Source: Chrysomallon squamiferum (taxonomy: Eukaryota > Animalia > Mollusca). Taken from it: DNA of 64,000 nt. The stretch spans positions 2,294,001 to 2,358,000 of the forward strand of contig CM022678.1 of assembly GCA_012295275.1 (NCBI GenBank), written 5' to 3'. How positions within the stretch are numbered: the stretch's first letter is position 1; every line of letters starts with the position of its first letter. The position numbers and the translations under genes were made by a program. Shown in pieces: positions 1-64,000 of this stretch. Below the pieces are notes generated by a model that did no database searches, had not been told where the DNA came from, and was given only the letters and a program-made list of their open reading frames with translations.

Positions 1-1059
1 ATTAGTTTGTTTTGAGCGTATATTTCAATTCATTCTACTAAGTAATTGTATATATTTTCATCAAATTGTCAAGACAACGAGGTAATAAATACAGTGTACC
101 CGAAATAAATCTACCCCATGATCACAAGAGATTTGCGTCTTAGTGAAAGGATTAACAGTTATTTATAGATAATTATAAGTTGATGACAGGAGAAGAAATA
201 AATGTTAATATGAAAGCTTTCAATATAAAATGTATGAGTTAAGCTTTTTGTTTGCTTTGAGTGTCGTATTCAGTTTGGCAATAATTAATGTTAAGCCTGA
301 TGTTAGCTGCGAAATATAAATAAATAAGTTAAGAAAGAAAGAAGGAAAGAAAGATAGAAAGAAGGAAGCAAGGAAAGAAATAGAACTTAAATTATTTAGT
401 CATTTATAGATTAGATGACAAAAATATGAAATTTGTGTTTGTTTGTTTACCTACTTTCAAAATTAAGCATAATAGATTAGTTACGTGATTCTTTTCCATG
501 ATATAGGAAGAAAATTACAAAGTCACCTCAAAAAAGAAACACAAATAGAATGAAATGAAATAAACAAAAATGCAAAAAAAAAAAAACCAAAACCCAACTA
601 AATAATAAAAAAAATAAAAAAAATGAAATAATGAAATGTGAAATGTTGAGTTGGATGAAAGGCTATGAAATAAAATAGTGAGTTACTGTATTTTACTAAC
701 AGAGTGATAAATACAATTAAATAATTAAATAAACGATGTCTGCCCTGATTTCTATGACACGAAAATACAGTAGTCTTTTTTCCTCAGTGAAGAACATAAA
801 TCTTAATACCAATAATTATATATCTGAATGTGTGTGTGAGTGTGTCTGTCTGTGTGTTATTTTAAGCTACCTGTAATCTTACTATAAGAAAATGATATGC
901 TACTATACTGAATACTGCTCATATATTTTTGTGCAAGTATACGCACGAGTTTGACAAGTGTGTTATACTTAGAACTGATACAAAATGTGTTTACGTTGTC
1001 ACCAAGCAACCAGAGTAACACACTACATGGAAACCTGTGACGTGTCCTTTTCACAAAAA

Positions 1060-1295
1060 TATCACATGACGTGTCAAAGCAGACGATTCACAGAGCGTGG
1101 AGTTTGTGACAGTTCGTTACTGACAAGATTCGAGTTTTACATCGGTTTCGATTGACAGGTACGCAAACTTAAAGTATACTGTATTTAGTAGTGGCTGTTG
1201 ATTGTTTATTTAATAATTTTAAATTTATAAATTGTCGACAGTGATCCCGGACTATGACATCTGCAACTCGGCTTTCGTTTCAGTTTTCATTTAAA
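1060..1295 (+). promoter_or_regulatory. Paralogous promoter/first-exon module with an identical ISRE-like motif (1272-1292); no downstream coding exons recognised
   Basis: aatatcacatgacgtgtc...gacgattcacagagcg...ctgacaagattcgagttt...cag|gtacgc, then gctttcgtttcagttttcattt, colinear with 14460-14640. Confidence 0.5.
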
Positions 1296-1338
1296 AATAA
1301 TTATGAACTAATAAAATTACATTTCCTTTTTCATTCTT

Positions 1339-1373
<35 letters not shown>

Positions 1374-2423
1374 GATTTATAAAGCAACAAACATACGAAC
1401 AAAAAGTGTATTATCATCATCCCATTATATTTAATTTTGCGCTGTATTAACTGGCCGAAGTTTTAGAAACGGACAAAGATGGCACCGGTAATGGTTTAAA
1501 TTATCGAAAGAGGAATAAAATGTCTAAGGAATTATTGATTGTTTAAAAGAAAAAAAACTGAAATCAGTTGGTTTTGTGAAGTATTGATACAAATGTAAAT
1601 CAATATTTTCAAGAAGTTTCACAGGTTTTTTTGTTTTTGTTTTCGTTTCTGAGCGTGTTTGTTCCGTCTCTCTGCATTCTATAAGTAATGTGTATCTTGT
1701 TACATATGAATCCAGTAAAGATGATGAAGTAATACAAGGTCTGTGTATGTCAGATACAAATACGTTTATTACACCAGACATTTCAGTCATACCACGACTA
1801 TACGTAATCACTCACTATTTGTCTGTGTGTGTTTGCAATTTGATTAACTGTTCAGTATGGAGAATCTTCTCTTTAGAATTATTTTTGACTAGGAGTCAAT
1901 ATTAGTTTATTGTTAAATTTCTTGTTTTTATTAAATTAATTTTTATTTATTTTATTTTATTTTTTTATTAAATTACAAATTAAAATAAAGATAAACAGTA
2001 CGATATTAGTTGATTTGGTAAATGTTTGAGAACAAAGAGTTTATTATTAAAATTCAGTTTTCTCTGTCGTTACATTTTAAAATAAACAAGCTCACTGGTC
2101 AAGGTCACTGTTACTTTAAGGTAAGATCATTTTCACGAAATCTAGACACGTTCCACTTTAAAATAATTAACACGAGTTGTCGTCGACGTCGTCGTTGTTG
2201 TTGTTGTTGTTCTTATTATTACTATGACTACTGTTATTTTACTGTGAGTAGAACATGTATAGACAGAACGCACGTTAACCGTGTTCACGGTTGAGTTGTA
2301 AACAAGGAGAATTGAAACCTGTGCGGTTAATACAAAAGAATACAAAACGTCGTTTTATGGGTATTAAAGATACTATTACTAATACTGTCTAGTTTCGTCT
2401 AATAATAATAATAATAATAATAA

Positions 2424-2454
<31 letters not shown>

Positions 2455-3283
2455 AAGAAGAAGAAGAAAAAAAGATGAAAAGTGCAAATAAGAGAAGCTA
2501 ACAAACAAGCAATTTGTAAAAATAATAATGTGTACTTTTGTCAGTTGTGTTATCAAATAGTTGATGGATGAATAAAATGTTTATGAAATAACCGATTATT
2601 TGAAAATACAGAACTGAAATTAATTTGGTATCGTCAAATATTGATGCCGAAGTTGCAGAAAAGGAGGAATGATTATGACAAGCCATTGGCTTAAAAATAT
2701 TTAGAAATTTTAGTCACCGTTAATAAAGTAACAAGGTAATTTTTACATATTCTTTTATTATAATTATAATCTAATACTGAGCTGCAATTTAAAACTGCTA
2801 AAATTGATATTCCTTATTTCAGTTATATTTATTAAATAATTTCTTGTTATATTTATTAAATAATTTCTTGTTTTCATTAAACCATTTTATTCATTAAATT
2901 ATGTGATTAAGAAAATTAAATGAAAGATAACTACTACGATATCATCTGATCTGGTAAATGTTTGAGAATGAAAAGTTTATTATTAATACTCACTATTTTT
3001 CTGTCGATATATTTTAAACTAAATAATGTCACTGTTACTTTTTTTTGTCATGTAGAGACTAACTAGGAAAGAACAGACTGTATTGTTAAACAAGTGTGTA
3101 TTACTTTTATTATAGAAAATAAAATGTGCCCAATTTTAAAAATAAGTGTAATAATGGAGAATTCTTGTGTTCAACTGTGATTGTTAACTTTAAAAAAAAA
3201 AAGTTTTATCCTCTATGTATGTCATTGTTATGTTTAAATATTTCAAGTATGATATCGTACAGTGAGTCAGGTATGCCGAAGAT

Positions 3284-3342
<59 letters not shown>

Positions 3343-3858
3343 TAATAATACATGTTTTTATGTGGCAACTCATGTTTCAATTAGCAATACAAACGAAATT
3401 ACATTAAATACTCGCTACGTCAGACGTACAATAAAACGCTCAGTAACATTTACTTAATAACAGACTTTAAAACTATCATAGGCATAGCTAAATCAGCGAA
3501 CCGTGGAGAAATATCGTGATAGCGTCGAAAAAGAAATTCACAAAATCTGTTTATTAACTGAAATCATCGATAGGAAAAAGAAATGTAAATGATTCCGTTC
3601 TGGAAAAATTCATGTCGTGTTTATTATCGATTGGAAAAAAGAAGTATAAATAATTTCACTGTGGAAAGATTCCTGTCAAGTCTCTTCTAATTATCATGTT
3701 TTTTCAGTGTTTGAGAGTGTGTGGCTTATGTGCAGTACAGTCTATTAAAAAGAAAAGAAGCTATATTTTCTTCTGTTTCTTTCTTTCTTTTTTAAAGTAT
3801 AAAACTGGTCAATATTATGAATATAAATTCAGTGTGGCTCCACTCTTATAATGCGAAA

Positions 3859-3918
<60 letters not shown>

Positions 3919-3978
3919 GACTTATTTCCCTTATATTTTCTCGTTCTGTATGTCTGTTTCTCTCTCCCACTTTGGAAA

Positions 3979-4016
<38 letters not shown>

Positions 4017-5037
4017 ATTTTAATTTGTATATAGAGACATGCATCCAATAAAGATGACAAAATACTGCTTACCCAAACACCTGTGTCTGTGTAAAACTGA
4101 TAAAAACACTTTTTTAGTGCAGTCATATTACTTGTACCATGAGAGAGAAGTTGTCAGATAATCACACACACACACACGCACACACACAAACATACACACA
4201 AACACACATATCAGCCTTACTCTTGTAATCCTAAATAACACAAAAATTAAAAGTAATTAACTGTTTTCTTTCTCAGTGACCGCTCTCGAGAGTAAAACCT
4301 TCACTCATGTTTATTTTGTTGTTGTTCTACATTTTTAAAATAATTATATAAAACTATTTTAAGACCAAAACCAGCATTTAAATATGAAAGAAGTAACTGA
4401 GTAATAAGTATGTATGTACGTATGTATATGTGTGTGTATGAATGTATGTATGTATGTATGGATTGTGTGTGTGTGTGTGTGTGTTTTACTGTGTTTGAAT
4501 TTGTACCGATTAACCAGTTATTTTTCTTTTCTTTTCTTTTGTGAAAGATAATTTCAATAATAAACAGAAATTTTATTTGAAACAAATATAGGCATATGAC
4601 TAAACGAAAAACGTATCATTATATTTGATATTAACTGTTTGTATCAGATACAGAGAAATAGAGGTGACTTTTGAAGTCAGTGTAAGGTACGTTTAGTAAA
4701 TGTTGAAAATTGTTATAAAAGTATAATAATTTACAAACAACAACCACAGTGATAAATGTTTTTTATTTTTTTATTTTAGTTTTTAAGTTTTTTTAATCTG
4801 TCTTCTACTGGAACATTGTAGTTATAATATTTTACATCTTATCTAACAGTCATGTTTCCCTTCTTTTATTACACTGAAGTGTGCATGTGTGTGTGCGTGT
4901 GTGTGTGTGTGTGTGCGTGTGTTACCTCTTGGTGATAGGTATATTATTAAAAAGTATATTTTAAAACTGTCTTGTTCTTCTTATTATTATTACTATTAAT
5001 TTAATTTTTTTTTTTTTTTTTTTTTTTTTAATTTTAT

Positions 5038-5076
<39 letters not shown>

Positions 5077-5418
5077 ATATAATATCTGTATATACATGAA
5101 AACAGATTCTAGGTTAATCATGTCCATGATTGAGTGGTAAACAAGGACAATTTGAAATTTGTGTAGTTACACTCATTGTTAGAAAATACAAAAATGTCGT
5201 TACAGGGGCATTGAAGATTATTTTACTGATACTGCCTAGTTTTATCTGTCAAACAGCATTTCAGATTTCAAAGTTTAATGTCCGCTACATTTCAGTACTA
5301 TTATTATTATTATTATTAATATTATTATTATTATTATTATTAATATTATTATTATTATTATTAATATTATTATTATTATTATTATTAATATTATTATTAA
5401 TATTATTAATATTATTAA

Positions 5419-5469
<51 letters not shown>

Positions 5470-6189
5470 GTGTGTGCGTATGTATGTATGCCTGTATGTA
5501 TGTATGTTTGTGTGTGGGGTTGTATATATGTATATACAAAAACTAGCTCGAATTTGTTGGACATTAGCACATCAACTTTCTCATTACCTAGTTAAATAGA
5601 TACTCAGAATTCTTAAACCTGAACGAAGTCAGTAAATTTAAATGATTAATTCGACAGTCTGGCGTGAGCACGATATTATTGTTCATTGTACGTCGTTGGT
5701 AACCCCGCTATCCCTATGTTCTGCTCATCTCTTTGTATACAAATCAGTTCTAATTTGTGTTAACGTTCAAGTGTGTTACGCGATACTCAAATAAACAGGA
5801 AATCTCGAACTGTTACCTCAAAGATAACAACAAACTGTGTGGCTTGTAAAAATTCTTTATTAAATGCTGAAGCCAAAACTCAAACCAAATTGTCAAGTTT
5901 TGGGCTTTTGGGAGAGAAACCATAGAGAGGGAAATTTGAAGTCACCTAGAAAAGAAATCACGCAATGTCGCCTGTGCATATTGTGTCAAATGAGTGACAT
6001 TGTCGACAGACCACCAAGTGAATTAAATACAGCTGCCCAGTCCAGATGTGAATGATTAGTTACATGTATTGAAACCAATAAAAATAATCGACATGGGTAC
6101 AGAACTGTACTTAGACGTACGTCGTCAAAACGAGGAGATATTCGCGTGTTAGTCCTGTAACTGTTATTAATGTTGCACGCAGAAACACA

Positions 6190-6229
<40 letters not shown>

Positions 6230-6481
6230 ATGTAGCACAACAATAATTAAAATATAGAATTGTTTGTGAGTGAGAATTGGTGTTTATGTTTTTATTGTTG
6301 TTGCTTTTTTTAGGTTTTTTTGACAAATTTTATTTTCGTTGTTATCTGATTTATTTATTTTTCTTTTACGTGTATGACTTTGGTTTTTGTTTTTCTTTGT
6401 AAAAGCAAAAACAAAAACAAACAACAACAACAACAACAACAAACAAACGCGCAGAGACGACTGTGAAGTAATACACTAGAG

Positions 6482-6728
6482 CAGTCATGGGCAACCTTTT
6501 TCGAGATGCGGACCACACGAGACATGACTCATACTCAGGCGGGCCGCAGTACTAATTTAGACGATTTTTTGTTTTTACGTAAAGTTTTCATTTACTTCAG
6601 GAACTGTTATAGTAAAACAATTACATGTGTTTTAGTATATAGGTAGATACATAATAGACTCATTTTATAAAGTTGAATTAACGTTATTTTCCTTGTGAAA
6701 TTGGTAGGCCGCAGTGTGCCCATGACTG
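6482..6728. mobile_element. hAT (Charlie-like) MITE, 247 bp
   Basis: TIRs CAGTCATGGGCA / TGCCCATGACTG; 8-bp TSD cactagag (6474-6481) / ctctagag (6729-6736), matching the NTCTAGAN target preference. Confidence 0.88.
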
Positions 6729-7987
6729 CTCTAGAGAACCAGGAAAGAAAAGTATTATTTGTATTAAATTATTTATTTATTTATTTTTATTCTTTTTCCC
6801 ACAATGTTCTGTTTCTCTGTTAAATTGATCAGTCATGTAGAATGCAAGCTGCAGATACTTTCATTATTCAAAAAGCATTTTGTTTCTTCAGCTGATGTTT
6901 ATTTGATGTGATACAAAGAATGTTTATCACCACAGATATCAGTACTGATAAAGAATTTAAGTACTATTGCGGGAAATTAATTAAATAATTGTTGAAGAAA
7001 ATACTAATTTTTTAATTATTATTAATGAGTTATTTACTTTATATTGTCTTGTTTCTGTAAGTCCTTGTTCCTTCTCTCTGCATTCTAAATAGTTACATCC
7101 AGTAAAGATGATAAAGTAATGTGCATGTCTGATACAAATAATTTTATTACACCAGTTAATTCAGACCTGACACTACTATACTTAATGAGTATAGTAGCGA
7201 CTTTGATTTTATATATATATGACGTTGTCAAAACAACCTTATTAATACATATTTCTGTATTGACAAGTTATAACATCAAAATAGCTAACATACTCAATAT
7301 AGCAATAAAACTGGTTACTGCCTTTAGATGTCTGATTTAGCCTCCAAAGATAAGAATGCTGAACTGCACAGAGTCATTCGATATGTTAGGACAATAACCA
7401 GTTTATCCTCTTTTTTTTTGCAATCCTGAATATCGCCAAAAAATAAAATAAAAAATTGTTGCTGTAAATGAAGAACAATGTAGTTTTTAAGTAACTTCAA
7501 TTTATAGCTTTTTTAAATGAAAACAATTTTTGCATCTTTTGTTTTCTTTTTTAAACTTTGAACAAATAACTGGACAATATATATAAGTGTTTATATATGC
7601 ACGTATTTGTTCGTGTTTGTCTGTGTGTCTGTACCCGATATAAATGGATTGCAATGATCACGAGAAATTTTAGTATTAATCAGATGAGGTTAAAGTAATT
7701 TATAGATAACTGCAATTTGACGAAGGAAGAAAAAAAGATAATTAAAGAAACAGAAACAACTTGCATTTACCTGTCACAGAGATAAGATAATAGAAATTAT
7801 TTATCTGTTTATTTATTTATTATTTATTTATTATTATCATTTTTTAATAACTTTCAAGATTAACATGAGATATCTGGATGCTAGTGAAGTGAGATTTATT
7901 CAGATATTGAAACATAAAATTATAACAGGACAAAAAAAAAAAAAAAAAAAAAAAAAAACGATAAAAAGTTGGAAAAATAATGTAAAA

Positions 7988-8018
<31 letters not shown>

Positions 8019-8454
8019 AAATACATAAATGTGAAACGTATAATTGAATGAAACAACAAAAACAAAATATGTTTACGAGTTAGTGTACTCAAGAGGGCTG
8101 AATGAAGGTTGAACGTTGTGTGACTGAGAAATCAAATTGAATAATTAAACACAAAAATGTCTGCCCTAAATTCTCAACACTGAAACAGAGTAGTCTTCCT
8201 TGCTGGATGTACAACATAAATCTCAATAACAATAATAATTGTGTGTGTGTGTGTGTGTTATGTTAAGCTATATATCAGCTTATTATAAGAAAATGTTACA
8301 TAGCTGGCACTTGTATATGGCTCATATCTTTCTGAGCCAGTATAAGAAACAGTTTGACAAGCTTGTTATACTTAGAACTGATGTGAAAAGTGTTTCTATT
8401 GCAATGAAAGCCACCAGACAGACACACTACGTGCAAACGTGTAACGTGTCATCT

Positions 8455-8735
8455 TACAGGAATATCCGCCTAACCTGACGATTCACAGAACGAGCAGACG
8501 GCGTAGAATTTGTGTCAGTTCTTTACTTGACAAGATTCCGGTTTTACTTTGGATCCATACGTAGGGAAACCTTATAGTACACTGCTATATAGTAGTGACT
8601 ATTGATTGTTTATTTATTTCACAGTATAAAATCAAGTATTTCATTTTATTTTATTTTATTTTATTTTTATTTTTACGGCGAGCCTGGACTCTAGCATCAG
8701 AAATTCGACTCACGTTTGCATTTGTATTTAAAAAT
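8455..8735 (+). promoter_or_regulatory. Degenerate third copy of the promoter/first-exon module
   Basis: gacgattcacagaacgagcagacggcgtagaatttgtgtcagtt...gacaagattccggtttt; the ISRE-like part has decayed (ctcacgtttgcatttgtattt). Confidence 0.42.
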
Positions 8736-9613
8736 AATACATCAACAATGATGAACTAATAACACTACATTATAGATAAATAAATAATAGTTTTTTAAAT
8801 TATTATTATTATTTTTAATATATCTTTTTCATCGAATAATAAAAAGTCAAAATGTTTAAAAAAGGTAAAACAATAATAAAAAAAAATAATAATAATAATA
8901 ATAATATTTGTAAAACAATAAATAAAAAAAAAATATTGAAAATAAAAAAAAAAAAAAAAAAAAATAATAAAAAGTCAAAAATAATAATGATAATAAAACT
9001 AAAAAAACAAAAAAAAAAATATTTAAAAAGGTAAAACATATATGATAAAAAATACAGATTTATGATAAGTTTTTGGTTAAATATATTTTCAAGGTTTAGT
9101 CACCATTAATAAAGTAACAGGTTAATTTCTCTATTGGTACATTAACAATCTAACATTGAGCTGTAATTTTAAATGGCTAAATGGATATTCCTTATTTCAG
9201 CAATACTGATTCGTTGATATTGTTCTTGTTTTTGTCGTTTGTTTTCTGTTGTTGTGTTTTGTTTTAGGAATTTTTATTATTTGTAAACTATCTTGTATGG
9301 AATTTCTTCTCGTTAAAATTATTTTTGAAAAGGGTCATGGAAAATTCAAGTAATTTATTGTTAAATTTATTGTTTTCATTATTTCCTTGGTTTTTGTCTT
9401 TAGTTTTCTGTTGTGTTTTTGGAACTTTTATTTTTGTGTATAATCCGAGATAATACAAAAATTAATTGTAGCGGTTTTCTTTATCAACTCACTCCTCTTG
9501 AGAGTAACATCTTCATGCGTGTTGATTTTGTTGTCGCTATACATCTATTTTAGAAATGAAAACTTTTTAAAGACTAAACCAGTAGTTAAATATCAAAGGC
9601 GTAACTAAACAAT

Positions 9614-9690
9614 ATGTATGTGTGTGTGTATGTATGTATGTATGTATGTATGTATGTATGTATGTATGTATGTATGTATGTATGTATGTA

Positions 9691-9725
<35 letters not shown>

Positions 9726-9734
9726 ATGTATGTA

Positions 9735-9769
<35 letters not shown>

Positions 9770-9782
9770 ATGTATGTATGTA

Positions 9783-9817
<35 letters not shown>

Positions 9818-9850
9818 ATGTATGTATGTATGTGTGTGTGTGTGTATGTA

Positions 9851-9887
<37 letters not shown>

Positions 9888-9900
9888 ATGTATGTATGTA

Positions 9901-9935
<35 letters not shown>

Positions 9936-9943
9936 ATGTATGT

Positions 9944-9983
<40 letters not shown>

Positions 9984-9988
9984 ATGTA
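9614..9988. repeat. Compound (TATG)n/(TG)n microsatellite
   Basis: Directly visible; source of the spurious MYVC ORFs. Many other (ATT)n, (TA)n, (CT)n, (GT)n and (ACT)n tracts occur through the window. Confidence 0.97.
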
Positions 9989-11174
9989 TTATTATCGTTT
10001 TATTTCTCTTATATTATTTTTGTTTCTGTAACTCTGTTCCCAGTCTACATTCTATAAGTACATGCATTTTAATTTCTATATAATTACATATGATCCACTA
10101 AACATGATAAAATAATTCAAGGTCTGTACATGTCTGATTCAAATAACTTTATTATATTAGTCGTTTCAGACTATACTTAATCACTGACCATATGTATATA
10201 TATATGTCTAATCGTTTTGTCTGTTCAGTATAGTGTATCTTTTCATTGAAATTATTTTTGAAAAAGAAGAAGAAAAAGAAACAAAGAAACGGTGTCCAGG
10301 TATAAATACTGTTGATGAACGAGCAGTTTGTAAAAATATTAATGTACACTTTGTTCAGTTATCTTATAAAATAGCCGAGGGAGGAATGAAATGTGTAAGG
10401 AATAATAATTATTTGAAAATACAAAACTGAAATTAACTGGTTTCGTCAAATAATGATGCCGATGTAATTCAGTTTCTTTGGGCAAGTTACAAAAAAGAAA
10501 AAGAAAATTTAGAAAATTTATGATGAGCTAATGGTTAGGAATATAAACAAGTTTTAGTCACCGTTAATAAAGCAACAGATTAATTTCTGTATTTGTACAA
10601 TAATAATCTAATAGAGAGTTGTGATTTAAAATGGCTAAAATGGACATTCTTTATTACAATTAGATTGATTAATTGATAATGTTCTTGTTCTAATTTTTGT
10701 TTGTTTTTGTTGTGTTTTGTTTTTGGAATTGTTGTTATTATTTTAAAAATATTTAATGTGGAGTATCTTCTCGTTATTTTTTGACAAGGGTCATTCAAGA
10801 TTCATATCAGTTTAGTGTTAGTGTTCTTTTTTTATTAATGAAATTATTTTTAAATTATAATAGTATGATGACAATTGATTTGGTAAATGCTTGAGAATGA
10901 AAGGTTTATCATTAATAATAAGTTTTTTCTCTCTTTAAATTAGGTCAACGTCACTGTCACATAATTTTGTCTCGTACACAATTGTTTATTATTTTAATTT
11001 TAGAAAATCAAATTTGGCTAGTTTGAAAAATAATTGATTTAATGGAGAAATTTTGTTTTCAAATGTTTGTTATTAAGTTGTTTTTTTAATAGTTTATTAT
11101 GTGAGTATATTACTGTCGTCTTTAGAGTAAGTCTAGTATTCCGAAGATGCGAATAATAATAATAATAATAATAA

Positions 11175-11206
<32 letters not shown>

Positions 11207-12004
11207 ATAGTAGTAGTAGTAAATGGTACTATGTAAAAAGACATACTTCACATCTGAGACTTTCTACAACTGGAACAGCACACTTTAATTACCAACACAT
11301 GCTCAAACACAATACATTACCTACTCTCACTAACATTTAGTCAACAACAAACGTTAAAACTATCACAGACGTAGGCAAAGCAGACATCAGTGGATGACGT
11401 CTTCATTGCCTTGAAGAAGAAACTGACAAACTTCCTCTTCATCAAATGAAATTATCGGTAGCAAAAGGAAATATGAATGATTCTGTTGTGAAAAGATTTG
11501 TGTTCTGTCCCTTCTAATTATCATTTTGCAGTTGTCTGAGAGTATGTGGCTTGTGTGCTGTATAGTTTATTACAAAGAAAGCGTTTATTTTGTTTTCTTA
11601 AATTATGAATTTATCTAGTAACGTATGGAAAACGTCTGTTTTGTTTTCATTTTTGCAATAGTCGCTAAAATTTACTCAACAATATACACTAAAATTATGA
11701 CAGGCGTAGCCAAATCATTTGTGGTGAAAATCTTCATTAGACTTGAGAAGAAATAAATAAAATTCCTGTTTATTAATAGAAATTGTCAACAGCAAAAGGA
11801 AATATAAATATTTCCGTTGTGGAAAGATTCGTGTCATGCCTTTTGTAATGATCAGATTTCCAGTGTTTGAGACTGTGTGGTTTATGTGGTATATAGTGTC
11901 TATCAAAGTAAGTTTTATTTTATTTTTATTTTTTTTTTAAACTGGTAGCAATACTGTAAACATAAATTCGGTGGAGCTTGACTGTTATTGTACTATGAAG
12001 AAAA

Positions 12005-12078
<74 letters not shown>

Positions 12079-13789
12079 CGAGGTATTTATTCTTATTTTT
12101 TCCCCATTCCACCTTCCAATTTGGAGTGTGTGTGTGTGTTCTAATTAGTGTATAGAAATAAACATCTGAACTAGAACGAACTGCAGTTAGAAATACTCAG
12201 ACTAGATTAAAATCTGCCTGTTAGTCTCATGACTCTTACTGAGATTATAGGGAAAAAATTAAGACGGCATAAAAAGATTAAAAAAACTAAAACGTACCAT
12301 AACATAACATAAAATAAAATAAAAGAGTTTAAAGAAATAAATTTTTTAATAATAAAACAGTGTTTAGGATTATTAATGTATTTATGCAGTAACGCAGTTA
12401 AGAGTGGAAATGCATATTAACTGTAATGTGAGCTGTGAAAAGAAATGAAACAACTAAATAAAGAGTGTCTGCCTTTCCTTTGTGTGTGTCTGTTTGTGTG
12501 TGTCCGTAAAGATTAATCAGTTATTTATTTTTCTCTTTTCCTTTATGAAAGATAATTTCAGCTAATAAACAGGAATTGTATTTGAAACAAATATACATAA
12601 ACATATATACATACATATATATATATATATAAAACATGCTGTCAAACATGCTGTAGCATGATATATATATATCTATATATATATAGATGTTTGTGTGTTG
12701 TGTGTGTTTGTGTGTGTGTTATACACACAGATAGATATTATGAAGGTCATGCTTTTAATCATTACATAACATAGTAAATATAAAATAACTGACATTCAAT
12801 GGCTAGCTTCAATAATGATCTTGTTTACTGGAACTAAATAAGTCAAACAAGATAACAGCAATAAAAAAAAATTAGAAAGAAAACAGTATAGAGCAAAGAG
12901 TAATTAGTATGTATTTTGTTTTCGTTTGTTTCGTTTCTTTTATATAATATGTAGTTCTCTGGAATATTCTCGAGGAATGATTACATGTCTTTTCAGATTT
13001 ACTCATTTGTTCTATATTTAGAAACGCTTTTACACAGTAGAATTAAATCCTTTATCATCCAGCAAAGAAGTCATTGATTTTAAAGCACTCGATTTTGAGC
13101 TGAAAGGAGGTATTACAATTTATTATTGTTGTTTTTTTAAATGTTTGTGATTTCTTGTTTTTACTTTAATGTAATTTAAAGACATCAACACTTGTTGGCA
13201 GACAAATTATTTCGTAGCAGATTTGTATTTATTTATTTATTATTATTTTAATAGAGTTGTTCCTAATAAGAACAAAGATAATGACAACAAATTTAATATG
13301 TGTAAAATGAAGAGGCGCCTGCGAAGAGCTAGAGTCGGCAAATATTTCATAGCAGTGTAATTGTCAAACTTTGTTTTACGTAATGACAGGTTGCGGTAAA
13401 CAAAGTGCCACGGTGTCTAATACCTACAATGTAGGTCGTCCTGTCTAAATGACTAAACGGTGTCCACTAGAGAACAATAATACAAACAAGAATTCAAAAT
13501 GGCTAATTGTTTCATATGTGTAGACAGTTAATTTATATGAAATATATATATATATATAAATTATATATATTTCATATAAATTCATATATATTATCTATCA
13601 ACGCTATTTGCTTTTATATTGTATCGTTCGATTTGTACGATTAAATCATAAAATTAACCATAGATAGATAGATAGATAAATAGACTGATAAATAGGTGAA
13701 AAAAAACAACTTGAATAAAAATAAAGAAAAAAGAAAAAAAGAAGTAGCACATATTTCTTCTTGACGACGGTAGACACAAATAATGTGTG

Positions 13790-14183
13790 TGAATAATGTA
13801 TCTGCCAATTGTCCACGGTTCCATCAGATATCACGTCCGCACCAATCAAGATGAGGCATTCTGCGACGGACAAGTAGCTGTGGTCGGACATTGCAAATCT
13901 CGGTCTCGCAGACGACTCCTAATGGTCCCGTCAGACACAGTGTTGCCTGTAGCAGCTCTGGGTTGATCACAAATTGTACGTGCGGGAACAGAATGCTGTC
14001 GCAACGCCGTTATCATCAGGAAACAGTCTTCTCGTTTTGTTGTTGATCGTAGTCGTCCACAGTCTTTCGATAAACACTTTGGCTTACATTTAGACGGTGA
14101 GCCACAGATCTTTGAGTGTGTCTGTCTTGTAGCCAGCCAACGACTCTTCTCCTGTCTTGCAAACTGAATTGTTGTCGAACCAT
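13790..14183 (-). mobile_element. Degenerate Tc1/mariner transposase N-terminal (paired HTH) fragment
   Basis: MVRQQFSLQDRRRVVGWLQDRHTQRSVAHRLNVSQSV..., then TALRQHSVPARTICDQPRAATGNTVSDGTIRSRLRD; frameshifted; no DDE domain visible. Confidence 0.8.
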
Positions 14184-14459
14184 CTTCAAATTTAAAGTGA
14201 TGATGAAAGCAAAATGCTGATCCCGTTTAGAACTAAAATTTGTCTGCACTGAATGACACTCATGCTAAGCACGTGCAAATAGTTCAAGAGCTGTCACACT
14301 GCGAGTAACGAGGCACGTTGTCAGCTGAGTCTGACCATATTTTTGGTTCACATCCACGAAAATAAAATCTGGGTGAATTTAAAAGCTTTGAAAAGATTAT
14401 GGGAGCGATTGAATTACCCTTAATAATGCAATGTCTTTAGTCGAAAGGTAGTCTTAGAA

Positions 14460-14640
14460 AAATATCACCTGACGTGTCTAAACAAACGATTCACAGAGCG
14501 AGCAGACGACGTGGAGTTTGTGTCAATTCGTTAGCTGACAAGATTCGAGTTTCACTTCGATTTCAAATACAGGTAGGCAAACCTTACACTACATTCCGGT
14601 CCGACATCCGAAACTTGGCTTTCGTTTCAGTTTTCATTTA
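14460..14640 (+). promoter_or_regulatory. Putative promoter / non-coding first exon of the STAND-ANK gene, with a CRE-like TGACGT, a donor at 14572/14573 and an ISRE/IRF-E-like element (14619-14639)
   Basis: CpG-containing module conserved in several copies; cag|gtaggc donor; CTTTCGTTTCAGTTTTCATTT reads as tandem GAAA repeats (AAATGAAAACTGAAACGAAAG) on the minus strand. Confidence 0.5.
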
Positions 14641-15186
14641 AAAGCTACTATGAACTAATAATATTATAATAAATTTTTTGCATTGTTGTATTTGTTCGTA
14701 ACTGCTAATGCCCGCATTGGTAACACAGGAAAACATTAAATATCCAAACAAACGGTATATTTTAAGTAGGTATGCAGGAAGTAGGCCTGTCTCTATGACC
14801 GGTTTTGTTCTGCCTTGCGCATCAGTGACTGCCTTTTTGTTGTATTACCTGACCATAGTTTTAGGAAGATGGAATCAGTAGGGGATCAATCATCTCATAA
14901 AAGCAGTCGATAGAGGAATAAATATCCACGGAATAACTCATTATTTAATAATACAAAATTAATATTAATTGATTTCGTCAAATATTGATGCTGATGAAAA
15001 TCAGTTTATTCAAGAAGTTACCAAAAATGTAGACATTGATTGAAACTATTTTCAATAGAGAACGTTTAGTCATTTTTAATAACAAAAATCAATTCCATGT
15101 GCATTGACTTGGTATAATTATAATTTAATATTGAACTCTAAGGTGAAATGATTAAGGATATTCCTTTCTAAATAATAATAATAATA

Positions 15187-15221
<35 letters not shown>

Positions 15222-15347
15222 AATAACAATAATAACAATAATAATAAAATAATAATAGTAATAATAAAAATAAATAAATAAATAAATAAATAATAAAATA
15301 AAAACAGTTGACTAAACAAAGGAAAAACAGATTGTGATAACAGTAAG

Positions 15348-15449
<102 letters not shown>

Positions 15450-17729
15450 AAATTTAGTTTTTTGAATTTGAAATTTTAATATGGAGTTTTTTCTCATTAA
15501 AATTATTTTTGACATACCAGGTTATATAAGATTGACAATAGCTATGTTCTAAATTTATCAACATAATTAAACGAAAATTTATTATTTATTAAATTACATC
15601 CCTAAGATAAATTAAATCAAAAGATAAATACTATAATACAATTTTGTAAATATTTGTGAGTGAAATGTTTATTATTAATGTTGTCGCTGTCGTTAATTTT
15701 TGAAGTGGACAAGTTTGAACTTGTTAATCACGATTTCCGGTGATTGAACAGAACCACGTGATTTAAAATGGAGAAATTGAGGCATTGATTTGAGGTATTG
15801 TTCGCTATTTTATAATTATGTTGTATGTCCAGAAATGAAAAGTTTACCAGCTTCATATGTTGTATTAAAATAACTAACTAAAAACAGTTACATATGAGCA
15901 GTTAGAGTTGAAAGTGTGGTCTACTGAAGAACTCAGTGTTAAATTCTCTAGGAGTTTAAACTGAACAAAAAAGAGTGACACCTGCCTTAAATTCATTGTA
16001 ATACTTGTCTGGAAAATGCTGAGTGATTAATAACACAAGTGTTACAAAGACATTACCGTAAACTGAGTTGTGAAAGAACCCACAGGCAACAACGAAATGT
16101 AAAAGTTGTGTTAATTGTCAAACTATTTTTTATCAAAGTATTTTTATCACCAGTCCCATCTAACACTGAAAATATAATCTCAAAGTTATGCAATTGCAGA
16201 GTTCATAAAATAGTTTAAGAAAGCTGATTCAGAGAGAAAATGTTACATTCAGTCTCTAGATTACATCTGTAGTTAAAGGGTTCAGTGAAAAGTAAACATT
16301 CAGTTGCCTCTAGCATCCAATTCATCTCTACAGTTAAATGTTAGATTTGTCAAATAATCAGTTGCTGTCATTTCCAGTGCTAAGCTGATTCCACTTCGTT
16401 TGTGTATATAAAATGTTTTGATGATACCCAAATGTGCTCCAATAATTCAAAAATAGACTCCTGACTGGCCAGGGCAGAATTGTTAAAGCCTTGTTTTACA
16501 GGTGGACTGTTAGTTGATGAAATTACTAATGACAGTGAGTGTAGTCAAGCTAATACCAAATACATTTGCTGGACATCACTTCTGTATCATTCCTTTTGTC
16601 TGCCATATTTGTGCTTCTGACGTTTTCCTTCTTGTCATATTTACTGTGAATGACTCAGCTGTTGAATACAGTGGAGGTAAATATTCATATCTGATGCATG
16701 AACATTCTGCAGTTTGGATAAATTATGGATACATATTCGCAAGGTTTCACTTATAGTTTTTGTATAACTTAATTTAGTACTGATATTGAGAAAACTGAGC
16801 ATATAACTTAGTAAAATTAGTCTGATATTATATATACATTTTTATTGTTTATATTACAATTTAGTGTGAGTATTGAGAAAACTAAGAATATAATTTACTG
16901 AAACTATTCTCATATTATCTGCTCATTTTCATTGTTTATTTAACTTAATTTAGTAATAATAATGAAAAATGTTTCAATATAAGTTATTGAAACTATTTTT
17001 ATATTGTTTATTTACTTAATTTAGTAAAAGCATTATTATGATATGGGAATTTACATTGTTTATAGAGCATAGTTTGATATTAGGGTTAACAAAACTAAGA
17101 ACATAACCAAGTAAAACTATTTTTATAATTATTAGATTTACATAATTTAATAGTGCAGTTCAGAAAAAATACTATAAAGGCTTTGTGATTATGATTATAC
17201 ACGAGAGGAGGTTTTTCAGTTTTTCCTAACAGAGATGTTTCTCTGTCAGACAGTATGACAAAATTGTTTATATCTTTATCAGTGCAGTATACCTCAGTTT
17301 ACTGTTTACTTTTTGATAAGAAATTCTAAATGGACAAAATTATTATTTGTGTGTAAAAATGTAGCTTTTCAATTTATTGTTTACTTTTTATTACCATTTG
17401 TAAATTGACTGAAACTGATAATAAATTAACAATTCAAACGGCTTTATATACAGTCTGACAGACGAAAACATCAAAAAGGAAAATAAAAAGATAAATGACC
17501 AGAAAAAATATAAACATTTACACACTAATTTCTCCCGACTATTATAATTATTGTGTTGACCATTATTTACTGTAATACTAAGGTCATATGTCACAGCATC
17601 TGTGCATAATTAGTTAACAATATTGAGAACATTGTATACAGCAATACTGTTTAGACAAATTGTATTCCACTGTATTCTGCCAAATCTCTACATACAGATA
17701 AAAGCATTTTTTTTTTTTTTTTTTTTCAG

Positions 17730-17778
17730 ACACTACTACTATGTTTAATAATTATGTCTAATTCTCAGGATTTTGCAG
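17730..17778 (+). CDS. Candidate start-codon exon (ATG 17754: MSNSQDFA+G) of the STAND-ANK gene
   Basis: Long poly-T tract + cag acceptor, ATG TCT AAT TCT CAG GAT TTT GCA G|gtaaaa, ending in phase 1 and compatible with the RHIM exons; homologous segments end at 18195, 18662 and about 18987. Confidence 0.42.
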
Positions 17779-17842
17779 GTAAAAACATTTTTGGAAATTA
17801 TGTATTGAAATTGTGAATTATTAAAAAAATATTAGACTGCAG

Positions 17843-17905
17843 TACAACAGCTAGCAGACACATCTCATTCCAGTTCTTTTCAGTTAGGAAATAACTATGT
17901 ATCTG
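17843..17905 (+). pseudogene. RHIM-like cassette exon 1 (xQQLADTSHSSSFQLGNNYVS), probable pseudo-exon
   Basis: 63 nt, homologous to siblings, FQLG-NN core; the donor reads ataaat instead of gtaagt and the polypyrimidine tract is lost. Confidence 0.55.
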
Positions 17906-18267
17906 ATAAATTTAATAGATAACAGAATACACAGTAGTCATTAGTAGTACTTTTCTGTTAGACATTGTGACCCGAACAACATAGATACATGCACAATATA
18001 CAATGTATATTTATCTCTACCTACATTTAGCACATACACAAAAACGTACATATACACACATATACATACAGAGACACATACACAAATATATTCAAACAGA
18101 GTCACAGTGTATGTGTGTTAAACTGCATGTTGATATATCTCTACACATAGATTATAAATATTTAATAATGTTATATAATTCTCAGAATTTTGCAGGTAAA
18201 AATATTTTTAGAAATTATGCATTGAAATTGTGAATTATAAAAATGTATTTAATCTGTTTCACAGCAG

Positions 18268-18330
18268 GACAAGAGCCAGCAGACATATCTAATTCTGGTT
18301 CTACTGAAATAAGCGGTAACACTATAAACC
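18268..18330 (+). CDS. RHIM-like cassette exon 2 (xQEPADISNSGSTEISGNTIN), intact splice sites, degenerate core
   Basis: ctgtttcacagcag| (NAGNAG acceptor) ...63 nt...AAACC|gtaagt; phase 1-1; homologous to siblings but the QIG core is replaced by EIS. Confidence 0.68.
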
Positions 18331-18734
18331 GTAAGTTAAAAACTGAAAGTTTTCTCTTCCCTACATGTTTAATAGATAACACAGTACATAGTAGTCATTA
18401 ATACTACTTTTCTGTCACACATTGTAACATGAACAACATAGAAACATGCACATAAATTCATAGACACATTGCATACATACCTGTACTTACATTTAGCACA
18501 TACACAAAATATCTACATGCAGACTTGGAGTAAACAGACACACACAAATATATTCAGACGCAGTGTATGTATGTTTAACTGCATGTTGTCATATCTCTAT
18601 ATCTAGATACAAAAAACTGCTAATATATTTAATAATGATGTCTAATTCTGAGAATTTTGCAGGTAAAAACATTTTCTGAAATTATCCATTGAAGGTGTGA
18701 ATTATAAAAATGTATTTTCTCTGTTTCACTCCAG

Positions 18735-18799
18735 TACAACAGTCAGCAAACCTAAGTCATGTAGTTGTTGCTCAAATAGGAAATAACTATGTAAGCGGG
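18735..18799 (+). CDS. RHIM-like cassette exon 3 (xQQSANLSHVVVAQIGNNYVSG); 65 nt, frame-shifting as assembled
   Basis: ttctctgtttcactccag|...AGCGGG|gtaagt; AQIG-NN core; 2 nt longer than sibling exons, within a G-run. Confidence 0.6.
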
Positions 18800-19059
18800 G
18801 TAAGTTAAAAACTGAAAGTTTTCTCTTCTCTACATGTTTAATAAATAACAGAATACACATCACAGTAGTCATTTTCAGAGAAACAGTGTATGTATGTTAA
18901 AGTGTATACTGTCATATGTCTACGTAAACATTGTTGTTGTTTTTTGTATTTCGAACACTGCTTTATTCAATTCTCAAAATTTTGCAGGTAAAAACATTTT
19001 TAGAAATTATGGATTGAAATTGTGAATTATAAAAATGTATTCACTCTCTTTCACTGCAG

Positions 19060-19122
19060 ATCATCAGCCAGCAAACGTATCTCATTCTTGCTCTTTACAA
19101 ATAGGAAATAAATATGTATACG
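19060..19122 (+). CDS. RHIM-like cassette exon 4 (xHQPANVSHSCSLQIGNKYVY), intact
   Basis: ctctctttcactgcag|...63 nt...TACG|gtaagt; phase 1-1; LQIG core followed by N, resembling the RHIM (I/V)Q(I/V/L)G tetrad. Confidence 0.78.
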
Positions 19123-20534
19123 GTAAGTTAAAAACTGAAAGTTTAATAGATAACAAAATAGATAATAGATGTTTAATAGGTAACAAATACATAGTAGTCA
19201 TTAGTACTTTTCTATCTGAACAACATAGAAACATGCACATTTTATATGTATTATTTCAAATTTATAAAAAAAAAACATATTTCTAAAAACGGTTACGGAA
19301 AAGAAAATGATTGTGCAAATATTTTTCGGATAACCCATTAATAGCTCAAATAGAATTTACACAATCACAGATACACAGACAGATAATAACATATAAACAA
19401 ATACACACACAGACATTCACACATACAAACACGTTCAGGCATAGCATAAGTTCTGACTGAGATTTTCTTCTTAAACTGTTAATATAACAACATGAATTAA
19501 ACATGACTATATGCCTGTCATTATTATTATCTGTAAATACTAAATATACTGCAGAGTATACGTAACAACAAGAACAACAACAACAACAACAACAGCAATA
19601 AACAGTGGGGCGTCTAACGCAGTTGCAAGGAATCTGTAATTAACAACGTTGTCACGTAACCAAATCAGAACCCTGCGACGGGCGTAACACTCTTCCCCAA
19701 AAAGAACACTAACCAACATACAGTCCTCCCTGTATCGGGTAGATAGATACCCGATTTGTTTCGGTTCTAAGGGTATTCAGGGAACAAGGCCATATATGTA
19801 TTTATATTTACTGTTAAATCATTAGAAACACAAAAACACAAGTTTAGATTTAAAGAATATTTGTATTATGTTATCTAACAATAGTTATTTACCGAGTAAG
19901 CTTACAATGCTTCCACTGCCAATTACAAAACGTTTTACGCCACAAAATCACTCTCACCACATACGTGAACATGTGGGAGATATTAAAGATGTTTAAACTA
20001 CCACATCCCAAGATGTATTTGAATATGCAACAGTATCAAATTAACGTACTGCTTAGTGGGATGTTGACGTAATAATCAGTTAATCATAACATCGGTTTTG
20101 ACCTCAAATTCCCACTATTCTCACCCATTGTTTTAGAGATAATAACCCACAGTTAACTTCGATCAGTCTGATCTCAGATTGCCAGCTGTTTTCCAAAATA
20201 ATGGTTATACTATTTCAATACTTAAACATATACATTTTATTATTTAGGAACGACCATATAGGTCGTCTTTTAAAATTCCTTCTCCAGATTGGTGCTGAGA
20301 CTGGTTTCAACTTCAGCAGACATGCAGACGCTAGTGGGTCCCCAAAACAACATTTCACAATAGCTAATATAATTTTTAAGGAAATATGACATCCATTACG
20401 TATTAAAGAGGAGACTGGTTGTCTCTGTCACACCAACAGTAACAATAAACAAGAACATTAGTGATAAGAAACAAGAGCAGTATTTCTGAAAATAGTAGGA
20501 GTAATTATATAAAGTAAATAACAAAGATGGAGTC

Positions 20535-21122
20535 AGGGCATTTTCCCACCAGATATTTCTCCCCATGACAGTTCCCCCGTCTACCTGTTTTACCTGTCAA
20601 ATATCCTTATAGTCTGAGTCATTAATAAGATTTTTGAAGCGGCCAAACATCGCTTAAATTTGGAAATAATAAAACAGGATAAATTATTATTATTATGTTT
20701 TTGTTTGTTTATCAACAAACTTAACTGTTTAAACTTCATGTTGTTCTAAAGTTCATCAACAAACTACAAGCATTATCCAAATACCTGGCTGTTTCTGGAT
20801 GTTCCGGAATTTTGTTTTTTTAAATAAACCCTCAATACAGTAACACTGCACCAGATACTGTTGTGTCTACACAGACATCACCCAGCGGCTTCAGACTATC
20901 ATTACAGACTACGGCAACAGAGACTGCCAGGACGTGCTCCGTGTTGCTGCACACAATCTTCACATGTAAAATGTTTCAAATAAACAATTTATGTCATATA
21001 CAATTATCTTTTTATCTCCAGATAATCTGTACAAGAGATCAGTTATCCTTGGCATGGTAGATAGGGGGGAAATTGTCACGGGAGAAATGACCTATGGTGA
21101 AATATCAAAGGGGAAATGCCCT
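20535..21122. mobile_element. Non-autonomous inverted-repeat element (MITE-like, about 590 bp) in the intron before the linker exon
   Basis: Left agggcattttccc..atttctcccc.tgaca.ttccccc.tctacc is the imperfect reverse complement of right ggtagatagggggga aattgtcacgggagaaat..ggggaaatgccct. Confidence 0.65.
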
Positions 21123-21270
21123 AGAATCAATAACGATCTAATAATAATAAATTACATATTTACTGTTTCATGAATAAAGTGCAGAGTAATTGTACAGATC
21201 ACTTTAATCATTCTCTTTTACCCAGCATCAATAATACAAAGTTAATTGTTTTATTTTTATATTATTTCAG

Positions 21271-21303
21271 TAACGTCTGATGGAAGAGGATTCAATATCA
21301 AAG
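21271..21303 (+). CDS. 33-nt phase 1-1 linker micro-exon (xTSDGRGFNIK) of the STAND-ANK gene
   Basis: ttttatattatttcag|TAACGTCTGATGGAAGAGGATTCAATATCAAAG|gtattt; length is a multiple of 3, no stop, and it joins the 21576 exon in frame (G+AG=Glu). Confidence 0.75.
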
Positions 21304-21575
21304 GTATTTTGTTATTTTATTTTTTATATTTTTTTTTAAAGTTTTCAAAGATTTTCATAAATAGATAGAAAATCATCTCGTTACATTTACTTCATCTACA
21401 ATTGTGACATCTTTCTATCATCATTAAATTCTGATGAACTAAAATTATGACAAAAAACTACTGCTTTATTTCAAAAACTTCACATCTGATGAACAGTCAA
21501 AAACTATTTACATTGTAAACTATGTTTTAAACGGTCAATAACAGATACTATTTTTTTGTTTATGTTGTGATACAG

Positions 21576-24500
21576 AGACAACCAGGCCAGTGTTAAACTC
21601 AGTTGACTGGAGTGTCTATGTTGAAACAAGAGCAGAGAAAAGAGGTTTGAGACTTTTGAAGACATATGGTGTTGTGATTGTAGTAGGAAGTCCAGGTTCA
21701 GGAAAGACAACTCTCGCTTTGAGTATGATGAGACAGATAGAAATAGAAGAAAAAAGAGAATCTTACTTGCTGACTCATTACAGTGAATTCAATGACATCT
21801 CTCTATCTGAAAATAAGAAATGTGTTGTTCTAATTGATGATATATTTGGTAAGACTAATCTTGTTTCAGATTTTATAGAGTTGTGGAAACAAAAATTTCC
21901 AAAGATATGGAGTCTTGCTCAGGATGGTTCTTTGAAATGTATTATTACTTTAAGAAAACAAATATATTCAGGAAATGAAACAAATTTGATAAATTTAGAT
22001 CTCTTTAATGAGAAACATATTCTTGACCTGCAGAGTCATGACTATTGTCTGGAGTATAATGAAAAGGAAGAAATTCTAAACAAATATCTTGAAGAAAAGG
22101 ATGTTCCAATGGATGAAACTGATAAAATGACTGTCATTAAAAGTTCATGTACAGAGTTAGGATTTCCTCAGGTGTGTGTGCATTATGTTAATTCAAGTGA
22201 TGCACAGAAAAGAGGAGTTGAGTTTTTTAAGAAACCTGTAGAATATCTTCAAAAAGAACTGAGAGATTTGAAAACTGTCGAATCTTCACAGATCAACTAC
22301 CTGGTTCTACTGCTGATTTTGTTCAAACAAGGCAGTCTCAGCATTGATTCACTGGATCCATCTCAAAATGGCTCTGACAGTGACATAATGAAATTAGTAA
22401 GACAACTAGAGCAATTCTGTCAAAGTCTAGAAAACACTGGTCTTACAGATATCAAGGAAACAGCTGCTGTTATGTGTGGTACCTATTTGAAGCGTTGTGA
22501 CAATAAATACACATTTATTCACCAGTCTGTGTTTGACTGTTTGTTTCTGATGTTTTCAGAGAAAGCAGCAGAGTTGCTAGAAGTGTGTCCTGTCTTCATG
22601 TTGTTAGAATATGTTGTGACGCCTGGAGTGTCTAACAAAACTCACATTACAATGACTGTGAGACCTGACTGCTTTGATGTTCTTGCTCGCAGATTTACTG
22701 ACCTGCTGGCGTCAGATAATTTCACGGAAATTATTTCACATCCATCACTGAAAGATGAAGAGTTTCTAAAATACCTCATAGAAGAAAAAAACTTTTATGG
22801 TAGGTTGTCTGAAATTTTACATCAAAGACTATCTGGAGAACATCAAAATCAATATACTTATATATCATTTGTACATGTAAACTCAACTGAAATTATTAAT
22901 TGTATTTCATATCTTGTTGACTATCATTCTAGGTATACATTTCCTATCAGTCTTGTGGGAAATGTTATAAATTCAACATCTGTTCCAAGTGAGTGTATCG
23001 TGAATAAACATAGAACATTGTCAAAATATTTCACATCAAAACTGTTTGAAACGGACTTAATAGACATGAAAAAAGAACTTTTGGATATTTCTTGTTTGTT
23101 TGGTGATGAAGATGTTGTGAGAATATTGCTAGAATCAGGTGTTGTTCCAACATTTGATACACTGACTGCAGCTGCTTGTTCAAAAACAGACAGTGCTACC
23201 GTACTCAAAGAACTGTTTCAGTGTAAAAAGGACATGCAACTGAATATGTATTCTCGCTTGTTACATACTTCAATACTTACAAGTAAAATGAACATTTCTT
23301 GTCTGTTGGCTGACATGATAAATAAAGAGGAAAACAACAGTGAAATAAAGGAGAAAGCTGTGAAACTGTTACTGGTTAGGTTCCATAGACATACAAATGC
23401 GATTGAGAAGTGTCTGGGAAAATCAGCGACGTTTAAAGTCGATGTAAGCCTTCTGTTTAAGAAACTGATTACCACTGATATAATAAACAAAATTAAAGGC
23501 ATTGCTATCGTTGCTGGTGGTCAGAACACTTCAACTGTTATAAAAGAAATAGTGAAACTGAAACCTGATTGTATAAATGATGAGAACAGAGATAAAGTAC
23601 TGTTAGAAGCAGCTATGTGGGGATGTGCTGACACAGTGAATTTTCTCATTGAGCAGAGACAAAATGATACAGATGAGAACAACTGGAAGAAAAGTGAAGT
23701 ACTGAAAGTAGCAGTGATGTTTAACAGTGTAGATGTTGTTCAGTGTCTACTTGATAAAGGAGCTGATCCTAATGTGAATGTAGCTGTTAACAAGAATTTG
23801 GTTGAGTCATTTAAACAGGAAAGTGAAGTGGAAATGTTGACTTCAGACACACCCCTCCACATTTCAGTTCTGCGTGGTGACTTAGATATAGTAAAATCAC
23901 TGATAAAGAGAAAAACTGATGTTAATGCAGTAAACAGTGAGGGAGAAACTCCACTTCATGAGACTGTAAAAGCAGTGAGGCACAGAAAGGAAATAGCTTT
24001 GTTGTTACTGCAAAATGGTGCTGATATTAACATAAGAGATACACGAAAAAATACAGCATTGCACATAGCATCTCAAATTGACATAGATCAGGTAAAAGAC
24101 ATAGTAAAGAAAGGCGTTGAAATAAATGTAACAAACACTGCAGGTGAAACTCCTCTTTTTATATCCTTAAACACCAACAGACGGGAAATAGCTTCGTACT
24201 TACTAGAACAAGGAGCTGATTTCACTTTAACAGATAATGATAAAAATTCTGTTTTACATTTAGCAGCTAAATATGGAAATATAGAAATTGTGACCGCACT
24301 GATTGAAAAAGGTTTTGATGTAAATACTAAAAACAGCCGAGGTGAAACTCCTCTTTTTGCAGCTCTTGTTTTCTGTTTGCGTGATACATCTCTGAATATT
24401 GAAAAATATAAAGTATTTTTCTATTTACTGCAAAATGGAGCTGATCCTAATTTAACAGACAATCATAGCAATTCTGTTTTACATTTAGCAGCTAAATATG

Positions 24501-27343
24501 GAAATCAAAAAATTGTGACAGCACTGACTGAAAAAGGTTGTGATGTAAACATTAGAAACAATAGAGGTGAAACTCCTCTTTCTACAGCTCTTACTTACAA
24601 TGAACATTATCCTTCTCTGAAGAATGAAAACTGTAAAGTAGCTTTGTATTTATTGGGATATGGAGCTGATCCTAATTTAACAGACAATGATAACAATTCT
24701 GTTTTACACCTAGCAGCTGGATTTGGAAATATAGAAATTGTGAAAGCACTGATTGAAAAAGGTTTTCATGTAAATACTAAAAACAGTCGAGGTGAAACTC
24801 CTCTTTTTAAAGCTGTATTCTCTCGTAATAGCAAAGTAATTTTGTATTTACTCAGACATGGAGCTGATATTAATATAGCAGACAGTGATAATAATTCTAT
24901 TTTGCACGAAGCAGCTAAATATGGGATTATAGAATTTGTGACCACACTGATTGAAAAAGGTCTTGATGTAAATATCAAAAACAGCCGAGGTGAAAGTCCT
25001 CTTTTTACAGCTCTTACTCACAATCAACTTCATCTATCTCTGAACAATGCAAAATGTAAAGTAGCTTTGCATTTACTGGAACATGGAGCTGATCCTAATT
25101 TGACAGACAAGGATAGCAATTCTATTTTACACCTTGCAGCTGAATATGGAAATATAGAAATTGTGAAAGCACTGATTGAAAAAGGTGTTGATGTAAATAT
25201 TAAAAACAGCCGAAATCGGACACCTGTTTTTATAGCTGTTGAGGCTAAACAGACAAAAATAGTTTTGTATTTACTGGAACACGAAGCTCATCCTAATTTA
25301 ACAGAGTATGATAATATTTCTGTTTTTCACGTAGCAGCTATAACTGGAAATATAGAACTTATGACAGCACTGATTGAGAAAGGTTTTGATATAAATATTA
25401 GAAGCAGCCGAGGTCATACTCCTCTTTTTCTCACTCTTATTGAATGTAATCTATTTCTGATGGATGAAAAATGTAAAGTATTTTTCTATTTACTGGACCA
25501 TGGAGCTGATCCTAATATGAGAGACAATGATAACTATTCTATTTTACACGTAGTCGCTGGACATGGAAATCTTAAAATGGTGACTGCACTGGTTGAAAAA
25601 GGTGTTGATGTAAATATTAGAAACAAACATGGTGAAACTCCTATTTTAATATCACTTACTCACTGTGAACTTGATCCATCTCAAAGGTTTGAAAAATGTA
25701 AAATAGTTTTGTATTTACTGGAACATGGAGCTGATCCTGATTTAACAGACAATGATAACAGTTCAGTTTTACACAAAGCAGCTGCGCTTGGAAATCTGGA
25801 AATTGTGTCTGCACTGATCAGAAAAGGTGCTGATGTGAATATGATAAACAGACAAGGTCTCACTCCTCTTTTTTACCCTCTTAGTGAATGTAAACATGAT
25901 CTATCACTGATGGATAAAAAATGTAAAGTATTTATGTATTTACTGGAACATGGAGCTGATCCTAATTTAACAGACAATGATAACAATTCTGTTTTACACG
26001 TAGCAGTTCAAGCTGGAAATATAGAAATTGTGAAAGCACTGATTGAAAAAGGTGTTGATGTGAATATTAAAAACAACCAAGGTAAAACTCCTCTTTTTAT
26101 AGCTCTTGCTTCCTGTGTGCATGATACATCTCTGAATATTGAAAAATATAAAGTATTTTTCTATTTATTGCAAAATGGAGCTGATCCTAATTTAACAGAA
26201 AAAGATAACTATTCTGTTCTACACGTAGCAGCTGAATTTGGAAATATAGAAATTGTGAAAGCACTGACTGAGAAAGGTTGTGATGTAAATATTAAAAACA
26301 GCCAAGGTCAAACCCCTCTTTTTGCAGCTGTTGCTTTCTGTCAGCGTGATCCATCTCTGAATATTGAAGAAAATAGAGTATTTTTCTATTTACTGCAAAT
26401 TGGAGCTGATCCTAATTTAACAGACAATCATAACAATTCTGTTTTACACCTAGGAGCTGCATTTGGAAATATAGAAATTGTGAAAGCACTGATTGAGAAA
26501 GGTTGTGATGTAAATATTAAAAACAGCCAAGGTCAAACTCCTCTTTTTGCAGCTCTTGTTTTCTGTTTGCGTGATACATCTCTGAATATTGAAAAATATA
26601 AAGTATTTTTCTATTTACTGCAAAATGGAGCTGATCCTAATTTAACAGACAATCATAGCAATTCTGTTTTACATTTAGCAGCTAAATATGGAAATCAAAA
26701 AATTGTGACAGCACTGACTGAAAAAGGTTGTGATGTAAACATTAGAAACAATAGAGGTGAAACTCCTCTTTCTACAGCTCTTACTTACAATGAACATTAT
26801 CCTTCTCTGAAGAATGAAAACTGTAAAGTAGCTTTGTATTTATTGGGATATGGAGCTGATCCTAATTTAACAGACAATGATAACAATTCTGTTTTACACC
26901 TAGCAGCTGGATTTGGAAATATAGAAATTGTAACAACACTGGTTGAAAAAGGTCTAGATATAAATATTAAAAACAGTCTAGGTGAAACTCCTCTTTTTAC
27001 TGCTGTTAAGTGTGCACATTGCATACTAATTTTGTATTTACTACAGTGTGAACCTTTGAAGAAAGTAAATTTCTATATACAACGACATCAAGCTTTGAAG
27101 AATGTAGTTTTGTATTTGCTGGAACATGGAGCTGATCCTAATTTAAGAGACAATGATAACAATTCTGTTTTACACCTAGCAATAAAACATGGAAATACGG
27201 AAGTTGTGACAGCACTGATTGACAAAGGTGCTGATGTAAATATTATTCTTGATAAAGCAAAGAGTTGTAACAAAAGGGGAATTGTTTTACGTTTACTGAG
27301 AATGGTGCTAAATATATTAACAGATAGATACATTTTGTTATAA
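21576..27343 (+). CDS. Terminal coding exon of an NLR-like STAND NTPase (nSTAND3-type) + ankyrin-repeat protein (about 1920 aa in this exon)
   Basis: Uninterrupted 1917-aa ORF. Walker A VVIVVGSPGSGKTT, Walker B CVVLIDDIFG, IITLR sensor-like strand, GFP and YTFIHQSV (winged-helix/MHD-like) motifs, then about 25-30 ANK repeats (GETPL..A / SVLHLAA..GN.EIV..L.EKG.DVN). The track's GTG start is not the real start: an acceptor (tttgtttatgttgtgatacag|AG ACA ACC AGG CCA GTG) at 21575/21576 enters the ORF in phase 1. Confidence 0.93.
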
Positions 27344-29877
27344 GTCTGCACAGACTCTCACTTTTAAATGCAAGATTACCTGGTGAGAATATTTTAAAAG
27401 TTTGCTGAAATAATATTTTTGCATGAAACTGATGTTCATAATCAACGGAAAAATTGTTCTGAAGAAATCTGGATTTTGTTTGTAATTTTTCTGGTACAAA
27501 GTTGATCATAATTTTCTACTTCATCCAGAAACAATTCCTGATGTAGTTTTATTCTGAACTGCTTCATTTGTGTCTATTTTTACTGTAATCTTGTATCAGT
27601 GTTAAGTAATATGTACAGATTTTTTACTTTTCAGTTGAGAAGTATAAAATAACCGATACATTCGCCAGAGCAAATTTTCAAATTAAAGTCAATATGAGTT
27701 TGCGTAACTATATTGCTGTGTAGTCCGGTGTTTATCTAGATACTGTAAACTGTTGTTTCTACTAAGATATTGCATTACTGTATTGTGCACTCTGCTTTTC
27801 CTATTGAAATATTGTATATTGTGGTTTTGTTTATTTTCAAATATTGTATTACCATATTGTATAATCTGTTTTATATATTTAAATATTGTATTTATGTATG
27901 GTGCAGTTTTTATTTCTATACAAATATTGTATTAATGTATGGTATTCAAACATTGTATTAATGTATTGTACAGAGTATTGTATCTATTCAAATTGTGTAT
28001 TAATGTATGATATAATGTTTGATTCTATTCAAATATTACATTGCCATATTGTATCATCTATTCTATCTATTCAAATATTTTGAATAATATATGGCATAGT
28101 TTATGTTTCTATAAAACTTTTGCATAACCATATTCCATAGTATTTTGTATCTATTCAAATATTGTCTTAGTTGTACAGTTTATTTTTGTTTCTATTCAGA
28201 TATTTTGCTGTCTGTGGTATTTGTACGTAACAAGAAATAATATTGTATGAAATTTTAATAATGATTTTTACTTTTCACTGAAACACTTTCTGGATTTATT
28301 GCACAGTTCAATTTTAAAAAAATGTTCAGATAAGTTAGGGTTCCAGTAATCATTCAATAATACTAATACTGATGTTAAATTTCATCAGGTTATTCAGTTA
28401 GTGAAAAGTCAAACAGTTTTTTAATCAGATTTGTTATTCATGATGACTTGATTATTACTTGTGTTAGACTGTTCATGTGTGAAAATATCTGTTGAACAGG
28501 ATGTTATAATTAAAGTTGTATTTTAATGTTGAGTGTAAAATTTTTAAAATATATTTTTCATTTTACAAAATTGTTCTGTATTGTTTTACTGTGTTTATAC
28601 TACATGAATTTGTATATTGTTAAGGTAAAGGTTTTTTGTGGGTTTTTTGTTACATTATAAAATAGTTCTGTACTATAAATCTTTTTTGCTATGTTTAAAA
28701 TAACTAAACTAATATTATGATGTTTAATTTAAGATATTTTATATGTTTTTGTGTTATAAAATGTTTGCTTTCTCATTATTTATTCTTAATAATAAATTTG
28801 TATTTTGAAGTAAAACATATATATATCTATATATATATATAGATATATATATGTAAGTGGCCGGGTGTGTACAGCACCCTCACACAAAAACTACACAAGT
28901 TTGATTTTGATTACATCTTTAATTTCTCTGCCTGAATGAATAACATGATACACAATAGTATAACATTATAAATGATAGTATCGTAGTTATACTACAGAGA
29001 ATTGGCCCAAACGTCTTTTTCCCTTGCCAGATTTTGTCTTTTCTCTTGAACTCTCTTTCACCACAGTCACACAGGTAACATTTCACATCCCTGAACTATA
29101 CTGGCAGACTATTGCTATCCTGGGTTCCTTAAAAAAGAACCAGTGACAGTGTTTACCATACATCAACGTCCCACGTGTGTTGAAGGAATTTCCCAAATAC
29201 TTTACCTCTATGCAAGGAGAAATAAACCTCAGTAATGTTAATGGTGTTTATGTATCTTCAGATTATGCTTGGGTGCTTTTGGTTCAGTCCCTCACATACA
29301 TACGTACATGCATGCATACATACATACATACATACATATATACATACATACCTACGTACACACATACATACATAATACATACATATATATATTTGACTAA
29401 ATTATCATTAGAAAATAGAAAATAATAAAATTAATAAAGCATATGTAAGTTTTCACTGTGCATACATTTGGTCTACATTTGTATAAAACAGTGCACAGTA
29501 ATGTAATTAGTATTCCCATACATGTATTTCTCTTTGACATATAGCAAAGATAATTATTATAATGACTACATTATTGTATTTAATAATTATAAAATAGTGA
29601 ATAATTAATAAAGTATATTTGAATTTAAATTAGGAATATTTTTTGTTAATAATATTTTGATTTACCTTTTTTATAATTATATAATATTAAATAATTAATA
29701 AAGTTAAATTAAATTAGGAATATTTGCAGTTAGTAATGTTTTTATTTACCTGTTTGACATTGAACTATGATTGAGCAGTAAAACAGATTTAATCTGTGTG
29801 ATAACATTTTAATACTACCGTTATTCTAGTTGTAAATAATTTGATTCAAATCAATGTTTTATGATGAATTATTATTA

Positions 29878-29951
<74 letters not shown>

Positions 29952-30535
29952 TTATAAAAGGTCTGTACTGAAGGAGTGACATTTCATAGGATTGAAAGAA
30001 TGATGCAGTGACAAAGTATATTCAAAATTTTATTTTCAAAACTAGAACCACTGAATTGTTAATATATTTTAAACTTGTTTACAATTCTTGTTCCCCATCA
30101 CTGCAGTTATTGTCCACCTCGTAGTAGTTTACATTGTTTGTACTGAAATGCAAATTGTGCACAATTCCACAAAGCTATTTGTTGAAAGGGACAGTTCCAT
30201 GTCTCCTGAAGCAATTGCAAGCCTCTCTTCCCTCTGCATTTGTTCACTTACCACCTGGTTGGATGGTTGTCATTCCTTTGAAATTTATATCTGAGGTTTC
30301 ACTCCTTAATGTTACTCCTTTGAATAGAATCGTTTTATAACTATTTCCATGGACTAATGCACTGATCCTTAAATAACATTGAATAATAGTATTGTGTATA
30401 TATATATATATATTGTATTTTTGTCTCTTTTGATGATTGTTTCCTTGGAGAATTTATTTTATGGGTATTATTTTGTTATTGTAGTTTTATTTTATTATTT
30501 TGTATTCAATTATTAATGATTTATTATTGTTGTTG

Positions 30536-30573
<38 letters not shown>

Positions 30574-30844
30574 TGGGAATCTATACAGTTTATTTTTGTT
30601 AGTTTTTTTCACTTTTAACTTTTATGTATTTAATCATTAGAATACATTGAATAAATGTATATAGCAATGACATATATATATTTTTACCTACGTTGATTGT
30701 ATTTTTCTTATTTAATTAGCTTGGTAGATAGTTTTTTTACTATATTTATTTTGTGCATCAACTAACTTTAGATCAAATTTCTGTTTTATAATTAACTGTA
30801 TCTTTAATTGATAGATTGTCTCCCATTTGTTACACATCCAGTTA

Positions 30845-30956
30845 TTAGTTTGATGCTTTATTAAGCTAACTCCAGTGATGTTAGTTTGATGCTTTATGAA
30901 GATAACTCCAGTGATGTTAGTTTGATGCTTTATGAAGCTAACTCCAGTGATGTTAG
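30845..30956. repeat. 36-bp minisatellite, 3 copies
   Basis: Unit ttagtttgatgctttatgaagctaactccagtgatg. Confidence 0.85.
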
Positions 30957-31063
30957 TGCAGTAGTTACCAGTCACCAAGTGTTCTTCATTTTATTCAGTT
31001 ATTAAATACTATGATAATAAAGAATTAAACAAAAATTAAATAAATAAATATATTACTGAATAC

Positions 31064-31124
<61 letters not shown>

Positions 31125-31874
31125 GAAAGGAAGAAGAAGACAATTTTTATTATTTATATATAACTGAGACGAGTGGATATACTTTGTGCACTTTTTGTGC
31201 CGCAGTAAGTTTTGTCTATGATTATCACAAGATGGGTTTGTTTTCATTTTCAGAAATAAAATCAGATTAACAAAGTACCTGGTCTGATTGGTTGTGCAAG
31301 TCATGTGATAGTGGGGTTGTATTAAGCTTTTCTTTTTGTTGGGATTAGCGACGTGGGAAATTAATTAACATTTCAGTAACAGGAATAATTAAACTACTTT
31401 AAATTGCTTTGTTTAAAGCTTTACTTTTTTTTTGCTTCTGATAAATTGTAATAGGGATCAATTGCTTAATTATTTTGTGTAACAACTGGGAAGATGAGTC
31501 TATTATTGTATACTAGATAGAGGACAACTGATTACAAGTTCTCTCTGTCTGAGTTAGTGTTGTAATAAATGGGATGATAGTCATAACAGTTTTCCTTGAG
31601 TGTAAATGTGATAAATTGCTAATGTTTTAAAATAACAATTATTGTTATGAAGTGTATTGTAATTCCACTGACAGGTAACATAATAAATATATTTTATAAA
31701 TGGAAATGACTCGTTTTCTTTATTAGATTAAGTAAATTTACTGTATTGCTCAAGAAAAGCATACTGCAATGGAATAATATATTGTACACGTTGTTGATAC
31801 ATCATCTGACATTCACTAGTGACATAGTATTACATACAAGTGTGTCTGATAACTCTGCTATTGGAATCTTCCAT

Positions 31875-33520
31875 GTAAGTAAATTGTGGAATGTTCTAAC
31901 AAAACATATTTTATCATGTTGATTTCCTCATACTTGGTAATAAGTAAATTATTCAAGGGTAATATTTGACATTTCAGTGTATATTCTCAAGTTTTGGTTA
32001 GTGTATAATAAAAGTAATGTTTAGAATGTCTGAATGTATATTCTCTAGGTTTTGGGTGGAATATAATAATATAATATTTGGCATGTTTCAATGTATTTTC
32101 TCTGGAGTTAGGGTAGAGTATGATAAATGTAATGTTTGGTATATTTCAGTGTATATTCTCTAGGTTTGCGTGGAGTAATATAAATGTAATGTTTGGTATG
32201 TTTCAATGTATTTTCTCTGGAGTTAGGGTAGAGTATGATAAATGTAATGTTTGGTATATTTCAGTGTATATTCTCTAGGTTTGCGTGGAGTAATATAAAT
32301 GTAATGTTTGGTATGTTTCAATGTATTTTCTCTGGAGTTAGGGTAGAGTATGATAAATGTAATGTTTGGTATATTTCAGTGTATATTCTCTAGGTTTGCG
32401 TGGAGTAATATAAATGTAATGTTTGGTATGTTTCAGTGTATATTCTCTAGGTTGGGGTAGAGTATGATAAATGTAATGTTTGGTAGATTTCAGTGTATAT
32501 TCTCTAGGTTTGGGGTGGAGTATGATAAATGTTAAGTTTGGTATATCACAGCACCTCGGCAATCAGGTCTTTCTCCTGTTTTTATATCTGCTTCCATATT
32601 CCTTGCGAAAAAAACCATAACAAAATTCAAATAAGAAAATGTTTCCCAAAATGTTGGCTGTTGACAGTACATCATGCAGTAGGTTCTTATAAGCAGAGTT
32701 CACTGTAACATCTGTAATCTGCATAAAAACAATCTTAATTCTTTTGTCTGTAAAAACCCCCCGTCACTTTCTGGAATCTTTCACAAGTAAATTGTGGAAT
32801 GTTCTAACAAAACATATTTTATCATGTTGATTTCCTCATACTTGATAATAAGTAAATTATTCATGTGTAATATTTGACGTTTCAGTGTATATTCTCTAGT
32901 TTTGGTTAGTGTATAATAAAAGTAATGTTTAGAATGTCTGAATGTATATTCTCTAGGTTTTGGGTGGAATATAATAATATAATATTTGGCATGTTTCAAT
33001 GTATTTTCTCTGGAGTTAGGGTAGAGTATCATAAATATAATGTTTGGTATATTTCAGTGTATATTCTCCAGGTTGGGATCGAGTATGATAAATGTAATGT
33101 TTGGTATATTTCAGTGTATATTCTCTAGGTTTGCGTGAAGTAATATAAATGTAATGTTTGGTATGTTTCAGTGTATATTCTCTAGGTTGGGGTAGAGTAT
33201 GATAAATGTAATGTTTGGTAGATTTCAGTGTATATTCTCTAGGTTTGGGGTGGAGTATGATAAATGTTAAGTTTGGTATATCACAGCACCTCAGCAATCA
33301 GGTCTTTCTCCTGTTTTTATATCTGCTTCCATATTCCTTGCGAAAAAAACCATAACAAAATTCAAATAAGAAAATGTTTCCCAAAATGTTGGCTGTTGAC
33401 AGTACATCATGCAGTAGGTTCTTATAAGCAGAGTTCACTGTAACATCTGTAATCTGCATAAAAACAATCTTAATTATTTTGTCTGTAAAAAAAACCCAGC
33501 ACATTCTGGAATCTTTCACA
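31875..33520. repeat. Two arrays of the same 57-59-bp satellite inside a local tandem duplication (31875-32785 ~ 32785-33520)
   Basis: Same unit as 44520-45890; the flanking unique sequence (agtaaattgtggaatgttctaac..., gcaatcaggtctttctcc...) is repeated twice. Confidence 0.9.
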
Positions 33521-33782
33521 AGAAAATATAATCTCTTATGTTTGTGTAAAAACTTAAGTGTCAAAAAAAAGAAGGAAAAAGACAACAGCAGTATAATATG
33601 TTTAGTCTGTTTTTATTTTGGTTTCAGTGTGCATTAAGATTAAATAATCATATGAAATACTACATATCTACACACAGTGACAGAAATTAAAATACTCTTT
33701 AACACACACCTACATAAAAATACATTTAAAAACTCATAAAATGCTCGCAGACATAATAATAATAATATAAATAATAATAAAA

Positions 33783-33816
<34 letters not shown>

Positions 33817-33825
33817 GTAATAGTA

Positions 33826-33864
<39 letters not shown>

Positions 33865-34615
33865 GTAATAATAATAATAATAACAACAATAATAATAATA
33901 ATAATAATATATGTACTCCACATCTGGTACTTTCTACACCTAGAGTAACACACTTTAATTATCAACACAAACACAAACAAAAAATAGATTAAATACTTGC
34001 TAAGTTAGATGTATGTTAAAATGCTAACTAACTTTTACTCAACAAAATACATTAAAACTATCACAGACATAGACCAAGCAACCACTAAGAATATCTTCAT
34101 TAACCTTGATGAAGAATTTAACAAAATTTCTCTTTATTAATTGAAATTATTGATAGGAAGAAGGAAATATAAATAATTGTGTTATGGAATGATTCCTGTC
34201 ATGTTTTTTCAGTGGGTTGAGAGTGTTTGGCTTATGTGCTGTATAGTGTGTTACAAAGAAAGCAAGCTATAATAGCTTTTTTTAAATTATTTTTTTATTT
34301 TTTTGTTTTATTGTTTTATAAAATCAGGTAGCAATACAGTGAAAATAAATTCAGTGGGTCTTGACAGCTATTTGCAAAGAAAGAAATTATTGTTATTGCT
34401 ATTATGATTATTATTATTATTATTATACTTGCGTTATTTCACTTTCATTCTGTATGGCTGTTTCCCCCTTACACTTCAGTGTGTGTGTGTGTGTGTGTGT
34501 GTTCTAATTTGTATATAGAATGAACTGAACAATAAGTTAGTATATATGTACGTAAGTATGCATGCATGTATATATGTATGTAGGTATGTATGTATTGGTA
34601 TTTGTGTATGTCTCT

Positions 34616-34701
<86 letters not shown>

Positions 34702-35158
34702 GAAAGTAACCAGTTTTTTTGTCCATGTTTTCATTCATGAAGGGGAAGTAACTTTACCTGTTGCTACAGAGGATTTCAGTTAATAAACAGGTATTATGTT
34801 TGAAATAAAAATAATAATAAAAAGAAAATAAAAAGTTAAAAAGTTAAAATAAAAATTATATATATAATAATAAAAGCATTGTATGACTAAAGGGAAAAAA
34901 TAATTTTATTTAATATTAACTGTTTCTAGTATCATAGACCGAGAAATACAGGTTGCTTTTTCAGGTCAATGTAAGATATTTCATGTAAATACTGAAGACA
35001 GTTACAGAAACATTTACAAGCTACAAGCAGAGTGATGAATAAAACCTGGACCCAACCTGGGACTTGATTTGAAAATGTGTCTTGTTTCGGTACATTCAAC
35101 AGTTATAATACTAAAGTATATTTTAGAATTTTGTTTGAAACAATAAATAAATAAACAA

Positions 35159-35195
<37 letters not shown>

Positions 35196-36115
35196 ATAAA
35201 AACATTTTATTTAATATTAAGAGTATCTTGTATCAGAGACAGAGAAATACAAGTTGATTGTTCAAGTCATTGTAAGGTATTTGATGTAATTATTGAAAAC
35301 AGTTATACTAATTTATAAACTGCAACCAGAATGAAAAGTCATTTTGAATAAAACCTAGACACAACCTCAGTCTAGTTTCTAAAATTAAACATAACATTTA
35401 AGTATATTTTAGAATTTTAACTAACAGTCATGTTCTTATTGTTTTATTATAGTGAAGTATGTATACAGGTATGTCTCTTTATTTGCTTGTGTGTGTGTGT
35501 GTATTTCTATATGTATGCATATGTTAGTAATTTAAACAAATACAATATTTACTTATTTATAATTCAGTTTAATCCATCTTTAGACTTTAGATGAGTGCAT
35601 ATTACTAAACATTGTACATATTTTATTTCATTTTATTATTATTATTATTAGAGGTAGTAGTAGTAGTAGTAGTATTGACGTTTTATTTATTTACTACTAC
35701 TACTACTACTACAAATAAAATAAAAGTTAGAAGAAATTCATTATTTAGAGAATTTTATAACACAGAATGGATGTAAATCAATATGTTGAAATATTAACAC
35801 AGGAAGAATTAAATGTGTATCACTAAATGCTATGAACGATAAAGAATCTGATAAACTTTGCACTAACACGTCACTAAATATTTCTATTAATATCTAACAG
35901 ATTTCCTCTTCATAACACGTGTATGACTGATCCTAGTTTTGTGTACGTTTAAATATTTTATTTAAAAGTCTGGGCTGTGTGATAAATTATTGCATTTGGA
36001 TGTGTGTGTATATCGGTGTGAGTGTAATAATATTGTTACCGGTGAAGGCAGAAAAAATAAATTATCTATCGTTATTCTTTTCGTTTTCTTTTCTTTTTGA
36101 TTAATTATTGTTAGG

Positions 36116-36159
<44 letters not shown>

Positions 36160-37674
36160 TGTTTATTTATTTATTTATTTTTCTCATTTTGTCATTTTCA
36201 GGAAGAAACGGTGTTAGAATTGAATTTCATTTAATCTTATATTAAAGGTGCTTTGATTTTGATAGTGGAATTATACTAAAGAAAACGGATATTATCTAAA
36301 AGAAGGAGCTCTCCTTTTAAGAGGAAGTTTAATGAACTTTTTGTAATGGCTGCTTTCATGTGGTAAAACGCTTTGTGTAGTACAAATCGTTATCGAATGA
36401 TCATGTCAAATGACACGAGAGGAATAACTGGTGCTGAAGTTACATTAAACTGTCTGAATTCGACAGAGCTGCTATGATGGCTGATGCAGTGATAGTTAAA
36501 AACACAGCTCTATGCAATAATGAAAATCGTTGCTCATTTATTTTATTAAATATTAAAAATAATGTTATATTTCTTTCAATTTTCAAAAGTTAAATACCAG
36601 TGTAAGTGTTCAAGAAGATGGACGTAAAGCTGAAGAGGTTTGACCTTTGTGTAAGTTAATTTATTTATATTATTTTTAATTGTGTATAAATACATTTTTT
36701 GGTTTCCAGTTCGTAGTTGGAAATGAACTATAAAGTCATCAAAAGTTAGAAATCTGAACTAGATTCATATACTTTTGAAAACAAATCAAGAACTACTTAA
36801 AATTGAAAAATATTTGTAAATTGTCCAGTATTTTTACTTATTTAAGTCATTAATAAATCCGGAATTATTTTTATTTGTTTGCATATTACTAAAAGTTTTG
36901 TTAATATACCTGTCCTTGTCATACTATTTTCCTGGGCCGTAGACGATGCACATAAACTATTTTTTATTATTAATTTAAAAAACAAGATACGCCACTGCAT
37001 TAAGGCTGTGAGTTTTCTCTTTCACTACTTTTGTTTCTGACAACACTGTATAATAATAATAATAATAATAATATAAAAAAAAAATTATGAATTTTCTTTT
37101 TTGGCTGAGAAAAACATGCATTTTTTTTATTATTTGTGTCCACACTAAATAAAAAAAAAGAAATACAAGCCTAAATGATTTCCTGTGCTTCAAAGTAGTT
37201 GTATTACAGGTTTGTTGTTAAACTGTAGATTTTTAATACTAACAAGAATTCAGAATATATTTTCTATAATTTCAAGTGATTATTATGTTTTTCCATAAAA
37301 TGTAGGTTAATTTAATACTTAGAAGTATTCAGAATATATTTTGTATAATTCTAGATGACTAATGTTTTTCCATGAAATGTGGGTAAGTTAGTACTAACAA
37401 TATACTGAAACGAGACTGTGCATATCTCCCAATCTCACCTTTTATTTAATTTAATTTATTTATTTAATGTTAAATTCATTTTATTATCCAAAGTGAAGAT
37501 TCGAACATCTTTTCCTTTATATATTAGTTCTATTAAATAACTGAATACATTTTTTCTAATATATTTAGAATTTTTTGCTTTAAATAATAATTTCAAAATA
37601 AATTATTATCATTTCATTTTTAGACAGAGAAAACCCTCTGTTTCTGTTAAAACCAATTTATTCTTTATTTACAG

Positions 37675-38544
37675 ATTGTCCAATGAGATGACTGGTGGGC
37701 GTGGTAACAGTAACAAGTAAAACAAAAACCTGTCAATCAAAATCTTTGACATGGGAGGTAGAAGGAAAAGCTCATCTGTTGACCCAGGTCAGTCCACTTC
37801 AGAGCTCGAAGTAGTGAGTAGTGAAGTAGTATCCAAGAAACCAGTGTGTAATTAAGTAGTATGAAAGCAGTATTCACTGAAGTAGTATGAAAGTGAAGTA
37901 TAGTGAAATTGTGTGGAAATGGAGAAGTAGTATGAAAGTAGTGTATAGCTAAATAGGAAGCAACTTAGTGAAGTATGAAAAGTGTAGTCAAGATGTATGA
38001 AATTAGTTTGTATTGAAGTAGTATGCAAGTAGTGTATAGTGAAGTAGTATGAAATTCTCTCCGTATGTCTGTCTCTCATTCATGTATCACTTTGTATTAT
38101 TAAAATAAAATTAATTCATCAGAAGTAAATAAATAAATAAATTAGTAGGTAAGTAAATAAATAAATAAATAAATAAATTAGTAGGTAAGTAAATAAATAA
38201 ATAAATTAGTAGGTAAGTAATTAAATAATTAAATAAATAAATTAGAAGGTAAGTAAATAAATAAATAAATACTGTTAATTATTTCAGTGACTCAACATCT
38301 TCCTATTATCTCAGAAGATGTCGGTGATGTCATCCTGAACATTTCTGAAGATCTTTCCATTACTAAAATTGACAATTCTGACCTCAGCCAGGTCAAGGCC
38401 ATGGCAACAAGGTTAAACATGAAAACCAGAAGACCAATCCTCGCTTTCATATCCATGAATGTAGCAAAAACTAAAAATGATAAATTAACTCCGGAACAAA
38501 AGGAAGAAATAAACCATGCTTTGGAATGGATAAAAAACTAACTG
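37675..38544 (+). pseudogene. FAM167: FAM167-family pseudogene copy A: exon 37675-37787 (ATG 37751) and exon 38288-38544 with an in-frame stop; last exon absent
   Basis: MGGRRKSSSVDP|VTQHLPII...QVKAMATRLNMKTRRP...INHALEWIKN*L resembles FAM167A LKALTEKLRLETRRPS and ALQWLRKEL (recalled family sequence); TAA sits at the conserved Glu; canonical splice sites. Confidence 0.8.
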
Positions 38545-39108
38545 GTATGTGAGACCACTGTTCCACTACTACTACTACTATCATAGTAATAATAACAGTA
38601 ATATTATTATCAATATGACTTCTATTATCGAGAGAGTTCAATTATTGTTACTACTATCATTACAGTGTTTACTACCACTGCTATACTATCACATCTACTG
38701 TTATTATTATTATTATTACTTGAACATCGATACCGCTACTACTACTATTACTACTACTGTTACTAAATCAGTTCGGCAAGTCTTGATATGAAAAAGATTT
38801 GTTTATAAATTTAGTTTGAGTACTAATTTACTTTTAGTTTATTTTATCAAATCACTTACATGTGTACTGTGACAGTAGTTTGTTTTGTGTTGTATGAATA
38901 ACCTCCCTTTATCTATTTATTTATTTATTATTGTTATTATTATTATTATTATTATTTGTTTATTAAATGGATAATCTCCTTTAATTTTATTTTTATTTAC
39001 TATTACTACTATACTACAATTGTATCATTATTATTGTTATTATTCCTTTGTTGTAGTAATGATAATCTCCCTTTAATAATCATCAAATAGTAACCATCAC
39101 AAGAAACA

Positions 39109-39140
<32 letters not shown>

Positions 39141-39585
39141 ATAAAATCAGCAAGATGTATGTGTCTATGTAAATAAATAAGTAAGTCAGTAAACAAAGTC
39201 AAATGTTTTGATCAATGATATTTTTATTACAAATAATTATGGACAAAATACAATGATTATCATGATTAAATTAGAACTTTTCACAAAACATTTAACCATA
39301 TTCTGTGAACACACACACACAAATACATATATATCTATTAGATGACATTTTTCGTTATTATTTAATAAAAACGTTTTATATAAGCAAAGAATCAATAATT
39401 TACTTGCTTAATTAACTACATATTTTTTAAATCAGTTTTAAATTGATATCTTAAGAACATTGCAATCTCAAACATATTTTAACAAAGAACAGCAAAATCA
39501 GTTTATATTGCTGTAGTCGTTTTACAACACAGGATAAACATTTGATCAATAACTAAATAATTACATCATCATCAAACACAATAAG

Positions 39586-39616
<31 letters not shown>

Positions 39617-42080
39617 TAATTAATAAATTATATTAAAAATTGAAAAATAAGAACAAATAAAGAAAGAATGCAAAAAGAAAAGATAAAAGAAGAGAATTAA
39701 ATAAAGTGTGAATATACATATGTGAGTCTGTGAGTGTGTGTGTTTGTGACACCACTGTGCTAGGTTACTGAAGTTTTAGATTAGAAACTTTGTATGAAAT
39801 TTACTTGTATTTCTCTCCCTTTCTTAGACTGCCTATTTTTCTATTTGTACTCTCTCTCTCTCTCAAACAGTGGACCACACATTAAGAAAAAGTTGATATA
39901 TTCTGTTATCATATTAAATCAGGGTATTTTCTGCTAACTGGTGTAAATGATGTCTGTATAAAAACAATATTAACTCTTTTGTCTGTAGAAGAAATACAGC
40001 AACAACATTATAAAAGATTGAAAGAGTGATGATTAGAAAGGAGAGGATGGAATCTTGGAAGTTTAATATCATAATTTTATCTTTGCCCACCAAGAATTTC
40101 AGTTAATTGAAAGGTTTTTTTTCTAACAGTTACAGTTAAACTTTTTGGCCTGAAAACTGATGTAACTAGATAACAACAAAATTAAACTAACTAGGTTCCG
40201 AGAAAATAAAAATATGTAGGTGAAATTAAATAACAAAAGCTAAACAGCAGGATTGCGAGTTGACTAAGAAGAAAAAATACAATAACAAATTGTGAAACTA
40301 TATTCGTCAGAACAAGTTTAAAACTACAACGACATTTAGATTCTTCACACGCCTTTGTCTGCTATTTCTATCTATCTATCTATCTGTAATTACCTGCCTT
40401 CATTTTGTTTTTAAAAAAAATCCCTCTTTTCATTGTCTTCATACAATTTTATTTCATTCAGTAAACTTTTATTTTATTTTTGATTTCATTTTTTTTTATA
40501 TTTCATTACCTTATTTGTTTTTCTCATTTTATTATTATTATTATTATTATTATATTATTATTATTATTATTATTATTATGTTGCTGTTGTTGTTCTTGCT
40601 GTTATTTGTTTTGTTTCATAGCTCTAAGATACTTACATCACATGTTACTCGAGTTCACGGTTGAATTGTAAACAAAGAGAATTTGAAACCTGTGTAGTTA
40701 ACTCTTTGTTAGAGAATAGAAAAATGTCGTTATACAGCTAGTGTTGACAATATGGCTAATTTTGTCAGATTTCAAACTTTAATGTTAAGCTACACATCAT
40801 TACTCTGGTGGTTGTTGTGAAATCGAATTAAATATTTGTATATACAATAATAATGATTATGATGATGATTATGATGATGATTATATTAAGGGAGGTGTTA
40901 GGCCTCCGCGGAAGCTCCTGAATTTATGTGATCAAGACAGCAAAAATAATACCTGAAATGAAATACTTGCCGCTGACTTAACGTTATTTATAGACAATTG
41001 TAATCTGACATCGCTTCGGTTTTATGAATAAGTTTAAGATATTAATCTGATATTCTGGTGTGAACTTGTAAAGTGCATTTATTAGTTAAGGCACATCGTA
41101 GTTAAGCATTACCATCCCAACCCCCATATATTCTTTCCGTCTCTTTATCTTATCTCCATGCAAACCAGTTTCCAACAAATTTTAAGAAAAGTTCTAATGA
41201 TCTAGCTGTACTCAAAATGGAATGTAACTTCAAGATAACAACAAAACTGTGTAATCCTAAAAGTTCTTTACTAAAATTTGAAGAATAAACATCTAGAGTC
41301 AACTAGAGAGAAATCACGCAATGCCGCCTGCACGTAGTGTTACATGGAGCGACAGCATTTGAAAGATCACCGAGCAGAGTTAAATAAAATGGCTTGGACC
41401 TTGAACTGCTGACTTCAAAGATAACTAACAAACTGCATTAGGTCCCTGCCCTTTTCTTTTTATTAAAACTTTGAAGACAAACATCCGATCAGCTAGAAGA
41501 GGAACCACGCAATGTAAGTTTGTGTAATGCGGGTGTGGCCAATCAGTATCCATTATCCAGAGAGTCAGATGTGGATGTAGATTATGTGCACAATAAAAAA
41601 AAAATTAAACCAATGAAAAACAAAACAACTAACATTAGGTTAGAAGAACGAACACCGCCACTTATTTGCGTTTTCAAAACGACAGGAGATTTGTGTATTT
41701 AACCCTGTAACTGTTATTCCATCCTGTATGTAGAAATAAGAGACTTAAATAAAAAATAAATAAATAAATATACAAATAACAATTAAAATGCAACGTTGTT
41801 GTTGCTTTGTTTGTTATTATTTTTATTATTATTATTATTATCCATTATTAATAATTATTATTTATTATTGTTATTTTTTTCTTTCTTTTTTTTCCTTTCT
41901 TTTTTTTTCTTTCTGACGAATGTTATTTTCATATTATTTGAGGTATTCGTTTATTTTTTGATTTCGTTTTATGGCATAACTACATATAATTGCGTAGACG
42001 TTTGGTTATATATTTTGATCCGATTGATTTCCGGGGACGTCTTTTAACAGTTTTTTAAAAAGAAAACAAAAATCACAAAT

Positions 42081-42280
42081 NNNNNNNNNNNNNNNNNNNN
42101 NNNNNNNNNNNNNNNNNNNNNNNNNNNNNNNNNNNNNNNNNNNNNNNNNNNNNNNNNNNNNNNNNNNNNNNNNNNNNNNNNNNNNNNNNNNNNNNNNNNN
42201 NNNNNNNNNNNNNNNNNNNNNNNNNNNNNNNNNNNNNNNNNNNNNNNNNNNNNNNNNNNNNNNNNNNNNNNNNNNNNNNN
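42081..42280. other. Assembly gap (200 N)
   Basis: Run of N. Confidence 1.
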
Positions 42281-42884
42281 ATGATTAATTATAATATATG
42301 CATTTATTTTTTTTTTTTTAACTTTTATCTGTTTAATGATTAGAATATACTAAATGAATATACATAGCAAATACATGTTTATATTTTTAGTTACACTGAT
42401 TTTGTTTTCTTATTAATTTGCTTGACAGAATGTTTTTACTACCTTTATTTTGTGTATCAACTAACTTTAGATCTAACTTCAACTTACTGTTTTATAATTA
42501 ACTGTATCTTTAATTAATGGATTAAAAAGGAGAAATGCTGTTTGTCTCCCATTTGTTACACGTCTAGCTGTTACACATCCAGTTGTTACACATCCAGTTG
42601 TTACAGTCAGTTGACTGATTTACTTAGCCAACACCTATAATATTAATGTAATAGTTACCAGTGATCAAGTGTTTTTCCATTTTCTTCTGATCACAATGAA
42701 TAAGAAATAGAAAGAAATCACTAAATGCAATAAAGAAAAGATCACACATAAAAAATATAATAATAATAATAATAATAGAAAGAAAGAAAGAAAGAAAGCA
42801 AAAAATCCCAATTTTTACATAGTTGAGACCGGCACATGTACTGTAATATATTTATGTACTTGTTTTTCTATATTTTATATTCTT

Positions 42885-43075
42885 TGCATAAATACTCTTT
42901 GACTTTACAGTGTTGCTAACTGGCTTTCAGTGAGCTTGTCGCATAAATACACTTTGACTTTACAGTGTTGCTAACTGGCTTTCAGTGTTGCTAACTGGCT
43001 TTCAGTGTTGCTAACTGGCTTTCAGTGTTGCTAACTGGCTTTCAGTGTTGCTAACTGGCTTTCTGTGAGCTTGTC
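42885..43075. repeat. 20-bp minisatellite (cagtgttgctaactggcttt)
   Basis: About six direct copies. Confidence 0.9.
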
Positions 43076-43394
43076 TTATGATAAAACGCCACAACAGGGT
43101 TTTCTCTACAACTGTCACAAGATATTTTTGTTTGCACTTTCAGAAACAGCAAATCAGTTTAACAAAATACTTGGTCTGGTTGGTTGTGAAAGTCACCTGA
43201 TAGTTGGGTTGTCTTAAGCTGTTGTTTTTGTTGGGATTAGCGTGAAATTAATTAACATTCTAGTGTCATCGATAATCAAACTGCTTTAAACTGCTTTAAA
43301 CTTCTTTATATTAACTTTTTTATTTTTTATTTTATTATTATTTTTTTTGACTTCTGGTATATTGTAATAGAGATTAATTGCTTAATTATTCCCC

Positions 43395-43715
43395 AAGCTA
43401 ATTGTGTAACAACTGGAAGATGAGTCTATTACTGTATGCTAGGTAACGAAGCTAACTGTGTAACAACTGGAAGATGAGTCTATTACTGTATGCTAGGTAG
43501 CTAAGCTAATTGTGTAACAACTGGAAGATGAGTCTATCATTGTATGCTAGGTAGCTAAGCTAATTGTGTAACAACTGGAAGATGAGTCTATTATTGTATG
43601 CTAGGTAGCTAAGCTAATTGTGTAACAACTGGAAGATGAGTCTATCATTGTATGCTAGGTAGCTAAGCTATTGTATAACAACCGGAAGATGAGTCTATTA
43701 TTGTATGCTAGGTAG
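43395..43715. repeat. 54-bp minisatellite, about 6 copies
   Basis: Unit aagctaattgtgtaacaactggaagatgagtctattattgtatgctaggtagct; single copy in the paralog near 31475-31520. Confidence 0.9.
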
Positions 43716-44128
43716 AGGGCATCTGATTACCAATTCGGTCATGAATTGTGTTTTTATAAGGCATGTGACAAATGGATGGGTACAAAATGGGATGATACTG
43801 ATAAGAGTACCACTTGATTGTGAAAGTCCATTAAATTGCTAATGTTTTAAAATAATAATTAAATTTCATAAAACTAATGTTATTATGTTGAATACTAAAT
43901 GAAAGATTTAATAAACATTATTAATATGTGTGTGTGTGACCAATATAATCTTGTTAAATAAGTAAATACTAAATTTGAATTTTGTTTAATTGAATTAGTT
44001 TAGAGTTTACTGTATCACTAATTTCTTTAAGATTTTTATTGTATATATATTCTAATGGTAATTATTATTTTTATTATTAGTATTATTATTATTAGTAGTA
44101 TTATTAATATGGAGTGTATTGTAATTAA

Positions 44129-44166
<38 letters not shown>

Positions 44167-44186
44167 ATGGAGTGTATTGTAATTAA

Positions 44187-44230
<44 letters not shown>

Positions 44231-44519
44231 GATACAGAGTGTAATGTAATGCCATTAACAGTTATAATAAATATGCTTTATAAATGGTAATTACTTTTGT
44301 TTTCTTTATCAGATGAAGTATATTTAAAAAACAAAACCACACTGCACTGGAATAATTCAGTGTACGAGTTCAGCCTGACTTTCACTAGTGAAATTGAATT
44401 ACACACCAGCGTCTCTGCTAACTCTGCTAATGGAATCTTCCATGCAAGTAAATTGTGAAATGTTCTAACAAACCACAGACCCAGTTTATTATGTTAATTT
44501 CCTCATAAAAAGTAAATTA

Positions 44520-45890
44520 GTCATGTAATGTTTGACATGTTTTAGTGCATATTCTGTAGGTTTGGGTAGAGTATGATAAATGTAATATTTGTTATGTTTC
44601 AATGGATTTTCTTGGGAATTGGGTTAGTGTGTGATACATTTAATGTTTGGTATATTTCAGTGTATATTCTCTAGGTTGGGGTGGAGTATGATAAATGTAA
44701 TGTTTGGTATATTTCAGTGTATATTCTCTAGGTTGGGGTGGAGAATGATAAATGTAATGTTTGGTATGTTTCAGTGAATATTCTCTAGGTTGGGTTGCAA
44801 TTTGATAAATGTAATGTTTGGTATATTTCAGTGTATATTCTCTAGGTTGGGTAGAGTATGATAAGTGTAATGTTTGGTATATTTCAGTGAATATTCTCTA
44901 GATTGGGTTGCAGTTTGATAAATGTAATGTTTGGTATGTTTCAGTGTGTATGGCTAGGTTGGGGTGGAGTGATAAATGTAATATTTGGTATGTTTCAGTG
45001 TATATTCTCTAGGTTGGGTAGAGTATGATAAATGTAATGTTAGGTATATTTCAGTGTATATTCTCTAGGTTGGGTAGAGTATGATAAATGTAATGTTTGG
45101 TATATTTCAGTGTATATTCTCTAGGTTGGGGTAGAGTATGATAAATGTAATGTTTGGTATATTTCAGTGTACATTCTCTAGGTTGGGGTGGAGTATGATA
45201 AATGCAATGTTTGGTATATTTCAATGTGTATGGTCTAGGTTGGGGTGGAGTGATAAATGTAATGTTTCGTATATTTCAGTGTACATTCTCTAGGTTGGGG
45301 TGGATAAATGTAATGTTTGGTATGTTTCAGTGTGTATGGTCTAGGTTGGGGTGGAGTGATAAATGTAATGTTTGGTATATTTCAGTGTATATTCTCTAGG
45401 TTGGGGTGGAGTATGATAAATGTAATGTTTGGTATATTTCAGTGTATAATCTCTAGGTTGGGGTAGAGTATGATAAATGTAATGTTTGGTATATTTCAGT
45501 GTATATTCTCTAGGTTTGGGGTAGAGTATGATAAATGTAATGTTTGGTATATTTCAGTGTATATTCTCTAGGTTGGGGTAGAGAATTATAAATGTAATGT
45601 TTGGTATATTTCAGTGTATATTCTCTAGGTTGGGGTAGAGTATGATAAATGTAATGTTTGGTATATTTCAATGTATAATCTCTAGGTTGAGGTAGAGTAT
45701 GATAAATGTAATGTTTGGTATATTTCAGTGTATATTCTCTAGGTTGGGGTAGAGTATGATAAATGTAATGTTTGGTATATTTCAATGTATAATCTCTAGG
45801 TTGGGGTAGAGTATGATAAATGTAATGTTTGGTATATTTCAGTGTATAATCTCTAGGTTGGGGTATGATAAATGTAATGTTTGGTATGTT
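44520..45890. repeat. 57-bp tandem satellite, about 24 copies
   Basis: Unit tatgataaatgtaatgtttggtatatttcagtgtatattctctaggttggggtagag. Confidence 0.95.
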
Positions 45891-46017
45891 TCAAGCTGGT
45901 TGCTCTGGGACTAAAGTGGGAATGATGATTCCAAACAGCAGCATAGAAAACAACATATTCATCAATCCAAGCATATTGACTCTGTTGGTAAATAAATAAA
46001 TAATATATATATATATA

Positions 46018-46077
<60 letters not shown>

Positions 46078-46782
46078 GTTTTTATTACATATATATACTC
46101 AGTCAATATATATTAAATAAAATGTTCTTATTACATATATATATATGTAATATATATATATATATATATATATTACATATATATATATGTAATAAGAACA
46201 TTTTATTAAATATATATTGACTGAGTTGAAGGTAAAGTTTCTGTGAGTTTTCTGTTACTTGTAGCCAGGTATTTCAGACTGATGTCACTCACAGTACAGC
46301 ACCTCAGCAATCAGGTCTTTCTCCTGTTTTTATATCTGCTTCCACATTCCTTGCGAAAAACCCCAAAACAAAATTAAAATAAGAAAATGTTTCCCGAAAT
46401 GTTGGCTGTTGACAGTACATTAGGTTGTTATAAACAGAGTTCACTGTAACATCTGTAATCTGCATAAAAACAATCTTAATTATTTTGTCTGTAGAATAAA
46501 AAGCACACTTTCTGGAATCTTTCACAAGAAAATATAATCTCTTATGTTTGTGTAAAAACTTGAATCTCTTTCAAGTGTCAAAAAAAGAAGAAAAAAGACA
46601 ACAACAGTATAATATATTTAGTCTGTTTTTACTTTGGTTTCAGTGTGCATTAAGATTAAATAATTATATGAAATACTACATATCTACACACAATAACATA
46701 AATTAAAATACTCTTTGACACACACCTACACAATAATACATTCAAAAACCCTACACAATAACCCATTAAAATGCTCGCAGAC

Positions 46783-46821
<39 letters not shown>

Positions 46822-46844
46822 GTAATAGTAATAATAATAATAAT

Positions 46845-46881
<37 letters not shown>

Positions 46882-46884
46882 GTA

Positions 46885-46932
<48 letters not shown>

Positions 46933-47398
46933 TATGTACTCTGCATCTGGTACTTTCTACATCTAGAGTAACACACTTTAATTATCAACACAAACACACA
47001 AACAAAAGTACATTAAATACTTGCTGAGTCTGATGTATGTTAAAATGCTAACAAACGTTTACTCAACAAAATACATTAAAACTATCACAGACATAAACAA
47101 AGCAACCACTAAGAATATCTTTATTAACCTTGATGAAGAATTTAACAAAATTTCTGTTTATGAATTGAAAATATTGAAGGAAATATAAATAATTCTGTTA
47201 TGTTTTTTCATTGATTGAGAGTGTTTGGCTTATGTGATGTATAGTGTGTTACAAAGAAAGAAAACTATAATTGCTTTTTTTAAATTATTTTTTTATTTTT
47301 TTATTTTATTCTTTTATAAAATCAGGTAGCAATATAGTGAAAATAAATTCTGCTGGTCTTGACAGCTATTGCGCAAAGAAAGAAATTGTTGTTATTGC

Positions 47399-47432
<34 letters not shown>

Positions 47433-48701
47433 GTTATTATTATTATACTTGAGTTATTATACTTTTTTTATTTTCTCATTCTGTATGGCTGTTTCCCCCT
47501 CACACTTCAGTGTGTATGCATGTGTGTGTGTGTGTGTGTCTGCGCATGTGTGTATGTGTGAGTTTCTATTCTAATATAAAATGAACTATATATTAAGTAT
47601 ATATGTTCATAAGTATGCAAGCATGTATGTATATATATGTATGTATGTATGCCTGTATCTATATTTGTGTTTCTCTCTCTCTCTCTCTGTATGTGTGTAT
47701 GTGTGTGTATGGATGTTACTGTGTGTATGTGTAAAGAAAGTGACCATGTTTTCATTCATGAAGGGGAAGTAACTTTACTTTTGCTACAGAGGATTTCAGT
47801 TAATAAACAGGTATTATGTTTGAAATAAAAATAATAATAAAAAGAAAATTAAAAAAAAAGTTAAAAAGTTAAAATAAAAGATTATATATAAAATAATAAA
47901 AGCATTGTATGTCTAAATGGAAAAATAATTTTATTTAATATTAGCTGTTTCTGGTATCATAGACAGAGAAATACAGACTGTTTTTTCAGGTCAATGCAAG
48001 GTATTTCATATAAATATTGAAGACAGTTAAATAAACATAAAAATTTACAAACTACAAGCAGAGTGATGAATAAAACCTGGACCCAACCTGGGACTTGATT
48101 TGAAAACTCGTCTTGTTCTGTACGTTCTACAGCTATAATACTAAAGGATATTTTAGAATTTTGTTTGAAACAATAAATAAATAAATAAACAAACAAACAA
48201 ATGTGTGTTACTGTGTGTGTGAGTGTGTGTGTGTGTCTGATAAAAACATTTTATTTAATATTAAGAGTATCTTGTATCAGAGACAGAGAAATACAAGTTG
48301 ATTGTTCAAGTCATTGTAAGGTATTTGATGTAAATATTGAAAACAGAAATATAAAAATTTACAAACTGCAACCAGAGCGAAAAGTCAATTTGAATAAAAC
48401 CTAGACACAACCTCAGTCTAGTTTTGAAAATCAAACATAACATTTAAGTATATTTTAGAATTTTAACTAACAGTTATGTTCTTATTGTTTTATTATAGTG
48501 AAGTATGTATACAGGTATGTCTCTTTATTTGCTTGTGTGTGTGTGTATTTCTATATGTATGTATATGTTAGTAATTTAAACAAATACAATATTTACTTAT
48601 TTATAATTCAGTTTAATCCATCTTTAGACTTTAGGTGAGTGCATATTATTATACATTGTACATATTTTATTTCATTTTATTATTATTATTATTATTATTA
48701 T

Positions 48702-48733
<32 letters not shown>

Positions 48734-51159
48734 ACATTTTATCACAACACTGTATTATATTTTTTCATATAATTTGATTTATTTACTACTACTACTACAA
48801 ATAAAATAAAAGTTAAAAGAAAATACATTATTTCGAGAATTTTATAACACAGAATGGATGTAAATCAATATGTTGAAATATTAGATACAGGAAGAATTAA
48901 ATGTGTATCACTAAATGCTATGAACGATAAAGAATCTGATAAACTTTGCACTAACACGTCACTAAATATTTCTATTAATATCTAACAGATTTCCTCGTCA
49001 TAAGAGGTGTATCACTGATCTTAGTACTGTGTACGGTTAAATATTTTATTTAATCATCTGAACTGTGTGATAAATTATTGCATTTGGATGTGTGTGTATA
49101 TCGGTGTGAGTGTAATAATATTGTTACCGGTGAAAGCAGAATAAATAAATTATCTATCGTTATTCTTTTCTTTTTTTGTTCTATTTGATTAATTATTGTT
49201 ATGTCATTATTATTATTATTATTATTTGTTTATTTATTTATTTATTTTTCTCATTTTGTATTTTTCACTAAGAAATGGTGTTAGAATTGAATTTCATTTA
49301 ATATTATATTAAAGGTGCTTTGATTTTCATTGTGGAATTATACTAAAGAAAACGGATATTCTCTTAGAAAAAGAGCTCTCTTTTTAAGAGGAAGTTTAAT
49401 GAACACTTTGTAATGGCTGCTTCCATGTGAAGTACAAATCGTTATCGAACGATTATGTCAAATGATACGAGAGGAATAACTGGTCCTGAAGTTACATTAA
49501 ACTGACTGAATTCGACAGAGCTGCTATGATGGGTGATGCAGTGATAATTAAAATCACAACTCTTTGAAATAATGAAAATCATTGGATCATTTATTTTATT
49601 AAATATTAAAAATAATGTTATATTTCTTTCAATTTTCAAAAGTTAAATACCAGTGTAAGTGTTCAAGAATATGGACGTAAAGCTGAAGAGGTTCGACCTT
49701 TGTGTAAGTTAATTTATTTATATTATTTTTAAGTGTGTATAAATTATTATATTAAATACAACATTTTTTGGTTTCCAGTTCGTAGTTGGAAATAAACCAT
49801 AAAGTCATCAAAAGTTCTCAGAAATCTGAACTAGATTCATATACTTTTCAAATCAAATCAAGAACTACTTAAAATTGAAAAATATTTGTAAATTGTCCAA
49901 TATTTGTACTTATTTAAGTTATTAATGAATCGTGAATTGTTTTTATTTGTTTGCATATTACTAAAAGTTATGTTAATATACCTGTCCTTGTCATACTATT
50001 TTCCTGTGCCGTAGACGATGCACATAAAATATTTTTTATTATTAATTTAAAAAACAAGATTAGCCACTGCATTAAGACTGTGAGTTTTCTCTTTCACTAC
50101 TTTTGTTTCTGACAACACTGTATAATGAGTACTAGTATTTGAATTTACCTGTATTGTATAATATGTATCTATGGCTTCCAGGTAAATCTTTGGCCTCCAG
50201 CCTACATGTATAACTAGTATTTGAATTTACCTGTATTATGGTCAGTGCTTGCAGGTGAATCTGTGGCTTGGCCTATGAATTTACCTGTGTTACACAGTTT
50301 ATAGGTGTGGCTTACAGGTAAAACTGTGTAACCTGTTCAGCACTGTTACACCTGTACAGGTTTTGTTTTGTTCACACAGGTACGGGCCACATGAAGTGTT
50401 AAGGAAGGAAGACTTCAGCATGAAGGGACAGCTGACCTGTACAGGTTTTGTTTTGTTCACACAGGTACACGTGAAGTGATGAGAAAGGAAGACTTCAGCA
50501 TGAAGGGACAGCTGACCTGTACAACACTGTTACACCTGTACAGGTTATGTTTTGTTCACACAGGTATGGGCCACGTGAAGTGTTAAGGAAGGAAGACTTC
50601 AGCATGAAGGGACAGCTGACCTGTGAGTTCAAGTTTGCAACGTTTTCCTGCAGACAACGTCGACAACACCAGCAAGACAGCGAGGAGAAAGACTACTCAC
50701 TTCAAATCCTGGAAGCTCTTGAACCAGCTGTCTGTCTGGTAAGTTTGTATGTCTCTGTCTGTCTGGTGAGTTTGTATGTGTGTCTCTCTGTCTGTCTGGT
50801 GAGTTTGTATGTCTCTATCTGTCTGGTGAGTCTGTATGTGTGTCTGTCTGTCTGGTTAGTTTATATGTCTCTATCTGTCAGTCTGTCTATTTGTTATAAT
50901 TTATAAACTAATATATAATTTAACCTTAATGATAAAAACACTAATTGTACAATAATCTAAAAAATAATGATGGCAGAAACTTAAAACAAAATAAATTGAC
51001 CATTTTGTTGCACACTTTACTTTATGAATTTTCTTTTTTTGCAGAGAAAAATTGATGCATTTTTTATTATTTGTGTTTACACTAAAAAAAAGCACCTAAA
51101 AATACAAGCCTAAATGATTTCCTGTGCTTTAAAGTAGTTGTATTACAGGTTTGTTCTTC

Positions 51160-51586
51160 CATTTGTGCTGAATACTTTGTTTCAGTTGATCAATGGTCCT
51201 AGGTTGATTAGCATAAACTGCGTTTTTTAGAACTCCCCATAGAAAGAAATCAGGTGTTGTCAATTCCAGGGATCTTGCAAGTAATTCTTAATAATGAAGA
51301 TACATTCATTTAAATCTAAAGTTCTTCGCTGTATTTTTAAGAGTGAGGGTACAATTTCAAGTCAAACCATGGAGAGTCCAGTAGCACGCGCTAAAACAGA
51401 AGTCTCGATCACAAAGAACACTACAATCAGGTAACAAAAATCATTCCAAAGACTACTACTGACAGAAGAAAATGAATAGTTCAAAAGATAATATAAAATG
51501 ACATAAAAGATGGAATTAAATTTGTTATTTTTAATATCTAATTTTATTTAAGTCTGTGGTTCGGTTAATTTGGGGACACCCTGTAT
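51160..51586. mobile_element. Probable Tc1/mariner-type remnant (one end)
   Basis: Ends in TTTGGGGACACCCTG|TA; this segment is absent from paralogous copy A. Confidence 0.4.
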
Positions 51587-51723
51587 ATTAGTTCTAACTA
51601 ATAAATAAATAACTTTGAATTTTTTCCCTTAAATGATAGTTTCAAAATAAATTATTATGTTTTCATTTTTAGTCAGAGAAAAGGCTCTGTTTCTGTTAAA
51701 ACAAATTTATTCTTTATTTACAG

Positions 51724-52447
51724 ATTGTCCAATGAGATGACTGGTGGGTGTGGTTACAGTAACCAGTAAAACAGAAACCTGTCAATCAAAATCTTTGACA
51801 TGGGAGGTAGAAGGAAAAGCTCATCTGTTGACCCAGATCAGTCCACTGCAGAGCTCGAAGTAGTGATAGTGAAATAGTAGGACAGAACACAGTGTGCAAT
51901 TAAGTGTGAAAACAGTGTCTACTGAAGTAGTATCAACTTTGTCAGTCTGTCTGTCTCTCTGTCATTGCTCTCTTCATATTATTAAAAACTAAAATTACTT
52001 CCTCAGTATCAAAGCAATACTACTTCTACTAGTATTACTGTTCTACTATTAATACGATATGTTTATAATTTGGTTTCAGTAATAATTTAGTTTTTGTTTA
52101 TTTTATCAAATCATTTACGTGTGTACTGTGACAGTAGCTCGTTCGGTGTTGGACGAGTTGCCTCCCTTCATCTGTTTATTTATTTATTATTATATTCGTT
52201 TATTGAATTTTTAATCTTCCTTAAATTTTATTTTGATTTACTTTTACTACTACTGCTACTATTACTGTTATCATTATTATCATCATCATCATCATCATTA
52301 TTATTATTATTATTATTTCTTTCTTGTCATAAGGATAATCTCTGTTTACTTATTTTATTTTTATTTACTAGTACTATTATTACTATCATCATAATCATCA
52401 TCATTATTATTCCTTTGTTGATAATCTCCCTTTAATTATTTTACTAT

Positions 52448-52478
<31 letters not shown>

Positions 52479-52871
52479 GCTGCTACTACTACTATTACTA
52501 TTACTACTGCTACTATTACTGTTACTACTACTACTACTATTACTACTACTCCCACTACTACTGCTGCTACTACTACTACTACTACTACTACTGTTTCTAT
52601 ATTTAGATTGAACTTCGGCGACAAGACCAGTCACTCTCCAGACAGCTTCTCGGCATTAGACGTGACCTGTCACAACTCACACTGAGTCGAAGCTGCGAGA
52701 GGCACCAGGACATGCTGGATGATGCACAGTGGGAAATGGGAAATGGAGGAATTTCAGCAACTGTCAAGAGTGCTCGATATTCCGTGCTACAGCTGTCTGT
52801 CTCCAGATCCTCTTAAACATATCGGTGTAACAAAACTGAACATCAGCACAAGACGATTTTCAACTTGTTAG
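51724..52871 (+). pseudogene. FAM167: FAM167-family pseudogene copy B: first exon 51724-51836 (donor mutated to AT), middle exon deleted, last exon 52607-52871 frameshifted
   Basis: IELRRQDQSLSRQLLGIRRDLSQLTLSRSCERHQDMLDDAQWEM/EEFQQLSRVLDIPCYSCLSPDPLKHIGVTKLNISTRRFSTC* matches the FAM167 C-terminal domain (...[20 protein letters not shown]); a 7-nt duplication (GGAAATG, about 52734-52747) shifts the frame. Confidence 0.85.
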
Positions 52872-54169
52872 TTTTAAATATCTTATTTTAATATTTATTT
52901 GATTTTGCTTCATTCTATTTTATTTTTTATTTTATTTATAGTTTTATTATTATTACTGTATTATATTATTATTATTGTTATTGTTTTTATTATTATTATT
53001 TTATTTTTTTCGACGACATTGTTAAATATTTCAATGAACAAAAGGATCAATGAAAATGATGTTGGAAAAAATATAAACTAATCAAAAAGTTACAATGAAA
53101 TGTTAACAAACTAACAATAAATTTGTACACGCATTTTAAAATGGTCTCTAGATCTGTTGACATTAATTCTAGATGTAGATATTTATCACATTACTTTTGA
53201 TTTTCTTGTTTAGTTCATGCATGGAACAAACATAGTTGTTAAAGACTTGGAAATTAAAACAACTGGAAAATGTGATCCTGTCTTTGTATACTGATGTAGA
53301 TATTAATACTCTAGTAGACTATTTCTGTTACTTTATTTCAGATACATCAACAACATACACATAATACATTTCAACAAAGATATTGAATATTTATTTATTA
53401 ATTTACGTATAACAACGATAACAGCATAAATGTAATAAAGTTCAATGAAAATAATGTTGAATATTTGAATATAATAATGACAACAACATAAATGCAATAC
53501 TGTTCAATACAAAATATTGAATGTTTATTTAATGGTTTACATACAATGATGAATGCTATTGATGGTTATTTAAATTGTTTTGACAAACTAAATATTTATG
53601 CCCTTGTTTTGTAAATCAAATAAATAAATCTTTTATTTTTGTTTTTATTCGTCTTTTTTGTTGTATGTTTTTAATTGTGTGACCCATGCATATTTGTTAA
53701 TATTTATGTATGAGAATGTATGTGTTTTGAATATGTCTATGGATTTGGATAAGATCATTTTTTAAAAATATATCCGTACATGTTGTTTGTGTTCGTTTTT
53801 TTTTTCTTAATTATTTTTTTTTCATTTCTCTTCATTATCTGTGATTTTCTTTTTCACACTTACATTGCACATTAGGGTGGTTTTATTCTTGTACGGACAT
53901 TTGTTATAATTACTTCTGTGTTTTATTACTTTTCTTTACATCAGTACACTTTCCAGCAATCTTACCGAATTTAAATTTTATAAATATATTTAAATACATC
54001 AGTTGTTTAATCACGTATTATGGTTAAACGATTAGTATTGATTTACAACAATACACGCATTTTCAATAATACGCATACAAACATTCTCACTTTTTGTAAA
54101 TGCAGTCACTGTTGACTGTTTATTTAAAATTTAACAGTCAAACATTTCAGTGGCGTTCCCAGGGAGATC

Positions 54170-54200
54170 CGAACTTGGCTTTCGTTTCAGTTTTCATTTA
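54170..54200 (+). promoter_or_regulatory. ISRE-like motif at the start of paralogous locus 2
   Basis: aacttggctttcgtttcagttttcattta matches 14612-14640; the following 300 bp are colinear with 14640-14930. Confidence 0.5.
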
Positions 54201-55860
54201 ATAGTAATTATGAACTAATAAAATTACAATATTTCTCTTTTACCTAATTAATTTTTTGCATTGTTGTATTTGTTCGTAACTGTTAATGCCCGCATTGATA
54301 ATACAGGAAAACATTAGATATCCAAACAAACGGTATATTTTAAGTGGGTATGCAGGAAGTAGGCCTGACTCTGTGACTGTTTTTTTTCTGCATTGCGCAC
54401 CAGTGGCTGCCTTTTTGTTGTATTGACTGGCTGTTGTTTTAGAAAGATGGTATCTGTAAGGGTTCAGCCATCTCATAAAGCAGACGATGGAGGCCGAAAT
54501 AATTTTGTAAATGTTTGAGAATGAAATCTTTATTATTAAAACTTAATGTTTTCGCTCTAGTTAACTTTTCAAGTAAACAAGTTTGAACCTCGATTTCTGG
54601 TCCAAGCCGCAGCCCGGTTTATATTTTACATGACCCACATGATTTAAAACGGTGCGATGTTGCTAAGTGTTGCATCAGAGAACAAGAATGTAAACTTTCT
54701 TATTATTTTTTATCTGGATAAACATTAAAATTTACTTTGATTCCTTACAATAATTCTATTTTTCACTGAATAAAACAATTATTAAAAAGTAAAGATGATC
54801 ATAAATTATTGTAATCACTGTAGCATGTACCAACATCAATTTAACTCGTAACGGCACAAATTACGTCACCGGAACAAAATGGGTGCAAACTACACCTGAA
54901 TAAAAAATAACCCAGTTTAAAAAGTTTGATTAAGTTGAACAAGTAGTTACGAAAGGCGCAGGACATCATGGTTAGGTAATGTGAACAACCATCCTTATCT
55001 TTATCAGTGAAAATCATAAAAAGTTCAGAAAATAGATGTAAAATAAGCCAAGATGGCAGCGTCGAACGCCGATCAGGGTTTACAAACTTTTAAACGTATT
55101 CCTTCATAATGCAATCAATTCTACATGGATTATTAAAAGTAATTTGGGGAAATATAATCAATACCTCGTATACAAAAATATCTGTTAATGAGTAGAAATT
55201 GCAACAAAGGACGAAACGGTTTTTTTTGGGGTTTTTTTTGTTAACTTTGATGTCATACCATCAGATATTATTACACGTCGCCAGCCCCCCCAAAATAAAT
55301 AAATAATAATAATAAAAAAGAAGTAAAAAAAATAATATGAAGATGACAATTTTCATTAGGCACCATAATGTGGACACGTTACTCTGCTGAAACTCCATAG
55401 CAGACAGCTCTGAGTACATAGTTCTAAAACGATACTTGAAACCATAATAATTTTAAAAAATGTTTGTTTTTTAATATTTATTTCCATTTTCAGTGCATTA
55501 GAGGTGGTATTTACATGTAAAAAGCAAATTGATCACGTGTTACTTGAATCATTGCCGTGATACATTCATTATAATGCATGATACCAGTTTTACAACAGAA
55601 AACTGAAATAAAACAAAATAAAAATAAAAATAATAAAATGTAAAGGTCCATCAATTGGCCATATACAAAAATTAGTTAAAATTTCAGTCTTTTTCATTAA
55701 AACAAAAAGCATTCAATTTCTAAAAAATACTATTATGAATAGAAGTAATGAGTTTCCAATTTTTATTTTTTAAAAATCATTGGTCCAATTACTACAGAAT
55801 GATTTTTAAAAGCTTAAACAACTTTTGAACATCTTTAACAATTTTATATTATTATTATTA

Positions 55861-55921
<61 letters not shown>

Positions 55922-58472
55922 CATTATTATTGTATAATATCACATTTTTCAGTAATAGAATTAATTTCATCCCATCACAAAAGTAATAAACTTTTTATGA
56001 TTTCAGGCATTGTTAACCCAGTGTAAAGTTAAGGTCCAGTCCACTAAACAGTTAACAAGAATTCACATATCAAAAACAAAAGAACAAGTTGCATAAACAC
56101 TTAACATCTTTTATTTTATGAAAGTTAAATAAAAACATTAAATTTTGTTCAGTCCACTGAAACAAATTCCAAGTTGGTTTGTATGAAGTCAGAGTTCATG
56201 AATTATTTTATGCTTTCAACATATTTTAAAAGTAAAAGTTAACAGATCCCAGAATATTTCTCATTGACTGATGACTTCTTGCACAAGAACGAGCGAATGA
56301 ATGCAAAAGAATGAAAGTACGATTTCTTGCCATGTACAAACTACAGGTTGTTTTCTATATATATATATATATTTTTATAATAAATTGTTTACAAATAATT
56401 TCTTTAAGCATTTAAAAGATGCTTTCTCTAATTAAATATACATGTATTTAGTAATACAAGAAATTATTTGTAAAACCAATTAACATTATGTAAAGGTATT
56501 AAAATTTGAATACTGTATTATTTACAGATGTTTATAAAGATGATAGCTGCCAACCACAGCAGAGATGTACATTAACATGAAATCATGAAGTGATCAAAAT
56601 TTGGAATTTAGAATGTAGCAGACTATTGAAAGCTGGAGGCTACAAATTCTCAAAGTGTATTTATACAAACGGGCAATGAAGAAAAAATGTACAACTTGTG
56701 ACAGCATCAACCTGATTTGAAGTATTTCTCACTATTTTATAATTATTTGTTCCAAACACTAAAAGTTAACCAAGTTCATATGTTGTATTAAATAAATAAT
56801 GCATTTTAAAGAATTTTTAATTTTTAAATCTAATTGAATACAAGTAAATATGAATAGTTAGAATTGAAAGTATGGTCTGCTGATAAACTCAATGTTAAAT
56901 TATCTATGTGTTTAAACTGCTTTAAATTTATTGTAATATTTGCCTGGAAAAATGGGAATATTTTACTATGATTTATAAAACAAGTGTTACAAAGGCTGGT
57001 AAATAAGCTGAGAAAAACGAATTAGTTTTTTAACAGCAAGTAATTGGCAATAAGAAAATGAAACAAATGTGAAAAATGGAACAATTAGATTTTTTTTACA
57101 TCACAGTATTATCACATAATAACATGTTTCTTTGAGTCTCAGATTAAATCTGTGGTTAAAGGTCCAATAACAAGAAAACTGCTACATGTTCTGTGTGACT
57201 GACTACACTGTCTCTCTCCTCTCTGTATTTACATTTTTATTTTTATGGAAGTGATAGTTACTGTGACTCCAAAATGCCCAAAATGTGCTTCAGTGATACA
57301 TGACTGGCCAAGGCAGAATTGTTAAAGCTTTGTTTTGCACTCTGTCAAACTGTTAAGTTAAATATTAATGGTTTTTATGTGAGTGTACTGCAGTTTGAGA
57401 AAAACATGATGCACTGAACTGTCACAGTGAAATCAGTTGTAACTGTCATTCAGAAACATGGAACATCATTCTTTTGTTAATCATCACAAAGTTGTAATTA
57501 CTTGTCACATGTTGTCATCGTCTGTATTTTCTCCAGGTGTATTTTTATGACATTTCCATTTGTATCATTTATATCACATGATTTACTATGGTAACAGTAT
57601 AATTAAAACTATTCAGATATTATATATACATTTATTTTGTTTATATAATTTAATGCAAATGACAAAACTAATAATATAATTTAATTCTTTCTAACTGTTC
57701 TGATAATTATTATATTTACTACAAAACTGATATATATCTTAGCACAACTATTGTGATAATTTTATTTACTACAAACCTATGATATAATTTAGAATAACTA
57801 TTGTGATAATTATTACATTTCTTCAAAACTAAGGTTTAAGTTAATATAGCTATTCTAATAGTTATTATATTTACAATAAACTACAGTATATCTGTATGAC
57901 TATTGTGATAATTATTTTATAGATATAATTTAGTACTGCAACTGACAAAACATCCTACAAATGCTTTGTGATAATTATTAGTTAATTGTTATAAAATATT
58001 TTGAATGAACTGATTTGAATATGATGTAAGAGTAATTAGTTACAACAATATTAAGTTTTCGCTTTAGCAGTATTGTGATAATTATGATTTCATGAGTATT
58101 TTTATATAATAATCTAACATCAGTATTTACAAAATGAGGACATTTATTAAAACAATTCTCATTTCATTATTTAAAATACTTTCAAGAATATATTTATGGA
58201 ATAAAAGTTGAGAATGCAGTTTGAGCTGTTTTCATTTAGGCAGAGCTGAATGACATATCAAATAGTATGCACTGTCTGTGGGTAGGTGTAAATGAAATAT
58301 CACTTGTTGTTAATAAGAAAGAATAGCCTATGAAGTGACAGCAGCGGATTTCTTCTTTTGTTATCTCAATGTTCCTTAATCTTATGTCTCTTCTGATATA
58401 AATAAAAAGAATTAGATAATTAAAAAAAAATGTTCCTCCTTTTATATTAAAAATTATATTATTTTTTTACAG

Positions 58473-58690
58473 CTCAGCCAATATGGATAACAAAAACGAG
58501 AGTTCAGAAGTTTCTTCTAACAATGCAGAATCTGTGACAGCTGTTTCTTCTGCAGAGTCTGTGACAGCTGATTCTTCTGCAGAGTCTGATCTAACAGGAT
58601 TATTACAAATTCTGCAACAATTGTCTGAGAAATTTGTTGATGTAAATACTAAAAACAATACAGGTGAAACTCCTTTTTGCAGCAATTGTG
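58473..58690 (+). CDS. Locus 2 start exon (ATG 58483): Ser/Ala/Glu-rich repeats plus a partial ankyrin fragment
   Basis: tttttttacag| acceptor; MDNKNESSEVSSNNAESVTAVSSAESVTADSSAESDLTGLLQILQQLSEKFVDVNTKNNTGETPFCSNC; TGTG|gtaata donor (phase 1), conserved in the duplicate at 63174. Confidence 0.6.
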
Positions 58691-59074
58691 GTAATACATA
58701 CAGTATTTCAATATACTGTTTAATTTTTTATAGGAAATTATAAAGAGTCAACATTATTTTTATATTTGTAATATTAGAATATTTGAATGTATTGTTTACT
58801 TTACTGATAGGCAAAAAAGAAAAGTGACACTTTCTTATTTACACTGATAATGAATTAACAATTTAAAGTCTTTATGACCTTTTTGTTTAACAGATTAAAA
58901 CATTTCCAATACAGTTTTTAAAACATATATTATATACACACAGCAATACAGTTGACAGATAACATATAGTATTAATACTGTATGCTACCATAGTTCTACA
59001 TGTAGTTAAAACATTTTTAGAAATAACATTTGCAAGATGTGAATTTTGATGATTTAATTTTCTCTGCTTTGCAG

Positions 59075-59152
59075 GTCCTGCAGCACCAGTTATTAATATA
59101 AATGTGTCTAATTGTGGAACAGTTGTGTTAGGAGATAACACTAACATAACTA
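59075..59152 (+). CDS. Locus 2 RHIM-like exon (GPAAPVININVSNCGTVVLGDNTNIT)
   Basis: ttttctctgctttgcag|...78 nt...ACTA|gtaagt; phase 1-1; alternating hydrophobic/Asn strand followed by VVLG-DN, a RHIM/cRHIM-like layout. Confidence 0.75.
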
Positions 59153-60243
59153 GTAAGTTAATAACTGAAGCATATTTAGTAGATATCAGAACTACACATT
59201 ACAGTAGTCATTAGTAGTTTTCTGTCAGACACTTTGACCTGAACAATATAGACACATGTGACCCACTGTAACTAAATGATATCCTGAGTAATAGATCATT
59301 TGTTTATTTTTGGAAATTTTTGATATTGATGTCACTCAATAATCACAACAAACAAAATATCCTAGCAACCAACAATAGCTAGCTGAAGAGATATTTTCAT
59401 GAAACATTTGTGAATTTGTTTTTTTAGTTAGTTATTGTTTTTTTTTGTTTTTTTTTGTTTACCGAATTTAAAAAATATTTTTATAACCATTATAGCAGGG
59501 TTAGAAATATGAAACATGTTCAGATGCTAAAAGGCATGGTCAGTGACAGATAAAAAACAACCTGTAGAAAAAATACTTAGTACAAGTATCAAATGTCACT
59601 GACTGTCTGAAGCACACTATTTCAATTCATATTTCAGAGTTATAACTAAACATAGATGTATATGGGAATATGTTTTTGTAAACTAGGTGGAGGTTTTATC
59701 CTGTTTTGGTGCACATTCTTACTGGATGTAACCTAAAACAGCAGTGAACTACACAAGTAAAACCTAATTAACAGACAAGTTGACATCACCAAGCTCACTT
59801 AGTAATTGTTTACAAGTCATTTTACTGTAGTGCTGACTTTCTAGCAACTACATAGCTAAATTACTTATCTTTCATTAAATCTAACACAGACTAAACGTCT
59901 TGATACCCATTAATGTTACCCAGAATACAAAGCCCGGTTGTGACCTTTCTCAACCAATAACCAATGCACTATCCAATGATTCTTTGATGCAGTAAATCTT
60001 ATCTGAGTTGTTTTTAACAAGGCCGTTTATTCACAACCAGCTCTTAAAAAAACATGCCTGCTTTAGCAATAGCTGGTGACATATGTAAAAACATGCACCT
60101 ATAAACATACACACACATAAACAAATTGTGTTGTATGTTGATATAATTGAGTAAAACATTTTTGATACTACGTATAGATATAGAGTTTTAGAAATAACAC
60201 TTGTAGGCTGTAAATTTAAATAATATATTTTTCTATGTGGCAG

Positions 60244-60324
60244 AACATAATGTAAATATGAGCACAGATAAAAATCTACCAAGTAACAGAAATATTGTAT
60301 CAGAAGATGAAGCTGTGGAAACCA
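60244..60324 (+). CDS. Locus 2 81-nt phase 1-1 exon (xHNVNMSTDKNLPSNRNIVSEDEAVET), linker or diverged cassette
   Basis: tttttctatgtggcag|...ACCA|gtaagttaaaacctgaaa; same downstream intron landmarks as the RHIM exons; open frame. Confidence 0.6.
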
Positions 60325-62059
60325 GTAAGTTAAAACCTGAAACCTATTTAATAGATAACAGAACTATATGTCACATTAATCATTAGTATTTTACCATCAA
60401 ACACTATGACCAACACGTGTCAACACAGACATAACACACACACACTTACATACATACATACATATGTCTACCCACTACCAAGGGTGCACAAATGAGGTTT
60501 GCTCAAAACCGTCCTTTCATAGCTCATTTTCAATTCGTCCACATTTTGTGCTCTGCTGAATGACAATTTGCTCATGGTTGAAATTAAACCACCATTCACT
60601 ACATCAACACCACTGGCCACTGAGTGACATTCTTTGGTGTTCAGTCTTGCTGCACTGCTACTTGAACAACGTCAGTGCTGCAGAGGTTAACCCAATAAAA
60701 CCAAAACCTTGTTCTTTAAGAATCTGTAAAAATGAGATCAACATTAATATTTTTGATACAAGTAATATCATTTTTATCTTTGAGTGAGGGGAGTAAAAGA
60801 AATGAAAAAATATTTTAATTGGTTTTACCTGTTCGGAAATAGCTGTCCGATCTATGTGTGCAGGGCTGGGAATCACGGCATTTTGTTTCATTTGCAATAT
60901 TCTCGTTTCTTTAATTTAACAATTTCAAAAATTTACTAATTATTCCTTTCAAATTATCAAAGCAATATTAATTATCCAGAACACTTCCGACTTTTATTTA
61001 TGAATCTAAATAAATTACACTTTATTAAAAGAAAAACAGAAAGAAAGAAACTTTATATTACTGTATTAATTTATTGCAGTCATAGTCCTTAGTATATATG
61101 TATTAATACCCATTTATAAACTATAATACATAATTTTTAAATAGTGTTACAGAAAAGAAAGTGATTATGCAAATATTTTTTGGGTTATGTAGAATTTACA
61201 CACACACATACACAGACACATATGAACATATAAATAAACACACAGACATTCACACATACATACATATTCAGGCATAGCATAAGTTCTGACTGAGATTTTC
61301 TTCTTAAACTTGATCTAGCTCAACATAACTTAAACATGACTATATATGCATGTCATTATTATCACCTGTAAATACTAAATATACTGCAAAGCATACATAA
61401 CAACAACAATAACAACAACAATAATAATAACAATAACAACAGCAACAATAAACAGTGGGGCATCTAAGGCACTCACAAGCGACCTGTAATTAACACCATC
61501 GTCACGTAACCAAATTAGAACCCTTTATTGGGCATAACACTCTTCCTCCAAAATAACACTAACTATACATAGGAAACTCCCTGTATCGGGTAGATAGCTA
61601 CCCAATTTGACTTGACTCTAAGGCCATATATGTATTTATATTTAATGTTAAATCATTAGAAACACAAAAACAGAAGTTTGGATTAAAGAATATATGATCT
61701 AATAATAGTTCTTTACCAAGTAAGCTTACAATGTCTGCACAGCCGATTGCAAACAGTTTTACGCCACAAAATTCACATACATGAACATATGAGAGATATT
61801 TAATATGTTTAAACTAGGAAAGCCCAAGATGTATTTGAAGATGCTAGTACATCAAACTAATGTTCTGTTTAGCAGGACTTTGACGTGACAGTCAGTTAAC
61901 TATAACACCCCTGTGGTATCTATGTTTACAATTACTGATGATCAGTGTTGATCTCAGATACCCACTATTCTCACCCACTGTTTTAGAGATAACAGTCTAC
62001 AGTTACTGTGATCAGTCTGATCTCAGATTACCAGCTGTGCTCCAAAATAATGGTTATAC

Positions 62060-62110
62060 CAGTGATTCTCAACCAGTGTGCTACGGCAAGTGATTCTCAA
62101 CCAGTGTGCC
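62060..62110. mobile_element. Doubled hAT-like terminal fragment (CAGTGATTCTCAACCAGTGTGC x2)
   Basis: Resembles the CAGTG.TTCTCAACC ends of Charlie-type elements; lies at a duplication breakpoint. Confidence 0.45.
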
Positions 62111-62967
62111 TTAAACTTTTGTAGAAAAACAGTTTGAGAAAAAACACTGAGATACGATTTACTGGCCTGTCACAGTTGTAACTGTCATTCAGAAACATGG
62201 AACATCATTCTGTTGTTAATCATCACAAAGTTGTAATAACTTGTCACATGTTTTCACTCATTATTTCAGTGCTTAAATTTTCTCCATGTGTATATTTGTG
62301 ACATTTCCATTTGTATTGTTTATATCATGTTTATATTGTTTATATATTTTGGGATCAATTCCTCCTACATTAATTTGAGTAAGAGTATAATTACAACTAT
62401 TCAGATATTATCTATACATTTATATTGTTTATATAACAAAATTTAGTAATAGCATTAAGTTTAAGTTATTCTGATATTACTAGTGTTAATCCTATATTAT
62501 TTAACTCGCCCAACTGTGATTGTTCTACATGTTTTAACATTATTTGCAATTTGTGATGGTTTTCAAAGAAAAACAGAAAGATTTAAATTCGAACATTTTC
62601 AGTATGATAAAATTTGAGAAGAGAGTCTATAAGATTAAAACTAGTATTAATACAAGGAACTAGATGTAGGTCTCTAGAAGAGTATGCAAGATTTAGGAGG
62701 TTTTGGGATCAATTCCTCCTGATAGAATCTTGAGCTGTTTCTATTTTAGCAGTGCAGAACAACTGAGTTATGAAATAGTACTGTCTGTGGGTAGGTATAA
62801 ATGTAATAAGAAATAGTGGACTGTGAAGTGACAACACAGGGTTTTTTCTTGTATTATCTGAATGTTCCTTAATCTTATGTCTAACCTCATAAATAAAAAA
62901 TTCTTCCTTCTGTTAAAAAAACAACAAAACAAAATAATAACCCAAATCCTTATATTACTTTTTACAG

Positions 62968-63174
62968 CTCAACCAATACAGATGACAAAAAAGAGTTCAA
63001 AAATTCTTTCTAGCATCACAGCCGAGTCTTCCTCAGACAACATCACAGCTGAGTCTTCCTCTGACAACATCACAACTGAGTCTTCCATTGACATCACAGC
63101 TGAGTCTTCCTCAGACAACATCACAACTGAGTCTTCCTCGGACAACATCAATCCTAGAGTAATTTTTAATTATG
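62968..63174 (+). CDS. Duplicate Ser-rich exon (ITAESSSDN repeats), 207 nt, phase 1-1
   Basis: tttttacag|CTCAACCAATACAG...TATG|gtaata; homologous to 58473-58690; about five 24-27-bp coding repeats; open frame. Confidence 0.55.
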
Positions 63175-63757
63175 GTAATACATAGAGCATTTCAATATAT
63201 TATTTTCTTTATTGATTGGAAACTCTAAGCAGAATTATTATTTGTATCTGTTCCAATGCAGTTTTTCAATATATTGTTTTGATGGGCAATTCTAATCTGA
63301 CAAAATTATTATTTATATCTGTAACTGTCTTATATTGTTTACTTTTCTAAAAAGATTATTTGTAAACTGACATTTTTTCTGATTTAAACTGATAATAAAT
63401 TAACAACTGAAAAGGTTTCATGTACTCTCTTACAGGCAAACGTAGCAAAAAAAAAAAAAAAAAAAAAAAAAATATTTATTATTTATTGTTTCATCATAAC
63501 TATTATAATTATTCTTGTGTTGACCATTATTTATTTTAATGTTGTAAAGCAATGCTCACATCAAGTGTTATCTATGTATAATTAGTTAGCATTACTAAAG
63601 ACAGTTGTTAAAACATATATTGCTATATTATGTAATACTGTTCACACAGACTGTATTATACTGTATGCTGCCATATCTCTATAGATAGATAAAAATTTTC
63701 TATATTCTTAGAAATCATGCACTGAAGTTACAGAAATGTTTTTACTCTGTTTCACAG

Positions 63758-63820
63758 AACCAACGGTGATAAATAACATTAGCAGTCAGATTTGTCAATT
63801 CGGACATGACAATACAGCCA
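63758..63820 (+). CDS. RHIM-like exon (EPTVINNISSQICQFGHDNTA)
   Basis: tttttactctgtttcacag|...63 nt...GCCA|gtaagt; phase 1-1; CQFG core; same length and flanks as the locus-1 cassettes. Confidence 0.72.
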
Positions 63821-64000
63821 GTAAGTTAAAGACTGACATTTTTTTCTGATTTAAACTGATAATAAATTAACAACTGAAAAGGTTTCATGTACTCTCTTAC
63901 AGGCAAACGTAGCAAAAATAATAAATTTAAAAAATAGACTAATTATTGTTTCATCATAACTACTATAATTATTCTTGTGTTGACCATTATTTATTTTAAT

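Follow-up and report, generated by a model that had tools for sequence, protein, structure and literature searches.

A tandemly duplicated, putatively RHIM-like motif exon and its probable decay in the 5′ region of a nSTAND3-ankyrin gene of the snail Chrysomallon squamiferum

Four short, similar exons in tandem, coding peptides that resemble the RHIM amyloid motif, raise the question of whether splicing can choose among them and so set which motifs, and how many, a receptor carries; a preliminary description of this locus had proposed such a splicing-selectable code. We analysed a window of 64,000 nucleotides from C. squamiferum (contig CM022678.1, positions 2,294,001 to 2,358,000; coordinates below are those of the window, and all features lie on the + strand). 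Of the four copies, two are defective and a third lacks its core, so the array likely reflects rapid copying and decay rather than a four-way code.

The tandem array and its four motif exons

The array consists, as first described, of four duplicated units (17640..19260), each comprising an upstream segment (A), an intron of 64–72 nt, a motif exon (B), and a downstream intron; unit length is ~325–467 nt (repeat families D3, D4, and D7). It lies 5′ of an intact gene for an nSTAND3 NTPase with ankyrin repeats. An assembly artefact as the source of the array was ruled out, because the units differ at 24–40% of exon bases and by indels. Every unit retains a homologous acceptor AG and, in the phase-1 frame, the stretch that codes the core reported for it. 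The accompanying claim that each unit holds a 63-nt exon (65 nt in one case) could not be confirmed: units 2 and 4 are clean, unit 3 has 65 nt, and unit 1 is without a homologous donor.

Lesions are found in three of the four copies (B1–B3). In B1 (17843..17905; core FQLG), a deletion took out GTAAGTTAAAAACTGAAAG, and ATAAAT comes after the 63rd base; among 18 GT sites within ~300 nt, the sole in-frame and stop-free one trims the exon to 30 nt, upstream of the core, and B1 is likely unusable as a cassette. B2 (18268..18330; 63 nt, phase 1-1) has intact AG and GT, and its core is lost (TEIS). B3 (18735..18799; 65 nt, core AQIG) shifts the frame, and no strong donor restores it: inclusion leads to a stop after 30–86 codons in every join tested, the stop being the first codon of the downstream 33-nt exon when the two are joined directly, and rescue by another B copy fails (none of 14 joins with B3 stays open). 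B1 and B3 nevertheless retain Q-(I/L)-G-N-N-Y. B4 (19060..19122; 63 nt, AG and GT intact, phase 1-1, core LQIG) is the sole in-frame copy that bears the motif. Splice sites and frame, which a cassette array would keep in all copies, are thus kept in two of four (18268–18330 and 19060–19122), just one of which has the Q-I-G core.

These lesions limit what splicing could do. Donor loss and frameshift rule out four free cassettes; B2 and B4 can be skipped or combined in frame as had been suggested, whereas B1 (no donor) and B3 (frameshift) cannot, and the possible in-frame products contain no B exon, B2, B4, or B2 plus B4. As only B4 is both in frame and motif-bearing, any full-length receptor that splicing could yield would have either no motif or one; of the proposed control over motif number, only this range survives. 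A choice of partner specificity finds no set of alternative intact motifs to draw on, and the four-way code is unsupported, given the donor loss in B1, the frameshift in B3, and the coreless B2.

The preliminary description had overlooked segment A, which in each unit ends in TTTTGCAG directly before GTAAAA and in units 1–3 contains an in-frame ATG. A1 (17730..17778) has a poly-T acceptor, an ATG at 17754, and the donor GTAAAA, and is overlapped by an out-of-frame ATG at 17741; A2 (18151..18195; 45 nt, ATG at 18168) and A3 (18607..18662; ATG at 18635) are, like A1, candidate start exons.

The downstream gene and its transcripts

A 33-nt linker exon (21271..21303, phase 1-1) precedes a terminal coding exon of 5.8 kb (21576..27343) that is open for ~1920 codons; the preliminary description had overlooked both. 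Its nSTAND3 NTPase (PF20720, E 3.7e-24, above cut-off) has intact Walker A and B motifs (GSPGSGKT and VLIDD) and is followed by ~30 ankyrin repeats. RNA contigs of related copies link the end of the 33-nt exon to the large exon (loose ends at 21581 and 21593), and splicing in frame from segment A through B4 and the 33-nt exon into the large one is predicted to give 1962–1963 codons. On these predicted joins into the array, the motif stands N-terminal of a STAND NTPase and a repeat sensor, the layout of NLR-associated amyloid motifs; what is supported of the earlier view is that the exons are homologous, of coding type, RHIM-like in register, and located where an NLR-like STAND-ankyrin protein would have its N-terminal effector. 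The best matches of the gene product are proteins of the gastropod Gigantopelta aegis, and the gene is likely a snail immune receptor. A PDB search with the NTPase part returned nothing significant (best E 0.06), and a short-protein homologue search, metagenome scans, and Rfam gave no matches.

Among 15 of 135 RNA joints listed, all 15 lie in the large exon and none in the array. RNA depth per bin is 0–3.7 over the array and 33–362 where the large exon codes the NTPase; the low value is evidence in neither direction, since depth is a sum across numerous related copies, and small exons that have diverged would escape placement at 88% likeness. RNA cover near 16.2 kb marks a putative 5′ UTR. In an Argopecten relative, annotated isoforms differ by one 58-residue N-terminal repeat, which is not the motif. 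A 21-residue difference between Mytilus entries was considered as a 63-nt cassette and rejected, as it lies in the choice of start site.

A paralogous region, exon divergence, and RHIM likeness

A paralogous 5′ region at 56.7–64 kb, also overlooked at first, holds three homologous exons, all three of them open, in frame, and multiples of three in length, and one again coreless. P1 (59075..59152; 78 nt) has the best RHIM register of the seven exons, with I, V, V, and L at −8, −6, 0, and +2, N at −4, and G, D, and N at +3 to +5; P2 (60244..60324; 81 nt) has lost the motif core; and P3 (63758..63820; 63 nt) has the core CQFG. P1 and P3 were found through intron homology and not through the motif, and the array and paralog groups differ at 46–65% of exon bases. 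Two ATG-bearing exons (58473..58690 and 62968..63174), both ending in phase 1, lie in a duplicated block, and so duplication recurs here; the first has no recognisable counterpart in the 17-kb gene.

The comparison of exon with flanking-intron divergence and of dN with dS that had been called for shows that exons change faster: 34 of 59 exon columns are variable vs. 31 of 106 in the flanking introns (p 5e-4), and exon divergence exceeds intron divergence in 21 of 21 pairs, which are not independent. Alignment of the units likewise confirms that intron landmarks are better kept than the coded stretch. Pooled pN is 0.35, and pS (0.19) is close to the intron rate (0.15–0.22); omega under the M0 codon model is 2.8–3.0, its excess over 1 being borderline (p 0.049–0.075). 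The block upstream of segment A, excluded from the intron test, is almost as variable as the exon (33 of 65).

Likeness to the mammalian RHIM (PF12721; RIPK1, RIPK3, ZBP1, and TRIF) was scored by a register rule derived from RIPK1/RIPK3 numbering. Five of the seven exons score 6–7 of 8 at a common register (shuffle P 0.001–0.021) under this rule, which was fixed after the peptides had been seen; 1.4% of stop-free window peptides also pass it, and 61 further six-frame positions in the AT-rich window reach at least 6. Aliphatic residues at −8, −6, 0, and +2 (RIPK1 Y531, I533, I539, and I541) number four of four in P1, three in B4 and P3, and two in B1, B2, B3, and P2. The tetrad positions read FQLG, TEIS, AQIG, and LQIG in B1–B4 and VVLG, IVSE, and CQFG in P1–P3; the strict (V/I)Q(V/I/L/C)G tetrad occurs in none of the seven, and the leading Gly of the RHIM/PP/BASS3 signature G-hydrophobic-Q-hydrophobic-G is missing from all seven, its remaining portion being present in B1, B4, and P3 and weakly in B3.

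Neither Pfam nor PDB gave a RHIM match to the motif exons up to E 10, queries of 20–26 residues being weak tests, and profile methods are known to miss motifs of such kind. The homologue search returned no match to a motif exon, nor did the Atlas (copy 4), and a profile of the window motif cores found nothing significant among the proteins collected (best E 1.4). A family-wide RHIM in distant mollusc homologues looked suggestive by eye and was unsupported by two tests of N-termini: from 153 proteins, 91 were usable in the scan by eye, 82 entered the first test (3 motifs vs. 2.0 expected), and 72, after removal of Gigantopelta proteins and near-duplicates, entered the second (4 of 72 vs. 3 of 72 in controls). 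No partner effector gene was found in the window, where the 81 stop-free stretches that passed length, complexity, and GC filters matched only RNase_PH and FAM167, and a profile search for a motif-bearing effector found nothing.

Competing explanations and relation to known amyloid systems

The reading that we favour, and to which we give an even chance, is a fourfold duplication, in the 5′ part of the nSTAND3-ankyrin gene, of a small predicted exon together with its flanking introns; the exon likely encodes a RHIM-like amyloid-signalling motif, and probable birth-and-death turnover of the copies has left B4 as the one that is in frame and bears the motif. It builds on the observed duplication, the lesions in B1–B3, the open nSTAND3-ankyrin frame, the three in-frame paralog exons, and the faster change of exons. 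The motif-STAND-ankyrin architecture is known to employ amyloid signalling; if fungal NWD2/HET-S and the RHIM-NLRs of Branchiostoma are taken as models, the ankyrin repeats would sense a ligand, the NTPase would oligomerise, and the clustered N-terminal motifs would nucleate an amyloid that recruits a motif-bearing partner. Because the motif is a single symmetric phase 1-1 exon, a duplicate would initially be cost-free; duplicates would then diverge under selection, and most would die via donor loss, frameshift, or core loss. Splice variation would be mainly a by-product, deciding at most whether the motif is present. A bivalve virus, we note, encodes a CARD and RHIM protein that resembles bivalve proteins, which we counted toward the amyloid-motif reading.

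Could the array instead be a regulated splicing switch, in which alternative starts (A1–A3) and skipping of B2 or B4 give motif-bearing and motif-less receptors, while inclusion of B3 or read-through of B1 gives short decoy or seed peptides? The frame does survive skipping of B2 or B4; a direct join of B3 to the 33-nt exon puts the stop 30 nt ahead of the last junction, predicting products of 30–31 residues; the retained Q-(I/L)-G-N-N-Y of B1 and B3 would suit such peptides; and there is precedent in a RHIM-less isoform that is reported to antagonise mouse ZBP1 (PMC11535224), as well as in the N-terminally variable Argopecten isoforms, although their repeat differs from the motif. However, the RNA joints listed include none in the array, donor loss and frameshift are ordinary marks of decay, and a single in-frame copy with a core leaves no code of alternative motifs. 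We therefore consider the switch unlikely. Improbable, too, is the broader proposal that gastropod nSTAND3-ankyrin sensors carry a RHIM-like amyloid on a positively selected plug-in exon, with splicing picking motif-bearing receptors, motif-less receptors, or decoy peptides from the frameshifted copy.

Doubt of another kind concerns the motif: the exons may be real and fast-evolving and yet code a non-amyloid product, a variable Asn/Ser/Gly-rich linker or other binding peptide, with RHIM likeness arising from composition. The missing profile match, the absence of the strict tetrad from all seven exons, the background rate of the register rule, and homologues without motif enrichment are consistent with this. 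We nevertheless hold it to be unlikely, as two exon groups have the register in common despite divergence at roughly half of their bases, P1 and P3 were discovered without use of the motif, the exons lie where a STAND protein carries its effector, and such motifs are known to be overlooked by profile methods. A dead remnant, in which the ancestral start exon was lost, segment A just duplicates the end of an intron, and none of the array exons contributes to the protein, appears very improbable. The paralog ATG exon without a counterpart would fit it, as would the spacing of shared anchors (~275 nt here vs. ~905 nt), the lack of segment A in all three paralog units, the resemblance of segment A to a copy of the intron 3′ end (shuffle P 0.006–0.046), and the ATG overlapping A1; but the large exon is open over its whole ~1920 codons and its first Met would fall beyond Walker A without an upstream ATG, B2 and B4 keep both splice sites and frame, and the copies show an excess of amino-acid over silent changes.

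Turnover of a likely amyloid motif, as we favour it, would place the snail gene beside the fungal NWD2/HET-S-type NLRs, bacterial BASS3 NLRs, and the Branchiostoma RHIM-NLR BF82280 (PMC4262963; 10.1101/2020.01.06.895854), with which it shares a short N-terminal amyloid-type motif (predicted here), a STAND NTPase, and a repeat sensor (ankyrin here). It differs from them in its nSTAND3 rather than NACHT or NB-ARC NTPase, in its gastropod host, in a motif that forms its own symmetric exon, tandemly duplicated and mostly decayed, and in that no nearby effector gene was found in the window. With the mammalian RHIM of RIPK1, RIPK3, ZBP1, and TRIF, four of the seven exons share hydrophobic-Q-hydrophobic-G (F, A, L, or C first), the aliphatic register is complete in P1 and three-quarters complete in B4, and Asn or Asp follows the Gly; unlike that motif, the snail exons, known here from sequence alone, have no strict core, no Gly preceding the core, and no Pfam or PDB match.

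Molluscan nSTAND3-ankyrin proteins (G. aegis LOC121387078 and LOC121387848; Haliotis and bivalve relatives) have the same domain order, and across its N-terminal 500 residues the snail protein is 39–47% identical to four from Gigantopelta. The N-termini of these relatives vary in kind: a scan of 26 showed a DED in two, as well as repeats and short tails, with a RHIM match in none of the 26, and among the genes compared the tandem motif exon was seen in the snail window only. ZBP1-S, the RHIM-less mouse isoform, offers a precedent for splicing off a RHIM; there the switch is experimentally shown and has no tandem motif-exon array behind it (PMC11535224), whereas in the snail gene a switch is a possibility. 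We found no report of RHIM-like motifs in molluscan nSTAND3 proteins in the open-access literature, and PMC7889193 names as an open question whether amyloid signalling in animals extends past the classic RHIM proteins.

Exons of 33–81 nt ahead of a huge nSTAND3-ankyrin exon would easily be overlooked by annotation pipelines. If the peptides they code do form amyloid, a mollusc NLR-like family would gain a fungal-style signalling mechanism, carried by a defined, fast-evolving 20-residue module that is directly testable.

Splicing potential of the motif-exon array

This eukaryotic window is AT-rich (GC 24-35% per 2 kb) and contains a stop-free frame of 1933 codons (21542-27340) that encodes an nSTAND3 NTPase (PF20720, E 3.7e-24) and ~30 ankyrin repeats. 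The protein of this large exon (21576..27343, +) is closest to four Gigantopelta aegis proteins (39-47% identity), and next to Haliotis and bivalve proteins, which makes a gastropod the likely source. A 33-nt linker exon of phase 1-1 (21271-21303, +) precedes it, and an array of motif exons lies 2-4 kb 5' of the frame on the same strand; array, linker and large exon make up the predicted 17-kb gene.

The four duplicated units of the array are borne out (~325-467 nt), and each contains an acceptor followed by a phase-1 stretch encoding the core quoted in the preliminary description. The 63-nt exon (65 nt in one copy) ascribed to every unit holds only in part: copies B2 (18268-18330, +) and B4 (19060-19122, +) are 63 nt long with AG and GTAAGT, and B3 is 65 nt long, but a deletion has removed the donor of B1; of 18 GT sites within ~300 nt, the sole in-frame, stop-free one truncates B1 upstream of its core. 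We joined the exons in silico from three candidate starts (28 joins): all 14 containing B3 stop after 30-86 codons; four more are open but depend on the absent B1 donor; and the other 10 are open over 1941-1984 codons and contain no motif exon, B2, B4, or B2 and B4. Because the core of B2 is lost, a full-length protein could carry at most one motif. The idea of four cassettes freely skipped or combined in frame thus fails, and a four-way splicing code is not supported; the array is real but was partly misdescribed.

A regulated splicing switch is possible: B3 inclusion would, according to the in-silico joins, release a free motif peptide of 30-31 residues, and an inhibitory isoform of mouse ZBP1 without the RHIM is described in PMC11535224. 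The only candidate start that came up within the units was segment A. Segment A ends in TTTTGCAG followed by GTAAAA, 64-72 nt upstream of the motif exon in every unit, and has an in-frame ATG in units 1-3, not in unit 4. Its role as a start exon is uncertain, since it has no counterpart in the paralog units and resembles a duplicate of the intron 3' end (shuffle P 0.006-0.046).

The gene family is present as short RNA contigs in four runs of a single study, many related copies being mixed (170 of 995 aligned contigs at least 99% alike in run X1). Loose ends at 21581 (X2, three contigs) and 21593 (X1, one contig) join the end of the 33-nt exon to the large exon, where the X2 consensus differs from the present copy at 4 of 25 bases; related copies thus do use this junction. 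None of the joints (15 of 135) or loose ends (24 of 461) listed falls in the array. In the region 16215-16500 (+), RNA contig depth at position 16247 is 16-46 in three of the four runs, and a 39-nt block (16462-16500) is 92% identical to 57301-57339 of the paralog; the region is likely a 5' UTR exon or regulatory element. In the ankyrin array (24100-27010, +), built of DNA repeats of 198-225 nt that are ~76-82% alike, contigs show many alternative joints between repeats, which suggests repeat shuffling among related copies.

Motif-exon divergence and the paralog

The described pattern of conserved intron landmarks and divergent cores stood: 34 of 59 exon columns vary among array copies, against 31 of the 106 in introns (Fisher p 5e-4) or, once splice signals are removed, 23 of 82 (p 5e-4). 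One block, upstream of segment A and varying at 33 of 65 columns, was excluded; it is partly misaligned at poly-T. First codon positions vary more often (16/19) than third (7/19). Pooled synonymous divergence (pS 0.19) is close to that of the introns (0.15-0.22) and lower than pN (0.35), which argues for amino-acid selection over intron homogenisation. Omega above 1 is borderline in the M0 codon model (2.8-3.0, p 0.049-0.075) and is 1.8-3.3 (p 0.10-0.35) when a pair of array exons is fitted with a pair of paralog exons; with all seven exons compared, the exon is more diverged than the intron in each of 21 pairs, which are not independent. Diversifying selection on the motif exons is likely, not established.

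The paralog at 56.7-64 kb is colinear with ~15.8-20.2 kb in a window self-comparison. Six matches to the donor landmark GTAAGTTAAAAACTGA (≤3 substitutions) exist in the window, all of them on the + strand; the array and the paralog contain three each. Paralog exons P1 (59075..59152), P2 (60244..60324) and P3 (63758..63820; all +) measure 78, 81 and 63 nt and are open in phase 1, and a single register aligns them with the array exons. They offer our best independent evidence that motif exons are coding and duplicate recurrently. Two paralog ATG exons, both ending in phase 1, have no recognisable counterpart in the 17-kb gene; the paralog's large exon presumably lies past the window end, and a repeated block at the end of the window (56700-64000 region, +) suggests further units beyond it.

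The first paralog ATG exon contains a fragment (58597-58689, +) like the large-exon ankyrin repeats (tblastn E 5e-4), preceded by short Ser/Ala/Glu-rich repeats. Both genes share a ~1-kb block, 76% identical (19243-20210 and 61095-62059), 3' of the last motif-type exon, possibly a mobile element predating the gene duplication. Between the two loci lie exon fragments (50475-50903 and 52686-52868, +) matching RNase_PH (E 1e-6) and FAM167 (E 8e-11); 57-nt minisatellite arrays of related unit (10, 7 and 24 copies) occupy 31972-33281 and 44523-45893.

Resemblance to RHIM

The mammalian RHIM core is described as (V/I)-Q-(V/I/L/C)-G, nucleation requiring aliphatic residues at −8, −6, 0 and +2; none of the seven exons has the strict core. 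Under an 8-point register rule derived from RIPK1/RIPK3 numbering and fixed after the peptides had been seen, P1 scores 7 and B1, B3, B4 and P3 score 6, with shuffle P of 0.001-0.021 for these five; B2 and P2 score 3. Among 21-mers, 0.66% of those from proteins and 1.4% of those from stop-free window sequence reach 6, as do 61 further six-frame positions of the window. No RHIM or related match was found in Pfam, PDB, a 5.8-billion-protein search or the Atlas, and none of 26 scanned homologs matched RHIM at E 0.01. Homolog N-termini, Asn/Gly/Thr-rich by eye, are not enriched in the motif (3 of 82 vs. 2.0 expected; 4 of 72 vs. 3 of 72 controls). The top RHIM-like stretch of the 72 held-out homologs is at the N-terminus of P0048, an nSTAND3-ankyrin relative from Potamilus streckersoni (shuffle p 0.015), a single case not significant across the 72. 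The motif is not classifiable as RHIM; it probably works like a RHIM-type amyloid signal.

A probable variant of motif-STAND-repeat receptors

Fungal NWD2-type NLRs and a Branchiostoma RHIM protein (PMC4262963), and bacterial BASS systems (10.1101/2020.01.06.895854), are described as placing an N-terminal amyloid motif ahead of a STAND NTPase and a repeat sensor, the order predicted for the 17-kb gene. By analogy, a ligand bound by the ankyrins would drive NTPase oligomerisation, which would bring the motifs together and let them seed amyloid formation by a partner; no partner gene turned up in 81 stop-free window stretches that passed filtering. A cockle iridovirus is described as encoding a CARD+RHIM protein that resembles bivalve proteins, which makes both RHIM signalling and an arms race plausible in molluscs. 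We found no publication on a RHIM-like motif in molluscan nSTAND3 genes, and RHIM is unmentioned in the main text of PMC8195603; molluscan motif-STAND proteins could figure in its supplementary domain tables or in the PMC4262963 alignments.

A symmetric exon with one motif could be duplicated without breaking the frame, and the mix among the seven exons (B4 intact in the 17-kb gene, P1 and P3 in the paralog; two broken; two coreless) fits birth and death. The 17-kb gene thus probably represents a variant of motif-STAND-repeat receptors in which the motif exon turns over rapidly.

What the first reader, a model, noticed from the sequence alone, without database searches (positions are those of the whole stretch)
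17730..27343. Candidate animal amyloid-signalling NLR-like receptor: RHIM cassettes + nSTAND3 NTPase + ankyrin sensor
Seen: the NTPase-ANK exon has no ATG of its own and is entered in phase 1. Upstream phase-1 micro-exons splice in frame to give ...HQPANVSHSCSLQIGNKYVY-VTSDGRGFNIK-ETTRPVLNSVDW...GSPGSGKT. No death, CARD, TIR or other folded effector domain is visible N-terminal to the NTPase, only short xQ(I/L)G-N motifs. Known: RHIMs (RIPK1 IQIG, RIPK3 VQVG, ZBP1, TRIF; cRHIMs in fly PGRP-LC/Imd) signal by amyloid templating, and fungal and bacterial NLRs (NWD2/HET-S, PP- and BASS-motif systems) use a short N-terminal amyloid motif on a STAND-repeat receptor. Inference: this is a metazoan receptor with the same logic, where ligand binding by ANK oligomerises the STAND and nucleates an amyloid that recruits a RHIM-bearing effector. 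Gene predictors would probably miss the N-terminus and call it an ankyrin protein.
Basis: partly seen in the sequence, partly recalled or inferred. Interest (0 to 1): 0.92.

Follow-up and report, generated by a model that had tools for sequence, protein, structure and literature searches.

The report
Mollusc receptor with amyloid-type signalling tag
A gene, probably from a sea snail, encodes an NLR-like switch protein with a long ankyrin-repeat tail, preceded by tiny exons that carry a RHIM-like motif where relatives carry a folded signalling domain; it likely signals by seeding an amyloid, as fungal and bacterial immune receptors do, but amyloid formation and the partner are untested.

Summary
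The anatomy is real. Exon 21576-27343 encodes nSTAND3 plus about 31 ankyrin repeats, has a STAND fold and is entered in phase 1. Four tandem micro-exon units lie upstream. Only D (core LQIG) and B (no Q, no G in the core) keep the frame; A has lost its donor and C is 65 nt. RNA contigs of paralogues show a linker exon spliced to the NTPase exon in 4 of 4 runs, and one contig joins a Q-L-G-N-type cassette to it. Similar motifs precede nSTAND3 in other molluscs (modest enrichment), where other members carry Death, DED, CARD or HEPN domains. Against: no Pfam RHIM or PDB match, the start exon is unproven, no partner could be searched, amyloid is untested. The architecture has a precedent in animals: a predicted amphioxus RHIM-NACHT-repeat protein (PMC4262963). 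Verdict: likely a new variant (nSTAND3-ankyrin, molluscs, exon-modular motif) of amyloid-motif STAND receptors; 0.55 for the mechanism.

The parts
17730..17778 (+). Candidate start exon S (ATG at 17754, 8 codons, phase-1 donor); unproven. A second, out-of-frame ATG at 17741 stops inside the exon
   Evidence: poly-T acceptor and CAG|GTAAAA donor; no RNA joint among those listed; the same donor recurs at 18195, 18662, 18987
17843..17922 (+). Cassette A (core FQLG at 17878-17889): donor lost, reads through to a stop at 17922
   Evidence: an A-like stretch ending at 17903 is joined to the NTPase exon in one paralogue contig
18265..18330 (+). Cassette B, 66 nt, phase 1-1, frame-keeping; motif-like but core T-E-I-S
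   Evidence: rank 4 of 38,836 with the relatives' profile; B-like exon followed by another B-like exon in a contig of X1 (table 5c)
18735..18799 (+). Cassette C (core AQIG at 18770-18781), 65 nt, breaks the frame if included
19060..19122 (+). Cassette D (core LQIG at 19095-19106), 63 nt, phase 1-1: the one intact RHIM-like exon
   Evidence: rank 3 (or 1, other background) of 38,836 with a profile of relatives' motifs
21271..21303 (+). Linker micro-exon E, 33 nt, phase 1-1
   Evidence: E-like letters precede the NTPase exon in contigs of 4 of 4 RNA runs; 26 of 30 letters match E for the X2 row, next best place 20
21576..27343 (+). Exon F: STAND NTPase module, helical repeats, ankyrin array, stop codon
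21617..22093 (+). nSTAND3 domain (PF20720, aa 14-172 of F); Walker A 21686-21709, Walker B 21824-21841
   Evidence: E 3.7e-24, 85.6 bits against cut-off 27.2; motif places
22094..22597 (+). Helical domain with GxP motif (22160-22168) and winged-helix region with F-x-H (22514-22531); motif names from my own knowledge of STAND proteins
   Evidence: near-invariant columns G195 F196 P197, F313 H315 in 21 sequences; model
23939..27340 (+). Ankyrin array of alternating 33- and 42-aa repeats with high internal identity; 24345-24741 is an exact 397-nt copy of 26535-26931; last repeat degenerate
58473..63820 (+). 5' exons of a second family member (X1 58473-58690, P1 59075-59152, P2 60244-60324, X2 62968-63174, P3 63758-63820), all leaving in phase 1; P1 and P3 RHIM-like; no NTPase exon for it inside the window

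Best explanation
This is an nSTAND3-ankyrin (NLR-like) gene whose N-terminus is likely built from short phase-1 exons, with a RHIM-like motif in place of a folded effector domain; it likely acts as an immune receptor that signals by amyloid templating. Shown: the domains, the exon phases, a large expressed paralogue family, and motif-to-NTPase splicing in one paralogue contig. Inferred from other STAND proteins: a ligand binds the fast-changing ankyrin array, releases the switch, and the NTPase oligomerises. Inferred from RHIM and fungal systems: oligomerisation crowds the motifs, which lie 17 residues before the NTPase exon, nucleates a cross-beta stack, and templates a RHIM-bearing adaptor, most likely a RIPK1-like kinase leading to NF-kappaB or caspase signalling. 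Duplication and divergence of the motif exon would let paralogues change their signalling partner.
For: nSTAND3 + 31 Ank stretches. Best Foldseek rows for the model of aa 1-650 are STAND proteins: SAMD9, Avs5, NLRP9, Avs4, MalT; Avs5 carries nSTAND3 (10.1101/2025.07.08.663546) and its PDB titles name a helical filament. RNA: E-like loose ends before F in 4 of 4 runs; joint 17903>21581 in 1 contig of X2; B-like exon after B-like exon in X1. D fits the register that deep mutagenesis found essential in RIPK1/3 (aliphatic at -8, -6, 0, +2) at 3 of 4 places with Ala at the fourth, plus Q and G; LQIG is a natural, working RIPK3 core in amphibians and fish (PMC12119088). A profile from 17 motifs of relatives only ranks D 3, B 4, P1 8, C 10, A 45 of 38,836 stop-free 19-mers; on columns not used to pick the motifs, P1 is 1 and D 2-3 of the 78 that fit the rule, against medians 15 and 14 with shuffled training. 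Reverse test: 11 of 82 relatives' N-termini score at p<=0.05 (4.1 expected; body control 1 of 82). The same slot holds HEPN (7 of 44), DED (4 of 44), SAM, caspase, Death or CARD in other members. F groups with 7 Gigantopelta proteins (support 1.0), none with a Pfam effector domain listed before the NTPase. Cassette exons are 60-75% alike, the 110 nt before them 76-89% (6 of 6 pairs). A mollusc RIPK1 needs its RHIM for NF-kappaB activation.
Against: No Pfam family for 4 of 4 cassettes and 3 of 3 paralogue cassettes, none named RHIM for 16 of 16 relatives scanned in full; no RIPK or HET-s chain in two PDB sequence searches. Enrichment in relatives is modest and uncorrected over four patterns: full register 7 of 88 (2.55 expected, P 0.014; two of the 7 look spurious), partial register 15 of 88 (8.3; body windows 11.5), strict core 2 of 88 (P 0.12), wide core 7 of 88 (P 0.25). 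Only 1 of the 7 nearest Gigantopelta proteins passes the reverse test. With the core columns removed D falls to rank 1,338-1,760 of 38,836. The RNA contigs are mostly 82-99% alike, so they speak for paralogues more than for this copy; the motif joint is one contig, at a likeness setting where the tool warns of false joints, from one study. Two of four cassettes are broken and the ATG exon of the neighbouring paralogue has no counterpart here.
Confidence: 0.55

Rival explanations
1. The receptor is a sensor without its own effector. The short motif is a non-amyloid docking strand or only a linker, and the signal passes by STAND-STAND co-assembly to helper paralogues that carry Death, DED, CARD, caspase or HEPN domains.
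For: Such effector-bearing nSTAND3 proteins exist in molluscs. No profile match to RHIM. The motifs are very diverse and only a minority of N-termini pass the tests. Sensor-helper NLR pairs are known from my own knowledge (NAIP-NLRC4, plant pairs).
Against: The motif keeps the alternating aliphatic register and Gly of RHIMs, in a dedicated exon, in several mollusc clades; a plain linker would not be expected to.
Confidence: 0.2
2. This particular copy is a decaying paralogue: it has lost the ancestral start exon and most cassettes, so the family may work as described but this gene is not made in the proposed form.
For: A donor lost, C out of frame; no counterpart of the paralogue's ATG exon between 17197 and 17294; last ankyrin repeat degenerate.
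Against: 1,921 codons of F are free of stops; four splice models from S run to the end; Walker A and B and the near-invariant STAND columns are intact; 39-93 contigs per run are 99% or more alike somewhere on the laid stretch.
Confidence: 0.18
3. The true N-terminus holds a folded effector domain on exons outside the window or too short to detect, and the cassettes are minor linker exons.
For: Some relatives carry both a DED and the motif (P0137). Loose ends before F have median lengths up to 155-226 letters of which only 30 are shown.
Against: No such exon in 21 kb upstream (66 of 67 frames); the nearest clade lists no such domain; the second copy's 5' exons are low-complexity or motif exons.
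Confidence: 0.07

Closest known systems
Amphioxus RHIM-NACHT-repeat protein BF82280 and other Branchiostoma RHIM proteins (Kajava et al. 2014, PMC4262963; text parts 1-2 of 4 and figure legends read, figure not seen)
   Same: Animal protein with a RHIM-like motif, a STAND NTPase and repeats, compared by the authors with fungal NWD2; RHIM sits where death-fold domains usually sit.
   Different: NACHT there, nSTAND3 here; chordate against mollusc; the text read reports no exon-level modularity or family expansion of this type and no functional test of that protein.
Fungal NLR amyloid signalosomes NWD2/HET-S and PNT1/HELLP (PP motif) (PMC7889193, PMC12881547; passages read)
   Same: Short N-terminal motif, STAND NTPase, C-terminal repeats with high internal identity; PP shares the G-phi-Q-phi-G signature with RHIM.
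   Different: NACHT or NB-ARC; the effector gene with the matching motif is adjacent. No effector gene is seen in this window; D has Ser where the signature has its first Gly.
Bacterial BASS3/Bell-NLR pairs (Dyrka et al., 10.1101/2020.01.06.895854; passages read)
   Same: RHIM-like motif of 20-25 aa at the N-terminus of an NLR-like receptor.
   Different: Prokaryotic two-gene clusters with a Bell effector; no introns.
Avs5 (SIR2-nSTAND3-repeat) antiphage receptors (10.1101/2025.07.08.663546; passages read) and SAMD9
   Same: Same NTPase family (PF20720) for Avs5; best structural neighbours of the model.
   Different: They carry folded enzymatic effectors, not a short motif.
Mollusc nSTAND3-ankyrin proteins annotated as uncharacterised or ankyrin-like (Gigantopelta, Haliotis, scallops, Solemya, unionids, Mytilus)
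   Same: Same family; 42-52% identity for the nearest.
   Different: The names listed by the databases mention no N-terminal motif; many models start at the NTPase exon (56 of 144).

Membership tests
STAND NTPase, nSTAND3 clade | PF20720 above its curated cut-off | tested here: met
   85.6 bits against 27.2, E 3.7e-24
STAND NTPase, nSTAND3 clade | Walker A and B, GxP helical domain, winged helix; STAND fold | tested here: met
   motifs intact; model pLDDT 81; top Foldseek rows are STAND proteins; VIA Z 12.1 to Avs5, tied with DnaA AAA+
NLR in the strict sense | NACHT or NB-ARC domain | tested here: not met
   NACHT 24.2 bits under cut-off 26.7, NB-ARC 15.2 under 23.5: NLR-like, not an NLR
NLR-like receptor (effector-STAND-repeat) | C-terminal superstructure repeats | tested here: met
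   31 Ank stretches; high internal identity, mean 82.5% DNA among 12 repeats of one type
RHIM | Match to the Pfam RHIM profile or to solved RHIM chains | tested here: inconclusive
   no match; 20-26 aa queries, HMMER filters drop weak matches, and I had no positive control
RHIM | Core tetrad (V/I)-Q-(V/I/L/C)-G | tested here: not met
   D has LQIG, outside the mammalian consensus but listed as a natural working RIPK3 variant; A FQLG, C AQIG, P1 VVLG, P3 CQFG
RHIM | Aliphatic residues at -8, -6, 0, +2 and Gly at +3 | tested here: inconclusive
   D: A, V, L, I, G (3 of 4 plus Ala); P1: I, V, V, L, G (4 of 4)
RHIM | Forms cross-beta amyloid, lost on core-to-AAAA change | not testable with these tools
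   bench assay needed
NLR amyloid signalosome (NWD2/HET-S, BASS type) | Short motif, no folded effector, N-terminal to the NTPase | tested here: met
   motif-to-NTPase joint in one paralogue contig; start exon unproven
NLR amyloid signalosome (NWD2/HET-S, BASS type) | An effector with a matching motif, usually encoded next door | not testable with these tools
   no genome is held; in the window only further motif exons of a paralogue were found

The most novel reading that the evidence does not exclude
Molluscs run a large, fast-evolving family of nSTAND3-ankyrin immune receptors that signal through amyloid motifs, the animal counterpart of fungal and bacterial NLR amyloid signalosomes. The motif sits on its own symmetric exon that is duplicated, diversified faster than its introns and swapped by splicing, giving several parallel amyloid channels beyond the canonical RHIM, and read-through of a dead cassette may yield a free motif peptide that acts as a decoy.
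Probability: 0.35. Interest if true: 0.85.

Novelty: new variant of a known kind. Interest (0 to 1): 0.62.

Why it matters
A 2021 review by the groups that found fungal and bacterial amyloid signalling asks whether RHIM is the only signalling amyloid of animals (PMC7889193, passage). In the passages I read, NLR-linked amyloid motifs are counted for fungi, bacteria and archaea (PMC12261475), with one predicted animal case (PMC4262963). An expanded mollusc family with diverse RHIM-like exons gives many natural receptor-side motifs to test in existing yeast, fungal and NF-kappaB assays. It would also explain how ankyrin-STAND proteins without any folded effector signal in snails and bivalves, and it shows why annotation hides them: the motif lies on exons of about 60 nt.

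Tried and rejected
No whole genome is held, so no search for partners or paralogue counts. RNA cover: the bin holding cassette D (18953-19155) had no contig in 4 of 4 runs, and neither 19122>21271 nor 21303>21576 is among the 15 joints listed (34 more not shown); contigs show presence, not absence. The four runs held only 16-20% of the sampled words and come from one study; I draw nothing about habitat from them. ESM Atlas gave no usable hit for cassette D, which shows neither absence nor novelty; for P0005 it returned mollusc and bacterial nSTAND3 clusters. The complex predictor was not available, so self-association was not modelled. PDB sequence searches with the cassette profile gave 2 unrelated weak rows and with P1 none; the NTPase gave only weak P-loop rows. 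tblastn of 16 relatives' N-termini against the window found no upstream exon. No transcript-derived protein of this animal came up in three protein searches. Codon-position counts among A, C and D (18 codons) are too few for a selection test. Four look-ups in earlier findings gave nothing on this genome or family; the 8 rows concern other organisms and systems and were not used. Rejected: that all four cassettes can be spliced in series; that the protein is an NLR in the strict sense; that the architecture has no animal precedent.


Full report
Observation. The region holds one long stop-free frame, 21542-27343. Its exon F starts at 21576, is entered in phase 1 and has no Met before Walker A. 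Pfam gives nSTAND3 at aa 14-172 (E 3.7e-24, 85.6 bits, cut-off 27.2) and 31 ankyrin stretches; NACHT and NB-ARC stay under their cut-offs. A model of aa 1-650 (mean pLDDT 81, 21 sequences) has STAND proteins as its best Foldseek rows: SAMD9, Avs5, NLRP9, Avs4, MalT. The wider structural search ties Avs5 (Z 12.1, rmsd 3.5, 180 aligned) with DnaA-type AAA+ domains and matches aa 417-650 to ankyrin repeats (Z 11.4). The nearest named relatives are Gigantopelta aegis proteins at 42-47%, so the animal is probably a gastropod (inference).

The upstream exons. Four tandem units (A-D) lie at 17730-19240. Each has an acceptor and a micro-exon of about 63 nt. D (63 nt) and B (66 nt) are symmetric phase-1 exons, as is the linker E (33 nt). 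C is 65 nt and breaks the frame; A has AT in place of the GT donor and stops at 17922. Of 8 splice models from the candidate start exon S (17730-17778, ATG 17754), the 4 without C reach the end of F and the 4 with C stop early. S itself is unproven, and the ATG exon of the second gene copy at 58473 has no counterpart here. No folded effector exon was found: 66 of 67 plus-strand frames of 45 aa or more in 1-21600 (low-complexity frames dropped) gave no Pfam match at a curated cut-off.

RNA. Four RNA contig sets from one study held 16-20% of the sampled words. Laid at 82% likeness on 17735-23800, 389-558 contigs per run fitted, most 82-99% alike: a large family of expressed paralogues. In 4 of 4 runs contigs run out of the start of F into E-like letters; the X2 consensus matches E at 26 of 30, the next best place in the window at 20. 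One contig of X2 joins a stretch ending at 17903 (43 letters on the shorter side), which covers the Q-L-G-N core of A, to 21581, with unknown letters between. One contig of X1 has a B-like exon followed by another B-like exon. So cassette-type exons are spliced to each other and to the NTPase exon in this family. Limits: one contig for the motif joint, a likeness setting at which the tool warns of false joints, paralogues more than this copy, and only 15 of 49 joints shown.

Is the motif a RHIM? Profiles do not say so: no Pfam family for 4 of 4 cassettes and 3 of 3 paralogue cassettes and no RIPK or HET-s chain in PDB searches, without a positive control for such short queries. Published criteria fit in part. 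Deep mutagenesis of RIPK1 and RIPK3 found aliphatic residues at -8, -6, 0 and +2 essential (10.64898/2026.02.19.706818, abstract and passages). D has A, V, L, I there, with Q at +1 and G at +3; P1 has I, V, V, L and G but no Q. LQIG lies outside the mammalian consensus but is a natural RIPK3 core that worked in cells (PMC12119088, passages).

The family. A search of 50%-identity representatives gave 1,099 proteins at E<=0.001, of which the best 150 were returned. Of the 144 with a matched NTPase start, 56 have 15 aa or fewer before it, 88 have more. In those 88, the full register occurs in 7 (2.55 in shuffles, P 0.014), the partial register in 15 (8.3; P 0.016; body windows 11.5), the strict core in 2 (P 0.12) and the wide core in 7 (P 0.25); four patterns, uncorrected, with two doubtful and two related rows among the 7. 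Clear cases come from Gigantopelta, scallops, Solemya and freshwater mussels. A profile built only from 17 such motifs of relatives ranks D 3, B 4, P1 8, C 10, A 45 and P3 123 of 38,836 stop-free 19-mers of the window. Much of this comes from the core: without the rule's columns D falls to 1,338-1,760, but among the 78 19-mers that satisfy the rule P1 is first and D second or third, against medians 15 and 14 with shuffled training. In reverse, a profile of five window cassettes scores 11 of 82 N-termini at p<=0.05 (4.1 expected; body control 1 of 82), but only 1 of the 7 nearest proteins. In a FastTree tree of 83 NTPase regions (62 of the 144 left out for N-termini under 25 aa), F sits with 7 Gigantopelta proteins at support 1.0 and motif-bearing proteins are scattered over several clades. 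Other members carry HEPN (7 of 44), DED (4 of 44), SAM (2 of 44), caspase and Death (1 of 34 each) or CARD (only the first 25 of 42 and 47 families were shown). The motif thus occupies the effector slot. The cassette exons are 60-75% alike while the 110 nt before them are 76-89% alike (6 of 6 pairs) and the 100 nt after them 69-81% (higher in 5 of 6); the pairs are not independent.

Mechanism. Shown: domains, phases, family expression, one motif-to-NTPase joint. Inferred from STAND biology (my own knowledge, and Avs5): ligand binding by the repeats frees the switch and drives oligomerisation. The ankyrin array has high internal identity with a few variable positions and a 397-nt exact duplicate, as described for diversifying fungal NLR sensors (PMC13449251, section 12). 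Inferred from NWD2/HET-S and PNT1/HELLP (PMC7889193, passages): the oligomer crowds the motifs, 17 residues before F by my count, and nucleates an amyloid that templates a partner. The likeliest partner is a RIPK1-like kinase, since zebra mussel RIPK1 has a conserved RHIM that it needs for NF-kappaB activation. I put this at 0.55; a non-amyloid sensor with helper paralogues at 0.2; a decaying copy at 0.18; a distant folded domain at 0.07.

Novelty. Kajava et al. 2014 already noted an amphioxus protein with RHIM, NACHT and repeats and likened it to NWD2 (PMC4262963; parts 1-2 of 4 and legends read). So the design is not new for animals, though the text I read gives no test of that protein. I found no paper on this mollusc family: RHIM with nSTAND3 gave 0 papers; nSTAND3 alone 5, the 4 listed being about bacteria, fungi and a virus; 'novel STAND NTPase' with molluscs 1, whose passages read name nSTAND1 and nSTAND2 only; RHIM, NACHT and Branchiostoma 2; RHIM, bivalve and NLR 5, the 3 listed not on such receptors by title and abstract start; searches added none by their listings. 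The library lacks most subscription papers, and supplements were not read. I also read passages of PMC13506858, PMC12261475, PMC12881547, PMC9444067 and 10.1101/2020.01.06.895854. Verdict: a new variant of a known kind, interest 0.62; it works like an amyloid-motif NLR by anatomy, but is neither an NLR in the strict sense nor a proven RHIM protein.

Noticed in passing
window 58473-63820: 5' exons of a second family member, all in phase 1, with two more RHIM-like cassettes (59075-59152 fits the RHIM register at 4 of 4 aliphatic places) and Ser/Glu-rich spacer exons; X1 ends in a scrap of ankyrin sequence. Its NTPase exon is not in the window.
   Followed up: partly
window 15786-17387 against 56713-58802: The upstream regions of the two genes are collinear, but the 730 nt that hold the second gene's ATG exon have no counterpart in the first.
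   Followed up: partly
window 16502-16534: A further candidate 33-nt symmetric phase-1 exon with good splice sites, open in frame; untested.
   Followed up: no
window 24212-27042: Ankyrin array with a recent internal duplication (397 nt exact) and variable positions 8, 11, 12 and 26 in otherwise fixed repeats, like the high-internal-conservation repeats of fungal NLRs (PMC13449251 section 12 read).
   Followed up: partly
window 27240-27500: The last repeat is degenerate; ankyrin-like remains seem to continue in other frames past the stop, which may mark a recent frameshift or an assembly error.
   Followed up: no
window 19243-20210 and 61095-62059: A shared 1-kb intron segment, 76% alike, behind the last cassette of both genes.
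   Followed up: no
window 31972-33281, 44523-45893, 33283-37054 and 46296-50126: A 57-bp minisatellite in two blocks and a 3.8-kb segmental duplicate at 86%.
   Followed up: no
P0165 and P0205, P0206, P0209 (Haliotis): One abalone relative starts with two tandem beta-motif repeats; another abalone locus has annotated short isoforms that end just behind the motif, without the NTPase.
   Followed up: no
run X4, table 5c: An unspliced contig carries yet another cassette variant with an I-V-F-G core between copies of the cassette's downstream intron.
   Followed up: no
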